Assembly: GCF_011386835.1 (NCBI RefSeq)
Contig: NC_088806.1
Coordinates: 26,474,001-26,538,000 of the forward strand
DNA length: 64,000 nt
DNA from: Chrysemys picta bellii
Lineage: Eukaryota
Direction: 5' to 3'
The notes beneath the pieces are model-generated. The model saw only the letters and a list, made by a program, of their open reading frames with translations, was not told where the DNA came from and ran no database searches. The position numbers and the translations under genes were made by a program. Shown here piece by piece: positions 1-64,000 of this stretch; the first letter of the stretch is position 1, and each line of letters starts with the position of its first letter.

Positions 1-2165
1 ACCCACCCACTGGGATGACACGTCTGTAGCAGCTTCCTATAGAACCAGTCTCTTTGAGGGGATTTGAAGCCCAGAGTGCTCTGTTGTCCCTGAGATTCTG
101 GCCATCTTGGGTCATTACACAGGAGCTGTCCAGTGTGGGTAATTCCATTCTGCCTCCCTAAATCCTGCCCAGCGGTTTCACTGGATTCTCCTTCACTCCT
201 CTCCTCAACTGTTGTGTGGTGTTACTGGGTGCTTTTTAAACAGCTGCTGCTTCCCACCTCAGAGGTGGCTGCATTTCAGTGGTGGGTAAATAACCCCTTC
301 AAAGTGCTTTGGGATTGAGGATGAAAAAAATCACCATATCAGAAAGAGGCTGGAGCCAAGACCTTGGAGGCAAACTCCTCCAAACAGCCAGATTCCATGG
401 CTTGAGCACATCCTTCTGCCATGGGCAGGGAAGGTAGGTACCGGGGAAGAGGTTACTGCAGTTTATACAGCCACAGGAAGTGACACAACTTCCTCCCCTT
501 CAAGTTCCTGTCTAGTGGTTTGCGCTACACTCTCTATCAAGCTACAACCCCACATGGATGCTCAAAATAGAAACAGCGGGGAAGGGCCTGTCACTCCACT
601 CCCCACAGATGGGCTGGGTTGGCACAGAGAAAGACTTGTCGTTGTTATTCATAGTTTGTATTGGCCCAGTCCCGGCCCAGGACCCCACTGTGCGAGGCAC
701 TGTACAAACACAGAACAGAAAGACGGTCTCTGCCCAAGGTGGGGGAATCTCCACAGTCCCAGGGGTTTAGCAGAGACTTCCACAAGAGCCATGTGATTGG
801 AACCCCACACAGCCCTCTGGAAACATGCCCCCAGGGGGTCATTTAAATATAAATTTAGATATCACAGCTGGAGAGTCAAATTCAGCAACGTTCACCAGCT
901 GTGCATGGATCCTACTGCGCAAGGGCTGGAAGTGTGACACCTGACTATGGCATCCTGACCTTGCTGCGCTAAGCGCTCAAAATTTACCTGTATCTCCCCC
1001 TTCTCCTGGCCACAAGCACATCCTAGAACTGAAACACGCCAGCACAGACAGCCTCAGCAGCCTTGGAAGAGACTCCACAGCCTCTCCCCCAGGCAGTGCC
1101 AGAGATGTCTGGGGCATTGATTTCTGACACCAAGAACCACCAAGGTGGAAAATTATCACCTGTGGGAGCAGGGAACTGATGCTTTCAACACACATCCCTG
1201 CCCCAGGACATGGCAAACTCCAAGGATTATAAGCTCAGCCATCCCTGATGGGCCCTTGCTCCCCTCCTCACCACCTTCGGCTAGGGGGTGAACGTGTCAG
1301 TTGGAGCACCGAAGGGTGGTTCGATCTTGATTTCTGGGTGATGGGTGCTAGGATCGGCAACCAGCTCCCATCTCCTCTCCTGTTCCTATTCCAACCCCTC
1401 CTTCCTACCCCGCTAGCCCCAGCTCATCAGCCCCGCAACAGCTGCAGAATCCAGGGAGCGCCCTGACCCCACACCCCTCCCCTGGCTGTCCACCGCCTGT
1501 AGGAGCCAACTCAAAATCACCGCTCTTATTTTAAACACCCTTGCACGGGCTCGCTCCCACCATTTGTCGTCTTCTTTTTCCTCCCCTCCCACCTCCCTCC
1601 TGTCATCCAGTTCTGTCTCTGGTGGGTACAGGCACCTCTTGGATTTCCTTAACGAAGCACTGCACTTGCATTTAACATAGAGAAGAGTTTCCAGGGAATA
1701 AGAGACCTAAACCACCATCTAACCAACTTAGAGCCAGAGCCCTTTGCTTCTGCAGCACAGGGCTGCCCCCAGGCTCAGCCACAGATGCAGCATAGAACAT
1801 TAGTTGCAACAAAGCAATGGGTATTTTTTTCTCTCCCTCACATTCTACCCAATAGGAATACAAGCAACCCACAGGGGCCTCTACGCTAGCTCATACATGC
1901 CACAACAGTTAACCCTTCAGTTACCAGATTAAAATAAAACAGTGCAAAATGCATATCCTAACAGTCCCTTTGCCACTGCAGGGGCAAGAGTCTTCTCCTC
2001 TGCAACTCCTGTGTCTCCTCAAGATGCTGATTCATGTGATTTCTTTTCAAATCTCTCCCCTCCTGGCTAGATCTCTCCATTCCCTGGCCCCAGGAACACA
2101 ACTGCCAGGAAAGATGCTACACTCACAGGACCGCTGTGCCCTCACTGGGGGCTGCCATGCCCTAC

Positions 2166-2394
2166 CTCTCTTTCTCCACCAGGAGCCCTCACGGACGGAG
2201 TAGGACAGGTCAACGAACTCGATGTCCACGGCCGAACGCTTGGGCAGGTGCGAGAACCGCTGCGCCTCTGTGATGTGATTCTCCACCTTCTTCAGGTGGG
2301 TGGTCAGGAGAGGCGCGTCCTGGGAGCCAGCATTGCACACGGAGTCCTCCAAAGCGACGGAGACGCAGGTTGGGTCAATCCCCTTCTCAGCCAT
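2166..2394 (-). CDS. ABCG4: ABCG4 first coding exon (N-terminus MAEKGIDP...SYSVREGSWWRKR-G); later exons lie outside the window to the left
   Basis: LTTHLKKVENHITEAQRFSHLPKRSAVDIEFVDLSYSVREG matches the remembered human ABCG4 N-terminus almost exactly. Acceptor ctccag at 2404, GCC-ATG-G Kozak at 2394, phase-1 donor AG|GTAGG at 2166/2165. Confidence 0.95.
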
Positions 2395-3231
2395 GGCGCC
2401 GCTCTGGAGGGGGACACCACACAGGCTCACCATGGAGACAGACAGTGACCAATTCATCGGAGCTTGTTCTATGCTGAGCAGCCAGAAACTCCTGCCCCTT
2501 CCCCGAGGCGCCCCGGCTGGGAAAAAGCTGGGACTGCCCTGGGGTTATTGCTACATGCCTCCTGCTGGGATGCAGGGGCTGGAGTCGCTGGGAGCTCCCC
2601 TGCAGCCAGCTCCCACCCTACTCCTGCTAGAACAGGGCAGCTTGGCTTGGTTTTGACCGGCTGCCATGTGGCCTCTGCCTCCCCATTAAATGTTGCAGCA
2701 GCTATTAGCATCCCTGGACCAGTGGAGACTCCCAAGGGAGCTGCTTGGTGCTGCTGAGTATTCACCCCTTGGGTGTCGGTGTGCACTGGGAAAGAGGTCT
2801 TGCCCCATGTGCTTGACACGGATAATAGCCCCTTCACGCCTAACCTGGAGGTGCCGACCCCTTCCAAGGCAGAGGAGAATTCAGGGGCTGACCCCGTTGA
2901 AGCTATCCACCATGCTGCTCCCTCGAAGGGCTTTAGCTACAGTCTGGAGGGGAACCTCTCCCCTGCCCCCACACCCCAGTGCGGATGTAGCTCAGCCAGG
3001 TCCTGGAGAGCTGGGGGCAGGCAGCCACTGATCAGCTGGGATGGCAATAATTCAGGGAGCTCTGGCCATGGCTGGCTCTGCCGGCCGGGCCTAGTTCTCA
3101 GGCTGAGGCGGCAGAGCAGGGAGCATGTTGCCCTGTGACCCCCCCCCCCCCCCGCCCCCTTCTGCTCCCCTACTAGGCTTTCTCCCTCCTCCACACCAAG
3201 TGGGGAGCAGGGAGCGAGATCCGCTCCCCAT

Positions 3232-3356
3232 TAGGGTGACCGGACCGCCAGTGTGAAAAATCAGGACAGGGGTGGGGGGTAATAGGAGCCTATATAAGAA
3301 AAAAGACCCCAAATATCGGGACTGTTCTTATAAAATCGGGACGTCTGGTCACCCTA
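3232..3356. mobile_element. hAT-type MITE, 125 bp
   Basis: TIRs TAGGGTGACC / GGTCACCCTA; 8-bp TSD ctccccat / gtccccat. Confidence 0.85.
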
Positions 3357-4828
3357 GTCCCCATCCTGCTGTGACGCACTGGGCAGGGGCAGGGAGAGAC
3401 TAGAAGGGAAGATGGAGGGAGTCAGAGGAGGGATTCAGGGGCACCCTCTGTAAATCCAGCTCGGATACTTACTCAGGGAGCCCCCCCGGCTTCCAATCTG
3501 CTCCTGCCATTGGCGAGGGGCTGCTGATGCCCAAGGGGAAAACCCCCTCCTGTCTGGTAAGGGGGCAGTGGGTTGGGATGACAGACAAAGCCATGGCATT
3601 GCAATTCTTGGGCCAAAAGGCTCCTCGGCCCCCCATCCTTCCTGGGTTGAACCAGCCCGACCCCATCCAATCATCTGCCTCACTCCAGTAGGTCCCACCG
3701 GATCCTGGGTTGCTCTCAGCAGTTGGAGCAGCGCAGGCCGTGGTGACAAGCAGGGTGCGAGGCCAGTGCTGGGGTAGCAGACCTGCAAGGGAAAAGCTGC
3801 CACAGGAGGCGCTCTTCCCTCCGAGCCAATCGGCCCCCACATGGTGCTGGGCTGTGGAGGGTGCCCAGGAGAACCTGGCTTTGCTCATGCTTCCCTGGCA
3901 CTTTTCAGATGAGCAGCAGGTGCCCTCGCCACAGTCTAACTGGTGTCACCCCAGCAGTAACAGGTACATGAGCCTCCTTTGCCCCCGACCCTGCAGTGCC
4001 GTGTTGCTGGGCACTGGGCAGTAGGCGGTGGGCTCCACCCCAGAGCGGGCTGCACGGCGCTGGGGTTCATGGTGGGGCTAGTCCAGGCAAGTGGGGGACG
4101 CTGTTAGCACCGCCCAGGCCCCTGCACCTGGCCGCAGGGAGCCCCAAATGGGGCAGGCCTGCGGGGGCCCTGCTGCTGGGGGAAGGGGGGAGCTGAGCCT
4201 GCAGGCGAGCAGCCCGGGCCCCTCGCCCCCCCTCCCACGCGTGGGGCACTAATGCCTCCTTAACCTACATTTCCCTGGGCTGCAGCCTTCAGCCACCGCC
4301 TGGCTGGAGCTGCGGGTCCGGCAGCGCATCCTTGGCTGGGCCGCTCCCCGATGCAGACAGAGCCCTTGCAGGGCTGGCAAAGCGCCAACCCCCCCCCCCC
4401 CCACACACACACTGGGCGAAGGGCTCTTGGCTTGCCGGCCCCAGCGCCCCCTCCTCGCCCGGGTGGGGGGACTGCCGGAGCTAGAGGGGCCAAGGCAAAG
4501 TTTGGGCCAGCCGGAGCCCTCGGGGGTCACCTTGACGCCTCCCGCGGCTCCTCGCAGGGACCGAGACCCCCCCTCCCCGCATCGCTCCGACATCAGCCCC
4601 CCACCCCGGGAGCAGATGTGCCAGGAATAGTCCTCAGCGCCCCCCCCCCCCATCTCATACCTACCCTGCCCCCCGCCCCGTCCAAACTGCAGCAAAATTG
4701 ATCGTCCCCCCCCCCCCCCCACGCAGGTCACCCGCCCGCGAGTGGGCCGGGGAGCGGGGCTCCTGGGGGGGCTTTGCAGGCTGACAGCCGGGGAGCAAAA
4801 GGAAGGGGGGGGGCTTTGCAACACTCAC

Positions 4829-4900
4829 CTTAGCGCGTTACCGGCTCGGCCCTGCTCCCGGTCCTTGCAGAGGCGACGGATCTAGCGCCCTGCGCCGCCG
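4829..4900 (-). other. ABCG4: Candidate non-coding first exon of ABCG4 (proximal); 5' boundary approximate
   Basis: Consensus donor TAAG|GTGAGT at 4829/4828 inside a CpG island upstream of the first coding exon. Confidence 0.6.
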
Positions 4901-4964
4901 CCGGCTGCCTGGAGCCCCCGAGCCGCCGGCATGGGGCGGCGTGTCTCGGTGCAAACGCCCTCAC

Positions 4965-5050
4965 CTTCTCCTTTGCAGACAAAGGGGCGACGTCTCCTGC
5001 CTGCGGTGGCCGCGGCTCGGGGAGGGAGCGCTAGACGCCGGCGCCCGGGC
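4965..5050 (-). other. ABCG4: Candidate alternative non-coding first exon of ABCG4; 5' boundary approximate
   Basis: Second donor GAAG|GTGAGG at 4965/4964 in the same CpG island. Confidence 0.4.
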
Positions 5051-8000
5051 TGAGCGTGCACCCGAAGAGAGAGAGACCGGCGCAATGAAGAGGCTGCCAG
5101 GTTACTGCAGGCACCAGCCTCCCATCCCATTTGCAGCTTCCCGGGGATGGGCACGTTACCCGCTGCAGATCAGTCCCCAGCTGGCGCTGGCTTCCCCATT
5201 GCCTGGCAGGTGGGGCTGGCGGGGCTGCTTTCTCAGCCAAGCAGCCGGCTAGGAACCCCTCTCCTGGGGCTGGGCAGAGGAGCTGCCTCCATCCATCCCT
5301 TGGATCCTTTCCAGCAGGGTGCCAGTTTCTGCTGAATGTCAGAACCAGGAGGCTGGGCTTTCCAGGCAGGTCTTACTTCCCCAGCCCACACAACAGCCTC
5401 TCTTAAAGGGGCAGGAACCCACGCGCTGTCTAGTCCAGGTCCCTAAAGGTAAGGGCAGCCCTGGGGTGCCTAATCCTGCAGGCCTGGGCCTGCTGTTCGT
5501 CCCTGCTGGCCCACCCCAAACAATCCCCCCTCTGGCTCTGAATGACATGACTGGGCCTGCCGCAGTGGCCATGCTCTGTGTTACTGACAGAACGCAGCAG
5601 CTAAACAGCGGCGTTTGTACCCAGCCCATCCAAGAAACAGGGGCCCACTTCTCCGGAGGCTGGAGAACATGGAGTGCTGCACCCACGGCTCTGGCACCAA
5701 CTGAAATTTTCTAAAGGCCGTTCCCTATAGGGATGCGCCCCTGGGATACCCACATTGCCCGCTGGTTGCCGACAGAGGACAGCTACCAGCTTGGCTGTGA
5801 GGAGTAATTTGACCCTGGATAGGCAGCTAAGATCAGGGAGCCTGACCATCCCCCAAAGCCCCCCAGAGTTACTGGGTGTAATTAATGAGAGAAGTGCAAC
5901 ATTAAAACAGATTCTGAGGTTGATTCATCACAAACTCCCTGCCCTATATGGACGCGTGCACAGATGCACACCCCCTTTGGCAAATGGCTGTTTCCATTCA
6001 GGAGAGCCCCAGGGTTGGAACAGCTGTAGGAGGATTGTGTGGGAACCCTAAAATAAACTAGGGTGAGCCCCTGGGGAATGAAGTGTGTCAGCAGAGCTGT
6101 GCAGGGAGAGTAGCAGGGATACTGCAGATTGGTGCACCAGCAAGGTGGTGGGGGCATGTCCTAGGACGGGAATACCTGGGGTGTGCAGGTCAGGAATATG
6201 TATCAGCAGAGCTGTGGGGAGGTGACAGGGGGGTAGAGGAGCTGGGGGATGGGGGCTGCAGGTCAGGACCAAGGTGCCTCAGCCAGGCTGTGGTGGGGTG
6301 TCTCGGAGTAGAGGAATCTCACTCTCTATTCAGGCCCCCATCAACCTCGTATCAGAATTCCTCACCAGAGCTCACGCAGCCCCGGCACCTCTCTGCCTGG
6401 CTCCTGCCATCGCTATTAGTCACACATATCACCCACAACATTTCTTAAAGCATGGAAGACATATGGAAATGAGCGACATTAATGAGGATATTAATTAGAA
6501 AACCATCTGCTGAGCCGTGGAGAGCTTTCCTGCTGCCACAGCCAGTCACGGGGAGGGTGGGAGACAGCTGGACACTGTGACTGTGTGCCGATGGGTTGGA
6601 CCAAACTCATACTGGGAATCAGTCAAATTGGGAGTCAGGCTCAAGCCATGTGTAATGGCAGGGGAGCCACCTGCTGCCAGGGGCAGTAGTGAGGGATGGT
6701 TAAAGGCGTACAAAGGTCTCCAGGCTGGGCATTAGAAAGGCTGGGGAGCTGTGAATACCCCGGGCAGAGGACAGTGAGGGGACTTGTTCATACATAGAAC
6801 AAGACTCAGTGTGGTGAATTCTTCGTTCATTTAAGGCACCAAAATAATCAAGTTATCTTGTGGGTTTACACAAGCGCCAGAAGGGAGTTAAGTGCATCAA
6901 ATCCCATTGAAAGTCAGTGGAAGCTGGGGGTGGGGGTGGAAGGAGTGAAGTTTCCAAAAGCTCCTAAATGACTTGAGTGCTGCTGACTTTCACTCTGACT
7001 TGGGCTCCCCAGTCACTTAGGCCCAGATTCACAAAGGTATTTAGGCTCCTAACTTCCACTGAAATCAATGGATGTTAGCAGCCGGGCCTTAGGCAAATCC
7101 TATCCTGGGTGCCTAACTCCCTTAGGTACCTTGGTCTATACCCAGCCTAAGACATTCCTGGGTTTATGTGTTGGAGCCAATTACTGTTCCATGTAAGCTC
7201 ACAAGTCGATGCTATGCTCTGGATTGTTTGTGTCATTTTTCTTTAATAGCAGAAGTTCAACAATTCTGGGTTTGCCTTTTTCAGAAACCGCTGCCCATCC
7301 TATCCATCACTTGGCTTCACTCCCCGCTGGAAAGGGGATCCCCTCTTGTGGGCATTCCCATGTGTAAGATGAGCTTGGTGGGGTCTCAGTCCAGTCCCTA
7401 GGACGTAAGTGTCTACAGCTCAGAAACCACCACGATTGGTATGAATTACCCCCTTTTCTGGCAGCTTCAGGAGCGAATAGGCTGTGGAAACAACTCCCCT
7501 TGGGCTAATAACACTTCTTGTCAAACTTAGGTTTTTGGGGCAGGGACTGTCTCTCATTCTGTCTATACAGCACCTAACACAATGGGGCTCTGAGCTTGGC
7601 TGGAGCCTTCGGTTGCTACCACAATACAAATGATTAATAATACCTTGAGGCCGGACTGAAACGCGCAGGTGAGTCGGTGGCAGAGCAGCTTGCCTGGCTG
7701 CCCATGTAGTGGACAAGCAGAGGATTCAGTCCCTTTGGGTGTGGCCATTTCACGAGAGGGTCCCCACTGCTGTTCTCCTGGGTGGAACTCCCCCACCACT
7801 GAACTCAGACACATTCTGACACCACCCCGCAAAACCCAGCCCACCTTAGAGCCATTACTTGCTGCGGCTTGTGTGAACGGAGCGAGTCAGGAGTCATAAC
7901 GCTGGCTCTGTTATTAATTTGCATCGCAGTCGGGCCTAGAGGCCCCAGCTGAGATCAGGGTCCCCTTGTGTTAGGCACTGTACAGACAGGGGGTCTAGAC

Positions 8001-9178
8001 AGCCCCTGCCCTGAAAGGCGGACAGTCTGGTCTCTTTGTTGGGGAAGTGGGGCCATGACTCCTAGTTAGGATCCTGCCTGCTGGCTTGGGTGTAAGAAAC
8101 AAGCTCTCTAGGCTGGGCTTTGAGCCTAGCTTTGCATTGGCCACTGTGCCTTTGGTACAGCCATATGGGAAATAAGGGGACATGGCTGTTCATAGAGGTG
8201 TGAGCCTATCTTGGTGGCTGTACCCAGAGGGGTCTGACAACAGGCATTCTCTCCCCCATCCTGGCTGAGGGATAACCTGTACTGGTGGGTGTTGGGCTGG
8301 AGTTGTGGGTGACCCATGGACCTCGCATAGGATTAGACTGTATCCTGGGTCAGGGAGTACATCCACTGGTCTGTTAACCCCATGTACCTCATCTGGCATC
8401 TGCCTCCAGCCATGGTTAATAGCTGGTGAAACAGAGAATGGCACAAAACTCGATGCTGTATGGTGCCATAGGTGTGAATCTGTGTGTTCCTTCTGAGGCT
8501 TGTGTACTTGAGGTTTGGCCGTGAAGCAAAAGATCTGTGCACTCTGTTTAGTGTGTGTGGCACTTATGTTTTATTGAAATAGTGATTAAATTTTGCCAAG
8601 CCCTGAGTAAATCCTACTTGCAGCATTTCACGTGGGATGGAATTTTTGGAAGCACCTAAATGACTCAGGAGCACAAGTCCTGTGGACTTTCACTGGGACT
8701 AATGCTCCTAGGTCACTTCAGTGCTTTTGAAAACCTCACCCTCTGTGACCCCCTCCAGCAGGGAGTTCCACAGGTTGAGTATAATCATAGAGAAAGATAA
8801 CAATACCTAGTGGGAATGGAAGAATGGAATGGTATTTCCTTTCACTGGCTTTCAGTTTAGTGCTATTCAATTGCAGCACGTGATTCCTTGTGCCTATATA
8901 ATAAAATAATAGTGTTTAATAATTGTTACTAATTGTACTGCAGTAGTACCTCAGAGTCCGGTCCTGGATCAGGGACACACTGCACAGACGCAGAACACAT
9001 AAGACCTTCTGTAGTCTATACTATCCCCATCAGGGTTCTGGAAACTGGGACAGAATGCGGAAGCTCCCCTAAGAGGTTTTTAAATCAGTGGTAGTGCTGG
9101 AAAATCACTGTGATCTTGCTGTAAACATATTTTAATTACCCTTACAACACATGTGCCTCCAATTCCCTCTGCCTCTCT

Positions 9179-9182
<4 letters not shown>

Positions 9183-9222
<40 letters not shown>
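9183..9222. repeat. (CA)20 microsatellite
   Basis: Read directly. Confidence 0.97.
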
Positions 9223-9226
<4 letters not shown>

Positions 9227-12200
9227 GCTGGAGAGAATAATCCGTTGCTTCTTCCTTTGTGCATTTCCAGGGTTGGAGTGGAGATGGGGTTACACTGAGC
9301 TCTAGGAAGATTCCCCTCGGGAGCAAGAGGCTGCTTCCTGCTGGAGCCAGCATAATGCGAATGGAGAGGAACCTGTGTGGCTAAAAGCCTTCGCCGCCCA
9401 CTGGAACTGCTGAATATTTATTCCTACTGGAAATGAAAGGAGAGGAGAAATCTAGGCAGCTCGGAGTGACTCTCTGCCTGGATGAGAAGCGCCTGCGGCA
9501 GCGGGTTGTGTTTGTGCTGCCTGCAGTCGATAAAATAGCTCATCTGGTCAGATGATGGATGTTATACAAAGGGCTTAGGCAATAGTGGCCCGTCCATCAA
9601 CCCAACCCACGGCTTAGCTGGCCGTAGCTCACCTAGGGGCAGCAGCGAGGGCCCCAGCGCCCGCCAGCTAAACCCAACTTATTGCTGGTCTGTTGTGATG
9701 GGGGATTGGCATAAGGTCTATGCCCTGGATGGATGTTAGGGCACAAACAACACATGTAATTGCTAACCACAGCCCTGCCCCCAACCCCACACAGACTACA
9801 CGGCTCCTGAGCTGACCTGGTCTCTCCCTCCAGCAACGGGACCAGAGGGGAAGAAGCTCTCCGCTCTGGCTTGGGCCCATAGGTTGCAGGGCTGGCCCTG
9901 TATCAGGTTCAGTGGATCCTCGAGGCACGGATTGCGTTGGCAGACAGGTATCTCTCCATGCCCTAAGCTGAGGGAGAAGGTGCTGGTGCGATTTAGGGGG
10001 AGGGATTGGTCCATTTCTTTCCCGCTGAGCCCCAGACAGAGATCTAGGGACCCAAGAGGGTTCCCTTTCTCTCACCCCTTCATTCCCGGCAGGATGCCCC
10101 TTGCCGCAGTCTCACTCTTCCTCCATCCTGGTGGTGCACAGGTTTCATGCCAGGTTACAGATGGATGAGGCCCATCAACTCCCACCCCAAGGGGAGCCAG
10201 GCCAGGACCGTTCACAGGACAGCTCATACATCTGGGCTTTGGCCAGTCCCGCTTAAACAATTCCCACAGGCTGACAGGGTCATTGTCAAGCCCTCTCGCC
10301 CACCCTCCCTGCAGCTCTAACTCTTACTAGCCACTGCCACTGGGGCCAAGACCCAGCACTGCCTCATCTCTGGCCTTGGCTCATTGAGATGCTGTCCAGA
10401 CACAACGCTGTGTTCTCTGGACCACCTGAGCCCCGGGGGCTGCAGCCCAGGCTGTGCTGTATTCTCAGAGGGCCTGGGGTTTGTTCAGCCCCAGCATTGC
10501 ATACTCCCTGCCCCCATGCTGCAGTCACAGACCCATGCAGTTATGTTCTCCCCCCGCCTCAGCCCCTTCAATGTAGTCATTTCTCAGGTGATTTGCTATA
10601 AGAATAGAACCCAAGGCCTGAGCCCTCCTTTGCCAGCCCAGCCTCCCAGCTGGACCAGCTCAGAGAGCTTCTTTTTCCTCCTGGTGACTAGCTCCCCATC
10701 CCCACCATAGCCCAGCACAGGTCACTTACCCAAGCTGCTCCGCTGTTCAGAGCTCCAGCCCCAGAGCAGATCTGTCCCAGCGTCGGCTGCCCACTTGCTA
10801 GGCTGGGAGCACCTACTAAAGTGCCTTGGAAGTAACTAGGTTAGGCAGCTGGGGGACAAGCTCGGTGTGTGCGCCTGTAGCTTTAAATTCTCTACCTGTC
10901 ACTTGTGCATGCTCACAGCCTCCTCCTCTGGCAGGGAGGAGGGGATGCTGCTGCTACTGCAGTGAGGTTACTTGCAGTCAAACTCCAACCACTGCTGCTC
11001 AGTTCCATTGCCTTGGAAAAACCTGCCATCCTTCCCAGCCCCCTCCCCTTCCTGCAGAGGCCGGGGCAGGTGGGGGCAGCAGCAGGAGGAGATACTGGGG
11101 TGAAATAACTCTCCTCGTCACAGCTATTTTCAGAATCACACTGGTTCCCTCCCGCCCTCGCCCCCCAATGTTTGCACATGACAAACAAGAATAAGAACAG
11201 AGCTGCTGGTTCTTAGTCCCCCGCGGTGGTGGCGGCTTCTAGGGAGCTGAGGTTGGCCAACCTGTTCCACTGGGACCGCTGCTGCTGGACTCCTCGGCAG
11301 TTCCAACAGAGATAAGGGGCTGGTCTGAGCAGCATTGCACAGGCCCGAGAACTTCCCCCAGTGCCTCCTGCATGGAGCCCAATAGCCAGCAGCTGGTTGT
11401 TGCTCACAAGATGCCCATCCTGAGTTCTAGCTCTCCATTGTAGGTCCTTACCTGCCGCCAGCCCACTAGTATCTGAGCACCTCACACTCTTTAGCATATT
11501 GATCCCCTCCATCCCCTCGGCCTGCCATGAGATAGGGCAGCACTCTTTGAGAGCAACAAAGGTAAAAGGACTCTAGTTATTATCCACATGGGAAACTGAG
11601 GCACAGAGGGATTAAGAGACTTGTCTGAGGTCACAGTCTGTAGTGGAGCAGGGAACTGAACGCAGGTCTCCTAAGTCCTAGGCTACAGTGCCAGCCACTA
11701 TCCATCCTTCCTCCCAGTTAAACGGGGCTACTCACTGTTAACATAGTCTAGTAGGGAGCCCCACCTCACACTCCGCAGGACAAGCTGCTCTCCAACTAGT
11801 AGGGATTGGGATGAGACCTTGCAGGTTATTGCACGTCCATCTAGCTGGGGCTTTCTTGCACCTGCCTCTAAAGTGCTAGTGGTTGGCTTTGGTTGGAGCT
11901 GGGATAGGGGGCTAAATGAACCATAGGTCTCCTGCTTTCTGGCTGGAGAGGAGAGTCGACAGAGCTGAAAAACCCTGGAACCCACAGGGTCAAATCCGGC
12001 AGCATCCATCCTTCGCCCTTCCCCGCTGGATACACTGAGGTCTGTGCAGTTACTGGAGGCTATGAACTCTCCCCTTTGCAAGATCCCTGCCCTAGTGGCC
12101 TAACTTCCTCCTCCCCCACACTCTTGGGGAGGGCACTGGCTCTCCCAGAGCTGGCTGCATTTCACAGGGTCTGGGTTTGTAAGCAAAGGTGCTGCATGGA

Positions 12201-13651
12201 GAATATTTTTGCCCATCTAAATCCTCTTTTCCCCAGAGATGAGCGAGTAGAGCATCTCCACTGTACAGCTGGGGGGATCTCCAGCTCAGACAGGGAGTGA
12301 CCGGTCCAAGGTCACAGCTGGAACCAGCACATTTCTTTTACGCAGGCAGCAGGCCAGGCATAACTGGGGTGCAGCGGGCATAGGGCTGAACGGCATGTGC
12401 AGATTTGTTTGGATGGGAGAGTTGGTGCACAGTCGGGCTGGGTGCAAGGGGGTACATAGGCAAGTTGGGTGGTAACCCACCGGGGATGGGATTTATAACA
12501 AGCACTTGTGTCTGTGGAAAGTCAGGGGAGGGTCTGTTGCCTTCATCTCCTTAAGGAGAGGCCAATTTCCCTCTTCGCAATGCTGCTGCAGAGGGTGATG
12601 TAAAAGGAAACCTGCCTTTATAGCTAAATCCCATGCTGCTCATTGCAATGAACGGGAGCTCAGCCATCACTTCCATGGGATAAAGCACTGACCTTTGGAG
12701 AGGGGAAACTGGGTTCAGCAGAACCCCCTCCCGCTGCTTAGCTGGGATGCAAACCATCCACCCACTCAGTGGGAGCAGGCTGAGCCAGCTGGAGAATCAG
12801 GATGGAGCAGTAGCTGGGACAGGTCCTCCAGGTGCTGACGCTGACCCCAAAGAGGAGCAGCCCATAGACTCGCTGGAGATGGAAGGTGGTAGAGAAGCAG
12901 GCTCAGGGTAAAGAACAACCTCCAGCCTCACCTGTGGAGGGACCGAGGAGGGGAATTGAGATTCCCCTTTAACAAGAGAAGAGCACTGGGGGCTACAGGC
13001 ACCGCCTTGCACGGTCTGTGGGACATGTTCTGTGTGCAAGCCCAATCACCAGCCGGGCTTCTCTCTTGTTGGCGCCCTCAGGGACTCTTCGGCCATAGCA
13101 ACTGCCTTAGCTGCCTTTACCGGCTGAGTTCACCCATAAGCCTGCCCAAAGCTGAAATCAGCAGAGCTAGCAGTGTGGGCACAGAGCATGCGGCTCTGCA
13201 TTAACCGTCTCCATCAATTAGCCTCATGCCTCCACCAGCTGTAGCAATGAGGAGCTCAGGCTCCAGAACCTACAGGAGAGGGGTGAACACGTGACCTGGG
13301 GAGGAGAGAGAGGAATACCTCGGAGTGGCAGCTGGTGAGTATCAACACCTAAGAAGGAATAGCACCTTCTTAGGTCACCTCCTGGGTGCAAGGAGCTACC
13401 GCTCCCTGGAAGCCCTGTGAACCTGCACCCAATACACTAGCCCTGGACTCAGGCTCCTGGCTTTGGTCCTGTTAGATTCACAAATTAAATTCACAGTGAA
13501 CACAATGCTCTGGAGATACCTGGACTAACAGCAGGCGACAGCCAGGGGAGAGGACGCTGGTTATCCTCATTTGGTGCTGCACGCTACTGGCCAAACTGAG
13601 AACTGCCACCTTGGTCAGAATCCAAACTGCTCCCTGGCCAGCACAGCTCAC

Positions 13652-13998
13652 ATTAGAACTGGTCACATATTTTCAGTGGAAACTTTTTCATAAAAATGAA
13701 TACAATGTTTAAAAAAGAAGTGTCATTTCCAGGGGAAACATTCGTTTCCAATTATCTTTTTTCGGTTTTTCACTTAAAAAAAAAAATTAACCTTTTGGCA
13801 CCCAAAAAGTTTTGGCCACGACCTAAAAAAAAGTTTGTCCCCATTTTTTTGGGACTGGCACTTGCCAAAACCCAAACAATTGGGGAGTGCTGGTTTTTCA
13901 ATTAAAACCGGCCCTTTTTCTTTGACAGTTTTCAACAAACTATCATTTTTTTCCTTGGTCTGTTTCACGGAAACAAAACCCCACTTCCCAACCAGCAC
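13652..13998. mobile_element. AT-rich non-autonomous DNA-transposon-like repeat (ends tagaactggtc ... ccaaccagc)
   Basis: Sharp AT-rich island in GC-rich DNA; similar ends near 42156 and 51198-51490, similar composition at 17380-17740. Confidence 0.45.
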
Positions 13999-14117
13999 TG
14001 GAGGAGAGATGGGGCTTCTGAACACAGGGACTTAAATGGGTGGAGTGTGGACGGAAGCCAGAGGGTGAGAAAACGCCTCCAACAACATCACTGGAACACT
14101 AGTCACCTCTAGACAGA

Positions 14118-14123
14118 TTTATT
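14118..14123 (-). terminator. Candidate polyadenylation signal (AATAAA) of the unnamed gene
   Basis: tttatt on the + strand downstream of the predicted stop codon. Confidence 0.5.
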
Positions 14124-14870
14124 GGAGTGATGGTCACAGGCTTGGAGCCAGTGGGCAGGAGCAGCATTTGCTATACACAGCATTTAATCCTCACCTTCCC
14201 CATGCCTACCCCACACGTGGCCAGGAGGGAGAATTTCACTGATCCTTTTGTGTCCCACAGACCCTCCCCACCGGCTAGGGAGAGCATTTGACAGAGGCTG
14301 CTGGGTAGCCAGGGAGTAGCATGGCACCACAGCAAAGCAGGCAAGGAAAGGGATTCCCTTCAACTGCCTTCCATCCCCCTGCGTCAGAAGAGGAAACTGG
14401 TGCCTAATCCCACATTAGGGCAGGACCAACCCTTTCCCCCACCTAGAACAGAGCTGTGGAGTCCTTGACTCCCATTCCTGTTCTTGGAACACTGGTCCCT
14501 TGCCCCCACAGTGTAACCCGCTGCAGAGCAGGGAGATGACTGTATATACCCATCGCCCTATGTGCTTGTTTGGAACAAAGCAGGGTGCAAAGGGTTAAGG
14601 TATGGGGGAGGCAGTCCTTTCCTCTGCAGATGCTGCACCCCAACAAGACAGGCTGGCAAATGGTTCCAGCCCAGGAGACAGACACAACCATGCACTTCCA
14701 CGAGCACATTGCCAAGAGTGTGATAGGAACAGACGGATGGCCCGATTGGGAGAGAGGCACAGTATGGTAGCCTATTGCGCAGTGAGCGTCAGGCTGGCTG
14801 CTGTCCCTCCTGGGACGGAGCTCCCCTTCACAGCAGAACAGCACCCCACGAATCCATCCGCCCCAGATCT

Positions 14871-14884
14871 CTACCCGGAGGAAG
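14871..14884 (-). CDS. Unnamed secreted protein, predicted last coding exon (SSSG-stop)
   Basis: Acceptor tgtgttctcgttacag at 14885; phase 1 gives T|CT TCC TCC GGG TAG; AATAAA follows about 750 nt downstream. Read-through of exon 4 (CCK-stop) is an alternative ending. Confidence 0.55.
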
Positions 14885-15501
14885 CTGTAACGAGAACACA
14901 TTCAGACAATGGGCTGTTTGATGTTAGATTATCCTGACCCTCACCCTCCCACGTGCCCCATGTCAAGTCAAGGGTGCCACGCGAGCGCATCTGGACTGGC
15001 ACGCGACTAGCTTCTGCTCCTTGCCCCCCCTCTGCTCCATGGGCCAGCGAAGAGCAGCAGAGCGAAACTCACTTTCCTGCTCTGATCATGGAGCCAACTG
15101 CAAAACAAAAGTCGCCAATTGGGGAGTAACGCCAGCGCAGACAACAGAGTCATTCTGCATTACACAAGGCACAAAACGGACAAGCATTAGCCCCTTCCAT
15201 AGTGAGATCAGATTACTTAGATACCGCCCTCAGGGGCGCTCTGGAAAGGGCATGCCTCTCTGGGGTGGAACGTGGCAACTGAAAGCCGCCTGCACCAACA
15301 ATGCACCAGAGTTTAGGACAAGAGGTGAAGAAAGAAATTGACTAATTCTGTGGTCACAAACAGACCAGCCAAACCACACCCGTGCGGTGTCAGGCAGAAA
15401 ACCCAGGACCTTTAGGACCAAAGAACACCGGGGTTGACTACTACAGCTAAAGGAGAATCTCCATCAGAAGCAGCACATTAGGGCTTTTACTCTATGGGGA
15501 G

Positions 15502-15520
15502 TAGCCACTAGGGGGTGCCA
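15502..15520 (+). promoter_or_regulatory. CTCF-like motif TAGCCACTAGGGGGTGCCA
   Basis: Close match to the CTCF core CCACYAGGGGGCGC, with one CpG-to-TpG type change. Confidence 0.55.
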
Positions 15521-15673
15521 TGATCACACATGCACAGGGGAGCAAGTCCAATACATTCCACCCAGCACAGGGCAGCAATTGTGTTGCAATAGGATGGGAG
15601 CAGCAAGGAAGTCCCATCAGGTTGTCTAGGGAGGCAGCTCCCTCTGACTGCTGGACAGGGAGAAGTCACTTAC

Positions 15674-15877
15674 AGCAGGGGATGTAGCAGTCACACTCGC
15701 AGAAGTCACAGCGCGCGAACCAGCGGGTCCAGCCCCACTGCTTGGTGACGCAGTTGGAGATCTTGATGCAGCCGTGTCTGAGGAAGGCCCCGAGGTGAGC
15801 CTTGTCCGTGCAAGTGGAGGAGCAGCTGCCATCGATGTCCCGCTCGTTAATCTCAATCCGGCCCCGCAGGCATATCC
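15674..15877 (-). CDS. Unnamed secreted protein, exon 4: 10-Cys module ICLRGRIEINERDIDGSCSSTCTDKAHLGAFLRHGCIKISNCVTKQWGWTRWFARCDFCECDCYIPC
   Basis: 204-nt phase 1-1 exon with NAGNAG acceptor (cagcag, 15883-15878) and perfect donor T|GTAAGT; GC3-rich codons. It has no ATG of its own in this frame, so the ORF track missed it. Confidence 0.85.
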
Positions 15878-16455
15878 CTGCTGGGGAGAGACAGCAGCCC
15901 TGTTACCCCGGGGCTGGGGGGAGGCACTGAGAACAGAGCCTGGGAGTTATTAGCATGCGGCTGGGCATGGTTACCAGAGCAATGGGCTGGTCTCTCAGGG
16001 CTGATGAGGCATCAGGCTGCCAATGACACCAGCACCCCGGGTTCCAATAACCTGCCCTGCAGCCTTTTAGCTCACAGGTCCCCAAGCCGGGCAGGCCCAG
16101 CACATTCTCCAGAGCTTGCAACACCCCCAAGGGAGCGAGGTAAAGCTGATGGTGCAGCCCCAGGCTGGGATAGGAGAGCGACACTCCACTCTCCCCCTGC
16201 TCCTGACTGCAGAGGGGTGGGGGAGCAGAGGTATTTCCTCCATTAGCCCCCTCCCCGCCACACATCAGGGATGTCTGAACAGAGCTCACCCAGTGCAGCC
16301 AGACCTGCAGACCACGCTGTCTCCCATGTGGAAAACTGACAAATAAGGGGCACTCCAGCCACCGCTGTGATACAGCCACCTCTGGGGTGGAACATTAGCT
16401 CCTCCCAATCCTACCCGTTTTACTGCCCATCGGTGCTGCACGGCGCAGTACTCAC

Positions 16456-16623
16456 GGAGGCAGGTGGGTTTAGGTGTCCAGTGGCCATCGGACTGGCAAG
16501 CACTGGCCGGGTCCCCCACCAGCAGGAAGCCGGGCCGGCAGCCGTAGCGCACCACAGAGCCCACCCACCAGTCGTTGCCGTAGACCATGGAATTGAAGTC
16601 TGCCTCTGGCCGCCCGCAGTTCA
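16456..16623 (-). CDS. Unnamed secreted protein, exon 3: sushi/CCP domain VNCGRPEADFNSMVYGNDWWVGSVVRYGCRPGFLLVGDPASACQSDGHWTPKPTCL
   Basis: 168-nt phase 1-1 exon (acceptor tttctcttctcag, donor C|GTGAGT); canonical CCP pattern C..P / G..V.Y.C..GF.L.G / C..DG.W / P.C. Confidence 0.92.
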
Positions 16624-17279
16624 CTGAGAAGAGAAAGGTCCCCGGTGGACGGTGCAGGTTGGAAGTGTGAAGGTATCGCCACCACCCCAGAGACCAAAGG
16701 GGCACCAGAAAGCAGCATGCCATGGGTACATGCCTGGCATCATTGGGGTGCCAAGGGCTGCTGGCATAATTCCACAGCCCCAGAAAGATGCCAAGGGAAC
16801 ATACCAGATCCGGGGGGGGGGGGCATGCTGGGCATAGGGTCTGGATCCCCAAGAGATGGCAATAGCATACGCTATGGATGACAAGAGTATATAGCTCCTG
16901 GGATCCGTGATGGCCAGGGTATCTGCTACCAGTGCTGGTAAACTGCTCGGGGTACGTGACATGGAACCTAAATGAATGCTAGGATGCCAGGAGCTGTAGG
17001 TAGATGCTCCAGATCCCAGAGAGGATCCATTGGTCCATCTCCCGGATGCCAGGAGGCCAAGGATACAGAGATGTTGCATCAACCCCCCCAGCCTGCTCCA
17101 GGACACAGTCTTGTTGCATTAACCTTGTCAACACCTTGTGATGCCAACAGCTGCTGTAATTCCTTGCCAAGGGGCCCCTCAGGAAATGACCCATACTTCT
17201 CGCTCCCCAGATGCCCCCAAAATCCTCCAGGCCAAAGACAGCTTTTGATGGAGAGAAGAAGGGCTTTCAGGGTCATATA

Positions 17280-17370
17280 GAGAGAGATGTATGTATATGT
17301 TGTGTGTATATAAAAACTATACACACACACAAATATATATATATATATATATACACACATACACACACAA
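17280..17370. repeat. Compound (GA)/(TA)/(CA) microsatellite
   Basis: Read directly. Confidence 0.9.
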
Positions 17371-17980
17371 AACAAACAGGTTTGAATTGAACCAAAACCA
17401 TTGTTTTTTTTTTTTTAATCTCATCAAATAATAAAACAATTCATTTCAAATCAACCAAAATGTTTTGGGTTGACTTGATGTGAAATTTTTTCATTTCAAT
17501 TCACCATTTGACATGTCCACCCCCCACCCCACCCTTTACAATTTTTTAAAAAAATTGGACAAATTTGAGAACCAAATGCCACGTTGAAACAAACGAACAA
17601 CCCCTTTAAACAAAGCATTTCAACTTCAAACAAATCTGGGTTTTCCCCCGTGGAAGCTATTCATTGAGTTCAACCGAAATTTGCAGATCGTTCCAGAGAC
17701 ACACACAAAATTCATGTTTTCAGCCAAATTTCTATTTGTCAAAATAAATGCACCAGTGGCTGCTACAGGAGACAGCCTCCCACACATGAAAATCCCCTGC
17801 CTCCGGGGGACTTGGGACAGCGGCTGCCATAGTTGGTCTCCGTCTCCCCTCCTCACTCACAGCCACCCCCCCCCCCTCCAATTCAGGCATGTCTGAGTCT
17901 GTTTGGGTTGAGATCAGTCCCGCACAGTCCCTCCCCCACCAAGCTCAGCCTCTCCTTTCTCTCCCCCTGGCACCGTGTAC

Positions 17981-18115
17981 CTCGACAGAAGGATTTGTAT
18001 CCCAACCAGCAGCAGCTGCCGTTCCCACACTGGCTCCTCTTCAGCTCCTTGTGTTTCCCTTTGCAGCCCCCCATGCAGATGGGGGCCGTGCCAGACCAGT
18101 ACGTGTCCAAGCTTC
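17981..18115 (-). CDS. Unnamed secreted protein, exon 2: 6-Cys module SLDTYWSGTAPICMGGCKGKHKELKRSQCGNGSCCWLGYKSFCR
   Basis: 135-nt phase 1-1 exon; acceptor ttctgcccctccag, donor GAG|GTACAC; open frame with an even Cys count. Confidence 0.85.
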
Positions 18116-18295
18116 CTGGAGGGGCAGAACAACAGGGAGAGATGGGCTGGGGCCTCTCTCCTCTCCCAGGTCCCAGGGCACCCCCACGATTCTGTCCCCA
18201 CCCCCAACCCCCATTCTCTTTCCCAGCTGGGCCAGCAGCAGCACTGAGCCTGCCAGGGTGTGTCTACACTGCAGCTGGCGCAAGCCTCCCAGCTC

Positions 18296-18671
18296 CCACC
18301 AAATGAAATTAATGGGCAGCAGGTATAAAACAAATAAAAGGAAGCTCTTCTTCACACAGCGCACAGTCAACCTCTGGAACTCCTTGCCTGAGGAGGTTGT
18401 GAAGGCTAGGACTATAACAGGGTTTAAAAGAGAACTAGATAAATTCATGGCAGTTAAGTCCATTAATGGCTATTAGCCAGGATGGGTAAGGAATGGTGTC
18501 CCTAGCCTCTGTTTGTCAGAGAATGGAGATGGATGGCAGGAGAGAGATCACTTGATGGATACCTGTTAGGTTTACTCCCTCTGGGGCACCTGGCATTGGC
18601 CACTGTTGGCAGACAGGATACTGGGCTGGATGGACCTTTGGTCTGACCCAGTGTGGCCGTTCTTATGTTCT
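18296..18671 (+). mobile_element. CR1 LINE 3' fragment (ORF2 C-terminus plus 3' UTR) in intron 1 of the unnamed gene
   Basis: FFTQRTVNLWNSLPEEVV...FKRELDKFM is a typical CR1 ORF2 end; tail ttcttatgttct. Confidence 0.9.
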
Positions 18672-19741
18672 CAAGCAGGTATTGGGGGCGGTGGGGGACA
18701 CTGAGGCATAGACTAAGGGAATGATTTGCCCAAGGCCACGAGGAGTCATTGGCAGAGCTGGGGATAGAACCCAGGAGCCCTGGCTCCCATGGCATTTATG
18801 GCACATCTGATTGACAGGCCTGAGATCTGATGCCCCCCTCTTTATCCTCCAGAGAGGTGCAGCCCGAGCAGGAGCAGCTCAAACTGATCCTGCCAACAGG
18901 TCTCAGCCCTGCCATGGCATTCCCAGTGGCTTTTCTGACGCTGCCAACAAGGGACTCTCACTGCAGGTGGCACCTGCATTTCCTGGCTGCTTGAGGGACT
19001 GGCAAAGTTGCACCCTGAGAATGGTGCAAGGGTCTGGAAGCAGTGAGTGGTGGGAGTATCGGGGCCCTGCCGAGAGTGCCAACACCAGCAGGTCCAGATC
19101 AGCACCAGAACCTCCCACCCAGCCTGGGGCATGCCAGGGAGATGAGACGGACCCTGGCATCAGACTCTGTTTGGAGAAGCGACTCCTGCCCTCTCCAGTG
19201 ACGGGGAAGTGAAAGAGAAGGAGCACAGAGCTCCTCTGCCCCCGAGGGGCAGGGATGACTCAAGGCTGCCAGCCTTGCCAGACAAAATCTATGGTGGGGA
19301 GTCTGGGATTGACAAGGAGAAATGGCAGGACAGGAATAGTGGATCTTTCCCAGCTCTGGGCAAAGACTGGGGTGGGCACAGTTTCAGTGTGATGCCACCA
19401 TCAGCTTTGTGGTATGGGAGAAGGGGGTGACCTCCCACTGTGCCCTGACACAAAGGGTGGGGTCTGCTTAGAGCATTGCCAGCTCCAGGAGGGTGTCTGA
19501 GAAAGCACAAGCAGCGACCCTCCCCCCCCTTTCCTTGGTGGATCCCAGCAGGACTAGCTCAGCTTCTGGGCCAGGGACTCCGCTCAGACTGCAGAGCTGC
19601 TGCCCTATGACCAAAGCAAAGCTGCTCTTCCCCGCAAGGACACCGACCAGAACTGGCTGGATCCCAACACAGCTGGCTCCCTCCCAGTGGCTCTTGGGCA
19701 CCATACCGTGTGCAGCAAACGCCTCCTGCTCCGTTCCTTAC

Positions 19742-19805
19742 CTTCCTCCTCCTCACCAGAGCCAAACCCAGCCAGCGTGACTAAGATGAGGAGTCCCAGC
19801 TCCAT
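19742..19805 (-). CDS. Unnamed secreted sushi-domain protein, exon 1: signal peptide MELGLLILVTLAGFGSG(EEEEG)
   Basis: ACC-ATG-G Kozak at 19805 (in-frame upstream ATG at 19814); hydrophobic core; two phase-1 donors, TCTG|GTGAGG (19757) and GAAG|GTAAGG (19742), both in frame with exon 2. Confidence 0.75.
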
Positions 19806-21082
19806 GGTGCTCATCGCAGGCCCAGTCCAGTGCCCTCTCCACACGCTGCCCTCCTTCTACGGTTCCCGTCCTTCGCCCACTGGCCTCGGACTCCAGCTTT
19901 CAAAAGACCTGGAGTATTTGCTTTTCCATCTCCCCCTCGCCCAGGGGATGTTGGCCGGGCTGAGCTAGCGGCCAGCAGGGTCTGGCACTGTCCTGACCCA
20001 GCCTTCCCATGGAGGAGGGGAACTTCGCTTCCATCTGCTCAGGACAGAGGCACCTTACAGGTCCGGTAGCTAGGGGAGGGGGGATTGGAGGAAGAGGCTT
20101 CCTTTAATCCCCATTCTCTCTTCCCTGCACATAATCCTCTTGGCAAAGCGATTACCTTTTTGCAGCTTCTGCTGTGGCTGCAGCAATTAAAGACCCCAGA
20201 GGCCACAGTCCCACAGAGGAGCACCAGTAACGTTTCTGACTCGGCCCTACAATATTTCCTGACCTTAGGTTCTATTGGTCCATGCCAGGGACAGGCGGGG
20301 CACTGCCCATATATCCACCTGTGGAGCCCCAGGTTCCTTGACCTGAGTAGTGCCATGGAAAGGAGCTGGAGCCATCCCGGTTCACTGCAGCTCTTGGCAC
20401 AGATTCGGTTCTACCAGGTGCCGGCTGGGCTCTGTTGCCTGGAATGCTCTTGCTGCGAAGGCATCCCTCGGTACAGCTGATCAGAACCAGGTTACGCCAG
20501 GCATACAAAATGGGACACAGCTAGCTGAAAGGTGGAAACTAACCTTTGACCTCTGGGGCACGCACGGGTGCCTCCCTGTCCAGTCCCCTCTCAGCCTGGA
20601 TGCGAGAGCTGAACCTCTATGGAGGCACTGTTCTGCTCTCAAGGGCCATGAGGAGCAGCTCGCTGCATGAGCGCTCAAGGGAATTTAGAGCCAGCTCGGC
20701 AACCTGGAAATCCTCCAGCCATCCATGCCACATTTACAGCATGGGCAGGGCAGGCTTCCCCATGCCTCCTGGCAGCGTGCTTCTCCCCAGCCTTGTGACT
20801 CCACATCTATAGGACACAGTGTCCAGGGCCCATTCACACCTTTGTTCCCTCTGCAGAGGCTACGTGCCAGTTGTGAAGGGGTGTGCACGCACAGTGCCGA
20901 TCTCTGTCTGTAGGGAACCAGACTGAGAAACCCCTTTGACACAGGCCTCCAAACCACTCGAGGATTTTGATCACGACTGTCTGAACTATTTCCACAGGGG
21001 TTGTGTTCCCTGACCACCTCCGCTTGGGAACGCTTTGTCCAACAGACACTCACTCTCCTTCCCACCTCCCCGCTTATACTTA

Positions 21083-21338
21083 GGCCTGGTCTACGCTCAA
21101 AAGTTACATTGGCATAAGTACGTCAGGCAGGGGTGTGAAGAAACCAAGCCTGACTGGCATAGCTAGGCCGACAAAACCCCAGTGTAGACACAGCTATGTG
21201 GACGGAAGAACGCTTCCATTGACACGGCTAGCTGTTCACAGAGGTGGTGTCCTACATAAGCAAACGCCTTCCGGTGACACAGGCTGCGTCTATGTTATGG
21301 GGCAATGCTGGTATAATCTCCATAGCAAGGGCATACCC
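21083..21338. mobile_element. PIF/Harbinger-type non-autonomous element
   Basis: Ends ggcctggtctac ... gggcataccc; TTA on both sides. Confidence 0.7.
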
Positions 21339-22064
21339 TTAGTATGTGAAGGACAAGACACCAATGCGAGTGTCTACACTCTGAATAAAGAACATCCCTT
21401 TGGGTGCTGCCCTCCACCACCTCCTGCTGTCAGGAGGCAACTGTGAATTATGCTCTTACTGGATTTGTCATTAGAAAGTGAGCAGATGGCTGGGGGTTTA
21501 ACATAAAGTGATTTCTCCATTGAAATAACCTGGAACTCCAGTGGCTTTTGCTCTGCTGAACGACACTAGCAGGGAACGGGAAAGGCGGCAGCCACCATGC
21601 CACAGTGGCTGCTGAGGCCACAATCCCCCTGTGTTGCTGGAGGATGGTCCATTGAGCCTACACACAGTAATTGCTTCCCTGAGTCATAAGCAGAGCAAGA
21701 TACCTGGCTTCTGTGCACCTGCTGCATGAAACCGACTCCCTGGCTCCCTTCAGGGTCCCTCAATTCAGGGCTCTCCCGTGAGCCAGCAAGAATCCTGCCC
21801 CAAGTATTGCCACCGGCAAATCCCTAATGGCAGAGCGACTGGGAAAACCCCCCACCGAGCATGCCAGCGCTACAGGCTCAGCAGGGCACTGCAACACCTT
21901 GCTCAGGTTAGGACAGGAAGTAAAGAAAAATCCTGTATCCAGTAGAAACTGGAGGGAGGTAAAATGGCACCTTGGGATGTTTTAATGAGCACAAGTGCAT
22001 TATCCAAAAGAGGGAGCCTCCAGGTGGGGAACTTGCTTTGTGGGATGAGTATCCATATCACATT

Positions 22065-22111
22065 GGTTTCCTAGAAGTCTCCCATCCAAGCCCTGACACA
22101 GGCTGGCCCTG
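22065..22111 (-). repeat. 5S rRNA-derived fragment (probable 5S-SINE head)
   Basis: The reverse strand contains cttggatgggagac (5S box C region) within about 47 nt alignable to vertebrate 5S rRNA. Confidence 0.5.
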
Positions 22112-23861
22112 AGCAGAAGGGCAGAGTTACACCAGTTCAACTTAAGTTGCGATTTTAAACCATTTAGTTAATCCAGTGCCAAAGGCCACGTGGACACTGA
22201 TTAGGGTTTAAACCAGGATTCCTGCAGTTTAGCTGAAGTCAATTCAGACCACGTTTAAAAAAAACCAAAATGCCCCCCTTAAACTGAAATAAGAGCTTCT
22301 CACACAGGGGTTTGCCCTGCTTTAACCGAAGCAGTGCTGATGCGCCCGCTGACAGCCCCTCAGCCTGGGAAGGCCCGTCAGAGGCGGGCAGAGAACGGTA
22401 ATCCTGCTCCGTGGAGGATCCTGAGTTTTCAAAAAGAAAACCCCAAATTTCAAAATCCTCCACAAGCCAGAATGAGATCATTTTCCACCTAGCAATACGG
22501 GAGCCCCTGCTCCATGGCAGGGATCTGGGCTGCCGTGAAGCCCTGAGCTGGGCTCTTAGCTCTTCCAAGCTCCTTGTCAGTCTGCCAGGCAGGCAGGTTT
22601 CAGCACAAACCGAAACCTTCCATGGCCCCAGATGCAGCTGGCAGAGGCCGTCTTTGCTGCACCCTCAGTAACAGGAGGCAGCTCCCCAGTAAGACGAGCT
22701 CCATAATACACTGGTTAAGGCGATTACAGCTGTCCTGGGAGAGCAGCAGGTGCCCCCGTTAGCGGGGTCATCTTGGAGCAGGGAAGGTTATTCCAGGATT
22801 AGAAAGAGCACAGCACCTCCAAGGGAACTGATCACCACCAGAGCCCGTCTACCAGTCCGAGGGTGGGACAGGGCTTCCCATTTACCTGCACTTTACAGCC
22901 ATGTTCCTGCCACATCCCAGTAGGATGGGGTCAGGCTGTCAAGCAACTAGAACCAACCCAAGCTAGACAATAGCAATCTGCAATGGACCTGCTAAAAACT
23001 GCCCCCAGCATGATGTTAACGAGTGATGTTTGACTAGTGCCTTTCATCCAACAACAAACTTTTGAAGAGGACCTCACTTTGTCCGTCCCTGAAATGCACC
23101 CAACTATGGGAGGAAACACAGCACTATTTGATTCCCCGCAACACTACGATATAATGCCTCAGGAAAGGAAGACCAGAACTGTGTCCTCCACTGAAATGGT
23201 GAGGAGGATTAGAGGCTCGGGGGACCATAATTACCCTTGCTGGAGGTTAGCCAGGACAGAGACCACTTAACGAGCATGGCATGTCAACACCTCACTGATG
23301 AGGGTATTGCAAATGCAGCTAATGACGACTTGGACAGCAGGAGGGTTGCAGAGTTGTCTCCCCAGTCTACAAACGGAAGTTTAGAACGGAGACCCTTTGG
23401 GATCCCAGGAGAGAAAGCAGCCAGCTAGCACAGCTTGGTCCCATGGTAGAGACTTGCTTGCAAGTCGACAGTGATTCCTATGTTAAAGCAAGTAAAGGTC
23501 TCTGGGTCAACGGGAATGGCTGAGTTGTCCATGTGCAGGGAAGAAGGTTGGGGGAGCGCTATCTCCAATCTGATGAGACAGTGTGCGTATAGAAAGCTAT
23601 GGGAGGCACAGAGTAAAAGTAGACGCTCCTATGCCAAAGCTGGGGATTCCGGCTGCATGAAGGTGGCCGTGTGTGTCACTGGACATGCCACAGAGATGTG
23701 GTAAGAGCTCAAGTGTCACCTGCACCACAAGGATCTGGTCACTAAAATCCCTAACTGCTTGGTCTCATCCCTGCACTAGGGCACGCGAGAGCCACATTGA
23801 CGGGGCCATGGCAGACACCACACAGTTGCACCCTGACCTGGCACACAAGACTTTTAATTAA

Positions 23862-23873
23862 TTTATTTTTATT
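23862..23873 (-). terminator. Tandem AATAAA polyadenylation signals of HINFP
   Basis: tttatttttatt on +, about 840 nt downstream of the stop codon. Confidence 0.75.
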
Positions 23874-24708
23874 ATAAAAGCACTTACTTTGTACAGCCAG
23901 GAGCCCAGGCCCCAATGTGGGGAAAGCCCTGAGCAAGAACCCGAGGGGAGAATGAAGGCCGCACAAAGGTCCCCGAGTGTTGAGAAGGGCCCCCCAGTTT
24001 ACACCAGCTCCCCAGCAGTGCATGGGGGAGAAGCAACCTGCAAAAGGACAAATGGACCCTTCGGCTGCTCAGATCAACAAGGGGATGGGGCAGTGTCAAT
24101 GCAAATACTGATAAGGGACCTGTTTGAGCGAGCTAGGACGTGACTGAGACAGGGTCAGGGCGTCTTGTTCACCCAAGGGCAACGAGATACTGGACAGAAC
24201 GAGCCTGTTTAAGGCCAAACAGCATCTCAGCAGGCAAGCCAATCCACCTGCAGCTCCAAAGGAGTGGAGGTTCTGGCTGAGCACAGGACTCTCAGCGAGC
24301 ACAGGGACTGAGCCTCTTAGCAGGAGTCTGACCCTTCTGCCACGGACCTTTGGGGTGGTGGTGGGGGGAACACAGCCCAAACCTCTCCCCATGGGATGGA
24401 GGGTACTGAATCCCCAGCTCGAATCCCCTTTCCTGCCATGAGAATATCTAAGGCTGCTCCCAGCATCCACTGCCACCTTCCTCTCCGAGGCTGGTGCAAG
24501 GGAGATCGCTCCCTCTCTCCCACCGGGCGCTGACCGGACATGCCCAGAACCTTCCCGCAGGCAGCCAACTCCTCTGGTCTATAATCAAGGACGTGGAAGG
24601 ACCCTAGCACGGTGATGGGGAGTGCTTGTGATTCCATCCCTGCCCTCCCAAGCAGGAGAGAGACCTGAATTTCTTTAAGCCAAAGTGCAGGGAGGCAGCA
24701 CCGGCATC

Positions 24709-25231
24709 TCACATAATCTGTATCCCCAGTTCCTCAGCTGTCTTCTGTAGGCGGTCCATGACGTTCTCCTCCGGCTCCACGGCCAGGCCGCCGGGCACCA
24801 CCGCCTGCTCCTCCGAAGGTGCATTGGCCATGACGTAGTACACAGTCTCGTTCTCCCCATGCTCGTTGGTCCTGTTCACCACACGGATGATGGGGCCGAG
24901 CGGGGCGCTGGGCTCTTGGTCTGGCGAGGCCTCAGCTCTCGGGAAGGTGCTTTGCTGAGCTGGGTCAGGGTTGGCAGCAGCATAGACCGGTGGTGGCAGT
25001 GGGGCCACCTGCGATTCCATGTCATTGGCTTCCTCCAGGGAGGCCTCTGCCGGTGGCTCCAGGATGATCCCTTGCAAGTTGCCCTCACCCTCTGTCAGCA
25101 CCACGCACTCCGCCGTGCCATCCAGCAACTCGCCCTGTTTCTCCCGGTCCTTCAGCAGCTGCTCAGTCAGCTCCACGCTTTCATAGCGAACTAGTTGCAG
25201 CCGCATGTAGCCGTCCTCGTGTTCCTTGTAC
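24709..25231 (-). CDS. HINFP: HINFP last coding exon (RYKEHEDGYMRLQLVRYESVELT...ELGIQIM-stop)
   Basis: 523 nt, phase 2, TGA at 24711-24709; the nine exons sum to 1641 nt = 546 aa. Confidence 0.96.
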
Positions 25232-26041
25232 CTGGGCAGGCCAGAGAGAGGGACGGGTGGCAAGGGTTAGAACAAGGCTGGAAGGCAGATGCCTTGTGCA
25301 GTTACCGAGGCAGGACTGACTGCTTGGAGTGCTGCCCAGCATACTAGCACGCCCAGCACCAGGCGATCAGTGGCAGTTGCTACCCCAAGGAGGTTATTTT
25401 GCAGCACTGATATTCCTAAGCGGCAGACACCCCAGCACACAGCGCCCAGTGTGTTAACAAGCAGTGCAGTGGGGGAGGAGATGTTGTCAGGGAGGGTAAA
25501 TCCTTTCATCCCCAGCCCCTAACGGTCAGCTTCTCCTTGTCTCGGCCATGTGCCGTATAGAGGGTTTACATCTCCACTCAGGCCAGGTTTGGTTTCTTTG
25601 TCCTATCCAGTTTCCATGAGCAAATTTGAGAGCCCTCCTTTTAAGCTCTGGAATGTCTGGGGGAGACTGAGGCTTGCTGGAGATTACACCAGATAAGGCG
25701 TCCTCAAAACGTGACTGGGCTTACACTGGGGTGACGCTCTCTCAGGTTGAGGAGAGCTGGATCTGGCTGCAGTCTGAGCCTGCAAATTCTAGAAGCATCC
25801 CAGTAGATCCAGCTGCATTCGAGTGGCTACTACACAGCAGCCCTAGTCTCTGATCTGCCACTGGAGGCTACTATCTAGGTACTGATAGAGCCCCTATCAC
25901 CATAGCATCAGAGAACCTAGGAGCAACACCCCACCTCCGCGTGACTGTTCCCAGTGAGCCTGCTTGCCAGTCCCCTACTGCCCCCTGTGGCTCGAGAGAG
26001 GTAGTGAGCTCTGCACATAGGAGAGGCTGGAGGCCCAGTAC

Positions 26042-26166
26042 CTGAAGCGAGGATGGCCCGAGGGCCACTTGAACTGGTGTTTCTTCCTTAGGTGCACGGT
26101 GAGGTTGTTCCCACGCGTGAAGCACTTGTCACAGATGTGGCACTTGTACCGGGGTTCCGAATCACC
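26042..26166 (-). CDS. HINFP: HINFP coding exon 8 ([41 protein letters not shown])
   Basis: 125 nt, phase 0 to 2. Confidence 0.97.
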
Positions 26167-26423
26167 CTGGGGAGGGAGCGGGAAGAAAGGAAGGATGTAA
26201 GTGTCATGGGATTCAAACCTCGTGGGAAGCCAGGCTTTCCAACAGGAACAAACACCCTACAAGTTTTACAGCAAACATCATTATGGCAAAAGAGTGGGGG
26301 ACAAGTAACACTTCTGACGGGCTTGGCATTTCCAATCCACGGGATGGAGGGAATCTCATTACCTAGGAGATCCCGTGCCCGGGCTGCTAGTTGTTCGGGA
26401 CTGCTTTGCAAAGTGGCCACAGA

Positions 26424-26500
26424 ATCATAGAAATGTCAGACGGGAAGGGACTTCAGTAGGTCATTTAGTCCAGTCCCCTGCACTGAGGCAGGGCTAAGTA
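26424..26500 (-). mobile_element. CR1 3' end fragment
   Basis: gaatcatagaa...ggaagggac...aggtcat.tagtccagtcccctgc is the reverse complement of a CR1 3' tail. Confidence 0.65.
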
Positions 26501-27309
26501 TTGGAGCCATACCTATGTCTGTAGAAATACAGGTATTAAAATGCTTGGCCCATGCCAGGGAGCAGCAGCAGCAGAACACACGCAGTCAGCCATGCACGGA
26601 GGAACAGGGGCAGGCAGACCCCCACCGGTGCTCCCAAGGGATTAGCCAGGAGGTGATACAAACTGACCGCTCATAAAACTATCACAATTGCCAGGTTAGT
26701 GGATAGTGCCCAAGAATAGAAAACTCCCACTCAAACCCCATGAGCCACCATTTATAGCCAGGAAAAAGCAGGCAAGATGCTAGGCACACATGTTAACACA
26801 CCACAACGCCTAAATTACTGGGTGCGTATGTCCAGTTCTGGTTAGCGTTCTCTGCGTCTTTAGTGTCTTCCATGCAGCGACCTACTACTTGTGTGTCAGG
26901 GCTCACCTACTGTTCAGTACATCTTTGCTAAATGGCCAACACTGAAGAACTGCTGCTCTTCCCGCCCCGGCCCTGTATTGGAAGGGCGAGCAATTCCCTG
27001 TTCCCAGCCAGAGAGCAGAGATCAAGAGAGATCAGACAGCCAGAAGGAAAGTCATGAGAAACCCACTCTCCCCAGATAACTTGTGTTGTGTCAGCCGAGA
27101 ATCAGAACCCGTTTAGCCATTAGCACTGCAGCAGGTGGAGAGAGGAACGGAAAGGACAGAAGAGTCAATTCCTCCCAGAGCTGATGGATACCAAGCATGA
27201 CCATGGACTGTTCCAAATCTATGGGGGGTGGGAATGAAGCGGAGATTTGCGTTAGGGTTTTATGGTCACCTAGAAGGCTAAGGCGGGTTTGGGAGGAAGA
27301 CCGGTCGAG

Positions 27310-27550
27310 TGGAAGTCAGGAGATATGGATTCAATTCCCAGCTCTGCCAGACTCTCTGTATGACTTGGACAAGGCACTTGGTCTCTCTGTGCCTCACTCC
27401 CCCATCTGGCTAGCAGGGAGGAGAGTATTCCCTTCCTCTCACTCTTTATCTAGATTGCAAGCTCTTCAGTGTAGGGCTCATCTCTCATGACGTGTATGTG
27501 CAGCACCTAGCACCCTGGGCCGCAAACTTGCTTGGGGCTTCTCAACATTA
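27310..27550 (+). mobile_element. tRNA/CORE-type SINE (MIR-like)
   Basis: Box-B-like ggattcaattcc, CORE ctctctgtgcctca.t.ccccatct, tail gcacctagcac. Many other copies, e.g. 640-740, 11576-11700, 40915-41110, 41450-41660, 42930-43150, 43745-43960, 44750-44920, 50905-51130, 63600-63910. Confidence 0.75.
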
Positions 27551-27601
27551 TTGCAATATAAACAGTGGGAAAAGCAGCAGATCCCTTGGTTCCCTCCCCA
27601 C

Positions 27602-27740
27602 CTCGTGGACTTTCCTGTAGTGCAGTTTGATGGAGCAGAGGGAGCGCGCAGTGAAGCTGCAGGCTTCGAACTCGCAGCGATAGGCTGGCTCTTTGCTGTG
27701 AGTGTCCAGGTGCTTCCTCAAATCAATGAGATTTTTACAG
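27602..27740 (-). CDS. HINFP: HINFP coding exon 7 ([15 protein letters not shown]...HYRKVHE)
   Basis: 139 nt, phase 2 to 0. Confidence 0.96.
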
Positions 27741-27944
27741 CTGAAAGGAAAGAACGCAGGAATGAAGCCAAATGTGTGAGAGACCCCTATTCTATTCTCC
27801 TCCCTGGCCCATCAGTGCTTCTCTCCCACCCCCAGCCCCTAACAGCCCAGCCACCATCCCTTCCCCCCCCCCCCCAGAACCAAGCCCCACCTCCGAAGCC
27901 CAGACCCACTCCACCCTAGGGAAGTACAATCACAGGGACCCCAC

Positions 27945-28065
27945 CTGTAGTCACAGTAGTCACACTTGAAGGGCCGCTCCTCGCTGTGCCGGAAGCGGAT
28001 GTGGTTGCGCAGGGAGGAGGGCAGCGGGCAGGTCATGTCGCACAAGGGGCACTTGTAGTGGTTTA
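27945..28065 (-). CDS. HINFP: HINFP coding exon 6 ([40 protein letters not shown])
   Basis: 121 nt, phase 1 to 2. Confidence 0.97.
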
Positions 28066-28167
28066 CTGCTCGAGAGAAACGAGAGGGAAGCCCATCACCA
28101 TGGAGTGGGGAGAGGGAACGCACTTGCCAGAGCGACGGCTGGAAGAGAGAGAAGGGCCTTTACTCAC

Positions 28168-28245
28168 CATGGTTCCTCATGTGATCACGCAGCAGCCTCT
28201 CGGTAGCAAACCTCTTGGAGCAGTGGGAGCACTGAAACCTCTGCT
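28168..28245 (-). CDS. HINFP: HINFP coding exon 5 ([26 protein letters not shown])
   Basis: 78 nt, phase 1-1, donor G|GTGAGT. Confidence 0.97.
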
Positions 28246-29069
28246 CTGTAACATTGGGGAAAGGTGGGGGGAGAGAGAAGAGAGTGCACAAAGCGGGAGG
28301 GGAAGGACAGAAAGAACAAAGCAGAGAGAATATAGCACAGATAGCAACACACAGGAGGAAGAGAGTTAGTTATATCAGAGCCAGGAGCCCTTTCTTCTCA
28401 TTCACAGCCACTGACGCTGCCCCTGGCTAGAGAGCCACTGTCTTGCCTTCCAATGAACAGTTCTCCCAGTGCTACCACTGCACGACTCAGGAAGCAACCC
28501 CAGAAGCAATTCTACTGCCTTCAAGGATGATCACAAAAACAAGTCTAACCAGGAATGAGATGCATGGGAGCTGGGAACATACAGGGAGAGCTGGGAATGT
28601 ACACGGGGCCCCTGCAGGGAGCTGAGGGGAGACCAGCAACTCCTTTCACTTTTAGATACAGGCCCAGCCTGCAGCGGAGAATGCACAGCACAGTACTGAC
28701 TCCAGCACCCAGCATGGCACAAAGGAGCTCAAGGAGATTTTTAAATGAATCTAGCACTGGCACAAGGGCCTGACTGCCAGCCTGAGACATTAGTCCCATG
28801 TCCACAGAACAAGAATGGCACTAGATACAGCAAGACAAACCTCCCCCATGCTGCCCCACTCCTGCCTGAGAGGGGAATTCAGTCTCAGTGGCCTATTCAA
28901 GCCGCTGGTCTCTCTGGTGAGCCTGAGAGCCAATCAGTGCCAACACTCACAATGGTCGTGCCCTGCTAATGCCTTGCTCCTAGAACAGAGAGCTACTGAC
29001 AAATCAAATGACCCGGCTAGAAGCAACAGGGTAGATCAGTGACAATCCCACCCCCACTCAGGCACTTAC

Positions 29070-29222
29070 GATCCAGGGCGGTCTGCCGGCGGATGTGGTC
29101 AAAGAACTTGGTGTTGTTGGAGAACATCCCGCCACAGGTAGGACAGGCCACTACCTTCTCCTGCGTGTGGCTGCGCAGGTGTTCCCGCAGCTTACAGCGC
29201 CCTTTGAAGGTGCAGTCGCACT
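29070..29222 (-). CDS. HINFP: HINFP coding exon 4 (C2H2 fingers; [24 protein letters not shown])
   Basis: 153 nt, phase 1-1, donor C|GTAAGT. Confidence 0.97.
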
Positions 29223-30061
29223 CTGAACGCAAGAGGCAGAGACAATGGTTAGCTCCTTGGCAAAGGACCTGACAGCTCCAAGAAACTTTCAGTAGCCCAG
29301 GCAGAGGAAAATGCCTTGCTGCCCCCAATGGAGAGCTAGGCCAGGCATGCTGCAGATATGTAGGAGACCAGATACAGGCCTACATACAGCATAGATCTGT
29401 CATTCCACGGGACACATGAGCAGCCGAGATGATCACGGCCACATGAAAGATAGCAGTTATTGTTAAAGTTAAACTAGCACTTCCCCCGAGATTCTCTGTT
29501 CAGAGACAAGGGCAAGTTCAGAGGCCTTGATACCATCTATTAAATTCCTCAACTGCAATCACCAGGTATTGAGCCCACCCATGGTGGGCAGTTTCCAGTC
29601 AGTTCTCTGACAGGTTGGGAAGTTCTTGGGCAGCTTTACACTTCAGGGACTGAAAACCCCTTAGCAAAGGTAGGAGGGCCGTCTAAGTCAAAAGGGCTGG
29701 GGACTAAGAAGCCAGAATCCCAGGTTATATTCCTCACTCTTACATTGACATACCACGGGCACCCCAGCAAGTTGCCTCTGCATTTTGGTTTCTGTAGCCA
29801 TCCAGTGGGGAAATGGGTGAGGCAAGGCCCAGCTCATTAGTGTTTAGAAAGCCCTTTGAGAGCCTCAGTGGAAAGGTGCTACAGAAGTGCAAAGCCTTGC
29901 TGTTTGTCAGCTGCTCCCCTGCCCCGCCAGGAGAGCTTTCAAGTTCTCACATGTGCAGGGACTGTGTTTTGTTCCGTGTTTGTACAGCACCAAGCACAAT
30001 GAGGTCCTGGTCCATGACTTGGGTTCTTAAGTGCTACAGTAACATAAATAAAATCAAATAC

Positions 30062-30173
30062 CTTTCCAGCCACAAAAGACCACATGGTTCTCCTTCCCAG
30101 CTGCCTTGTATTCTGAACAGAAGCTGTGATCCTCCACATGCCGGTAGAACCATTCAGGGTTATCAAAAGATCT
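30062..30173 (-). CDS. HINFP: HINFP coding exon 3 ([17 protein letters not shown]...FCGWK-G)
   Basis: 112 nt, phase 0 to 1, translated by hand; matches human [13 protein letters not shown]. Confidence 0.96.
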
Positions 30174-30566
30174 CTGTTGGGGGGGGGGGGGAGAGGAGAC
30201 AAAGCCACATGCATACTAGCAGTTCTGGTACAGCTCAACTTTGACAGACCGTTTTCCCTCCTCTCCCTTGGGGCAAACACAGAAAAGCACAATCAGGGCA
30301 TTCAAACTGGTTGCAGTGCTCGTAATGCTGAGACCATCTCCCTAAGCTAGAACTGAGACTTTGTTGGCTTGAACCACGTAAGGCCCTGTCTGTGCCCCCA
30401 CTTGACCTGGGCTGAGTTCTCAAGGGTTTCATCAGAATGACAGCGAATCTCCCAGTTCCCAGGCATTCACTGTGAGAGAATAAACCCCCCTTTTCTCCTG
30501 CTCCCACCTGACTGCACACCCACAGACAGGATTTAGGAGGGCTGATCCCCTCCCTGTTGCTCTCAC

Positions 30567-30793
30567 CTCACAGTACTCCCACAGACACAAGAAGTTTTCC
30601 TGGATCTCAGGGATGATGTTGCGGCTCTGGAAGTCCAGCTGACAGTGGCTCACGTCTGACTGGCTCTGCAAAGCCTGCAGCCCCCACTGCTTCAGCTTAG
30701 TGTGGTAACAGTGGAAGTAAACATGGCGGACCAGGTCTGCTGAGCTCTCTGGGGAGCAGAAGCCACATTCCTGCCACAGACAAGTGTATTCTT
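30567..30793 (-). CDS. HINFP: HINFP coding exon 2 ([13 protein letters not shown]...FLCLWEYCE)
   Basis: [23 protein letters not shown] identical to remembered HINFP; AG/GT boundaries, phase 1 to 0. Confidence 0.97.
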
Positions 30794-31624
30794 CTGCAAC
30801 ACAAATAGGAAACACAGTTACTGACAAATCTGTAGAAAATGAGTGTCTCCCTGTTAAAGCTTAAGTCCCCATAAGCTAGAGATGATGGAAGCTTTCTTCA
30901 TAGCCTTCCCTCCCTGCAACTGGTGGGACCACCTACTTATGGTGAGAGGAGAACTCTCAGCTTCCTACTTGTTCAGTTCTGGACTCTGGCTTATGATCCA
31001 CTACAAAGGCAGCCGAGACCTTGCACTCAAGACAGTCAATATAAACATCAACTATTCACAAAAATAAATCTCCTTAGCTCTGTTAATAGCTCAAGTGTTC
31101 ACAGATCCCAGTCCTGTGCGCCGAATGCTAGACTATGCATCACCCTTTAAAAATATATAGTTAAAGCTGCTAAGCATCTCACTGAGCAGATGTAATTCAA
31201 TAGGTGTAATTGAAGTCACATAATGAAGAAGAATGTAATTTAAGGGTTTGCTATTGTCCCTTACTTCTACAGACAATGAAGGATTGCGGTGTCAGGTAAG
31301 GGAGAACAAAGCCTTCCAAGTTCTTGATACAAAACTGTACTGCACCACAGCCTTCAATCACGACCAGACATTCTAATAGGTTAATTGACAGCAGAGTGCA
31401 CTAGACCCACTGGAAAGTTTATTTTCTTACCCGAACGCAGAACACATTATCACCAGTGGACACTATGGCATCACTCTCACTGGGAAATTCACTATTGAAA
31501 TTTCTCCATGTCTACCAGGAGTGGTTCAGAATAATGAAGGGAGCTTGATGACCCACCTGACGGCTCTTCCAACCCAAGAGTCCAATTTTAGTTATAGTTT
31601 TTAATTGCACTCAGTGTCCCTTAC

Positions 31625-31787
31625 CAAGAGGGTTCATCTCATCCCTATGTTCCCCACGAAGATGCAGCTGCAAATGCTCCGACACATGATCACAAAACTC
31701 CTCCATCTTAGAGGCCACATAGGTGCACATCTCCCATTCACACTGCAGCACCAACTTTTCTTTATTGCCGGCCTTTCCAGGAGGCAT
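31625..31787 (-). CDS. HINFP: HINFP coding exon 1 (MPPGKAGNKEKLVLQCEWEMC...)
   Basis: Homologous to human MPPPGKVPRKENLWLQCEW; acceptor ctctcag at 31805, phase-1 donor G|GTAAGG. Confidence 0.92.
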
Positions 31788-32149
31788 GGTCCGACCTTTA
31801 GGCACTGAGAGAAGATGTTACAAAGACACAAAACGTTTCTCACGCCCATTCAGTCACTAAGAAAAACATCACCACCAAAAAAGATGCCCTCTACAAAACC
31901 ATGGGGCTTCCTAGATGCAGCGTAGGTCTCGGTACTATAACGAGGGTAGAACTATAACTGCTGTCAGCTCAGTGGGGGAAAATAACCACAAACACAACGC
32001 TGTATTTTGCAGATACAACCCCTGCCCTATGGAGAATCGGGGGGGGGGGGGGTGGCCAGCCACATCAAGAATAAGATGCAACCCAAGTAGGAGCCCCAGG
32101 AAAATCCAGACCCCCCCGCACGAGCAGAGAATGACGCTACGCCAGAGGA

Positions 32150-32720
32150 CACCAGCGTCCCCAGCGGGCTGCCAGGCGCCTACCGCCGGAACCGGAGCGC
32201 AGGGAGCGCCGTGTGGACGCAAATCCTACGGTCCGGGTCCCAGCGCAGGGGCTGCCCCCGCTGCAGGGGGCAATGGCCGGATCGGACCCAGGGGGCGCGG
32301 CTCCCCCAGCCACAGGAGCGGGGGGCCTGGGGACAGCGGCCCCGAGACCGCAGGGAGCCACGAGAGCGGGGGGACGGGGCGGGGCCTGCCCGCGGGGGGG
32401 GGGGGGGGGGGAGAAGGACCCGATCCCTAGTTACCGGCGGCTCCTCGCGCCCGGCTCCGAGCCCGCCGGCAGGGGGGGGGCGGGGGAGGAAGGGAGCCGC
32501 AGCACCCTAAAGGCCGGCCGCCTTCGCAGCCAATGGCAGCGCCTCCTCCCAGCCCGGCAGCCAATCCGAGCGAGGGGAGGGCGCGCGGGGCGTCGGGCGG
32601 GAAGGCCTCGGCCGGAAACGCCCCCCGCCAGGACGGGACACGAAGGTTCCGGCTGCCTGTCTACACGGAAGTGCCCGAGATTGGCACCGGAAGCGGAAAT
32701 AAGCCATGGCGACCCCTTTT
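32150..32720. promoter_or_regulatory. CpG island / HINFP promoter with CCAAT boxes (32530, 32561, 32680) and ETS/GABP-type sites (CGGAAGT 32666; CCGGAAGCGGAAAT about 32688-32700)
   Basis: Motifs read directly; high CpG density upstream of HINFP coding exon 1. Confidence 0.85.
32435..32510 (-). other. HINFP: Candidate non-coding first exon of HINFP; 5' boundary approximate
   Basis: Donor CCG|GTAACT at 32435/32434 in the CpG island, just downstream of two CCAAT boxes. Confidence 0.55.
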
Positions 32721-32758
32721 TGGGGGGGTATATAATGGAAACGTTTAAGTCTCCGTTT

Positions 32759-32892
32759 TGACCTTTGAACTCTGACCCATTACAGTTTGTCCGTGACCTT
32801 CTGAGCCCGGTGGACCAGGAGCTTGACCCCTAGCTCATGTGCATCAGGGTAGGTGGAGTCAGGCATCTCCGTGACCTCCTGACCTTTGACCT
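32759..32892. promoter_or_regulatory. Cluster of eight same-strand nuclear-receptor half-sites (TGACCT/TGAACT/TGACCC) forming DR1 and DR2 elements
   Basis: TGACCT-T-TGAACT-C-TGACCC (32759-32778), TGACCT (32794), TGACCC (32824), TGACCT-CC-TGACCT-T-TGACCT (32872-32892). Confidence 0.55.
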
Positions 32893-33319
32893 TCTGAGCC
32901 CTGGCTTCAGTGGCCCTTTGGCCTTCCCAGGAGCCAGGGTCAGGGTTGTAAGAGCAGTAGCTGGAGGCAGAGGACACCAACCCCTGCCAAGTGGCTGGGG
33001 ATGAGAATCAAACACTAGTTGCCACTTCTCCGACAGCACCAAGCCCCATCACCCCTGCTGGCACAAGGTGCAACCCCTGCAGGGACTGCCCACCGGATCT
33101 GTCTCTGACCCCCGTATAAACTCACATCAGTGACCCCACTGTGCCCATGACCCCTTATCCATTCTAGGCCTATAGTACTAGGGCTGTCGCTGCTGCGGAA
33201 AAAACTCTCTACACACCACATTAACATACATACACTAATAAACACAAAACCTGCACACACTACAAACACACACAATGCTCATCACTTAAACATACATGCA
33301 TATCTAGTAAGGAGCAAAA

Positions 33320-33809
33320 CACTTTAAGAAAGACATGGAAAAACTGGAGAGAGTCCAGAGGGGAGCAACTAAAATGACAAAAGGTTTAGAAAACCTGACC
33401 TCTGAGGAAAGGTTAAAAAATCTGGGCCTGTTGAGTTTTGAGAAAAGAAGACCGCAGGAGGATCAAATAACAGTCTTCAACTACATAAAGGGTTGTTACA
33501 GAGAGGATGATGATCAATTGCTCTTCATGTCCACTAAAGGTAGGACAAAAAGTAATGGGCTTAATCTGCAGCAAAATGGATTAAGGTTACATATTAGGAA
33601 TTTTTTTCTAACTATAAGGATAGTTAAACACTGGAATAAGTTACCAAGGGAGGTTGTGGAGTCCCCATCATTGGAGGTTTTTTTAGGACAGGTTGGACAA
33701 TACCTCTTAGGGATGTTCTAGATATATTTGGTCCTGCTTCCGAGTAAGAGGATGGACTAGATGACCTCACTCTCAAGGTCCTTTCCAGTCCTACATTTCT
33801 ATGATTCTA
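33320..33809 (+). mobile_element. CR1 LINE 3' fragment
   Basis: KLERVQRGATKM...[18 protein letters not shown]; 3' tail ttctatgattcta. Confidence 0.92.
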
Positions 33810-33810
33810 A

Positions 33811-33898
33811 GGCCCAAAACCTCAAAGGTATTTAGGCATCTAGCTCCCATTGAAATCAATGGGAATTAGGCACCTGAATACCTTTGAAGATCTGGGCC
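33811..33898. mobile_element. 88-bp palindromic Harbinger-type MITE
   Basis: TIRs ggccca..cctcaaaggtatttagg / cctgaatacctttgaagatctgggcc; TAA TSD on both sides; core ccattgaaatcaatggg. Related decayed copies occur near 6880-7130, 8630-8740, 34876-34977, 37229-37303, 51600-51690 and 61730-61808. Confidence 0.8.
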
Positions 33899-35409
33899 TA
33901 AACCTTAACGTCAGGTTAGGAAAGAATGCGACCTAGTCCTCATCCTCAGGAACTCTCTCATTCTCTGGGACCGATTTATGATTTATCGTTAGTGAACCTC
34001 ATGGTCACTGCTTCTATTTCATCATGATTATTCAGATATAAATACACCATTGGGCCAGAGGAGCAGGGCAGTGGGTAAGCCTCTGAAACTTACTGAATAC
34101 TATTTTTATCCCCAAAATGTTAATATTTCTTATTGGGTTAATCTTTTATTTCATGTTGAAAATCATGAAGGCCCATGCGAAAATTCATGCAAATAACATT
34201 AGGCAAATAAGAGGCAGAAGTTCTGAGTCAGTCAATACAAATAGCCATCCTGCTGTGAAAACAGATACACACCACTGGGACTTTGAAACCTTCCTGCAGT
34301 ATCGTATTTGAGAACAATGCTTTCTATTCTTCCTGTGATGTGCGTGTATAACCTGGATCATAAATAATGAGGCAAAAAAGGTTATAACATGTTTCTTTGG
34401 AGTTCTACAATGTGTATTACATTTATTATCAGCATAATCTATTAAAGGGCATTGCAAACTGTTGGGGGCCATAATTTGAACAACCTTTTCCCCCCTTTTC
34501 TCTCTCTTTGCAAAGTCCATCTAACTCCTGGTGTTTTCTACCCCCTATCTGCCGCTGAATAAGGAATTCAGGATCAGGATCTTAATGTTCAATGTCATTT
34601 TTGTTAAGAGATAATATCAATGCCAGTAGCCCAGCTTTTTTGTGAGTATCAACAAACAGGTATCTACACCCACAATGGAAAGATACAAATTATTTAAAGA
34701 AACATGTCTGTTGCAAACTTTCTAAAGAAAACAGTGTTAAACATTTTTTTTTTGGTGGGGGAGATATGTGGCGGACAAATTGTATGTTTCATCTCTTATA
34801 CAGGTTTTCATACATATTTTTCAAGTGTTTTGCTTCCACCTTAACATTTTGTGGTTACTTGTTTGCTTATATATAGGACTTGATCCAGCAAAGCCCTTAA
34901 AAACTTATTGATTTCAATAGGGCTACCCATCTGCTCTTAGTTAATCATATTCTTAAGTACTTTGCTGGACTGAGGGCTTATTGATATCATATTATGTCAC
35001 AATCAGTATACCTGCCTCTCAGGGTTGTTGTATGGATTGATTAATAGGTATAAAACACTTTTGAAGATATCAAAAGTAATGCAGGGGGCCCAAACGTGTA
35101 TGCATATACTTAACTTTAGGCACATTTTAGTAGTTGCTTTGGGCCCCAAGCATTGAGTATATCATGAGATTTCATGCGGTAGCTCTTTTTCCTCTGTGTA
35201 ACTTGACAAAGTGTGAAATCCTGCAATATATTATGTTAACTGAAATTTACAGTTGGTCACCATGGTAAACGGGACAAACATTGTTGTAATTTGTTGTATA
35301 AACAAGTAAACCCCTCTCATCCCAGAAGGCTACAATCAAATTACTGGCAGCTGGAGTTCACCGTTAAACACAGTACATTAACTGTTTTATTATCCATTAA
35401 CTTTATGCT

Positions 35410-36403
35410 GCATGAGCCACTCCAGATAGCGTGACACACAACTGTGAGTGCCTACCTCAGACTGCCAGAAAACAAGGGCAGACACCCCAAACTGGTGGTA
35501 TGTTTTATAATTAGATTTCACCAAGTCAGTAACAAATGTGAACTTTTGAAGCACTATACCAGTCTTACCATGGAGTCATAGACCCTTAGACTCTCCAGCC
35601 TATCTTGCCACTCTGGCAAACTGGACTTTGTGATAAAAGGTTACTTAAATCTAAAATCATACCACATCAGGTTTCTCCCAGTTCCAGGAGACCAGCCACT
35701 TACCCCAGCTCAATTGATACTCCACATCTTATACCAAAGACAACAGTGGCAGTCAAATTTATAGTAAACTAACTAAAGATTTATTAGCTAAGAAAAAAGA
35801 ATGAGTTATTGAGAAATTAAAGCAGGTAAAATATAACAACAGGTGAATCACAATTTGTAACTTCAAATGGTAGCAGTGGTGTAAAAAAGTGGTGTATGAA
35901 TTTCCCAAAAGTCTTTCAGGGCTACCCAGAATAACTCTGGGGATCTCCATCTTCTCATTCAGTTATTCTGCCCTGTTAGAATCCAAACAGTCCAGAGATG
36001 AAGGATCTTTCTTTGGATCCATTCTTATATCTTCTCACAGAAGACAAGCTGACAGTCTCTCTACCAACATGGACTTTTCCTTTGATGACGATGAGTGAGG
36101 AGGAATTCAGGTGTCTTTTTACTACAGATCATCACACACAATGGCCATTCTGATAAAGTCCCTCATTAGCATTCCACCAGGCTTCTTTGCTGTCTGATGA
36201 GTTATTTAGTTATAGGGGTATTTACCCTGTAAATGTTTGCTATTACATTATAACAGGAACAGATAAGTGAAAACAATGCATGTAACATCCCTTTAGTTTT
36301 ATGATGTTTAAACACCCAAAACATTAATCACTTTGAGCTATACTAATCCACGAGTGAAATGACCTGAAAACACTCTAGCATGATCTGGTCAGCCAGTGTC
36401 ACA
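35410..36403 (-). mobile_element. Probable solo LTR; left boundary uncertain
   Basis: Minus strand starts TGTGACACTGGC, with AATAAA at 35780-35785 (minus). Recognised only from memory as a common turtle LTR-like repeat; no TSD found. Confidence 0.4.
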
Positions 36404-36911
36404 GCATGTTGCAAAATAATGTTATTTAACAATAAACAATGGGTTTAAATCAAAATTTGAATTAGGGAAATAAACACTGAAATACATCTGTTAGGCCAGT
36501 GCTTTGTCTTAGTAAATAGGAGTATAATTATTAGTCAAGTTTGTTTTGGGGCAGGCAAATAGAATATAAAAATCAAACGGGATGGTATAAGGTGTGTAAT
36601 AAGACCCAGTGGTCCTGTTATGGTTATACGGGAGTACTCAGTTGGCTGTATATCTGTTTCCTATTATGGATCCTGATAATGAAATAAATGGAAGATGTGT
36701 GCCTAAAACCCCTACACTGCATTGAAAATCTCAGTCCCCTGTTTTGGGAAGGCAGGTGTATGATAAGAACTGGGGTCTGTGGTAAGAAGGATATTGGTTG
36801 GATTTTGATTTCATCTTTGGTTCATTATTTTCTTGGCTTGGCATGAGGAGCAACTGCAGGTTCAAATGTTTTTTTAATGCAATTATTTTTAATTGATAGG
36901 AAAACCATTTA

Positions 36912-37200
36912 GGCCTGGTCTACACTGGGGGGGGCGGGAAATCAATCTAAGTTACGCAACTTCAGCTACGTGAATAACATAGCTGAAGTCGATGTACTTA
37001 GATCTACTTACTGTGATGTCTTCACTGCTGTAGGTCGACTGTTGACACTCCCCCATTGACTCCGCCTGCGCTTCCTGCTCTGGTGATGTACCGGAGTCGA
37101 CGGGAGAGCGCTCAGCGGTCGATTTATCGTGTCTTCACTAGACACAATAAATCGACCCCTGCTGGATCGATCACTCCGGAGGTAAGTGTAGATATGCCCC
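36912..37200. mobile_element. PIF/Harbinger-type non-autonomous element
   Basis: Imperfect TIRs ggcctggtctacact / agtgtagatatgccc; flanks tta and tag; internal hairpin cttcagcta.gt...atagctgaag. Confidence 0.7.
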
Positions 37201-39259
37201 TAGAGTCAATAGATACTTCTGAAACTATAGGGAGCAATCTTGGCTCCATTGAAGTCAATAACAAAACTGCCATGGACTTCAGTGGGGCCAGAATTTCACC
37301 TATATCTTTTAGATCTAAAGAAATCAAGCAAATAAGATTCAGGCACAAGAGATGGAAGCAGACAGGGCTAGTGAGGAGCTCTGACAATAGGTAAGCAGTA
37401 GAAAGCTGACACTACTGCTTAGTATGCAAAAACGTATTTCTTTTACTGTGACCTAATACCCACCTCCCAAGCTTTATTGGGTCCTTGTTATCTCTTGACA
37501 CGAACCTTGATTGTGAGCTCTCTGGGGCAGGTGCTGGCTTTTACTACATACTTTCCTGCTAAACTCTGTTTTTTTCTACCGTGTCCTCCCACCCTTCTCC
37601 ACTCTGTTGGTCTCTTCTGTTACATCCTGTCTGACTCCTAGCCTATGAACTCTCTGGGGCAGGGCTGTCTGCTTTGTCACATGGCTGCACAGTGCCTGGC
37701 ACAATGGTGCTCTGATCCCTGACTGCAACCTCTGAGCCCTAGTGTGATATAAACAACAGAGGCTTACACAGAAGAAGTGAGTTTGAAGGAGGAAAGAAAG
37801 GCAGTATATCCTTAGTAAAAGCTCCAAGCATAAGAAGCCTGTGGATGTGGAGGAAGGGTGTGGTTGAAATAAGAATCTTCCATGGGGTGGAGGAGGAAGA
37901 GATCAGTCAGAAATTACAAATTCAACGGAGAGGTCATATATCAGACTTTTCCATTTGTGAACTTGGCTCTGTGTTTTTATCACCACTCCTCTCTGGTCAG
38001 ACTTCTGTCTTTTTGCATTATATGGCCAGACACACACTCCAGGTGATGTAGATTCAATACGTCAGGAAGGGAGTTGCAATTTTCTGTTATTTCAGCTTCC
38101 CATGAAGCTTTTTTCTTTCTCTTGACATGCCTGACAGGAGCAGCCTTTGCCAGCAGCTGCTCTCCCCCCACCCAAACAAATGATGGATGGAAAAATAAAA
38201 GCCCTCCTCCAATAATGCTGCCAGTGGAGTTACAAAGAGGAATGGATTTGGACTGGCAGACCCTTGAGCCGTCAACAGACTCCAGAAGAAATGAACTATT
38301 TGATTATGAAGAATGTACTGGCACTATTTCACATAGGTAAATTTAGTGTCTACTTATGCAGGACATAGTAAATTGAGCAACAACCTGATGTTCTTGCAAA
38401 CAAAATACTACAGACCTTGTCCCTCTTACTGTACCTTTCCTCCTACATACGTCCATGTTGAGGCCAGTAATGTCACACAATAATGATTTCCCAACAGATA
38501 ATCAGGGCAAGTTTCTGAATCAAGGTATAAGCTACAACATTTGAAGAAGAAACAGTAAATAGAGTTAACACTGCCTCTTGGTTCAGGAAGAGCAGAAATG
38601 CAGAATTCATCACAGTGCATTGCTATCTGCAAGGAGTCTAATACTATCCACCTAGAGACAGCGACAACAATGAATTAGTAGAATGGAAGCTTCTTGCATG
38701 CTAATGGAGAACAAGCCAAGGTCATTTACTGGGGAGCTATGGAAAAAGCATCTAGCAGGAAGGACTGCATATGGATTCGTAAAGACACATGGATATGTGG
38801 TCCAGATTGTTATTGACTGAAAGGTGTTACCATCTTTGATACTCTTTGTGAAGCTAGTTGGTGATCTTAGTTCACTCCACCAGACCCAATGCAGTGTCCA
38901 CTGCAGTTCATAGAAATCTATGGGAGACTCTCCTTTATATTTTTTAACATCTAACCTTGATTGTGAGCTCCCAAGAGATTGTTGTTTTATTACTTGTTTG
39001 TACAGTGCCTAGCAAAATGATGCCCTGATCCTAGGCTAGGGGTACTGTGCTACAAGTAATATGGCATTTTCCTAAGCACAATTTCTCTAGCCAAGTCCCT
39101 TTTCCTCTCTGCTATATGGAGACCGCTGATCACTGCATGACTTATACGTTTTTCATTTTAAAATAACTTTTCCTCCATAAACACGTGAAATTCCGTTTTC
39201 ACCCATTCAATGTCTTTTTAATCAAGAGAAAGAACCTTTGAGAATGATCTGCACTGACC

Positions 39260-39298
39260 ATGCAAATTGCAGTGAAACAGACAGTGGAAGATTTGCAT
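39260..39298. promoter_or_regulatory. Inverted pair of perfect octamer motifs (ATGCAAAT 39260-39267; ATTTGCAT 39291-39298) in the POU2AF2 promoter region
   Basis: Read directly; about 200 bp upstream of the ATG. Confidence 0.7.
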
Positions 39299-39489
39299 TT
39301 AAACAAATCCCAAACAAGCTATTTCAGAGACATCATTAAATTGTGAAAAATACATTTCCGTCAGGCTCAAAGAGAACTTTATTAGCGGAGAATGAGCATT
39401 GACTTCATTCTCAACTGGAAAGCTCCTGACGGTTCATTTTCAGAAATCTTGCAGAGTCTGAAAGGGGGGAATTCACAGCAGCATTCAGA

Positions 39490-39499
39490 ATGGAAACTG
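39490..39499 (+). CDS. POU2AF2: POU2AF2 coding exon 1 (MET-D), 10 nt
   Basis: ATGGAAACTG|GTGAGT; phase 1 joins exon 2 to give METDYGKRVYQG, like orthologous ME..DYSKRVYQG; paired octamers lie upstream. Confidence 0.75.
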
Positions 39500-39864
39500 G
39501 TGAGTTTCATTGTCCAAACTTTCCAACATATAAAATGTATATCTCACCGATGGTTAATTGAAATATCAATGGTAGAAAACGGGAATGGGCACATTATGTG
39601 TTGTCTGAACTGAAGTAGAAAGGCAAAGAAAGGAATGTGCCTTTAAATCGCTATTTGGTATTTTCAATATTTCAGTATTTTAGCAATATTAACTAATATT
39701 TTCAGCCTTCTCTAAATACAATTTAGGATGCTTACTTAATTTATAATGCACTTTTTCAGAATTTACTGGAAAATTGTAATAAATTCTGGTTTTCTCCTGT
39801 CTGTGCTGCCAGTTATTTCAGGGTTTTAATATCTCAGTGTCAGATCTAGCACTGTGTCAGATCC

Positions 39865-39940
39865 GTTAGTCTTTAAGGTGCTACCAGACTCCTTGTTGTT
39901 TTTGTGGATACAGACTAACACGGCTACCCCCTGATACTTG
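39865..39940 (+). mobile_element. 5'-truncated copy (tail only) of a related subfamily of the same element
   Basis: gttagtctttaaggtg...gatacagactaacacggctac resembles 54174-54240; AGATCTAGCAC is duplicated at 39842 and 39941. Confidence 0.7.
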
Positions 39941-42900
39941 AGATCTAGCACACTGCCTCACTGAACTCAATGGGACGGATTATGTGAATCGAGGCTATCT
40001 AGGTGAGAAAAAGTTGCAGCACTGGGCCCTTATTTTGTAGCTGATAAATTAGATAGGCCCTGATCCTGCAATGATTTAAGCACTTGTGTAACATTACATA
40101 TGTGAGAAGACCAATTGACTTCAATAGGACTACTACTCATCTGAGTACAATTGAGCATGTGCATAAGTGTTTGCAGAGTCTTACTTTGTAAATAGAATCA
40201 CTAATTTAAAAGAAGCTTTCAGTATAACATTCATGTGCTTTGCTTCAGTGGTTCAGGGTTAGAGCAGAGTAAACGGGTTCACTTAAATAAGAATCGGTAT
40301 GAAAATTGGCTTAGTCCTTGAACTAAAGTTAATCCATCCCTGACTAGAATTCCTTTGATTTTTACATGAAATCAAATGAAATCAGCCCAGTCCCATCTGA
40401 GATATTGTCTATATTAAGACAATAGTAAAGACAAAATGTAAACATTTATATGTATATATGGGCATGGGATCCCACATATTTACCAGAGGAACTGACGATA
40501 GAAGTCAATCAGTTAATGAGATTCTAGAATATTTGACTATAGAGTCTGCAAGTAATAATTGTTATCTCTTTTTCAGGATGTGGAATTGGGATAATGTATT
40601 ATGGAAAGGGGTTCACAGCATATAACTTGGGTTCACATGGGTCCTTCTAAAGCAAATGTACTGTTGTATGAGAAACGCCATCTAAAAGTAGCCACACACT
40701 GATGACTCAGAGAAAGCAACCTAATACCTAGAGCCCTGCAAATCTGCGGATATTTGCTTTATAGCCACAGACCATGTTTGTGGATCAGATGTGGATACAA
40801 ATTTTGTGTTCGCACAGGGCTCTTCTAATACCTAGCTCTTATATAGTGCTTTTCATCAATAGCTCTCAAAGAGCTTCATAATAATAAAAAATAATAACTA
40901 GCTCTTCTATGCTATTTTTATCTGTAGATCTCAATGTGCTTTACAAAGAAGGTAAGCATCACTTTACAGATGGGGTAAAAGAGGCACAGAGCGGGGAAGT
41001 GACTTGCCCAAGGTCATCCAGCAGGCCAGTGGCTGAGCCAGGAATAGAACCCAAGTGTCCTGAGTCCAAATCCAATACTCTACACACTAGGAAACACTGC
41101 CTCTCCACAGTGGTACTGAATTATATTTACTTCACAATGGTGAGTCAGTGTCATTATCACCATTTGACAGATGGGGAAACCAAAATGCAGAAAGGTAAAG
41201 TAATTTCCTTAAGGTCACATGATTAGTCGGTGTCTGAGCCAGGAACAGAACCTACAGAATCCCAGAGCAGGACCCTCGCCATGGGGTTATGCTGCCTCCC
41301 ACTATATCACACAACACTCCCATTCAGCTGCCTCTACAGCACAGCTCATTTACCCCCCAGACTGAATCTTTCACACAATTTCTTTTGCATCAAAAGTTTG
41401 TAATGTGCATTCTTGACCTCTTACAGGTCAAGTTTCATCAGTACATAGAAAGACAGATCCATCACGGGCAGAGAGTGTGATCTAGTGACTAGTCTGGCAG
41501 TGACTCTGCCACTGACATGCTGTATGACCTTGGTCAAATCATTTCACCTCCCCGTGCCTCAGTTCCTCCCCCGCCCCCCGTAAACTGGGATTCATGATGC
41601 TTACCCATCTTTGCAAGCCACTTTGAGATCCTGAGATGATGTTAGTGAATAGGTGCAGAGTAGAAGTAGCATTATAATACATTTGAAAAAATCATTTGAC
41701 TGCAGATGTCAGGTCCTGCATCCAATTCTAGAACACTGATAATTGCTTTAAAGGTATTTGGAAATCTGTTTATAGAATTGCTTGGATTTAAGATCTGCTT
41801 CAATGCATACTTGCTCTAATGGCACAAGATTAGCCCATCGTTGCCATTTATGTATATGTTGCAGTTTGAGGATCAGGTTTTTTTGTCTTGTTAAACAAGT
41901 TTTAGGATACTGTCCAACCTAGCTTGGTGTACCTGGAGCCTGAGATTGACATCCTGTAGGGCCTGAGTCCCGTTTACACGGCTCTGATAGTGTACATGGT
42001 ACACTGCCAGAGAGATGTAAAGAGGACTTAGTGCAAATGAGAATCGGGTTCCAAGTCTTCTGGTGTATTTTGGCCTCATTTATTTAACACCCTCGATGCA
42101 ATATTATGTGTGTTTTAAAGAATGACAGAAATTAGACATGGAAAAGACTGAACAGTAGAGCTGGTTAGAAAATTGGGGGAGAAGGGGAGGTAGGGATCCT
42201 GCAGAAAGTTTAATTTTTTTGTCAAAGAAAAAAAAAGAAAACAAGAATTTTTGGCCAAGAACCATTCAATTTTGGAGTTTTTTGTTTTCTGATGAAAAAT
42301 CAAAAATATTCAAGGAAAGACGACATTTGTCACAAAAAAAGATATGTCTATACTCTGCTATCTGGGCACTTCTATTAGAATTATTTTATTAATAAAAAAT
42401 TGTTCATTTAACATTTAGAGGCATATTTATAGAGGTGGAAAACTCTAAGTGCAAGTACTGTTATGTATATATTGTCCACTTTTGCTGTATTGCCTTGGCA
42501 TATGATCTGTCGTGTGGATGCATCATATGCATTAGCGGTTTTATTTTAAAGTTAGACAACTCAAAAGTTTAAAATTAAATATTTAAACTTCCTAAAAATA
42601 CCCCTAAGCAATCAATTTTAGATGTATACACACAGACATGCATGTAAAATTTTGCTTGTTTGTTTGTTTTTTTTAGCAAACTTTGTTTTCATAGCTTCTT
42701 GATTAGAAGCCCAAACATATTTTTATTAGAACTAAGACACTTTAGAAATTATTTGCAAACAAAATAATGATGCCCAGGCTCAGAATTTGCGCTTCAGACC
42801 AATGCAGCAGAAAAATATCCTTAATAATAGGGGTTTATAGCAGAAATAACAAAAGCCTATTCACTAGGGTCCTGAATCAATGCCTAGTGGAGTCCATGGA

Positions 42901-45065
42901 AAGACTCAATATGTGGAGGAGTCAGACTCAGTCAGTGGGAAGAGGGGGACTCAGAAGATGTGAGTGCTATTCCCAGTTCTGACCTGCTATGTGACCTTTT
43001 GCACATCACTTCACCTCTCTGCTTCCCCTCCCCCCTTTTGTCTATTTACACTGTAAACTCTTCAGGGCAGGGCTGGACTCTTATTCTTTGTTTGTACAGC
43101 ACCTAGCACAGTGCAGCCCCGATCTTGGCCGGGGCCACAGACATTACTAGAATAAAAATAAATAATCACAATAATACAAGCAATGCCCTGTCAAAGAGAA
43201 TTTTAGACACTCTGTGACCCATGGCCAACATAAAGACCCGACACCACAAAAGCCTCAAATTTCACCCTATGTAAGTTTCTAGGAGTTTAAATACACCTGT
43301 GAATAACAATACTGTAGGTATTAAAATGATAAAGTGAGTCAGAAAAGCATAGATGTAGCAAGGTAAATCAGAATTTTAAAGAGATCAGATACTTCCCCTC
43401 TGGTACGTTTGTGTTTGCTTTCTGTCCGGAAACACAGATCTTTTTGTTTTCCAAAGGATTAATTCAAACATCAACTTCCCATTTGTAACATTTGAATAAA
43501 AGCCTTTTTTTTAAACTCCTCACTGCTTTCCACAGGTGTGAGCTCTTTACATGGACAGACTCCAATGGAGAGGATAAAAGAGTCACCTTCATTATTGTAC
43601 CCAGCTACATCACTAGGCTCATTTAGTCAAAACACCCAAACAAATGGAAAGTTTTGCAGAGATGTACTCAGGGAAAAACAAACAGATATGCCTCTCCAAA
43701 ACTCACATAGAGTCAAATTCCCTCCTGTGCAGGCTTCACTGGGACTTAAGTGTTGCCTAGTGGATAAATCACTGCTCTGGGACTCAGGAGTCCTGGGTTC
43801 TAGTCTCAGCTCTGGCACTGGCCTTCTGAGCAACCCTGGGCAAGTCATTTTGCTTATCCGTGCCTCAGTTTCCCCATCTGTAAAATGGAGCTAATGTAGT
43901 TCCCTGCTTTGTAAAGCTTTCTGAGATCTACTGCTGAAAAGTACTATTTAAGAGCGAGGTATTATTAATTAATTATTATTATTATTATTAAGTGGTTCAT
44001 AGGCCTTGCATTGGCTCTCTGCACAAGGGCGAATTTCATCCTTAAAGAACAGCTTTACCCAACTTAACCCAAAGTCTCTGACTATCTTACCACTTCCTCC
44101 TGCTTTCAGTTCCTTTGAAGAACAGACTAATTTTTACCAAGTCGACTTGCTGTTTCGTCTTGATCTGTTCAAGGGAAATGTTTGGTTCAGATTAAAACAA
44201 GTAATTAAGTACAAAGGTCTTGCTTGAAATTATTTGCTTTTCTAACCAATCCGATACGCTGGGCCAGATTACAACCTGCCAATCCAAAGAATAACATAAT
44301 ATAAAAGGCTAAGTTCTCTGTGGCTGCAAATTGGTGTTGCTCCCTTGACTTTAATGAAGTTGCATGGATTTACACGCATGGGAAATCTGGCCCATAATTT
44401 ATTTCTTTTAGGTTTATAGAACAATAAAAAACGCCCATACATAAACCTCTGGGTGCCCCAAACACTTCAACTTAAATGTTCAAATGGTGACTGCCCAAAT
44501 ATGAATGAACTCAGCTAGCTGATAAATCAAAGCAGCAAAAATGCCCCGTTAGCCGCACCCCCAGAGACACACCCTCAGCCTCCCCACAAAACCCTGTCAA
44601 ATAAATGCCTTTTGCAACAAGCCCAGAAGGTCACCAAGTTTTGGACCAATGAGGGTGAGGAACAAGTTCCAGAGTCCTGGGACCCTCACAAACCCCGCCA
44701 CTCCCGCCAATCATACTACTTAGCGCTCATCTAGCACGTTTGATCTTTCTCTTGCAAAGCACTTTACAAAGAAAGGTCATTTTCATCATCCCCATTTTAT
44801 AAATAGGGAAACTGATGCACATGGAGGGAAATGAATTGCCCATGGTCATCCAGCAGTGCAGTAGCAGAGCTCAAATTGAATACAGGTCACCCAAGTCCCA
44901 GTCCAGTACCCTATCAACTATAATATACCTGAGGCCTCTCTCAGGTATACAGAACTCACACGCAGTGTTGGTCTGTTTTTTTTTTAAACGAACTAATAAT
45001 AGAATCTTAAATATATACCAAACAAACCACCCTTTTCATTATGCAAGGCAGCATACTGCACAGCA

Positions 45066-45165
45066 TAGACTTCTACCACTTGAGCCAAAGGAGTAACACT
45101 GTTAACTGGTAGCAGTAGTAGGCTGTTATCCGCTAGTGGACCAGCCACTAGAGAGGGATACAGTA
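45066..45165 (-). repeat. Old interspersed repeat with tRNA-like A box; paralogous to 58587-58685
   Basis: The two copies align by eye (ctggtagcag.agt.gg.tgttatcc.ctag..gaccagccactagag.ggg); the reverse strand has tggctcaagtggtaga. Confidence 0.6.
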
Positions 45166-46746
45166 CCCACTCTGCCAATGGGGGTTACACTTTTTAGATA
45201 TTAGTTACTATTAATTGATGTTATCAAGATCTTTAAATTATCTGGATTTTGTTGAATGTAAATGACAATTATTCATTGTAAAAAGATGGTAAAAATTTAG
45301 TTAAAACACTGGTGAGTGTTAGCAAAAAATAAGGTTATTACCTCTTTAATATATCTGCCTACTTTTTTTTTTTTTGGTCTCATTGTTCTGTAATTCCATT
45401 GTGATTTGGGCTAGTGATTTCAAACGTATTTTAATCTGTTTTGGTGGGTAGGGTCTGAAATCGAGGCAGAATTAGTATGATTGAGGCATCTCTTGAGATT
45501 ACCACATGATTTATAATTTAAAAAGCCAACCTTAAACCCTTTTACAGACATGTAACATTTTGTGAGTGGTATTAACAAAGATGCATCAAAAAATTACATG
45601 AGGATATGGCAAAAACGCAGCTTGTTGCCCCTAGAAAACCCCACATCCTCTATATACGAAGGCCGCAAAAATGACAGATGGAAATTAATGAGCTCTCCAT
45701 ATGTAGCAGCGGCAGAACGAAGCCCACGCCGACTCCTCTGATGGCAGATTCTCTCTGACATTGAAGGACAAGGCTAAGACTAGCAGTCTGAGCACAAGAC
45801 TAGGAGACAGGAACTCCTTAACCTCTCAAACAGCCCATCCCTAGGGAACAACTCTTTGTTTTAATGGAATTTGTTCTGCCTAAATGAGACTTAGAATTAC
45901 TAATTATTTTACCTTTGCATTGGGATGGTGCTTTTCAGATGCTTTCTGCACAAGCAGTCAATGGCAGTGCTTGAACGAGAACCCATGCCTCCTGACTTAG
46001 CTCCCTGTCTGCTAGATCGTGCTGCCTACTGAAACAGAGAGTGGGCTTGAGAAACTAGTTCCTCATTATCTAGAGTTCAGCACAATTTAATCAAAAGCAT
46101 TGTAATGAGAATGTATTTTAGCTGGGCCATTTGGTTTTAGAGTTTTTTGTCTGTGTTGCGCTGACAGTAATATTGCCTTGGAGTATGAATGTACAGTATG
46201 TGCCACATATCAACACCCAGGTTTCCAAAGCACCTTATTACCAATTTTCAAAGTCGAATGGGAGTTTCACCAGACAGTTCCTACTGAGATGAATGGAAGC
46301 CATATGGCTAACTCCCCTTAGTTAACTTTGAAAATCTCAACCACCGATTGTAAGACCAGAAGGGCTCACTTATGATCCCCTAGTCATTGCTTGCGTAACA
46401 CAGGCTAGCGAATTTCACCCACTGATTCCCGCAGCAGAGAGAATTCATCTTCCCCACTGCACAGTGGCCATTATCACGCCCAGTAACTTCTTAATGAACA
46501 AGACCATAAGGCAGGGACTGTCTTTTTGTTCTGTGTTTGTACAGTCCCTAGCACAATGGAGTCCTGATCCACAAGTGGGATTCCTAAGCAGTATTGCAAT
46601 ACAAATAATAATCTTCTGGCATACATCCCATCTTGATTTAAAGACACTTGACAATTTGACTATCCGTACCTTGGTAAGCGATTCCATTTATTCTACTTCC
46701 TGGCTGAATTCTACTCACACATCCTCTCTTTGTTTAGTTCCTACAG

Positions 46747-46847
46747 ACTACGGCAAACGAGTTTACCAAGGAGTGAGAGTAAAACACACAGTCAAAGATC
46801 TCCTTGCCGAAAAACGCTCGAGACAGACCAGCGGCTCCCGATTCAGC
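46747..46847 (+). CDS. POU2AF2: POU2AF2 coding exon 2 with the OCA motif (DYGKRVYQGVRVKHTVKDLLAEKRSRQTSGSRFS)
   Basis: YQGVRVKHTVKDLLAEKR is the OCA-T1 POU-binding motif; acceptor gttcctacag, donor C|GTAAGT; phase 1 to 0. Confidence 0.96.
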
Positions 46848-47227
46848 GTAAGTTGTGTTTTAAACAGAAATGTCATTGTACAGAATCCTCTTGCTTTAAG
46901 AGGATTTGCACTGAGCACAATATACCTGCAACACCGAAGACTTCACAAAGTTTTGTCCTTAGGCAGCCTTCTTGGTATAGGAGTTTAAAACAAAGGGTTA
47001 AGAGCCAGGAGGATCTTTCAGGAGTCTAACGTAAGATGAGCTACTGTGGGATGTCAGAAACCACCATCGTCAGGGCAAAAAGCAGGAATATTTGTGCAGT
47101 TAGGGTCGGATCCAAAGATCACTGCATCTCTAATTAATTTTTCATGTCAATGAAACCCTAAGAGATTTAAATCCCAGGAGGCACAAATCTCACCCACTTT
47201 AACTAAACTGAGAACACTAAATTTCCA

Positions 47228-47600
47228 GTGCCTTTCACAAACTTATGTTATGGCCTTCAACGACAGATTAATGTACCAGCGTCTATGTCTGACCAAATTG
47301 ACTCGGTAAAAATGAATGTCCTACCCCAACTGTTATACTCCCTACAAGTCGAGTGTGTGTGTGTGTGTGTGTGTTTTCTATTCCTGGAAAGAGAGAGAGA
47401 GAGAATCAGCTTGCTGGGGATCCAAAGGCGGAAAACAAAAACGGGGCATTAACTTTCTCAATGGAAATTCTGGCAGCTGTAATGCAATAGGCTTGGAAAC
47501 TGCTGAATTTTACAGAAACTGAGAATAGCCTCACATGACAAAGCGCTGAAGCGACCTATTACCCTTCCTAACCTGATTTATGGCAAAGACACTTGGTTCC
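47228..47600 (+). mobile_element. Degraded L1/Tx1-like ORF2 fragment interrupted by a GT/GA microsatellite
   Basis: IDSVKMNVLPQLLYSLQ resembles the post-RT motif INxVKMNVLPxxLYxFQ; downstream TLPNLIY resembles GGLxLPxxxxYY. Confidence 0.5.
47353..47404. repeat. Compound (GT)n...(GA)n microsatellite
   Basis: Read directly. Confidence 0.9.
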
Positions 47601-50600
47601 CTCAGGAAGTCAGGGAACATCCTATGCTAGGGACCACTCTGTTCTGTTCTATGCTATGCTATATACGTTTTTATACCGTGCTTATCTGAGCACCTTCCAG
47701 CTGTGCATTGAGCAACTTGATTACACACCTGTCAGGTGTGGTTTGTTCTCTCATCCTCTCCCAAGAGGGAAAAGCATGCGGAAAAGTGTTTTGTTTTGGT
47801 TGGTTGTTGTTATTACATATCCCTTTTGCTATTTGTTTATATACTAGAGAAGGTAAGGTCAAAGAAATGCACCTTGCATTTGGACTGGAAAGTGGCGCGG
47901 TTTGTGATAGTCTTTAGTTTCTGGGGGCAGTCGTCAGGCTTGGACCACCTCCGGAGAAGGTTTTGTCTCCCGCACTCTGCAAATACGGAAAAAGGTAGCC
48001 TAATAGCTTGGTACAGTGCCAGAATTATCACTGACTTCCTGGATATGCAGCCGTCATCTCCCAGGATGAGATGCTAATGGTGAAGATAAGGTGGCAAAGA
48101 ACTGCTGACCACTGGAGATATTGAACAGCTCCGAATTTAAATTTAATCTCCCCTTTTGGAATTTCTGTATCTACGTCCAAGTTAGACATGTCATACGTAT
48201 GCACTAAAAGTTTTCCAAAATTGATTACCAGCTTGAGATGCCTTAAAAGGGCTTGATTTTTCAGAAGGTAGTTGCTCAGCATTTTCTGAAAATCAGACCC
48301 TTTTAAGGTGTCCCACATTGGGCACCCAAAAACAGAAGCTCACTGATCACTTCTGATAATCTTGGCTATACTTACTAAAGGAGAAACGCCACAAATCAGG
48401 GAAGAACTAATTAGAAGAAACAGCAGACTGTCTTAACCCAACTAAACTCCTGTCTCTTCTGAATAACTTCTTAGTGGAGATTCAGTCACTAGTGTCTACC
48501 TCATATTCTATACCCTGGACTTAACCCTCAAGAAGAATTTGAAGAGCTCATCTGTGGCAGAAAGCACTTGAATACCCCTTTGAAGGTACTGAGTTCAGTG
48601 GCTCTTGGCCAATTTGCCACAGCTAAGCATCTGACCCTAAGTAATCTGTAACACAAGCAAATGCAGCACCTCTTGCTGCAAAGACTTTTCCATTTTTCTT
48701 CCATTTTAAACAAAATGAATTCAGAGCTACACTTAAGATGCTCCAAATGTGATTATCAATCACTGTCACTCATGCATTATTTATGGGCTGCTATTATACA
48801 TGCTGATTATACATGGGCATGGATCCATTATTTCATGCACTGCAAGTCAGCAGTAGACTCAGGGGCAGATTCTCCATTCAGACACAATGTGTTTGTGCCA
48901 GTTTAACTCCACTGACTTCAGCAGTTACACGGACATAAAACCGGCATCAGACCCTTAGTGTTTAACCCTTTAGAATACCCTCTGGGAACCATCCCATGCA
49001 ACCAAGTCTCTGGCACTAATTTAAGCTAATCTAACACAATGTCAGGCTACATTTTGCCGTTCTTAATTCTATCCAATTACTCTTAGTTATAACCCTGTTC
49101 AGAACCCCAAATAATTGCCTTGGAGTTTAGAGTCTTGGAATAGTTGGACTTTATATTCTTCAGGTAGCTCCTGCCCTCCCAGAGATACACACTTAGGCTG
49201 AGATTTTGAAAAATGATTAATTCCCATTGGGTGAAGTCCTGGCCCCACAGAACTCAATGGCAGTTTTGCCATTGCCTTCCGTGGATCCAGGATTTCATCC
49301 AAAGTGCCCAAAGCTCCTTGAGTGACTTTGCAAATCTTAGCCTAGCTAGTCTCTTAGCCACACAAATTTATCTCACTTTCATGTTTCACCATAAGTCACA
49401 TCATCCAGCCTCCGATAAATTTGGTTTCTCTTTTCTGAACTACCAGAAAGACACCGACCACTTGGAGATGACACAGTCTCCAGAACAGGACACAGTATTC
49501 CAGCTGCAATCACATCTGATATGATGACTGTGTTGGTAAACTGTTCCCTGGAGGCATTTGCTATTTGTTATTACGGTTATGTGATTGGTCACCTTAGTCA
49601 AGTGGCATTATTTCTCATCTCTGACTGGCTGGGTATAATTGTGACAGATGAGGATGGTACTGTATTATCAAATCACTGAGCCTTTGATTTTCTCAGCGTA
49701 CGGAGGAAGCAGTTTGTGGAATTAGGAGCAGAATGAGGGACATTTTAGAGCATTTGAAACTTTTTTCCTTTCCAGGCCATTTGAGTCAGGTTTTCATGGT
49801 TAGCAAAATTAGGCAGAAAACAGATTTTAAATTAATTTTCTCTCCGTCACATTTACATCCATTAGCTGCATGTGGCAAAAAACAAAAGTCAAACAACCAA
49901 ACAAAAATTCAGCTCATAAATTACTTAAAATCAGAATTTGCCAGACAGAACATACCAGCTTATAAGACTTGACATAAAGACCCACAATGTGTGAGAGCAA
50001 ACACACCTTGGTGCATGCCTGACTTGCATAAGTGCACTGGGCACATGCACTTTTGTGTATGCCTAACTCATGCAATGGCTTTTGTGCAGGCACGAACGCT
50101 TTGAAAAACTAACTGAAACTTCAGTCAATGATTCAAGACCGTCATGCTTTAGCCACTCTTCACTCTGGAATATAAAGATGCCCCCTACTCAGTACTTAGA
50201 TGTTATGGCGGTGGGTATTCTAGGAAGCCCTACGCTAGATAGATAGGCCAGTATTGTAAATGTTTCCTTACGCCTTATTTGCCATGTTTGTTTTGTATTA
50301 TCTGCAAAAGCAGAACAGTTTTTGTATATGTAGATAATACAAAATTACTCTCTAGCTAGTTCCTTACAATAAAAGTTATGGAGGTGGGCAAACTTCCGTA
50401 TTTGCTGGGACAATTCTCTGATTTGTTTGGAAAAGAATTGCTGTGAGAAGAGATAAATAGATAACATAATATAATATTATGGAGTCTGAGTGAACAGCAG
50501 GTGAGTGAGCACGATAATGTATATTTATGATGCAGTGTAATTACATTGCACCCTTTGCATGAATCTGATCTTTGCTCAGAAGTCAGTAAACCCTTCCTTA

Positions 50601-50747
50601 GCCAACGAAAGCTCATGGTCACAGATGTGCTCTCCCAGGCTGGCCTGATCATTGTCAGAAAGGTTGGCGAATGGTCTGTTGAGTGACATTAAAACTGTCA
50701 CCATTCTGCAATAGTAGGTCTTTTATTCTCCAAATGATATAAAATAA

Positions 50748-50781
50748 ATTTGCATTGTGATGATATACAGAGGATTTGCAT
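50748..50781. promoter_or_regulatory. Direct pair of perfect octamers (ATTTGCAT at 50748 and 50774) in POU2AF2 intron 2; candidate enhancer
   Basis: Read directly, in sequence I do not recognise as a repeat. Confidence 0.45.
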
Positions 50782-53700
50782 ATTGATTTCCCATGAATTG
50801 CCGCGCCATGTTACCATTTCCTCTGATCTATCTGGGTGTCTGGGAAGGAGGCAGAGAGAGGAAGTGTTCCTCTCTGGGGAAAAAAGGGGGACACCTAGTA
50901 AATAAATACCACCTAGTTCTTATATAGCACTTTTCATCCATAGATTTCCAAGTGCTTTACAAAGACAGGTCAGTATCATAGTCTTCATTTTACAGATGGG
51001 AAAACGGAGGCACAGCGAGATAAAATGACTTGCCTGAGGTCACTCAGCAGGCCAATGGCAGAGCCAGGAATAGAATTCAGGTCTTCTGAGTCCTAGTCCA
51101 GAACTCTATCCACTAGACAACACTGCCTCCCATGATACATGTTCTCACTACCCAAAGATGGACAAAGGACAGACCCTCTAGCAGAGATTTGCTAAATACT
51201 AGGGCTGGCTGAAGTTTTGTCATCAAAATATTTTAAATGAAAAAAAAAATATGCACTGAAATTGTATATTTTAGTTGAAATTTTCTGGTTTTTCAACGAA
51301 CCACACACACACACACAAAAAATCAGATAAAAATGTACAGTTTTCAGTCTGAAAAACAGTTCTGGGTATTTTTGCAGTGAAAAAACAAATTCATGAGACA
51401 TTTATGGAAGGAAAAAAACCAACTCCCCCCATCACACTTTTTAAAATTTCTTGGAGGAAACAGTTGGCATTTTTGACCAGCTCCACTAAGGGCGAGAAGG
51501 GCCTTGCCGCTCTGTTAAGTTCTGCTGAGGGTTTTATGAACAGTGAGCTGACCTGCCTCGTTAGCAGGAGAAAGCATCACTATTATTGTTATTGAATTAG
51601 GCCCCAATCCTGCAACTGGATCCATGTGGTTGGATCTACTGAAATCAATGAAGGCCCAAGGATCAGCCCATGCAGATATATTTGCATAACCAAGGTGCGA
51701 CTGTTTATTATTTATTTGCTTGGGATCCTCCTTTCACACACACATACCCCACCACTCCGCTCTCCCCTCAGTGGATGGAGTGTGGCTTGTTTCATAATGC
51801 AAGCAAGTCATGTTGCTGAATAATGATGGTAAACTGAAACAGCAGCATTGCTCTATGCACTTTCTTTTGCAGCTCATAGGAGGCATTGCCTAATAATGTA
51901 AATCAATGGAGAAGAGGGCCCATACCAAGATTATTAATTGCTTTACAAACTATAGCCCCAGTGATGTTAAACAGACTCACTGATCTATACTCACTCCTGC
52001 TGTGGGAAAGGTACAGTTCTGATAATCCTGCAGTGCTGAAAAGAAATAATGCAGGGAGGAAATAGACTAATGAGTTTAAAATAATCTGAGCCACACACCA
52101 CTTGATAAGGAAACACAGAATGAAATCCAAAGTTTAAGCCCAGGCAAATATGTCAGTGTCTGTTCTGATTAATTGCCAGGGAGAATATGCTACAATGCCC
52201 ATTCCAAGAAAGTTAACATCCAAAACCAAGTTAAGCAATTGGTGCTATTTGCCAGATCTCTGGAGCCGTCAATGAGATCAGTCTGCTGAGATGATCTGCA
52301 ACATATGGGGATTTTTAACTATAAAAATAAAAAAATCGGTAGGGCTCACATATGCCAATATTCCAAGGTGTTTTACATTAAAGACCAGAGGACTAATATG
52401 TCCTAAGCCCACCTGCCCCAAGAGACCCGCTCTCTCCACAGGATACTGCCCTAGAAGAGATAAGCCTAGGCCCTCAAGTATCCCCCACACCATATAAAAA
52501 TCAGCACATTCTCTATCAGAGTCCCTTTCTCTGGGAACTCTGTCCCCACCCCTCAAGGGGTGACAAAGCCCACATTTGCTGACCTCCCAAGCACTCCGCA
52601 AAGCTGCCATTGCTGCAGGGCTGAGGCAGTGGAGAGTGGTACAGAACTTCTGCCTGGGAGGAAGGGGATATTAAACTGTATAGGTCACATGACTGGGGCT
52701 TAACTAATAAGGGGGCCAGGTGGGAAGCAGAAGTGTAGCTGCTTTGGACTGGTTTGTAACGCTAATCCTATTGTTTTCTTGAATGTATAAGAGCACCCCG
52801 AGCTTTGGCTGGACATGTTGGTGTGGAGTTTCTTTTAACTCAAGATCATAGGAATGAAGAAATGGAGGCGAGATCTCAGCCCAGGCAGGTAGAAAAGTAA
52901 CAGAGGGTATCAGCCCGCTGAATATTCTCAGCGTATTACAGTTCCTAGTGCTCAAGCGAAATGTCTGAATGTTCATCCCACTCAGCGCATTTGCAGCGTT
53001 TACTCAAATGCCTTTGTAAAATGGCATTTTTAAATTTTAAACTACTTGCTGTGGGTGGTCTAATGACAGCCCAGTGCAGTTTAAAGCAACTGATTCAAAG
53101 CTTAGCAGAGGTCTCTCTTACCTTAAATTACAAGGTGCTTGTTTATTAATGTAGGAACATTTTTTATTTATATTTCTTATGTACAAGAGGGCAAAACGGT
53201 CATTTGACTAGTGAAAATGTAACAAACAAGGGTGGAATGAGCGGGAATCTGGGGCCCCAGGCCCCCACCTTGGCCCCATACCAGATGATGGATGGGCAGC
53301 CTCGGTCAAATTTAAGATAGTGGTGTTAGCTCCATACGCTGAATTGCAACACAACTGACTCAAATGTGGCCTGCCCACCCCGTCATGATGGAGGGGAGCT
53401 AGGCCAAATTTGCGTGAGTGGCGTTGGGACATGGGGTCGCAAAGCTACCCAAATTTGAAGCGGCCAAACAGGTAACTTGGGCCCCCTCCTTAGCAAAATT
53501 CTGGTTGCATTCCCGGTAACAAACCCTACCATGGGGTATGAGCTGGTTTTGAATCTGGGTCCTATGGTACAAAAGACAGGACTGCTATCACGTGAGTTAA
53601 AGGAGTTTCTGGCAGACTGCTGTTTGCACCATAAAACTTGACCGCGTTGTCTAAAATGCAAGAACTCAGTAAACCTGGAACTCTCTCTCACTCTCTCGGA

Positions 53701-54027
53701 TTACGAAAAAGTTTCCTGCCTGCCAAAAAATACATACCATCCAGAGTCAGGCACCTGTTGAACTGAAGGAGATAACACAAGACTTCAGCTAGTGGCCAGG
53801 GTTTACTGCTAAATTGGCAGCAATCCGAGAGAGTTTTGAGGCAAACGTGTATGTTTAATAGCACCCTAGCTTGGTGCTGAAGGCTAGGCTGTAACTAGAT
53901 GAGTGACTGTGTGCATTTGCTGACTAGTGACTCAGACATGCTTATCCTAGCCCCATGGGATCGGTGTCTTGTTCCATGCAATGCAGTAGAGGAGCAGGGG
54001 GCAGTTAAGAGTCACAAAAAAATTACA

Positions 54028-54245
54028 CAAAAAGAAGAACAGGAGGACTTGTGGCACCTTAGAGACTAACAAATTTATTAGAGCATAAGCTTTCGTGGAC
54101 TACAGCCCACTTCTTCGGATGCATCCGAAGAAGTGGGCTGTAGTCCACGAAAGCTTATGCTCTAATAAATTTGTTAGTCTCTAAGGTGCCACAAGTCCTC
54201 CTGTTCTTCTTTTTGCAGATACAGACTAACACGGCTGCTACTCTG
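54028..54245 (+). mobile_element. Fold-back short retro-element (Penelope-like-derived by inference): perfect 188-bp palindrome plus 30-bp tail, with 12-bp TSD
   Basis: Arms 54028-54121 and 54122-54215 are exact reverse complements; AAAAAAATTACA at 54016-54027 and 54246-54257. Confidence 0.85.
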
Positions 54246-55010
54246 AAAAAAATTACAACTATCCCTGCCTCTTTCTTCTCCCGGCCCCTGGCTTGCCCTT
54301 AGTTCCTTCCAAGCACTGTCTCTACAGCACCTGCGTTTCTCCCCTACCTGTTACTGCCTCTCCCAGTCTGATGGAAAGGTATCCCTCATTTTCTGGGCTA
54401 GAACTCTCCTGAAACTGATGCTGGTCTCTCCATTTCATTTGCCAACTGGGCCCTTCGCCTTAAACCCACCCTTAATCACATGAGTAATCTTTCCTCACAT
54501 GAGCAGTCCCAGTAAACTCTGTAGGATTATATCAGAACAAACAAGAATTGCTAGACTGAATCAGACCAGAGCTCTATCTTGTCTCCTGCAGTGGCTGGTA
54601 CCAGCTGCTTTAGAGGAAGGTGCCAGAAACCCTGCATAACCTGACCCCATGGAAAGTTTCTGCCCTCAATAGCTCAATGTTGGTTTAAGCCTTTAGCAGG
54701 AGGCTTTATATCCTAGAGAAAGATTACTCAGGGTACGTACATGCAGAGAGTAGGATGTTGGAATAAGATTTGCATGGTCAAGTTCTAACCTGGTATAATA
54801 TAGTGCGTTCTCTTTGACAAAGCTCATCAGGATTCACTGGCCAGGATTTTCACAAGTGGCTAGTGATCTGGGGTGCCCAGCCACACCCCCTTTAGGGGGG
54901 CTGATTTTCACAGGTGGGTGCTCAACACTTAGTGAAAATCCACAGCCTTTAAAGGGGCAGAAATCGGGCCCCTCAAAAACTGACAGAGCTAAAATAATTT
55001 CTCTTTTTTT

Positions 55011-55224
55011 AGAGTAGCAGCCGTGTTAGTCTGTATCCGCAAAAAGAAGAACAGGAGTACTTGTGGCACCTTAGAGACTAACACATTTATTAGAGCATAA
55101 GCTTTCGTGAACTACAGCCCACTTCTTCGGATGCATCCGAAGAAGTGGGCTGTTGTCCACGAAAGCTTATGCTCTAATAAATTTGTTAGTCTCTAAGGTG
55201 CCACAAGTACTCCTGTTCTTCTTT
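55011..55224 (-). mobile_element. Second copy of the fold-back element, opposite orientation, with 13-bp TSD
   Basis: Palindrome 55043-55224 with 3 mismatches; TTTCTCTTTTTTT at 54998-55010 and 55222-55234. Confidence 0.85.
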
Positions 55225-55876
55225 CTCTTTTTTTGACATCCTACCCATTGCTTTTACTTTGTGATTTAAAGTATTTTATGTCTAAAACGAGCAACACCCC
55301 AGATTGACTAGGTAGGAGCAGTAAAAGGAGAAAAAACACAGCTGATTCACTTCTTTTCAATATAATCCCCAAAGTAGCTCTGAACAAGTAGGGTACATTC
55401 TGTAAAATACTCCACCATGAAACTGCCACAGTCCTGCCTGTGGAATACTCTTTCCTCAAACCTCTTATCTTTGGAGGAGCCTATAGGCAGCTGTGAACTT
55501 ACCATGTTAGCTAAAGGAAGTCTTAACACTGGCAAATTTAATTCAAATATAAACCTCTAAATTTGGTTGCCTGACATGGCAGGAACCTCCTGTTTGCTGT
55601 ATGCAAACTGGAAATTGTATACTGTACCGCCTTACAGGGTCAAAAGCAGTGGAATAGTTAAAATCTCTCTCGGTAGGGTTGGTTTTTGTTTTGTTTTATT
55701 TTAAATAGGGTTTAGAAGTTTGGAGAAAGACCTAAGTACAAAATATTTGTGTCAGTGCTCACAACGACGTGCATCTGAACTTTTCCCATATAGAGAAAGC
55801 TGCCTGTTACGTGTTATGCAGAAATCTGCTCGTGCAGTTGTAGTAGCAGCATTTGTATGATGCACTGGAGGTAATC

Positions 55877-56453
55877 TGCCAGCAGATCGAGGGACGTGAT
55901 CGTTCCCCTTTATTCGACATTGGTGAGGCCTCATCTGGAATACTGTGTCCAGTTTTGGGCCCCACACTACAAGAAAGATGTGGAAAAATTGGAAAGAGTC
56001 CAGCGGAGGGCAACAAAAATGATTAGGGGTCTGGAGCACATGACTTATGAGGAGAGGCTGAGGGAACTGGGATTGTTTAGTCTCCAGAAGAGAAGAATGA
56101 GGGGGGATTTGATAGCAGCCTTCAACTACCTGAAGGGGGGTTCCAAAGAGGATGCAGCTCGGCTGTTCTCAGTGGTGGCAGATGACAGAACAAGGAGCAA
56201 TGGTCTCAAGTTGCAGTGGGGGAGGTCCAGGTTGGATATCAGGAAAAACTATTTCACTAGGAGGGTGATGAAACACTGGAATGCGTTACCTAGGGAGGTG
56301 GTGGAGTCTCCTTCCTTGGAGGTTTTTAAGGCCCGGCTTGACAAAGCCCTGGCTGGGATGATTTAGCTGGGAATTGGTCCTGCTTTGAGCAGGGGGTTGG
56401 ACTAGATGACCTCTTGAGGTCCCTTCCAACCCTGATATTCTATGATTCTATGA
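55877..56453 (+). mobile_element. Young 5'-truncated CR1 LINE with uninterrupted ORF2 C-terminus
   Basis: [20 protein letters not shown]...[15 protein letters not shown]...[25 protein letters not shown]; tail attctatgattctatga. Confidence 0.95.
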
Positions 56454-56654
56454 AACGGAGAGCTGAGGTATGAAATATTATTCAGGGCTTGCTTGACCTC
56501 CACTAAACTTCAAGTGCCAGACGATATGTTTAACATTGTGTACCAACTGCGCTGAAAGAGTAGTCGTTAGGTGTTCAGAGGTGCCACTCATTTCATTTGC
56601 AAAGAGGGTCCAAGCAGGTGGCCCAGTTCAGAATCTCGGAGAAGTGAATGGAGA

Positions 56655-56820
56655 ACTCTGTCAGACCAAAGTTCCATCTAGCCCAGTAGCCAGTCTTCTG
56701 ACAGTGGCCAGTGCCAGATGCTTCAGAGGGAATGAACAGAACAGGGATGTCGAGTGATCCATCCCATCATCCAGTCTCAGCTTCTGGCAGTTGGAGGTTT
56801 AGGGACACCTGGAGCCTGGG
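56655..56820 (-). mobile_element. CR1 3' UTR fragment
   Basis: tcagaccaaagttccatctagcccagt...acagtggccagtgccag is the reverse complement of the 3' UTR at 18590-18660. Confidence 0.65.
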
Positions 56821-58586
56821 TCAAACGATTCTCATTTGGGCCATATTTTATGGAAACACAAGACTAAGAAAATGCAGCTTCCTAAACTCATAGAAATGAC
56901 AGTAGAAATGGCTCTGAGCAAGGTATATTTACTGCTGATTTGACCATAGGAATTTGAATTGGGATTCCAAGGAGGCAAAATCCCCCTGGAGCAAAGTGCT
57001 CCATAGAGATCCAGAGCACACTACTAATAGAATGGCTAAATCTCTCCGTTGGATGATAAAACTGGTATTCAGTATTTTGCTTTCTACGTTCACCAAAAAC
57101 TCATGGCCAGCATAACAAACAATGTTTAGTGAAAAATAAAATAACTGTTGTAAAACTTTCGCATTCTAGAGTGCATTTGCATCCATATTTTACCTGTTCT
57201 TTGAAAAACTAAAACAGGTATTTAAAAAGAAGCTTTGGCCCTGCATGTGAGCACCCAGTTCATGGGTCAGAGTCTCTGCCCACTTAAGTCATCCCATGCT
57301 CTGTGACGAGCTGCAGAGGAGCTCCTGGCTGCAATGCACAGAGCTCTGCCACCCATTTGTTCTCCTCTGCCCACTTTTCTGCAGGAGGGGAGCATGCAGG
57401 CCTGCGTTAATTGGATAGTTACATGGTTAACAGACCTCTACCTTGGTTGATTTTTAACTGAATTCATACACACATAGGCCCCAGTCCTATAGTCAGATCC
57501 CTGTGGGATGATCCCTGCACTCATATGGAACCCCACTGGGACTCAGCACAGGTGTAAGAATTCATCCGTGTGGATCCAATCACAGCATCAGGACTATCAT
57601 GTCATCCATCTTGTGGCTTTTCACAACCTAGTGTTCGTTGATTAATCTGCCACAGTTTATACCCCTCCTTCCACCCCCACCCCCTTTACTTCCATTTGCC
57701 AATATTGGTGCCTGTTAATTCTGCCTCAGTTGAAACAGTACAACTGGAAAAACGACCAGGCTCACGTTGCAAGCACCATAGATGGTTGCTCTGTTCATGA
57801 CTTCCATAGAAGGAGTGTGTGATTAGAATACGCAATGGAAACTCTGCTGCAAATCCATAAATATTCCCCCCATTCATTGTCCAGGACAACACCCAGTGCA
57901 TGTGCAATGACTCACCTTTAGAGATCATCAATGGGGTTTGAACTCCAGACCCTTAGTCCCAAAGCACAGACCTGTTGGGATAACTGGTCCTACAAATTTG
58001 CCCAAATTGTGAGTTCAGCTGTGAGAAGCGAGTGAAAGTTCATAAAGTGTCACAATAACCAATGATAATGAAAGTTGATGTGAAAAGTTACAAAAGGGAG
58101 ACAGACTGAATTAGTGCAAACAGAAAGGCCTCCTGATATAATTCAAGGACTGTTTTAAGATCATGCTTGGTAAACGAGACAGCATCAGACCAAAAAAAAA
58201 AAAAATCAATGAACCATAATTGGTGTGCCAGAAATTAGGCCTACTGATGGACAAAATAATGACAGGACAGGCTATTCTGCCCATCACTCCCTTTTGGGGT
58301 CCTTAAAGAAAGACTCTGGGGAGAAAAAATTGGCTACTGGTGTGAGCTTCAACATTATGGCTGCCACTCCCACCATCTTCTGGGACCATGGCCCTACGGA
58401 ATCCTGATCCTGAGAGATGTCCTCCCCAGACTGGGCCACAGAGATGGACCCAGATGACGCTGCTACCTCCATCAGCTCCAGCTAAATCCTGAACCTTGTT
58501 TAAAACTGTTTAGTGTTGGACAGTGACTGGGGCATGTTAACAACTTGGACTTTTTAGGCTCCTATATTCCATCTAAATTGATACAA

Positions 58587-58685
58587 CAGACCTCGACCCC
58601 TTGAGCTAAATGAGCAACTCCATTAGCTGGTAGCAGCAGTTGGTTGTTATCCACTAGCAGACCAGCCACTAGAGGGGGACGTGAC
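58587..58685 (-). repeat. Old interspersed repeat, second copy, containing CTCF-like GCCACTAGAGGGGGAC
   Basis: Aligns with 45066-45165. Confidence 0.6.
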
Positions 58686-59187
58686 ACACACTTGGCCAGT
58701 GCGGTACACATATAGAGCCTGGCTTTCCTTTGTACTGCCCACATAGAGTAATTTATACCTGTGCAGAGTAGGTGGGAAATGCTACAAATCAGAACAATAA
58801 CAATTTATACCCCCTTTCCACTGGTATATATGACTGCGCATGGTGCAGGGCTATGGCGTATCAGACACAATTTTTAACACAGAGGGGCTGACTCTCACAT
58901 GAAGGCCACTTTACACCACTCTGACCGTGTAAAGGAACTTTAATGTAAATGAGCTACAAGCCCAGTTATCTTGATTTTCCTGCCATTATCAGCATTTGTC
59001 TTCCTAGCCTCCGTCTGCTATTACTTTCTCTCTCCGGAGCTTGCAGTCGTGTGCCTCATTCCTTCTCATTCGTAGCGTCACTGAGATTCCAAAACGACAT
59101 CGCAATCGTGGAAAATCCACTTCCAAGCTACACGTTTACGCTCTGGATTGCAGAAGAAAACACTTTCAATGTCTCTTTATTTTTTAG

Positions 59188-59230
59188 GGCAGTGCCAGCA
59201 CCTCCCCGTCTCCATTTGTCCAAATGTCAG
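59188..59230 (+). CDS. POU2AF2: POU2AF2 coding exon 3 (GSASTSPSPFVQMS-G)
   Basis: 43 nt; acceptor tttattttttag, donor CAG|GTGAGT; matches human GSVSSSQSPFVQMPG. Confidence 0.93.
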
Positions 59231-59464
59231 GTGAGTATTTTCACTTAATCATACATGACTTTAGTGTCTGCAATCCAGTGCCATTACAGTTTCATTCTTC
59301 CTGTGAAGGGACTTGAAAATACTACCACGAAGAGCTGTGGTGGTGCCACCCAACACTCAGAGAGGAGAGTCACTGAAGGGTTAACTCAGAAAGGTATCCT
59401 AATGACATTAAATCCCTTCCCTGGAGCCCCAAGGAAAGGGAGACTACGAGAACCAACTCTGAGA

Positions 59465-59825
59465 GGGGAAGGCCAGTCTTGTAGTTAAGGCACTGGGTTG
59501 AAACTCAGAAGAATGGGACTCAGTTTCTGGCTGTCCCAGACTCCTTATATGACCTTAGACAAATCACTTAAATTGCTTTGTGCCTCAATTTCCCTTCTGT
59601 AAAATGGGGAGAATACTACTTTCTTTGTCCATCTTTGCTAGTTACACTGCAAGGTCTTTGGTGCAGCGGCAGTCTCTCACGCTCAGTGGCATTGGCCACT
59701 GTTGGAAGACAGGATACTGGGCTAGATGGACCATTGGTCTGACCCAGTATGGCTGTTCTTACGTTTGTATGATGCGTAGCACAATGGGGCTCTGATCTCA
59801 GATGGGGCCTCTAGGTGCTATTGTG
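59465..59825 (+). mobile_element. CORE-type SINE interrupted by a CR1 tip
   Basis: Head and CORE at 59465-59685 (tgtgcctcaatttcccttctgtaaaatgggga); tail resumes at about 59766 (tagcacaatggggctctgatc). Confidence 0.7.
59686..59765 (+). mobile_element. CR1 3' tip nested within a SINE
   Basis: ggcattggccactgttggaagacaggatactgggctagatggaccattggtctgacccagtatggctgttctta is near-identical to 18592-18666. Confidence 0.75.
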
Positions 59826-60522
59826 ATATGAAGAACAATGCTGGGATGCACTCTGCACATGTTATTACAGAAGCAGAGACGCAAGCCCATTTGCCTAAGG
59901 GAGATACTTCCCTAGTGCTAATGGCCCAGGAGGAACCAGCTGTGCTGCTGAGAGATGCCTCCTGAGAGTGGACATGGGGTTGCCACTAATGTACAGCCTC
60001 ACACAGCTCCACATTGTAGTAGAAATCGCGGTTTCCCATTGGGCTGCACAGGGAAAGTGCAAAAGCTGGTATGGTTCATTTCAGGAGGGTGTGGTAAATG
60101 GGTGGATGGGAGCTGGTGGGTAGGGAGCAGATGGTTAGCCCCCCTCCCACCTCCCACACACAAGGTATGAGAGGGGAACAGAAAGGGAAGCAAAAGTGGG
60201 GGAAGGGCAGAGGCCAAAACAGCTGGTCCCCAGCCCATGGGCAGAGCAGTTCAGTGCAGAGCATCCCAACAAAGGCCCCAGTTCAGCAAAACATGATTTA
60301 CTTTGCTGAACAGACATTGACCTAAACACATCCGTTTGTGCTTTGCTGAATCGGCCAATGCTGGGTTTCCTGAGGTTTAATTGGTACCTGGATTGGGCTT
60401 ACCTGAGTCTATGGGAGACTGGTTTCTGGATCTTCAATAAGAGTTTGTCAAGTTCTGGTACAACACACACCAAGACTGAGAGAAAGGGGAAGGCCATGCT
60501 GTCATTTGATAATTTCGTAGTT

Positions 60523-60830
60523 TCATAGAGTGTAAGGCCAGAAGGGACCATTAGATAATCTAGTCTGACCTCCTGTATATTGCAGGCCATTAAATTTCAC
60601 TCAATTACCACCATATTGAGCCCCATAATTTGGGATAGACTACAGCATTTCAGTCCTAGGAGACTAAACTGGTGTGTGCCACAGGCAGAGAACAGGAGAA
60701 ACTGAGGTGTGACCAATGCCTGAGCCCCCTGCAATGGCAGGGAAATGATTAGGTGAGATCTTCCAAGATGATCCTAGCTTGAGATCCATGCCCCATGCTG
60801 CAGAGGAAGGCAAAAAAAAACCCCAGGCAC
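60523..60830 (-). mobile_element. CR1-type 3' UTR fragment
   Basis: Begins tcatagagtgtaaggccagaagggaccattagataatctagtctgacctcctg, resembling a reverse CR1 3' end; family assigned from memory. Confidence 0.55.
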
Positions 60831-61048
60831 CCTGTAATGACCATGGGGGTAAAACCTGCTGTGCAGGGACACTTGTTTAACGACAGGATTCTCTCCTGCC
60901 CTGGGAAGTGGGCAGATGGTTGTTACAGATGGAGGGGAGAGTTGTGTGGTTTTCAGCTCTGTTGATTTGCCCAATGAATTTTGACTCAGTGGCTGGTGAC
61001 TTTGACATGACCTTTCATTGGTATGACTTCCATCTTTCTCGCCAGCAG

Positions 61049-61338
61049 GCTCCACTGCCATGTCTGGTTACTATGGAGTTAGGAGATCATTCATGTCCGA
61101 TTTGGATTTCCACAACACTAAGCCGCTTTCAAATGATGTTTATGCTTCATCCCTGGGGGCAAAGTCCTTTCCGTGTGACTCCTCTGCCGTTCAAGGGTAC
61201 CCGCCGCTACTGGACCCCTATTTCACCGAGGACTATCGCGCCGCTGCCGTAACACCCAGCACCAGCTCCCTTTTCAGCACCTCCTCGCTGCCCCCGCTCC
61301 TGCCGCCCTTCCCCAGTGACTCAGCACATTTCTTAATA
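61049..61338 (+). CDS. POU2AF2: POU2AF2 coding exon 4 (STAMSGYYGVRRSFMSDLDFH...DSAHFLI)
   Basis: NAGNAG acceptor (ccagcag; the alternative start 61046 adds one residue), donor A|GTGAGT; SGYYGVRRSF matches human. Confidence 0.95.
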
Positions 61339-62076
61339 GTGAGTCTGTGCACTGCTTGGAATTTGGTATCCAGGGTTAAATGGTGGGTTGGCTTGTGTAG
61401 AGGGTGCACCACATCTGGAGGCATGGTACTGGAGCACAGGGAGCCTTGGTCTGATCCATTATGACAGTTCCTATGCTGCTGTCTTCCTGTCTCCTTCTGC
61501 CTAGCGAAGCCTCCCTGGCTGTCCCGCTGGGATCTGTCAGTTCTGCTTGTGGGTTGGTGGGAGGAGAGTTGATGGGAAGGGTCACAAAGTTCTCCTGCCT
61601 CTACCACCCCAAGGAGCAAGAACCAAGCTCAGTCCCAGACTCACAGCTCCTGCATGGCACGTATGAATCTGTTTGCTCCACCCTCCCTCTTCAAACCCCA
61701 CTGAAATGATAACCAGCCGAGCACTTACGGATATGCTTAATTTCAATGGACTTCACTGGGAATACTCGTGGGCTTACAGTTAAAGTGCTTTGCTGGATCA
61801 GGGCCTAAGACAATCAAGTCTGATCTGGAACTGGGTGCAAGGTAGTTTCCTCATGCCATAAATTCTGGCTCTGTTTTCCTTAATCACTTTTTACACACTC
61901 CTGCTAGTGTCTAAGGACAATACAGAGCTGGCTGTGTGGGGCCTAGGTTAGAAAGCAGGAATAGCTTAGCTTGGTAAACTCAGAAGCTAGAAGACCCAGT
62001 AGATTAGGTGTTTGTGTCTTTTTGCTCTGGAACATGGCATTATTCTCAAAGATCTCCCTCACCCTCTTTCCAACAG

Positions 62077-62478
62077 AGAGACTCCTGGGAGCAGGGCATG
62101 CCCGACAGCCTCAACCAATCTGATGCCGTGTGCTCAGATTCCCTACAAACCTTGCCCACAACTACCAGCTGCCTCACCTCTCACGAGAGTGGAAGCACTT
62201 CCCAGTATAGAAGCTCAAGCTGGAGTTCTGCCATCCCAGGAGCCCAGTCCTACCCTTTGCATGCTTTTGAAGATGTCCACTACGTACCCAGTTACCCTGC
62301 CACCTCGTCCTATTCCTTTTCACCATTTATGACTGTAGCGAATGACCTACCTCCCAAGATGCTTCACCTCTCATCAGAAGAGCCCTTAGATACAACCTCC
62401 CTTCATGACAACTCCTCTTGGGCAAAAGAAGACGGGAGTCCAGTCTGGGGGACATATGAATGCCGAAGAACTTATTGA
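62077..62478 (+). CDS. POU2AF2: POU2AF2 last coding exon (RDSWEQ...WGTYECRRTY-stop)
   Basis: Acceptor ctctttccaacag; matches human RDSWEQ...WGSYECRRAY; the five exons sum to 846 nt = 281 aa. Confidence 0.96.
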   Translation, partial: RDSWEQGMPDSLNQSDAVCSDSLQTLPTTTSCLTSHESGSTSQYRSSSWSSAIPGAQSYPLHAFEDVHYVPSYPATSSYSFSPFMTVANDLPPKMLHLSSEEPLDTTSLHDNSSWAKEDGSPVWGTYECRRTY

Positions 62479-63063
62479 GGAAAGCTCACAGTTGGTGACA
62501 AATTAGAATTAACCTTCACTCAGACAGCTGACTTGATTGTAGGATATTTCCCTATAGTCAATCATTGAAAATTGAGGACAGTGATAACATACTTGAAGGC
62601 AAAAATGCTAAGAAGAATTTCAGACAAAGGAAATATTCATTGCTAAAATCAGCACATTACTTAATGCTCTGTTTAACAATATAATTGTCAATCCAATGCC
62701 CAGGGAAAGTCAATTTAAAAAGTCCAATGACTTCAGTGGTCTTTGGATCAGTCCCAATTTGGAAAACAACCTTAAGAAACAGAACCTCATCTTTTTAGTT
62801 GCTGATAAACCGTGTCTATTTAAACAACCTTAGAAGATTTCTACAAAGTGATTCTACAAAAAGATACCGAAGTTATGGAGGGGGAAGGATGGAAGCCTTT
62901 CAAATAATTTAAGTTCTGTATAGTGATATCTTACTATCTACCACATACATGTAAATTCCAAATGCCAATGTTATGTAAATATGGCATTGTCCTAGGGTGA
63001 TAGTTATGGAAGGGATAGTAAATAGATGGTGAACTTGGACAGACAGCATATCAGGCAATGACA

Positions 63064-63069
63064 AATAAA
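63064..63069 (+). terminator. Candidate polyadenylation signal of POU2AF2
   Basis: First AATAAA I found after the stop codon, about 590 nt downstream. Confidence 0.45.
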
Positions 63070-64000
63070 CTTCTGTAACCTAAAATCAGCCACAATGGAT
63101 TGCTTCAAGGAAAATTATGATTGCAGTATACGAGCGCTTATCTGTTACAGTGGTTTTCATACCCAAATAATTACTATTTGTTATTATTCATTTATTGTGT
63201 GTAATGCTCCAAACAGCTCCAAGCCCCCCTTGTGCTATGCAAATACATAGTAAGTGACAGTCCCTGCCCAAAGAGCTTGTAATCTAAAACCCAGATCCTG
63301 CAAAGACTTAACTTTAAACGGGTAAATGGTCCCATTGATGTGTAAATGGTCCCACTAACTTCAAAGGCACTACTCCTGGGTGCAGAGGTCTGCCTGCATG
63401 GATCCATTTGCAGGTTGAGGGCCAGTGTTTTTCCAAAGCCATTCTAAATTAGAGCTGTATGGGTATTTCTTGAAGCATAGAGGAAGAGGTGTCTGTATAT
63501 AAATTATACAATCATATTTTGAAGGCCCATAATTTTACACCCCAACCCTGTTTTTTTTTCTAATGGCAAGGTCCATTAAACTCAAAATATCCCTTTAATT
63601 ATTATTTGCATTGTGATACCACCTAACAGTCCCACCCAATATCAGAGCCCCGCTACGCTAGGTGCTGTACGAACACATAGTGAGAGATAATCCCTGTCCC
63701 AGAGATCTTAAAATCTAGACAAGGGATACAAACGGTGGGAGGAAAAACTAAGCACAGAGGGGAAAGCCTATTGATTTCACTGGGAATGAGGCATCTAAAT
63801 ACGGGTGAGGATCTGGGCCAAAATGACATCCCTAAGATCCCACAGCAGGATACTGGCAGAACCAGGAATAGAGCCCAGGTCTCCGTATTGCAGGCCAGTG
63901 TCCTGACCACTGGATCATACAACTCTTTTAGCCAAGAAGACACTTCATTACTATTTTTTTCTCATGTGATGAAATTCAACAGCCCAGATCTCACACGCAG

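Follow-up and report, generated by a model that had tools for sequence, protein, structure and literature searches.

A transcribed five-exon gene between HINFP and ABCG4 in turtles predicts a conserved secreted protein with 20 cysteines

Which gene lies between HINFP and ABCG4 in the turtle Chrysemys picta bellii, and what might its product do? A sequence-only reading of the window, i.e., the whole stretch of 64,000 nucleotides that was analyzed, had placed there a five-exon gene for a small secreted protein, built from one module per phase 1-1 exon with 6, 4, and 10 cysteines. We found that splice sites, reading frame, and transcript contigs agree with this model (Table 1). Five minus-strand exons, the coordinates of which had been given exactly, join into an intact open reading frame. 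All four introns are of phase 1 and follow the GT-AG rule, with the donors gtaagg, gtacac, gtgagt, and gtaagt and a pyrimidine tract ahead of every acceptor AG. The predicted protein comprises 198 amino acids when translated from the ATG at 19814 and 195 from the ATG at 19805, which lies within ACCATGG and has the better context of the two. The claim of a single intact frame was thus borne out; use of the alternative donor shortens the joined frame by 15 nucleotides. Exon 1 encodes a signal peptide and a short acidic stretch (EEEEG), exon 3 carries the strongly conserved stretch GNDWWVGSVVRY, and the protein ends four residues past its last cysteine with a tail that is the same in orthologues. 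Judged by eye, a signal peptide is present and a membrane segment is absent. A highly repeated element in intron 1 showed neither a tRNA-derived signal nor a tandem array.

Table 1 Features of the gene and of its neighbours in the window
Feature	Positions	Strand	Evidence and remarks
Exon 1, coding part	19742..19814	-	ATG at 19814 or 19805; donor at 19742, alternative at 19757; sequence and splice context
Exon 2, 6-Cys module	17981..18115	-	Pattern DTYWSGTAP.C..GC...H.EL....CG...CCW.GYKS.C
Exon 3, single Sushi/CCP domain, 4 Cys	16456..16623	-	Pfam PF00084; junctions on both sides in contigs
Exon 4, 10-Cys module	15674..15877	-	8-Cys core and terminal Cys pair; junctions 14884/15674 and 15876/16455
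Exon 5, coding part	14871..14884	-	Last residues SSSG, TAG stop at 14873-14871; junction in 3 runs
3' UTR, ~770 nt	14100..14870	-	AATAAA at 14123-14118; contigs
HINFP coding exons, upstream neighbour	25135..31805	- (same strand)	tblastn with the HINFP part of P0003; 8 exons, 64-100% identity
Early ABCG4-type coding exon, downstream neighbour	2090..2300 (approximate), near 2223	- (same strand)	Motif scan

Evidence for transcription comes from assembled contigs of probable RNA runs of four turtle organisms, the run type "RNA" being the tool's guess. Contigs skip the segment between 14884 and 15674 (intron 4) in three runs, that between 15876/7 and 16455/6 (intron 3) in four runs, and that between 16623 and 17981 (intron 2) in three runs. 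The skipped segments end in CT..AC on the plus strand, which corresponds to GT..AG on the minus strand. Introns 2, 3, and 4 are thereby confirmed, and these three joints of the earlier model exist; contigs of this kind would be hard to explain if the runs were not RNA. The junction of intron 1 is absent among the contig joints listed, and this intron rests on the Mauremys reevesii RefSeq model P0002, which has the 19814-type start, the 19742-type donor, and the same N-terminus. Two contigs of run X1 (19741-19840 and 19589-19770) cover the exon 1 region, one of them ending at 19741, the exon edge. Contigs of the runs X1, X3, and X9 extend over 14129-14884 and thus across the 3' UTR up to just before the AATAAA.

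The position between HINFP and ABCG4 was upheld by the HINFP exons found by tblastn, by the ABCG4-type exon, and by an identical gene order in duck. The translated stretch near 2223 agrees with what we take to be the N-terminus of ABCG4. Ten long open reading frames in 1-13000 gave no Pfam match, so that the assignment to ABCG4 rests on this one exon found by motif and on synteny elsewhere. In duck, a zinc-finger gene, the orthologue, and an ABCG transporter gene follow each other on one strand; in eel, the ABCG gene lies 10 kb from the orthologue on the opposite strand. The gene adjoining the orthologue in both species encodes ABC_tran and ABC2_membrane domains.

We found 118 homologues, from teleosts to birds, with orthologues in turtles, alligator, lizards, birds, coelacanth, bichir, sturgeon, and teleosts. 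The turtle protein is 84% identical to that of Varanus, 81% to that of coelacanth, and 78% to that of sturgeon, and each of the 20 cysteines is at least 90% conserved in an alignment of 51 orthologue sequences. Among turtles, roughly 10 synonymous changes stand against 3 replacement changes; residue 159 is Arg in the window gene and Asn in other turtles. One label of the orthologue group is "Si:ch211-117m20.4" (UniProt, Haplochromis), and others are LOC120375701 (Mauremys reevesii) and LOC106602873 (Salmo salar). The window gene shares with this group the order of signal peptide, 6-Cys, Sushi, and 10-Cys modules, the 20 conserved cysteines, and, as seen in eel and duck, the exon boundaries with one module per exon and the neighbourhood, and we observed no essential difference. 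It is the turtle orthologue of an unnamed bony-vertebrate gene between HINFP and ABCG4.

Restriction of the gene to non-mammalian vertebrates, as proposed earlier, agrees with our results: among the named hits of the 118 homologues and about 30 representatives of the module searches that were looked up, all were from fish, coelacanth, or sauropsids and none from a mammal or amphibian. A loss in mammals would fit these protein searches, which took in no mammalian genome. The gene had also been described as unnamed and novel. It indeed has no curated name, and no paper was found in the literature with the zebrafish-type name si:ch211-117m20.4 or the two LOC identifiers; its novelty is reduced by the RefSeq and GenBank pipelines, which already predict it in dozens of species. 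The names given by these pipelines to models from birds, lizards, and fish (SVEP1-like, CSMD-like, CR1-like or CR1/CR2-like, C4BP) are misleading. Many database models are truncated, retain introns, or are fused to HINFP, and the first exons are often missing or misread.

Of the three modules, the one encoded by exon 3 is a Sushi domain. It matches Pfam PF00084 over profile positions 1-56 of 56 (E 1.7e-10, 41.6 bits versus a cut-off of 20.7), contains four cysteines and the conserved Trp (W in HWTPKP), and is flanked by phase 1 introns on both sides. Among solved chains, CCP modules of CR1, CR2, and factor H come closest, and in a full-length model of the Varanus orthologue the Sushi domain is the only one resolved (pLDDT 80-85). 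The turtle protein thus shares with CR1, CR2, factor H, C4BP, and beta2-glycoprotein I a typical CCP on a phase 1-1 exon, but differs from them in that this CCP stands alone between two unrelated cysteine modules, in a far smaller protein, and at another locus.

For the modules on either side of the Sushi domain, no match was found among Pfam families, solved structures, or known folds. For exon 2, there was no Pfam match at E values up to 10 and no match to a PDB sequence, including trefoil, hevein, EGF, and other small cysteine-rich folds, and a feature search of the ESM Atlas returned nothing. A region-restricted homologue search with this exon retrieved orthologues only, a result that reflects the word-index limit and is not evidence of absence. 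A trefoil-like or hevein-like module, suggested by C-x4-CC-W, was dropped, as the cysteine spacing differs and no profile matched. In the Varanus model, exons 2 and 4 fail (pLDDT 33-45, about 33 for exon 2).

The module of exon 4, in contrast to that of exon 2, has relatives outside the vertebrates. It consists of an 8-Cys core common to invertebrate proteins and a terminal cysteine pair found in vertebrates only. Searched alone against a library of 1.84 billion proteins, exon 4 finds invertebrate proteins at E values of 1e-15 to 1e-5, among them proteins from Owenia (E 1.8e-15) and Holothuria (E 6.1e-11). The cysteines C18, C22, C36, C42, C56, C59, C61, and C63 are kept in 94-100% of the invertebrate copies; these significant matches and the common cysteine and motif pattern define a module that has no Pfam entry. 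The invertebrate proteins carry it as two tandem N-terminal copies. C-terminal to these, Pfam identifies an Aerolysin domain, which reaches or exceeds the cut-off in P0027, P0036, P0037, P0040, and P0048 and falls short of it in P0017, P0041, P0054, and P0064. Some of these proteins also bear C-type lectin, kringle, or FN2 binding modules. Compared to the aerolysin-type "natterin-like" proteins, e.g., Holothuria leucospilota "Natterin-4" (P0036), the turtle protein shares the motifs E11, G48-W49, and C56..C59.C61.C63, but its single copy is C-terminal and has the extra cysteine pair. No Aerolysin or ETX_MTX2 match was found by Pfam in the turtle exons; lacking the pore-forming domain of its invertebrate relatives, the turtle protein cannot itself form pores. 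In P0016 of Owenia fusiformis, named sphingomyelin phosphodiesterase, two N-terminal copies of the same module precede an Exo_endo_phos catalytic domain, whereas the turtle protein has no enzyme domain. When the Holothuria module pair served as query, only the pair itself was found, which again is due to the word-index limit and is not evidence of absence.

Modelled by itself, the exon 4 module is beta-rich (pLDDT 71). Foldseek against the PDB revealed no known fold (best E 4.4), the only real match among the AlphaFold DB clusters was an orthologue, and a wide structural alignment search with VIA-align likewise gave no known fold (best Z 3.5). Against PDB sequences, exon 2, exon 4, and a module profile yielded nothing but a lone eL22 match at E 1.3, which is noise. 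In the ESM Atlas, all that exon 4 retrieved were generic clusters of cysteine-rich toxins and defensins (0.76-0.79), and no match was obtained with the Sushi-less isoform P0002. One weak lead is DUF4803 (PF16061), a family of secreted arthropod proteins to which IDDF-1/2, venom factors of parasitoid wasps, belong (PMC11777187). A DUF4803 cluster model aligns with the exon 4 model at a TM of 0.72 over 65 residues, and several invertebrate copies match profile positions ~176-236 of 255, but at 9-12 bits versus a cut-off of 27, and the turtle module has no match; any homology is putative.

These results are best explained by an intact, independently transcribed gene for a secreted protein, and we infer that its product likely acts as a non-enzymatic extracellular binder with a conserved partner. 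After removal of the signal peptide, a protein of ~175 amino acids would be released that has neither an enzyme domain nor a membrane anchor and that is predicted to fold into three disulfide-bonded modules, one per phase 1-1 exon (6-Cys, Sushi/CCP, 10-Cys). Outside the cell, it would bind other molecules or serve as an adaptor, without catalytic activity; its C-terminal module may recognize a glycan, lipid, or protein on a cell surface or in the matrix, while the CCP and 6-Cys modules may add a second contact. A targeting role of the C-terminal module is suggested because its 8-Cys core precedes aerolysin-type domains and a sphingomyelinase-like enzyme in invertebrates. Receptor binding in the aerolysin family is the task of accessory domains at the N-terminus. 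This domain association supports targeting by analogy only, and the module could instead serve folding, oligomerization, or inhibition. Sequence conservation this strong suggests an endogenous partner that is itself conserved and not a fast-evolving pathogen target. An identity of ~80% between turtle and coelacanth, together with the excess of synonymous changes, argues against an arms-race immune protein, and the earlier suggestion that the protein serves innate defence or belongs to egg or skin secretions found no support.

Other readings have to be weighed against a secreted binder. That the exons are a chance open reading frame or a decaying pseudogene hardly deserves consideration: exons 1-2 are missing from, or misread in, several gene models of turtles, but the spliced contigs, the intact frame, the conserved cysteines, the mostly synonymous substitutions, and 118 homologues, with orthologues across about 400 million years, refute it. 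Exceedingly improbable, too, is that they are alternative 3' exons of HINFP. Both genes lie on one strand ~5 kb apart, and the Carettochelys "HINFP isoform X4" and a Goodea model join zinc-finger exons to the Sushi and 10-Cys exons. However, a start codon, a signal-peptide exon, and a 6-Cys exon belong to the gene itself and are conserved from fish to birds, contigs cover exon 1, and separate genes are called in duck, and it would make no biological sense for a nuclear zinc-finger protein to end in a secreted tail rich in disulfides. The names assigned by the pipelines and the closeness of the CCP exon to modules of CR1, CR2, and factor H among solved chains speak for a complement regulator or a member of the large CCP families (CR1/CR2-like, C4BP, SVEP1-like, CSMD-like) that regulates complement. 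We consider this very unlikely, as it is largely refuted by the architecture. There is a single CCP in 195-198 amino acids and not an array, no membrane anchor or oligomerization tail, and no Pfam match to VWA, EGF, pentraxin, or CUB in any exon or in the orthologue P0014; the locus between HINFP and ABCG4 is not the regulator-of-complement cluster, and clear orthologues are named differently from species to species, which marks the names as best-hit artefacts.

The invertebrate relatives raise two further ideas, neither of which we regard as probable. According to the first, which is improbable, the protein would stand free and pair with or regulate pore-forming or membrane-acting proteins; as a targeting subunit or as a decoy, it would work in trans with aerolysin-like proteins of vertebrates or counter those of microbes. 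Frog beta-gamma-CAT, in which a small trefoil subunit partners an aerolysin-like protein, offers a comparison, and at least nine invertebrate representatives combine the 8-Cys core with an aerolysin-type domain in one protein. To our knowledge, aerolysin-like proteins are lacking in mammals and present in other vertebrates, and the gene, too, was not seen in mammals. However, no amphibian orthologue appeared, although amphibians have aerolysin-like proteins, an immune component would rarely be so highly conserved, and the module also occurs in a fusion with an enzyme and in other architectures. Somewhat speculative, and in our view rather unlikely, is the broader idea that beta-pore-forming toxins and membrane-acting enzymes of animals have in the 8-Cys core a targeting domain that is as yet undescribed. 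One copy would have been captured by bony vertebrates via exon shuffling into a free-standing secreted protein, which might recognize membrane or glycan targets of the same class or act in trans with vertebrate aerolysin-like proteins, and which would later have been lost in mammals.

Overall, this study provides a correct five-exon model, in view of which dozens of mislabelled records should be renamed. The absence from mammals in these searches may explain why the gene has been overlooked. An identity of ~80% from coelacanth and sturgeon to turtles and birds reflects constraint of a degree that typifies hormones, morphogens, or core components of the matrix, and as zebrafish and chicken both have the gene, its function is directly testable. 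The C-terminal module defines a domain family missing from Pfam, which connects the N-terminal parts of pore-forming toxins from invertebrates with the vertebrate protein and may reveal how such toxins choose their targets.

When the five exons were joined by script from the minus strand of 14000-20000, they formed one open frame that can be read from either of two ATG codons (see the table). Every donor is GT, every acceptor AG is preceded by a pyrimidine tract, and introns 1-4 each interrupt a codon after its first base (phase 1). The protein carries 20 cysteines, six in exon 2, four in exon 3 and ten in exon 4, and ends four residues past the last of them. By inspection, its N-terminus begins with a few polar residues, followed by a hydrophobic core of 13 residues, small residues and then an acidic stretch, and looks like a cleavable signal peptide; no hydrophobic segment follows it. 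The exon joins, the phase 1 introns and the 6+4+10 distribution of cysteines proposed by the sequence-only reading were borne out by this joining, and its five-exon model improves on some deposited turtle models, which misread or omit the first exons.

Coordinates of the gene and of surrounding features in the window
Feature	Position	Strand	Observation
ATG	19814	minus	198-aa protein
ATG, context ACCATGG	19805	minus	195-aa protein
Alternative donor	19757	minus	193- or 190-aa protein
Exon 1 edge	19741	minus	end of one X1 contig
Repeat in intron 1	18174-18950		loose contig ends at 18296, 18576, 18671, 18753
Simple sequence in intron 2	17292-17379		mixed TG/TA/CA
Intron 2 skip	16623 to 17981	minus	X1, X6, X9
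Sushi exon	16456-16623	minus	skipped in frame in two models
Intron 3 skip	15876/7 to 16455/6	minus	all four runs
Codon 159 of the 198-aa protein	15777-15778	minus	AGA (Arg)
Intron 4 skip	14884 to 15674	minus	X1, X3, X9
3' contig coverage	14129-14884		stops just short of AATAAA
AATAAA	14123-14118	minus	
HINFP exons	31805-25135	same as gene	sequence match
HINFP-fusion joint	25135 and 16627		HINFP exon end and Sushi exon
ABCG4-type N-terminal exon	near 2223	same as gene	motif scan
G+C-rich block	2001-6000		G+C 0.60-0.65
Sharp fall in G+C	~34000 to window end		~0.52-0.58 to ~0.37-0.43

Transcription was assessed by a run search, in which several runs guessed to be RNA by the tool each contained 8-16% of the words sampled from a 5.8-kb stretch, a share for which the exons alone would account. 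Contigs of four such runs from four turtle organisms (X1, X3, X6 and X9) were aligned to 14100-19900. Three exact skips were found, each with CT..AC ends on the plus strand, that is, GT..AG for a minus-strand gene, and a single X3 contig of 654 letters contains the 3' UTR together with exons 5, 4 and 3. This confirms introns 2, 3 and 4 in several species. Of the spliced junctions proposed from sequence, only the intron 1 joint was absent among the joints listed: at the edge of exon 1, one X1 contig ends and another continues unspliced into the intron. In Mauremys reevesii, the RefSeq model (P0002) starts at the first ATG and leaves exon 1 through the 19742-type donor. Intron 1 also contains a dispersed repeat whose summed contig depth reaches thousands in each of the four runs. 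No tRNA-like part was detected in this repeat, which probably represents an abundant interspersed element of turtles that is transcribed inside many genes. The simple sequence in intron 2 was treated as a repeat when the contigs were aligned, and Tandem Repeats Finder at default score detected no array there.

With exon 4 as the only query, a library-wide HMMER search returned 64 representatives; a word-indexed search with the duck orthologue returned 118 proteins. Names and sequences revealed full orthologues in the turtles Mauremys, Gopherus, Chelonoidis, Macrochelys and Carettochelys, in Alligator, in lizards (Varanus, Lacerta, Podarcis, Phrynosoma and others), in many birds, and in coelacanth, bichir, sturgeon and many teleosts; no mammal or amphibian was among the names looked up for relatives of the gene. 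Identity to the window protein was 95% for the Mauremys isoform P0002 (134/141), 84% for Varanus (157/188), 81% for coelacanth (137/170) and 78% for sturgeon (146/187). In an alignment of 51 sequences, conservation reaches 90% or more at each of the 20 cysteines and also in the GNDWWVGSVVRY stretch. Among 14 listed coding differences from other turtles, 10 are synonymous third-position changes and just three codons alter the residue, which, though a rough measure, clearly points to purifying selection among turtles. One substitution concerns codon 159, which is AAC (Asn) in contigs of three other turtle organisms; Asn is also found in other sauropsid orthologues. The Arg of the window is a lineage-specific change in the loop of the 10-Cys module. 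Oryzias latipes has two family members (P0104 and P0121) on one 32-Mb contig, which are 58% and 49% identical to the duck query and suggest a teleost duplicate.

The orthologues are labelled SVEP1-like, CSMD1/2/3-like, CR1/CR2-like, C4BP, PAMR1-like, seizure 6-like, lev-9 or even 'ABCG4'; these varied names are best-hit labels. One UniProt entry bears the zebrafish-style label Si:ch211-117m20.4, and a literature search with this label and two LOC identifiers found no paper. The gene has already been predicted by pipelines and is therefore not new; it is unnamed, unstudied and mislabelled. Several turtle models begin within intron 2 or translate exon 2 out of frame. The Sushi exon is skipped in models from Mauremys (P0002) and Zonotrichia (P0138), in frame, as its 1-1 phase allows. 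In bird and Logan models, the short introns 2 and 3 are often retained in frame.

The proposed placement between HINFP and ABCG4 agreed with the locus: the HINFP exons lie on the strand of the gene, and on its other side is a putative ABCG4-type exon, a lead that is matched by the order in duck. There, the orthologue is flanked by a C2H2 zinc-finger gene (533 aa) and an ABC_tran/ABC2_membrane gene (685 aa), all three on one strand; the orthologue of the conger eel has an ABCG-type gene at a distance of 10 kb, on the opposite strand. A tblastn search with the window protein gave one-module-per-exon blocks at both loci. The G+C-rich block, which surrounds the ABCG4-type exon and extends upstream of it, probably represents the CpG island at the ABCG4 promoter; the fall in G+C resembles a compositional boundary on the upstream side of HINFP.

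Exon 3 encodes a Sushi/CCP domain (Pfam, 41.6 bits against a cut-off of 20.7), whose closest solved chains are CCP modules of CR1, CR2 and factor H. For exons 2 and 4, neither Pfam, searched up to E 10, nor the PDB sequences gave a match. The product combines a CCP domain with two undescribed modules in one secreted protein. In homologue searches, the exon 2 module was found in orthologues and in no other protein. In a full-length model of the Varanus orthologue, the Sushi domain alone was resolved. An AlphaFold2 model of exon 4, built with the module alignment A1, is beta-rich (pLDDT 71). It retrieved nothing convincing from the PDB with Foldseek (best E 4.4) or in an exhaustive VIA-align search (best Z 3.5), and only an orthologue from the AlphaFold DB clusters. 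Searched by shape in the ESM Atlas, the model retrieved its own family and also a DUF4803 cluster from arthropods (TM 0.72 over 65 residues, rmsd 2.4). Independently, several invertebrate module copies weakly matched about positions 176-236 of the 255 in the DUF4803 profile, scoring only 9-12 bits where the cut-off is 27. The DUF4803 family comprises proteins secreted by arthropods, wasp venom factors among them (PMC11777187). We treat this relationship as a lead only.

The library-wide search also linked exon 4 to invertebrate proteins at E values of 1e-15 to 1e-5. According to a local iterative search, these nearly always carry two tandem copies of the module near the N-terminus. Behind the pair lies a Pfam Aerolysin domain, which reaches or exceeds the gathering score in P0027, P0036 (Holothuria 'Natterin-4'), P0037, P0040 and P0048 and stays below it in P0017, P0041, P0054 and P0064. 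In the annelid Owenia, an Exo_endo_phos domain follows (UniProt name sphingomyelin phosphodiesterase). Large nemertean proteins likewise have the pair, and some invertebrate proteins contain extra C-type lectin, kringle or FN2 modules. Column counts in A1 (100 sequences) showed an 8-Cys core with E11, G48-W49 and C56..C59.C61.C63 in 94-100% of invertebrate copies. The cysteines at the two ends of the turtle module occur in vertebrates only and probably form an additional staple. The literature searched contained no mention of the link between the module and invertebrate pore-forming proteins.

Several other explanations were weighed. The orthologue names suggest a complement regulator, which is rejected on architecture and locus. 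HINFP is joined directly to the Sushi and 10-Cys exons in two models, Carettochelys 'isoform X4' (P0003) and Goodea (P0039), which again show the adjacency of HINFP and the gene; in such distant species, the fusions probably reflect read-through transcription or annotation error. That the exons are 3' exons of HINFP is rejected, given the gene's own conserved signal-peptide and 6-Cys exons and the separate gene calls. A chance open reading frame or pseudogene is refuted. The product is a protein of secreted type with three modules and no enzyme domain, and it is strongly constrained; we are nearly certain that the gene is real and conserved and encodes a secreted protein.

N-terminal accessory domains of aerolysin-family toxins bind the target. 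The position of the module ahead of pore-forming domains and a membrane-lipid enzyme, and beside binding modules, makes it likely by analogy that the 8-Cys core binds something on cell surfaces. Such a binding-module mechanism is put forward tentatively for the turtle gene; taken jointly with the gene call, which carries the greater weight, the overall reading is held with good confidence. A role as a trans-acting partner or decoy for pore-forming proteins is conceivable but improbable. The slow evolution of the turtle protein argues for an endogenous, conserved partner over a pathogen-driven target; this partner might be a receptor, a matrix component or a defined glycan or lipid. Overall, the link of exon 4 to invertebrate proteins is the most informative result. 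On this reading, the turtle protein would act as a soluble binder or adaptor that lacks an effector part.
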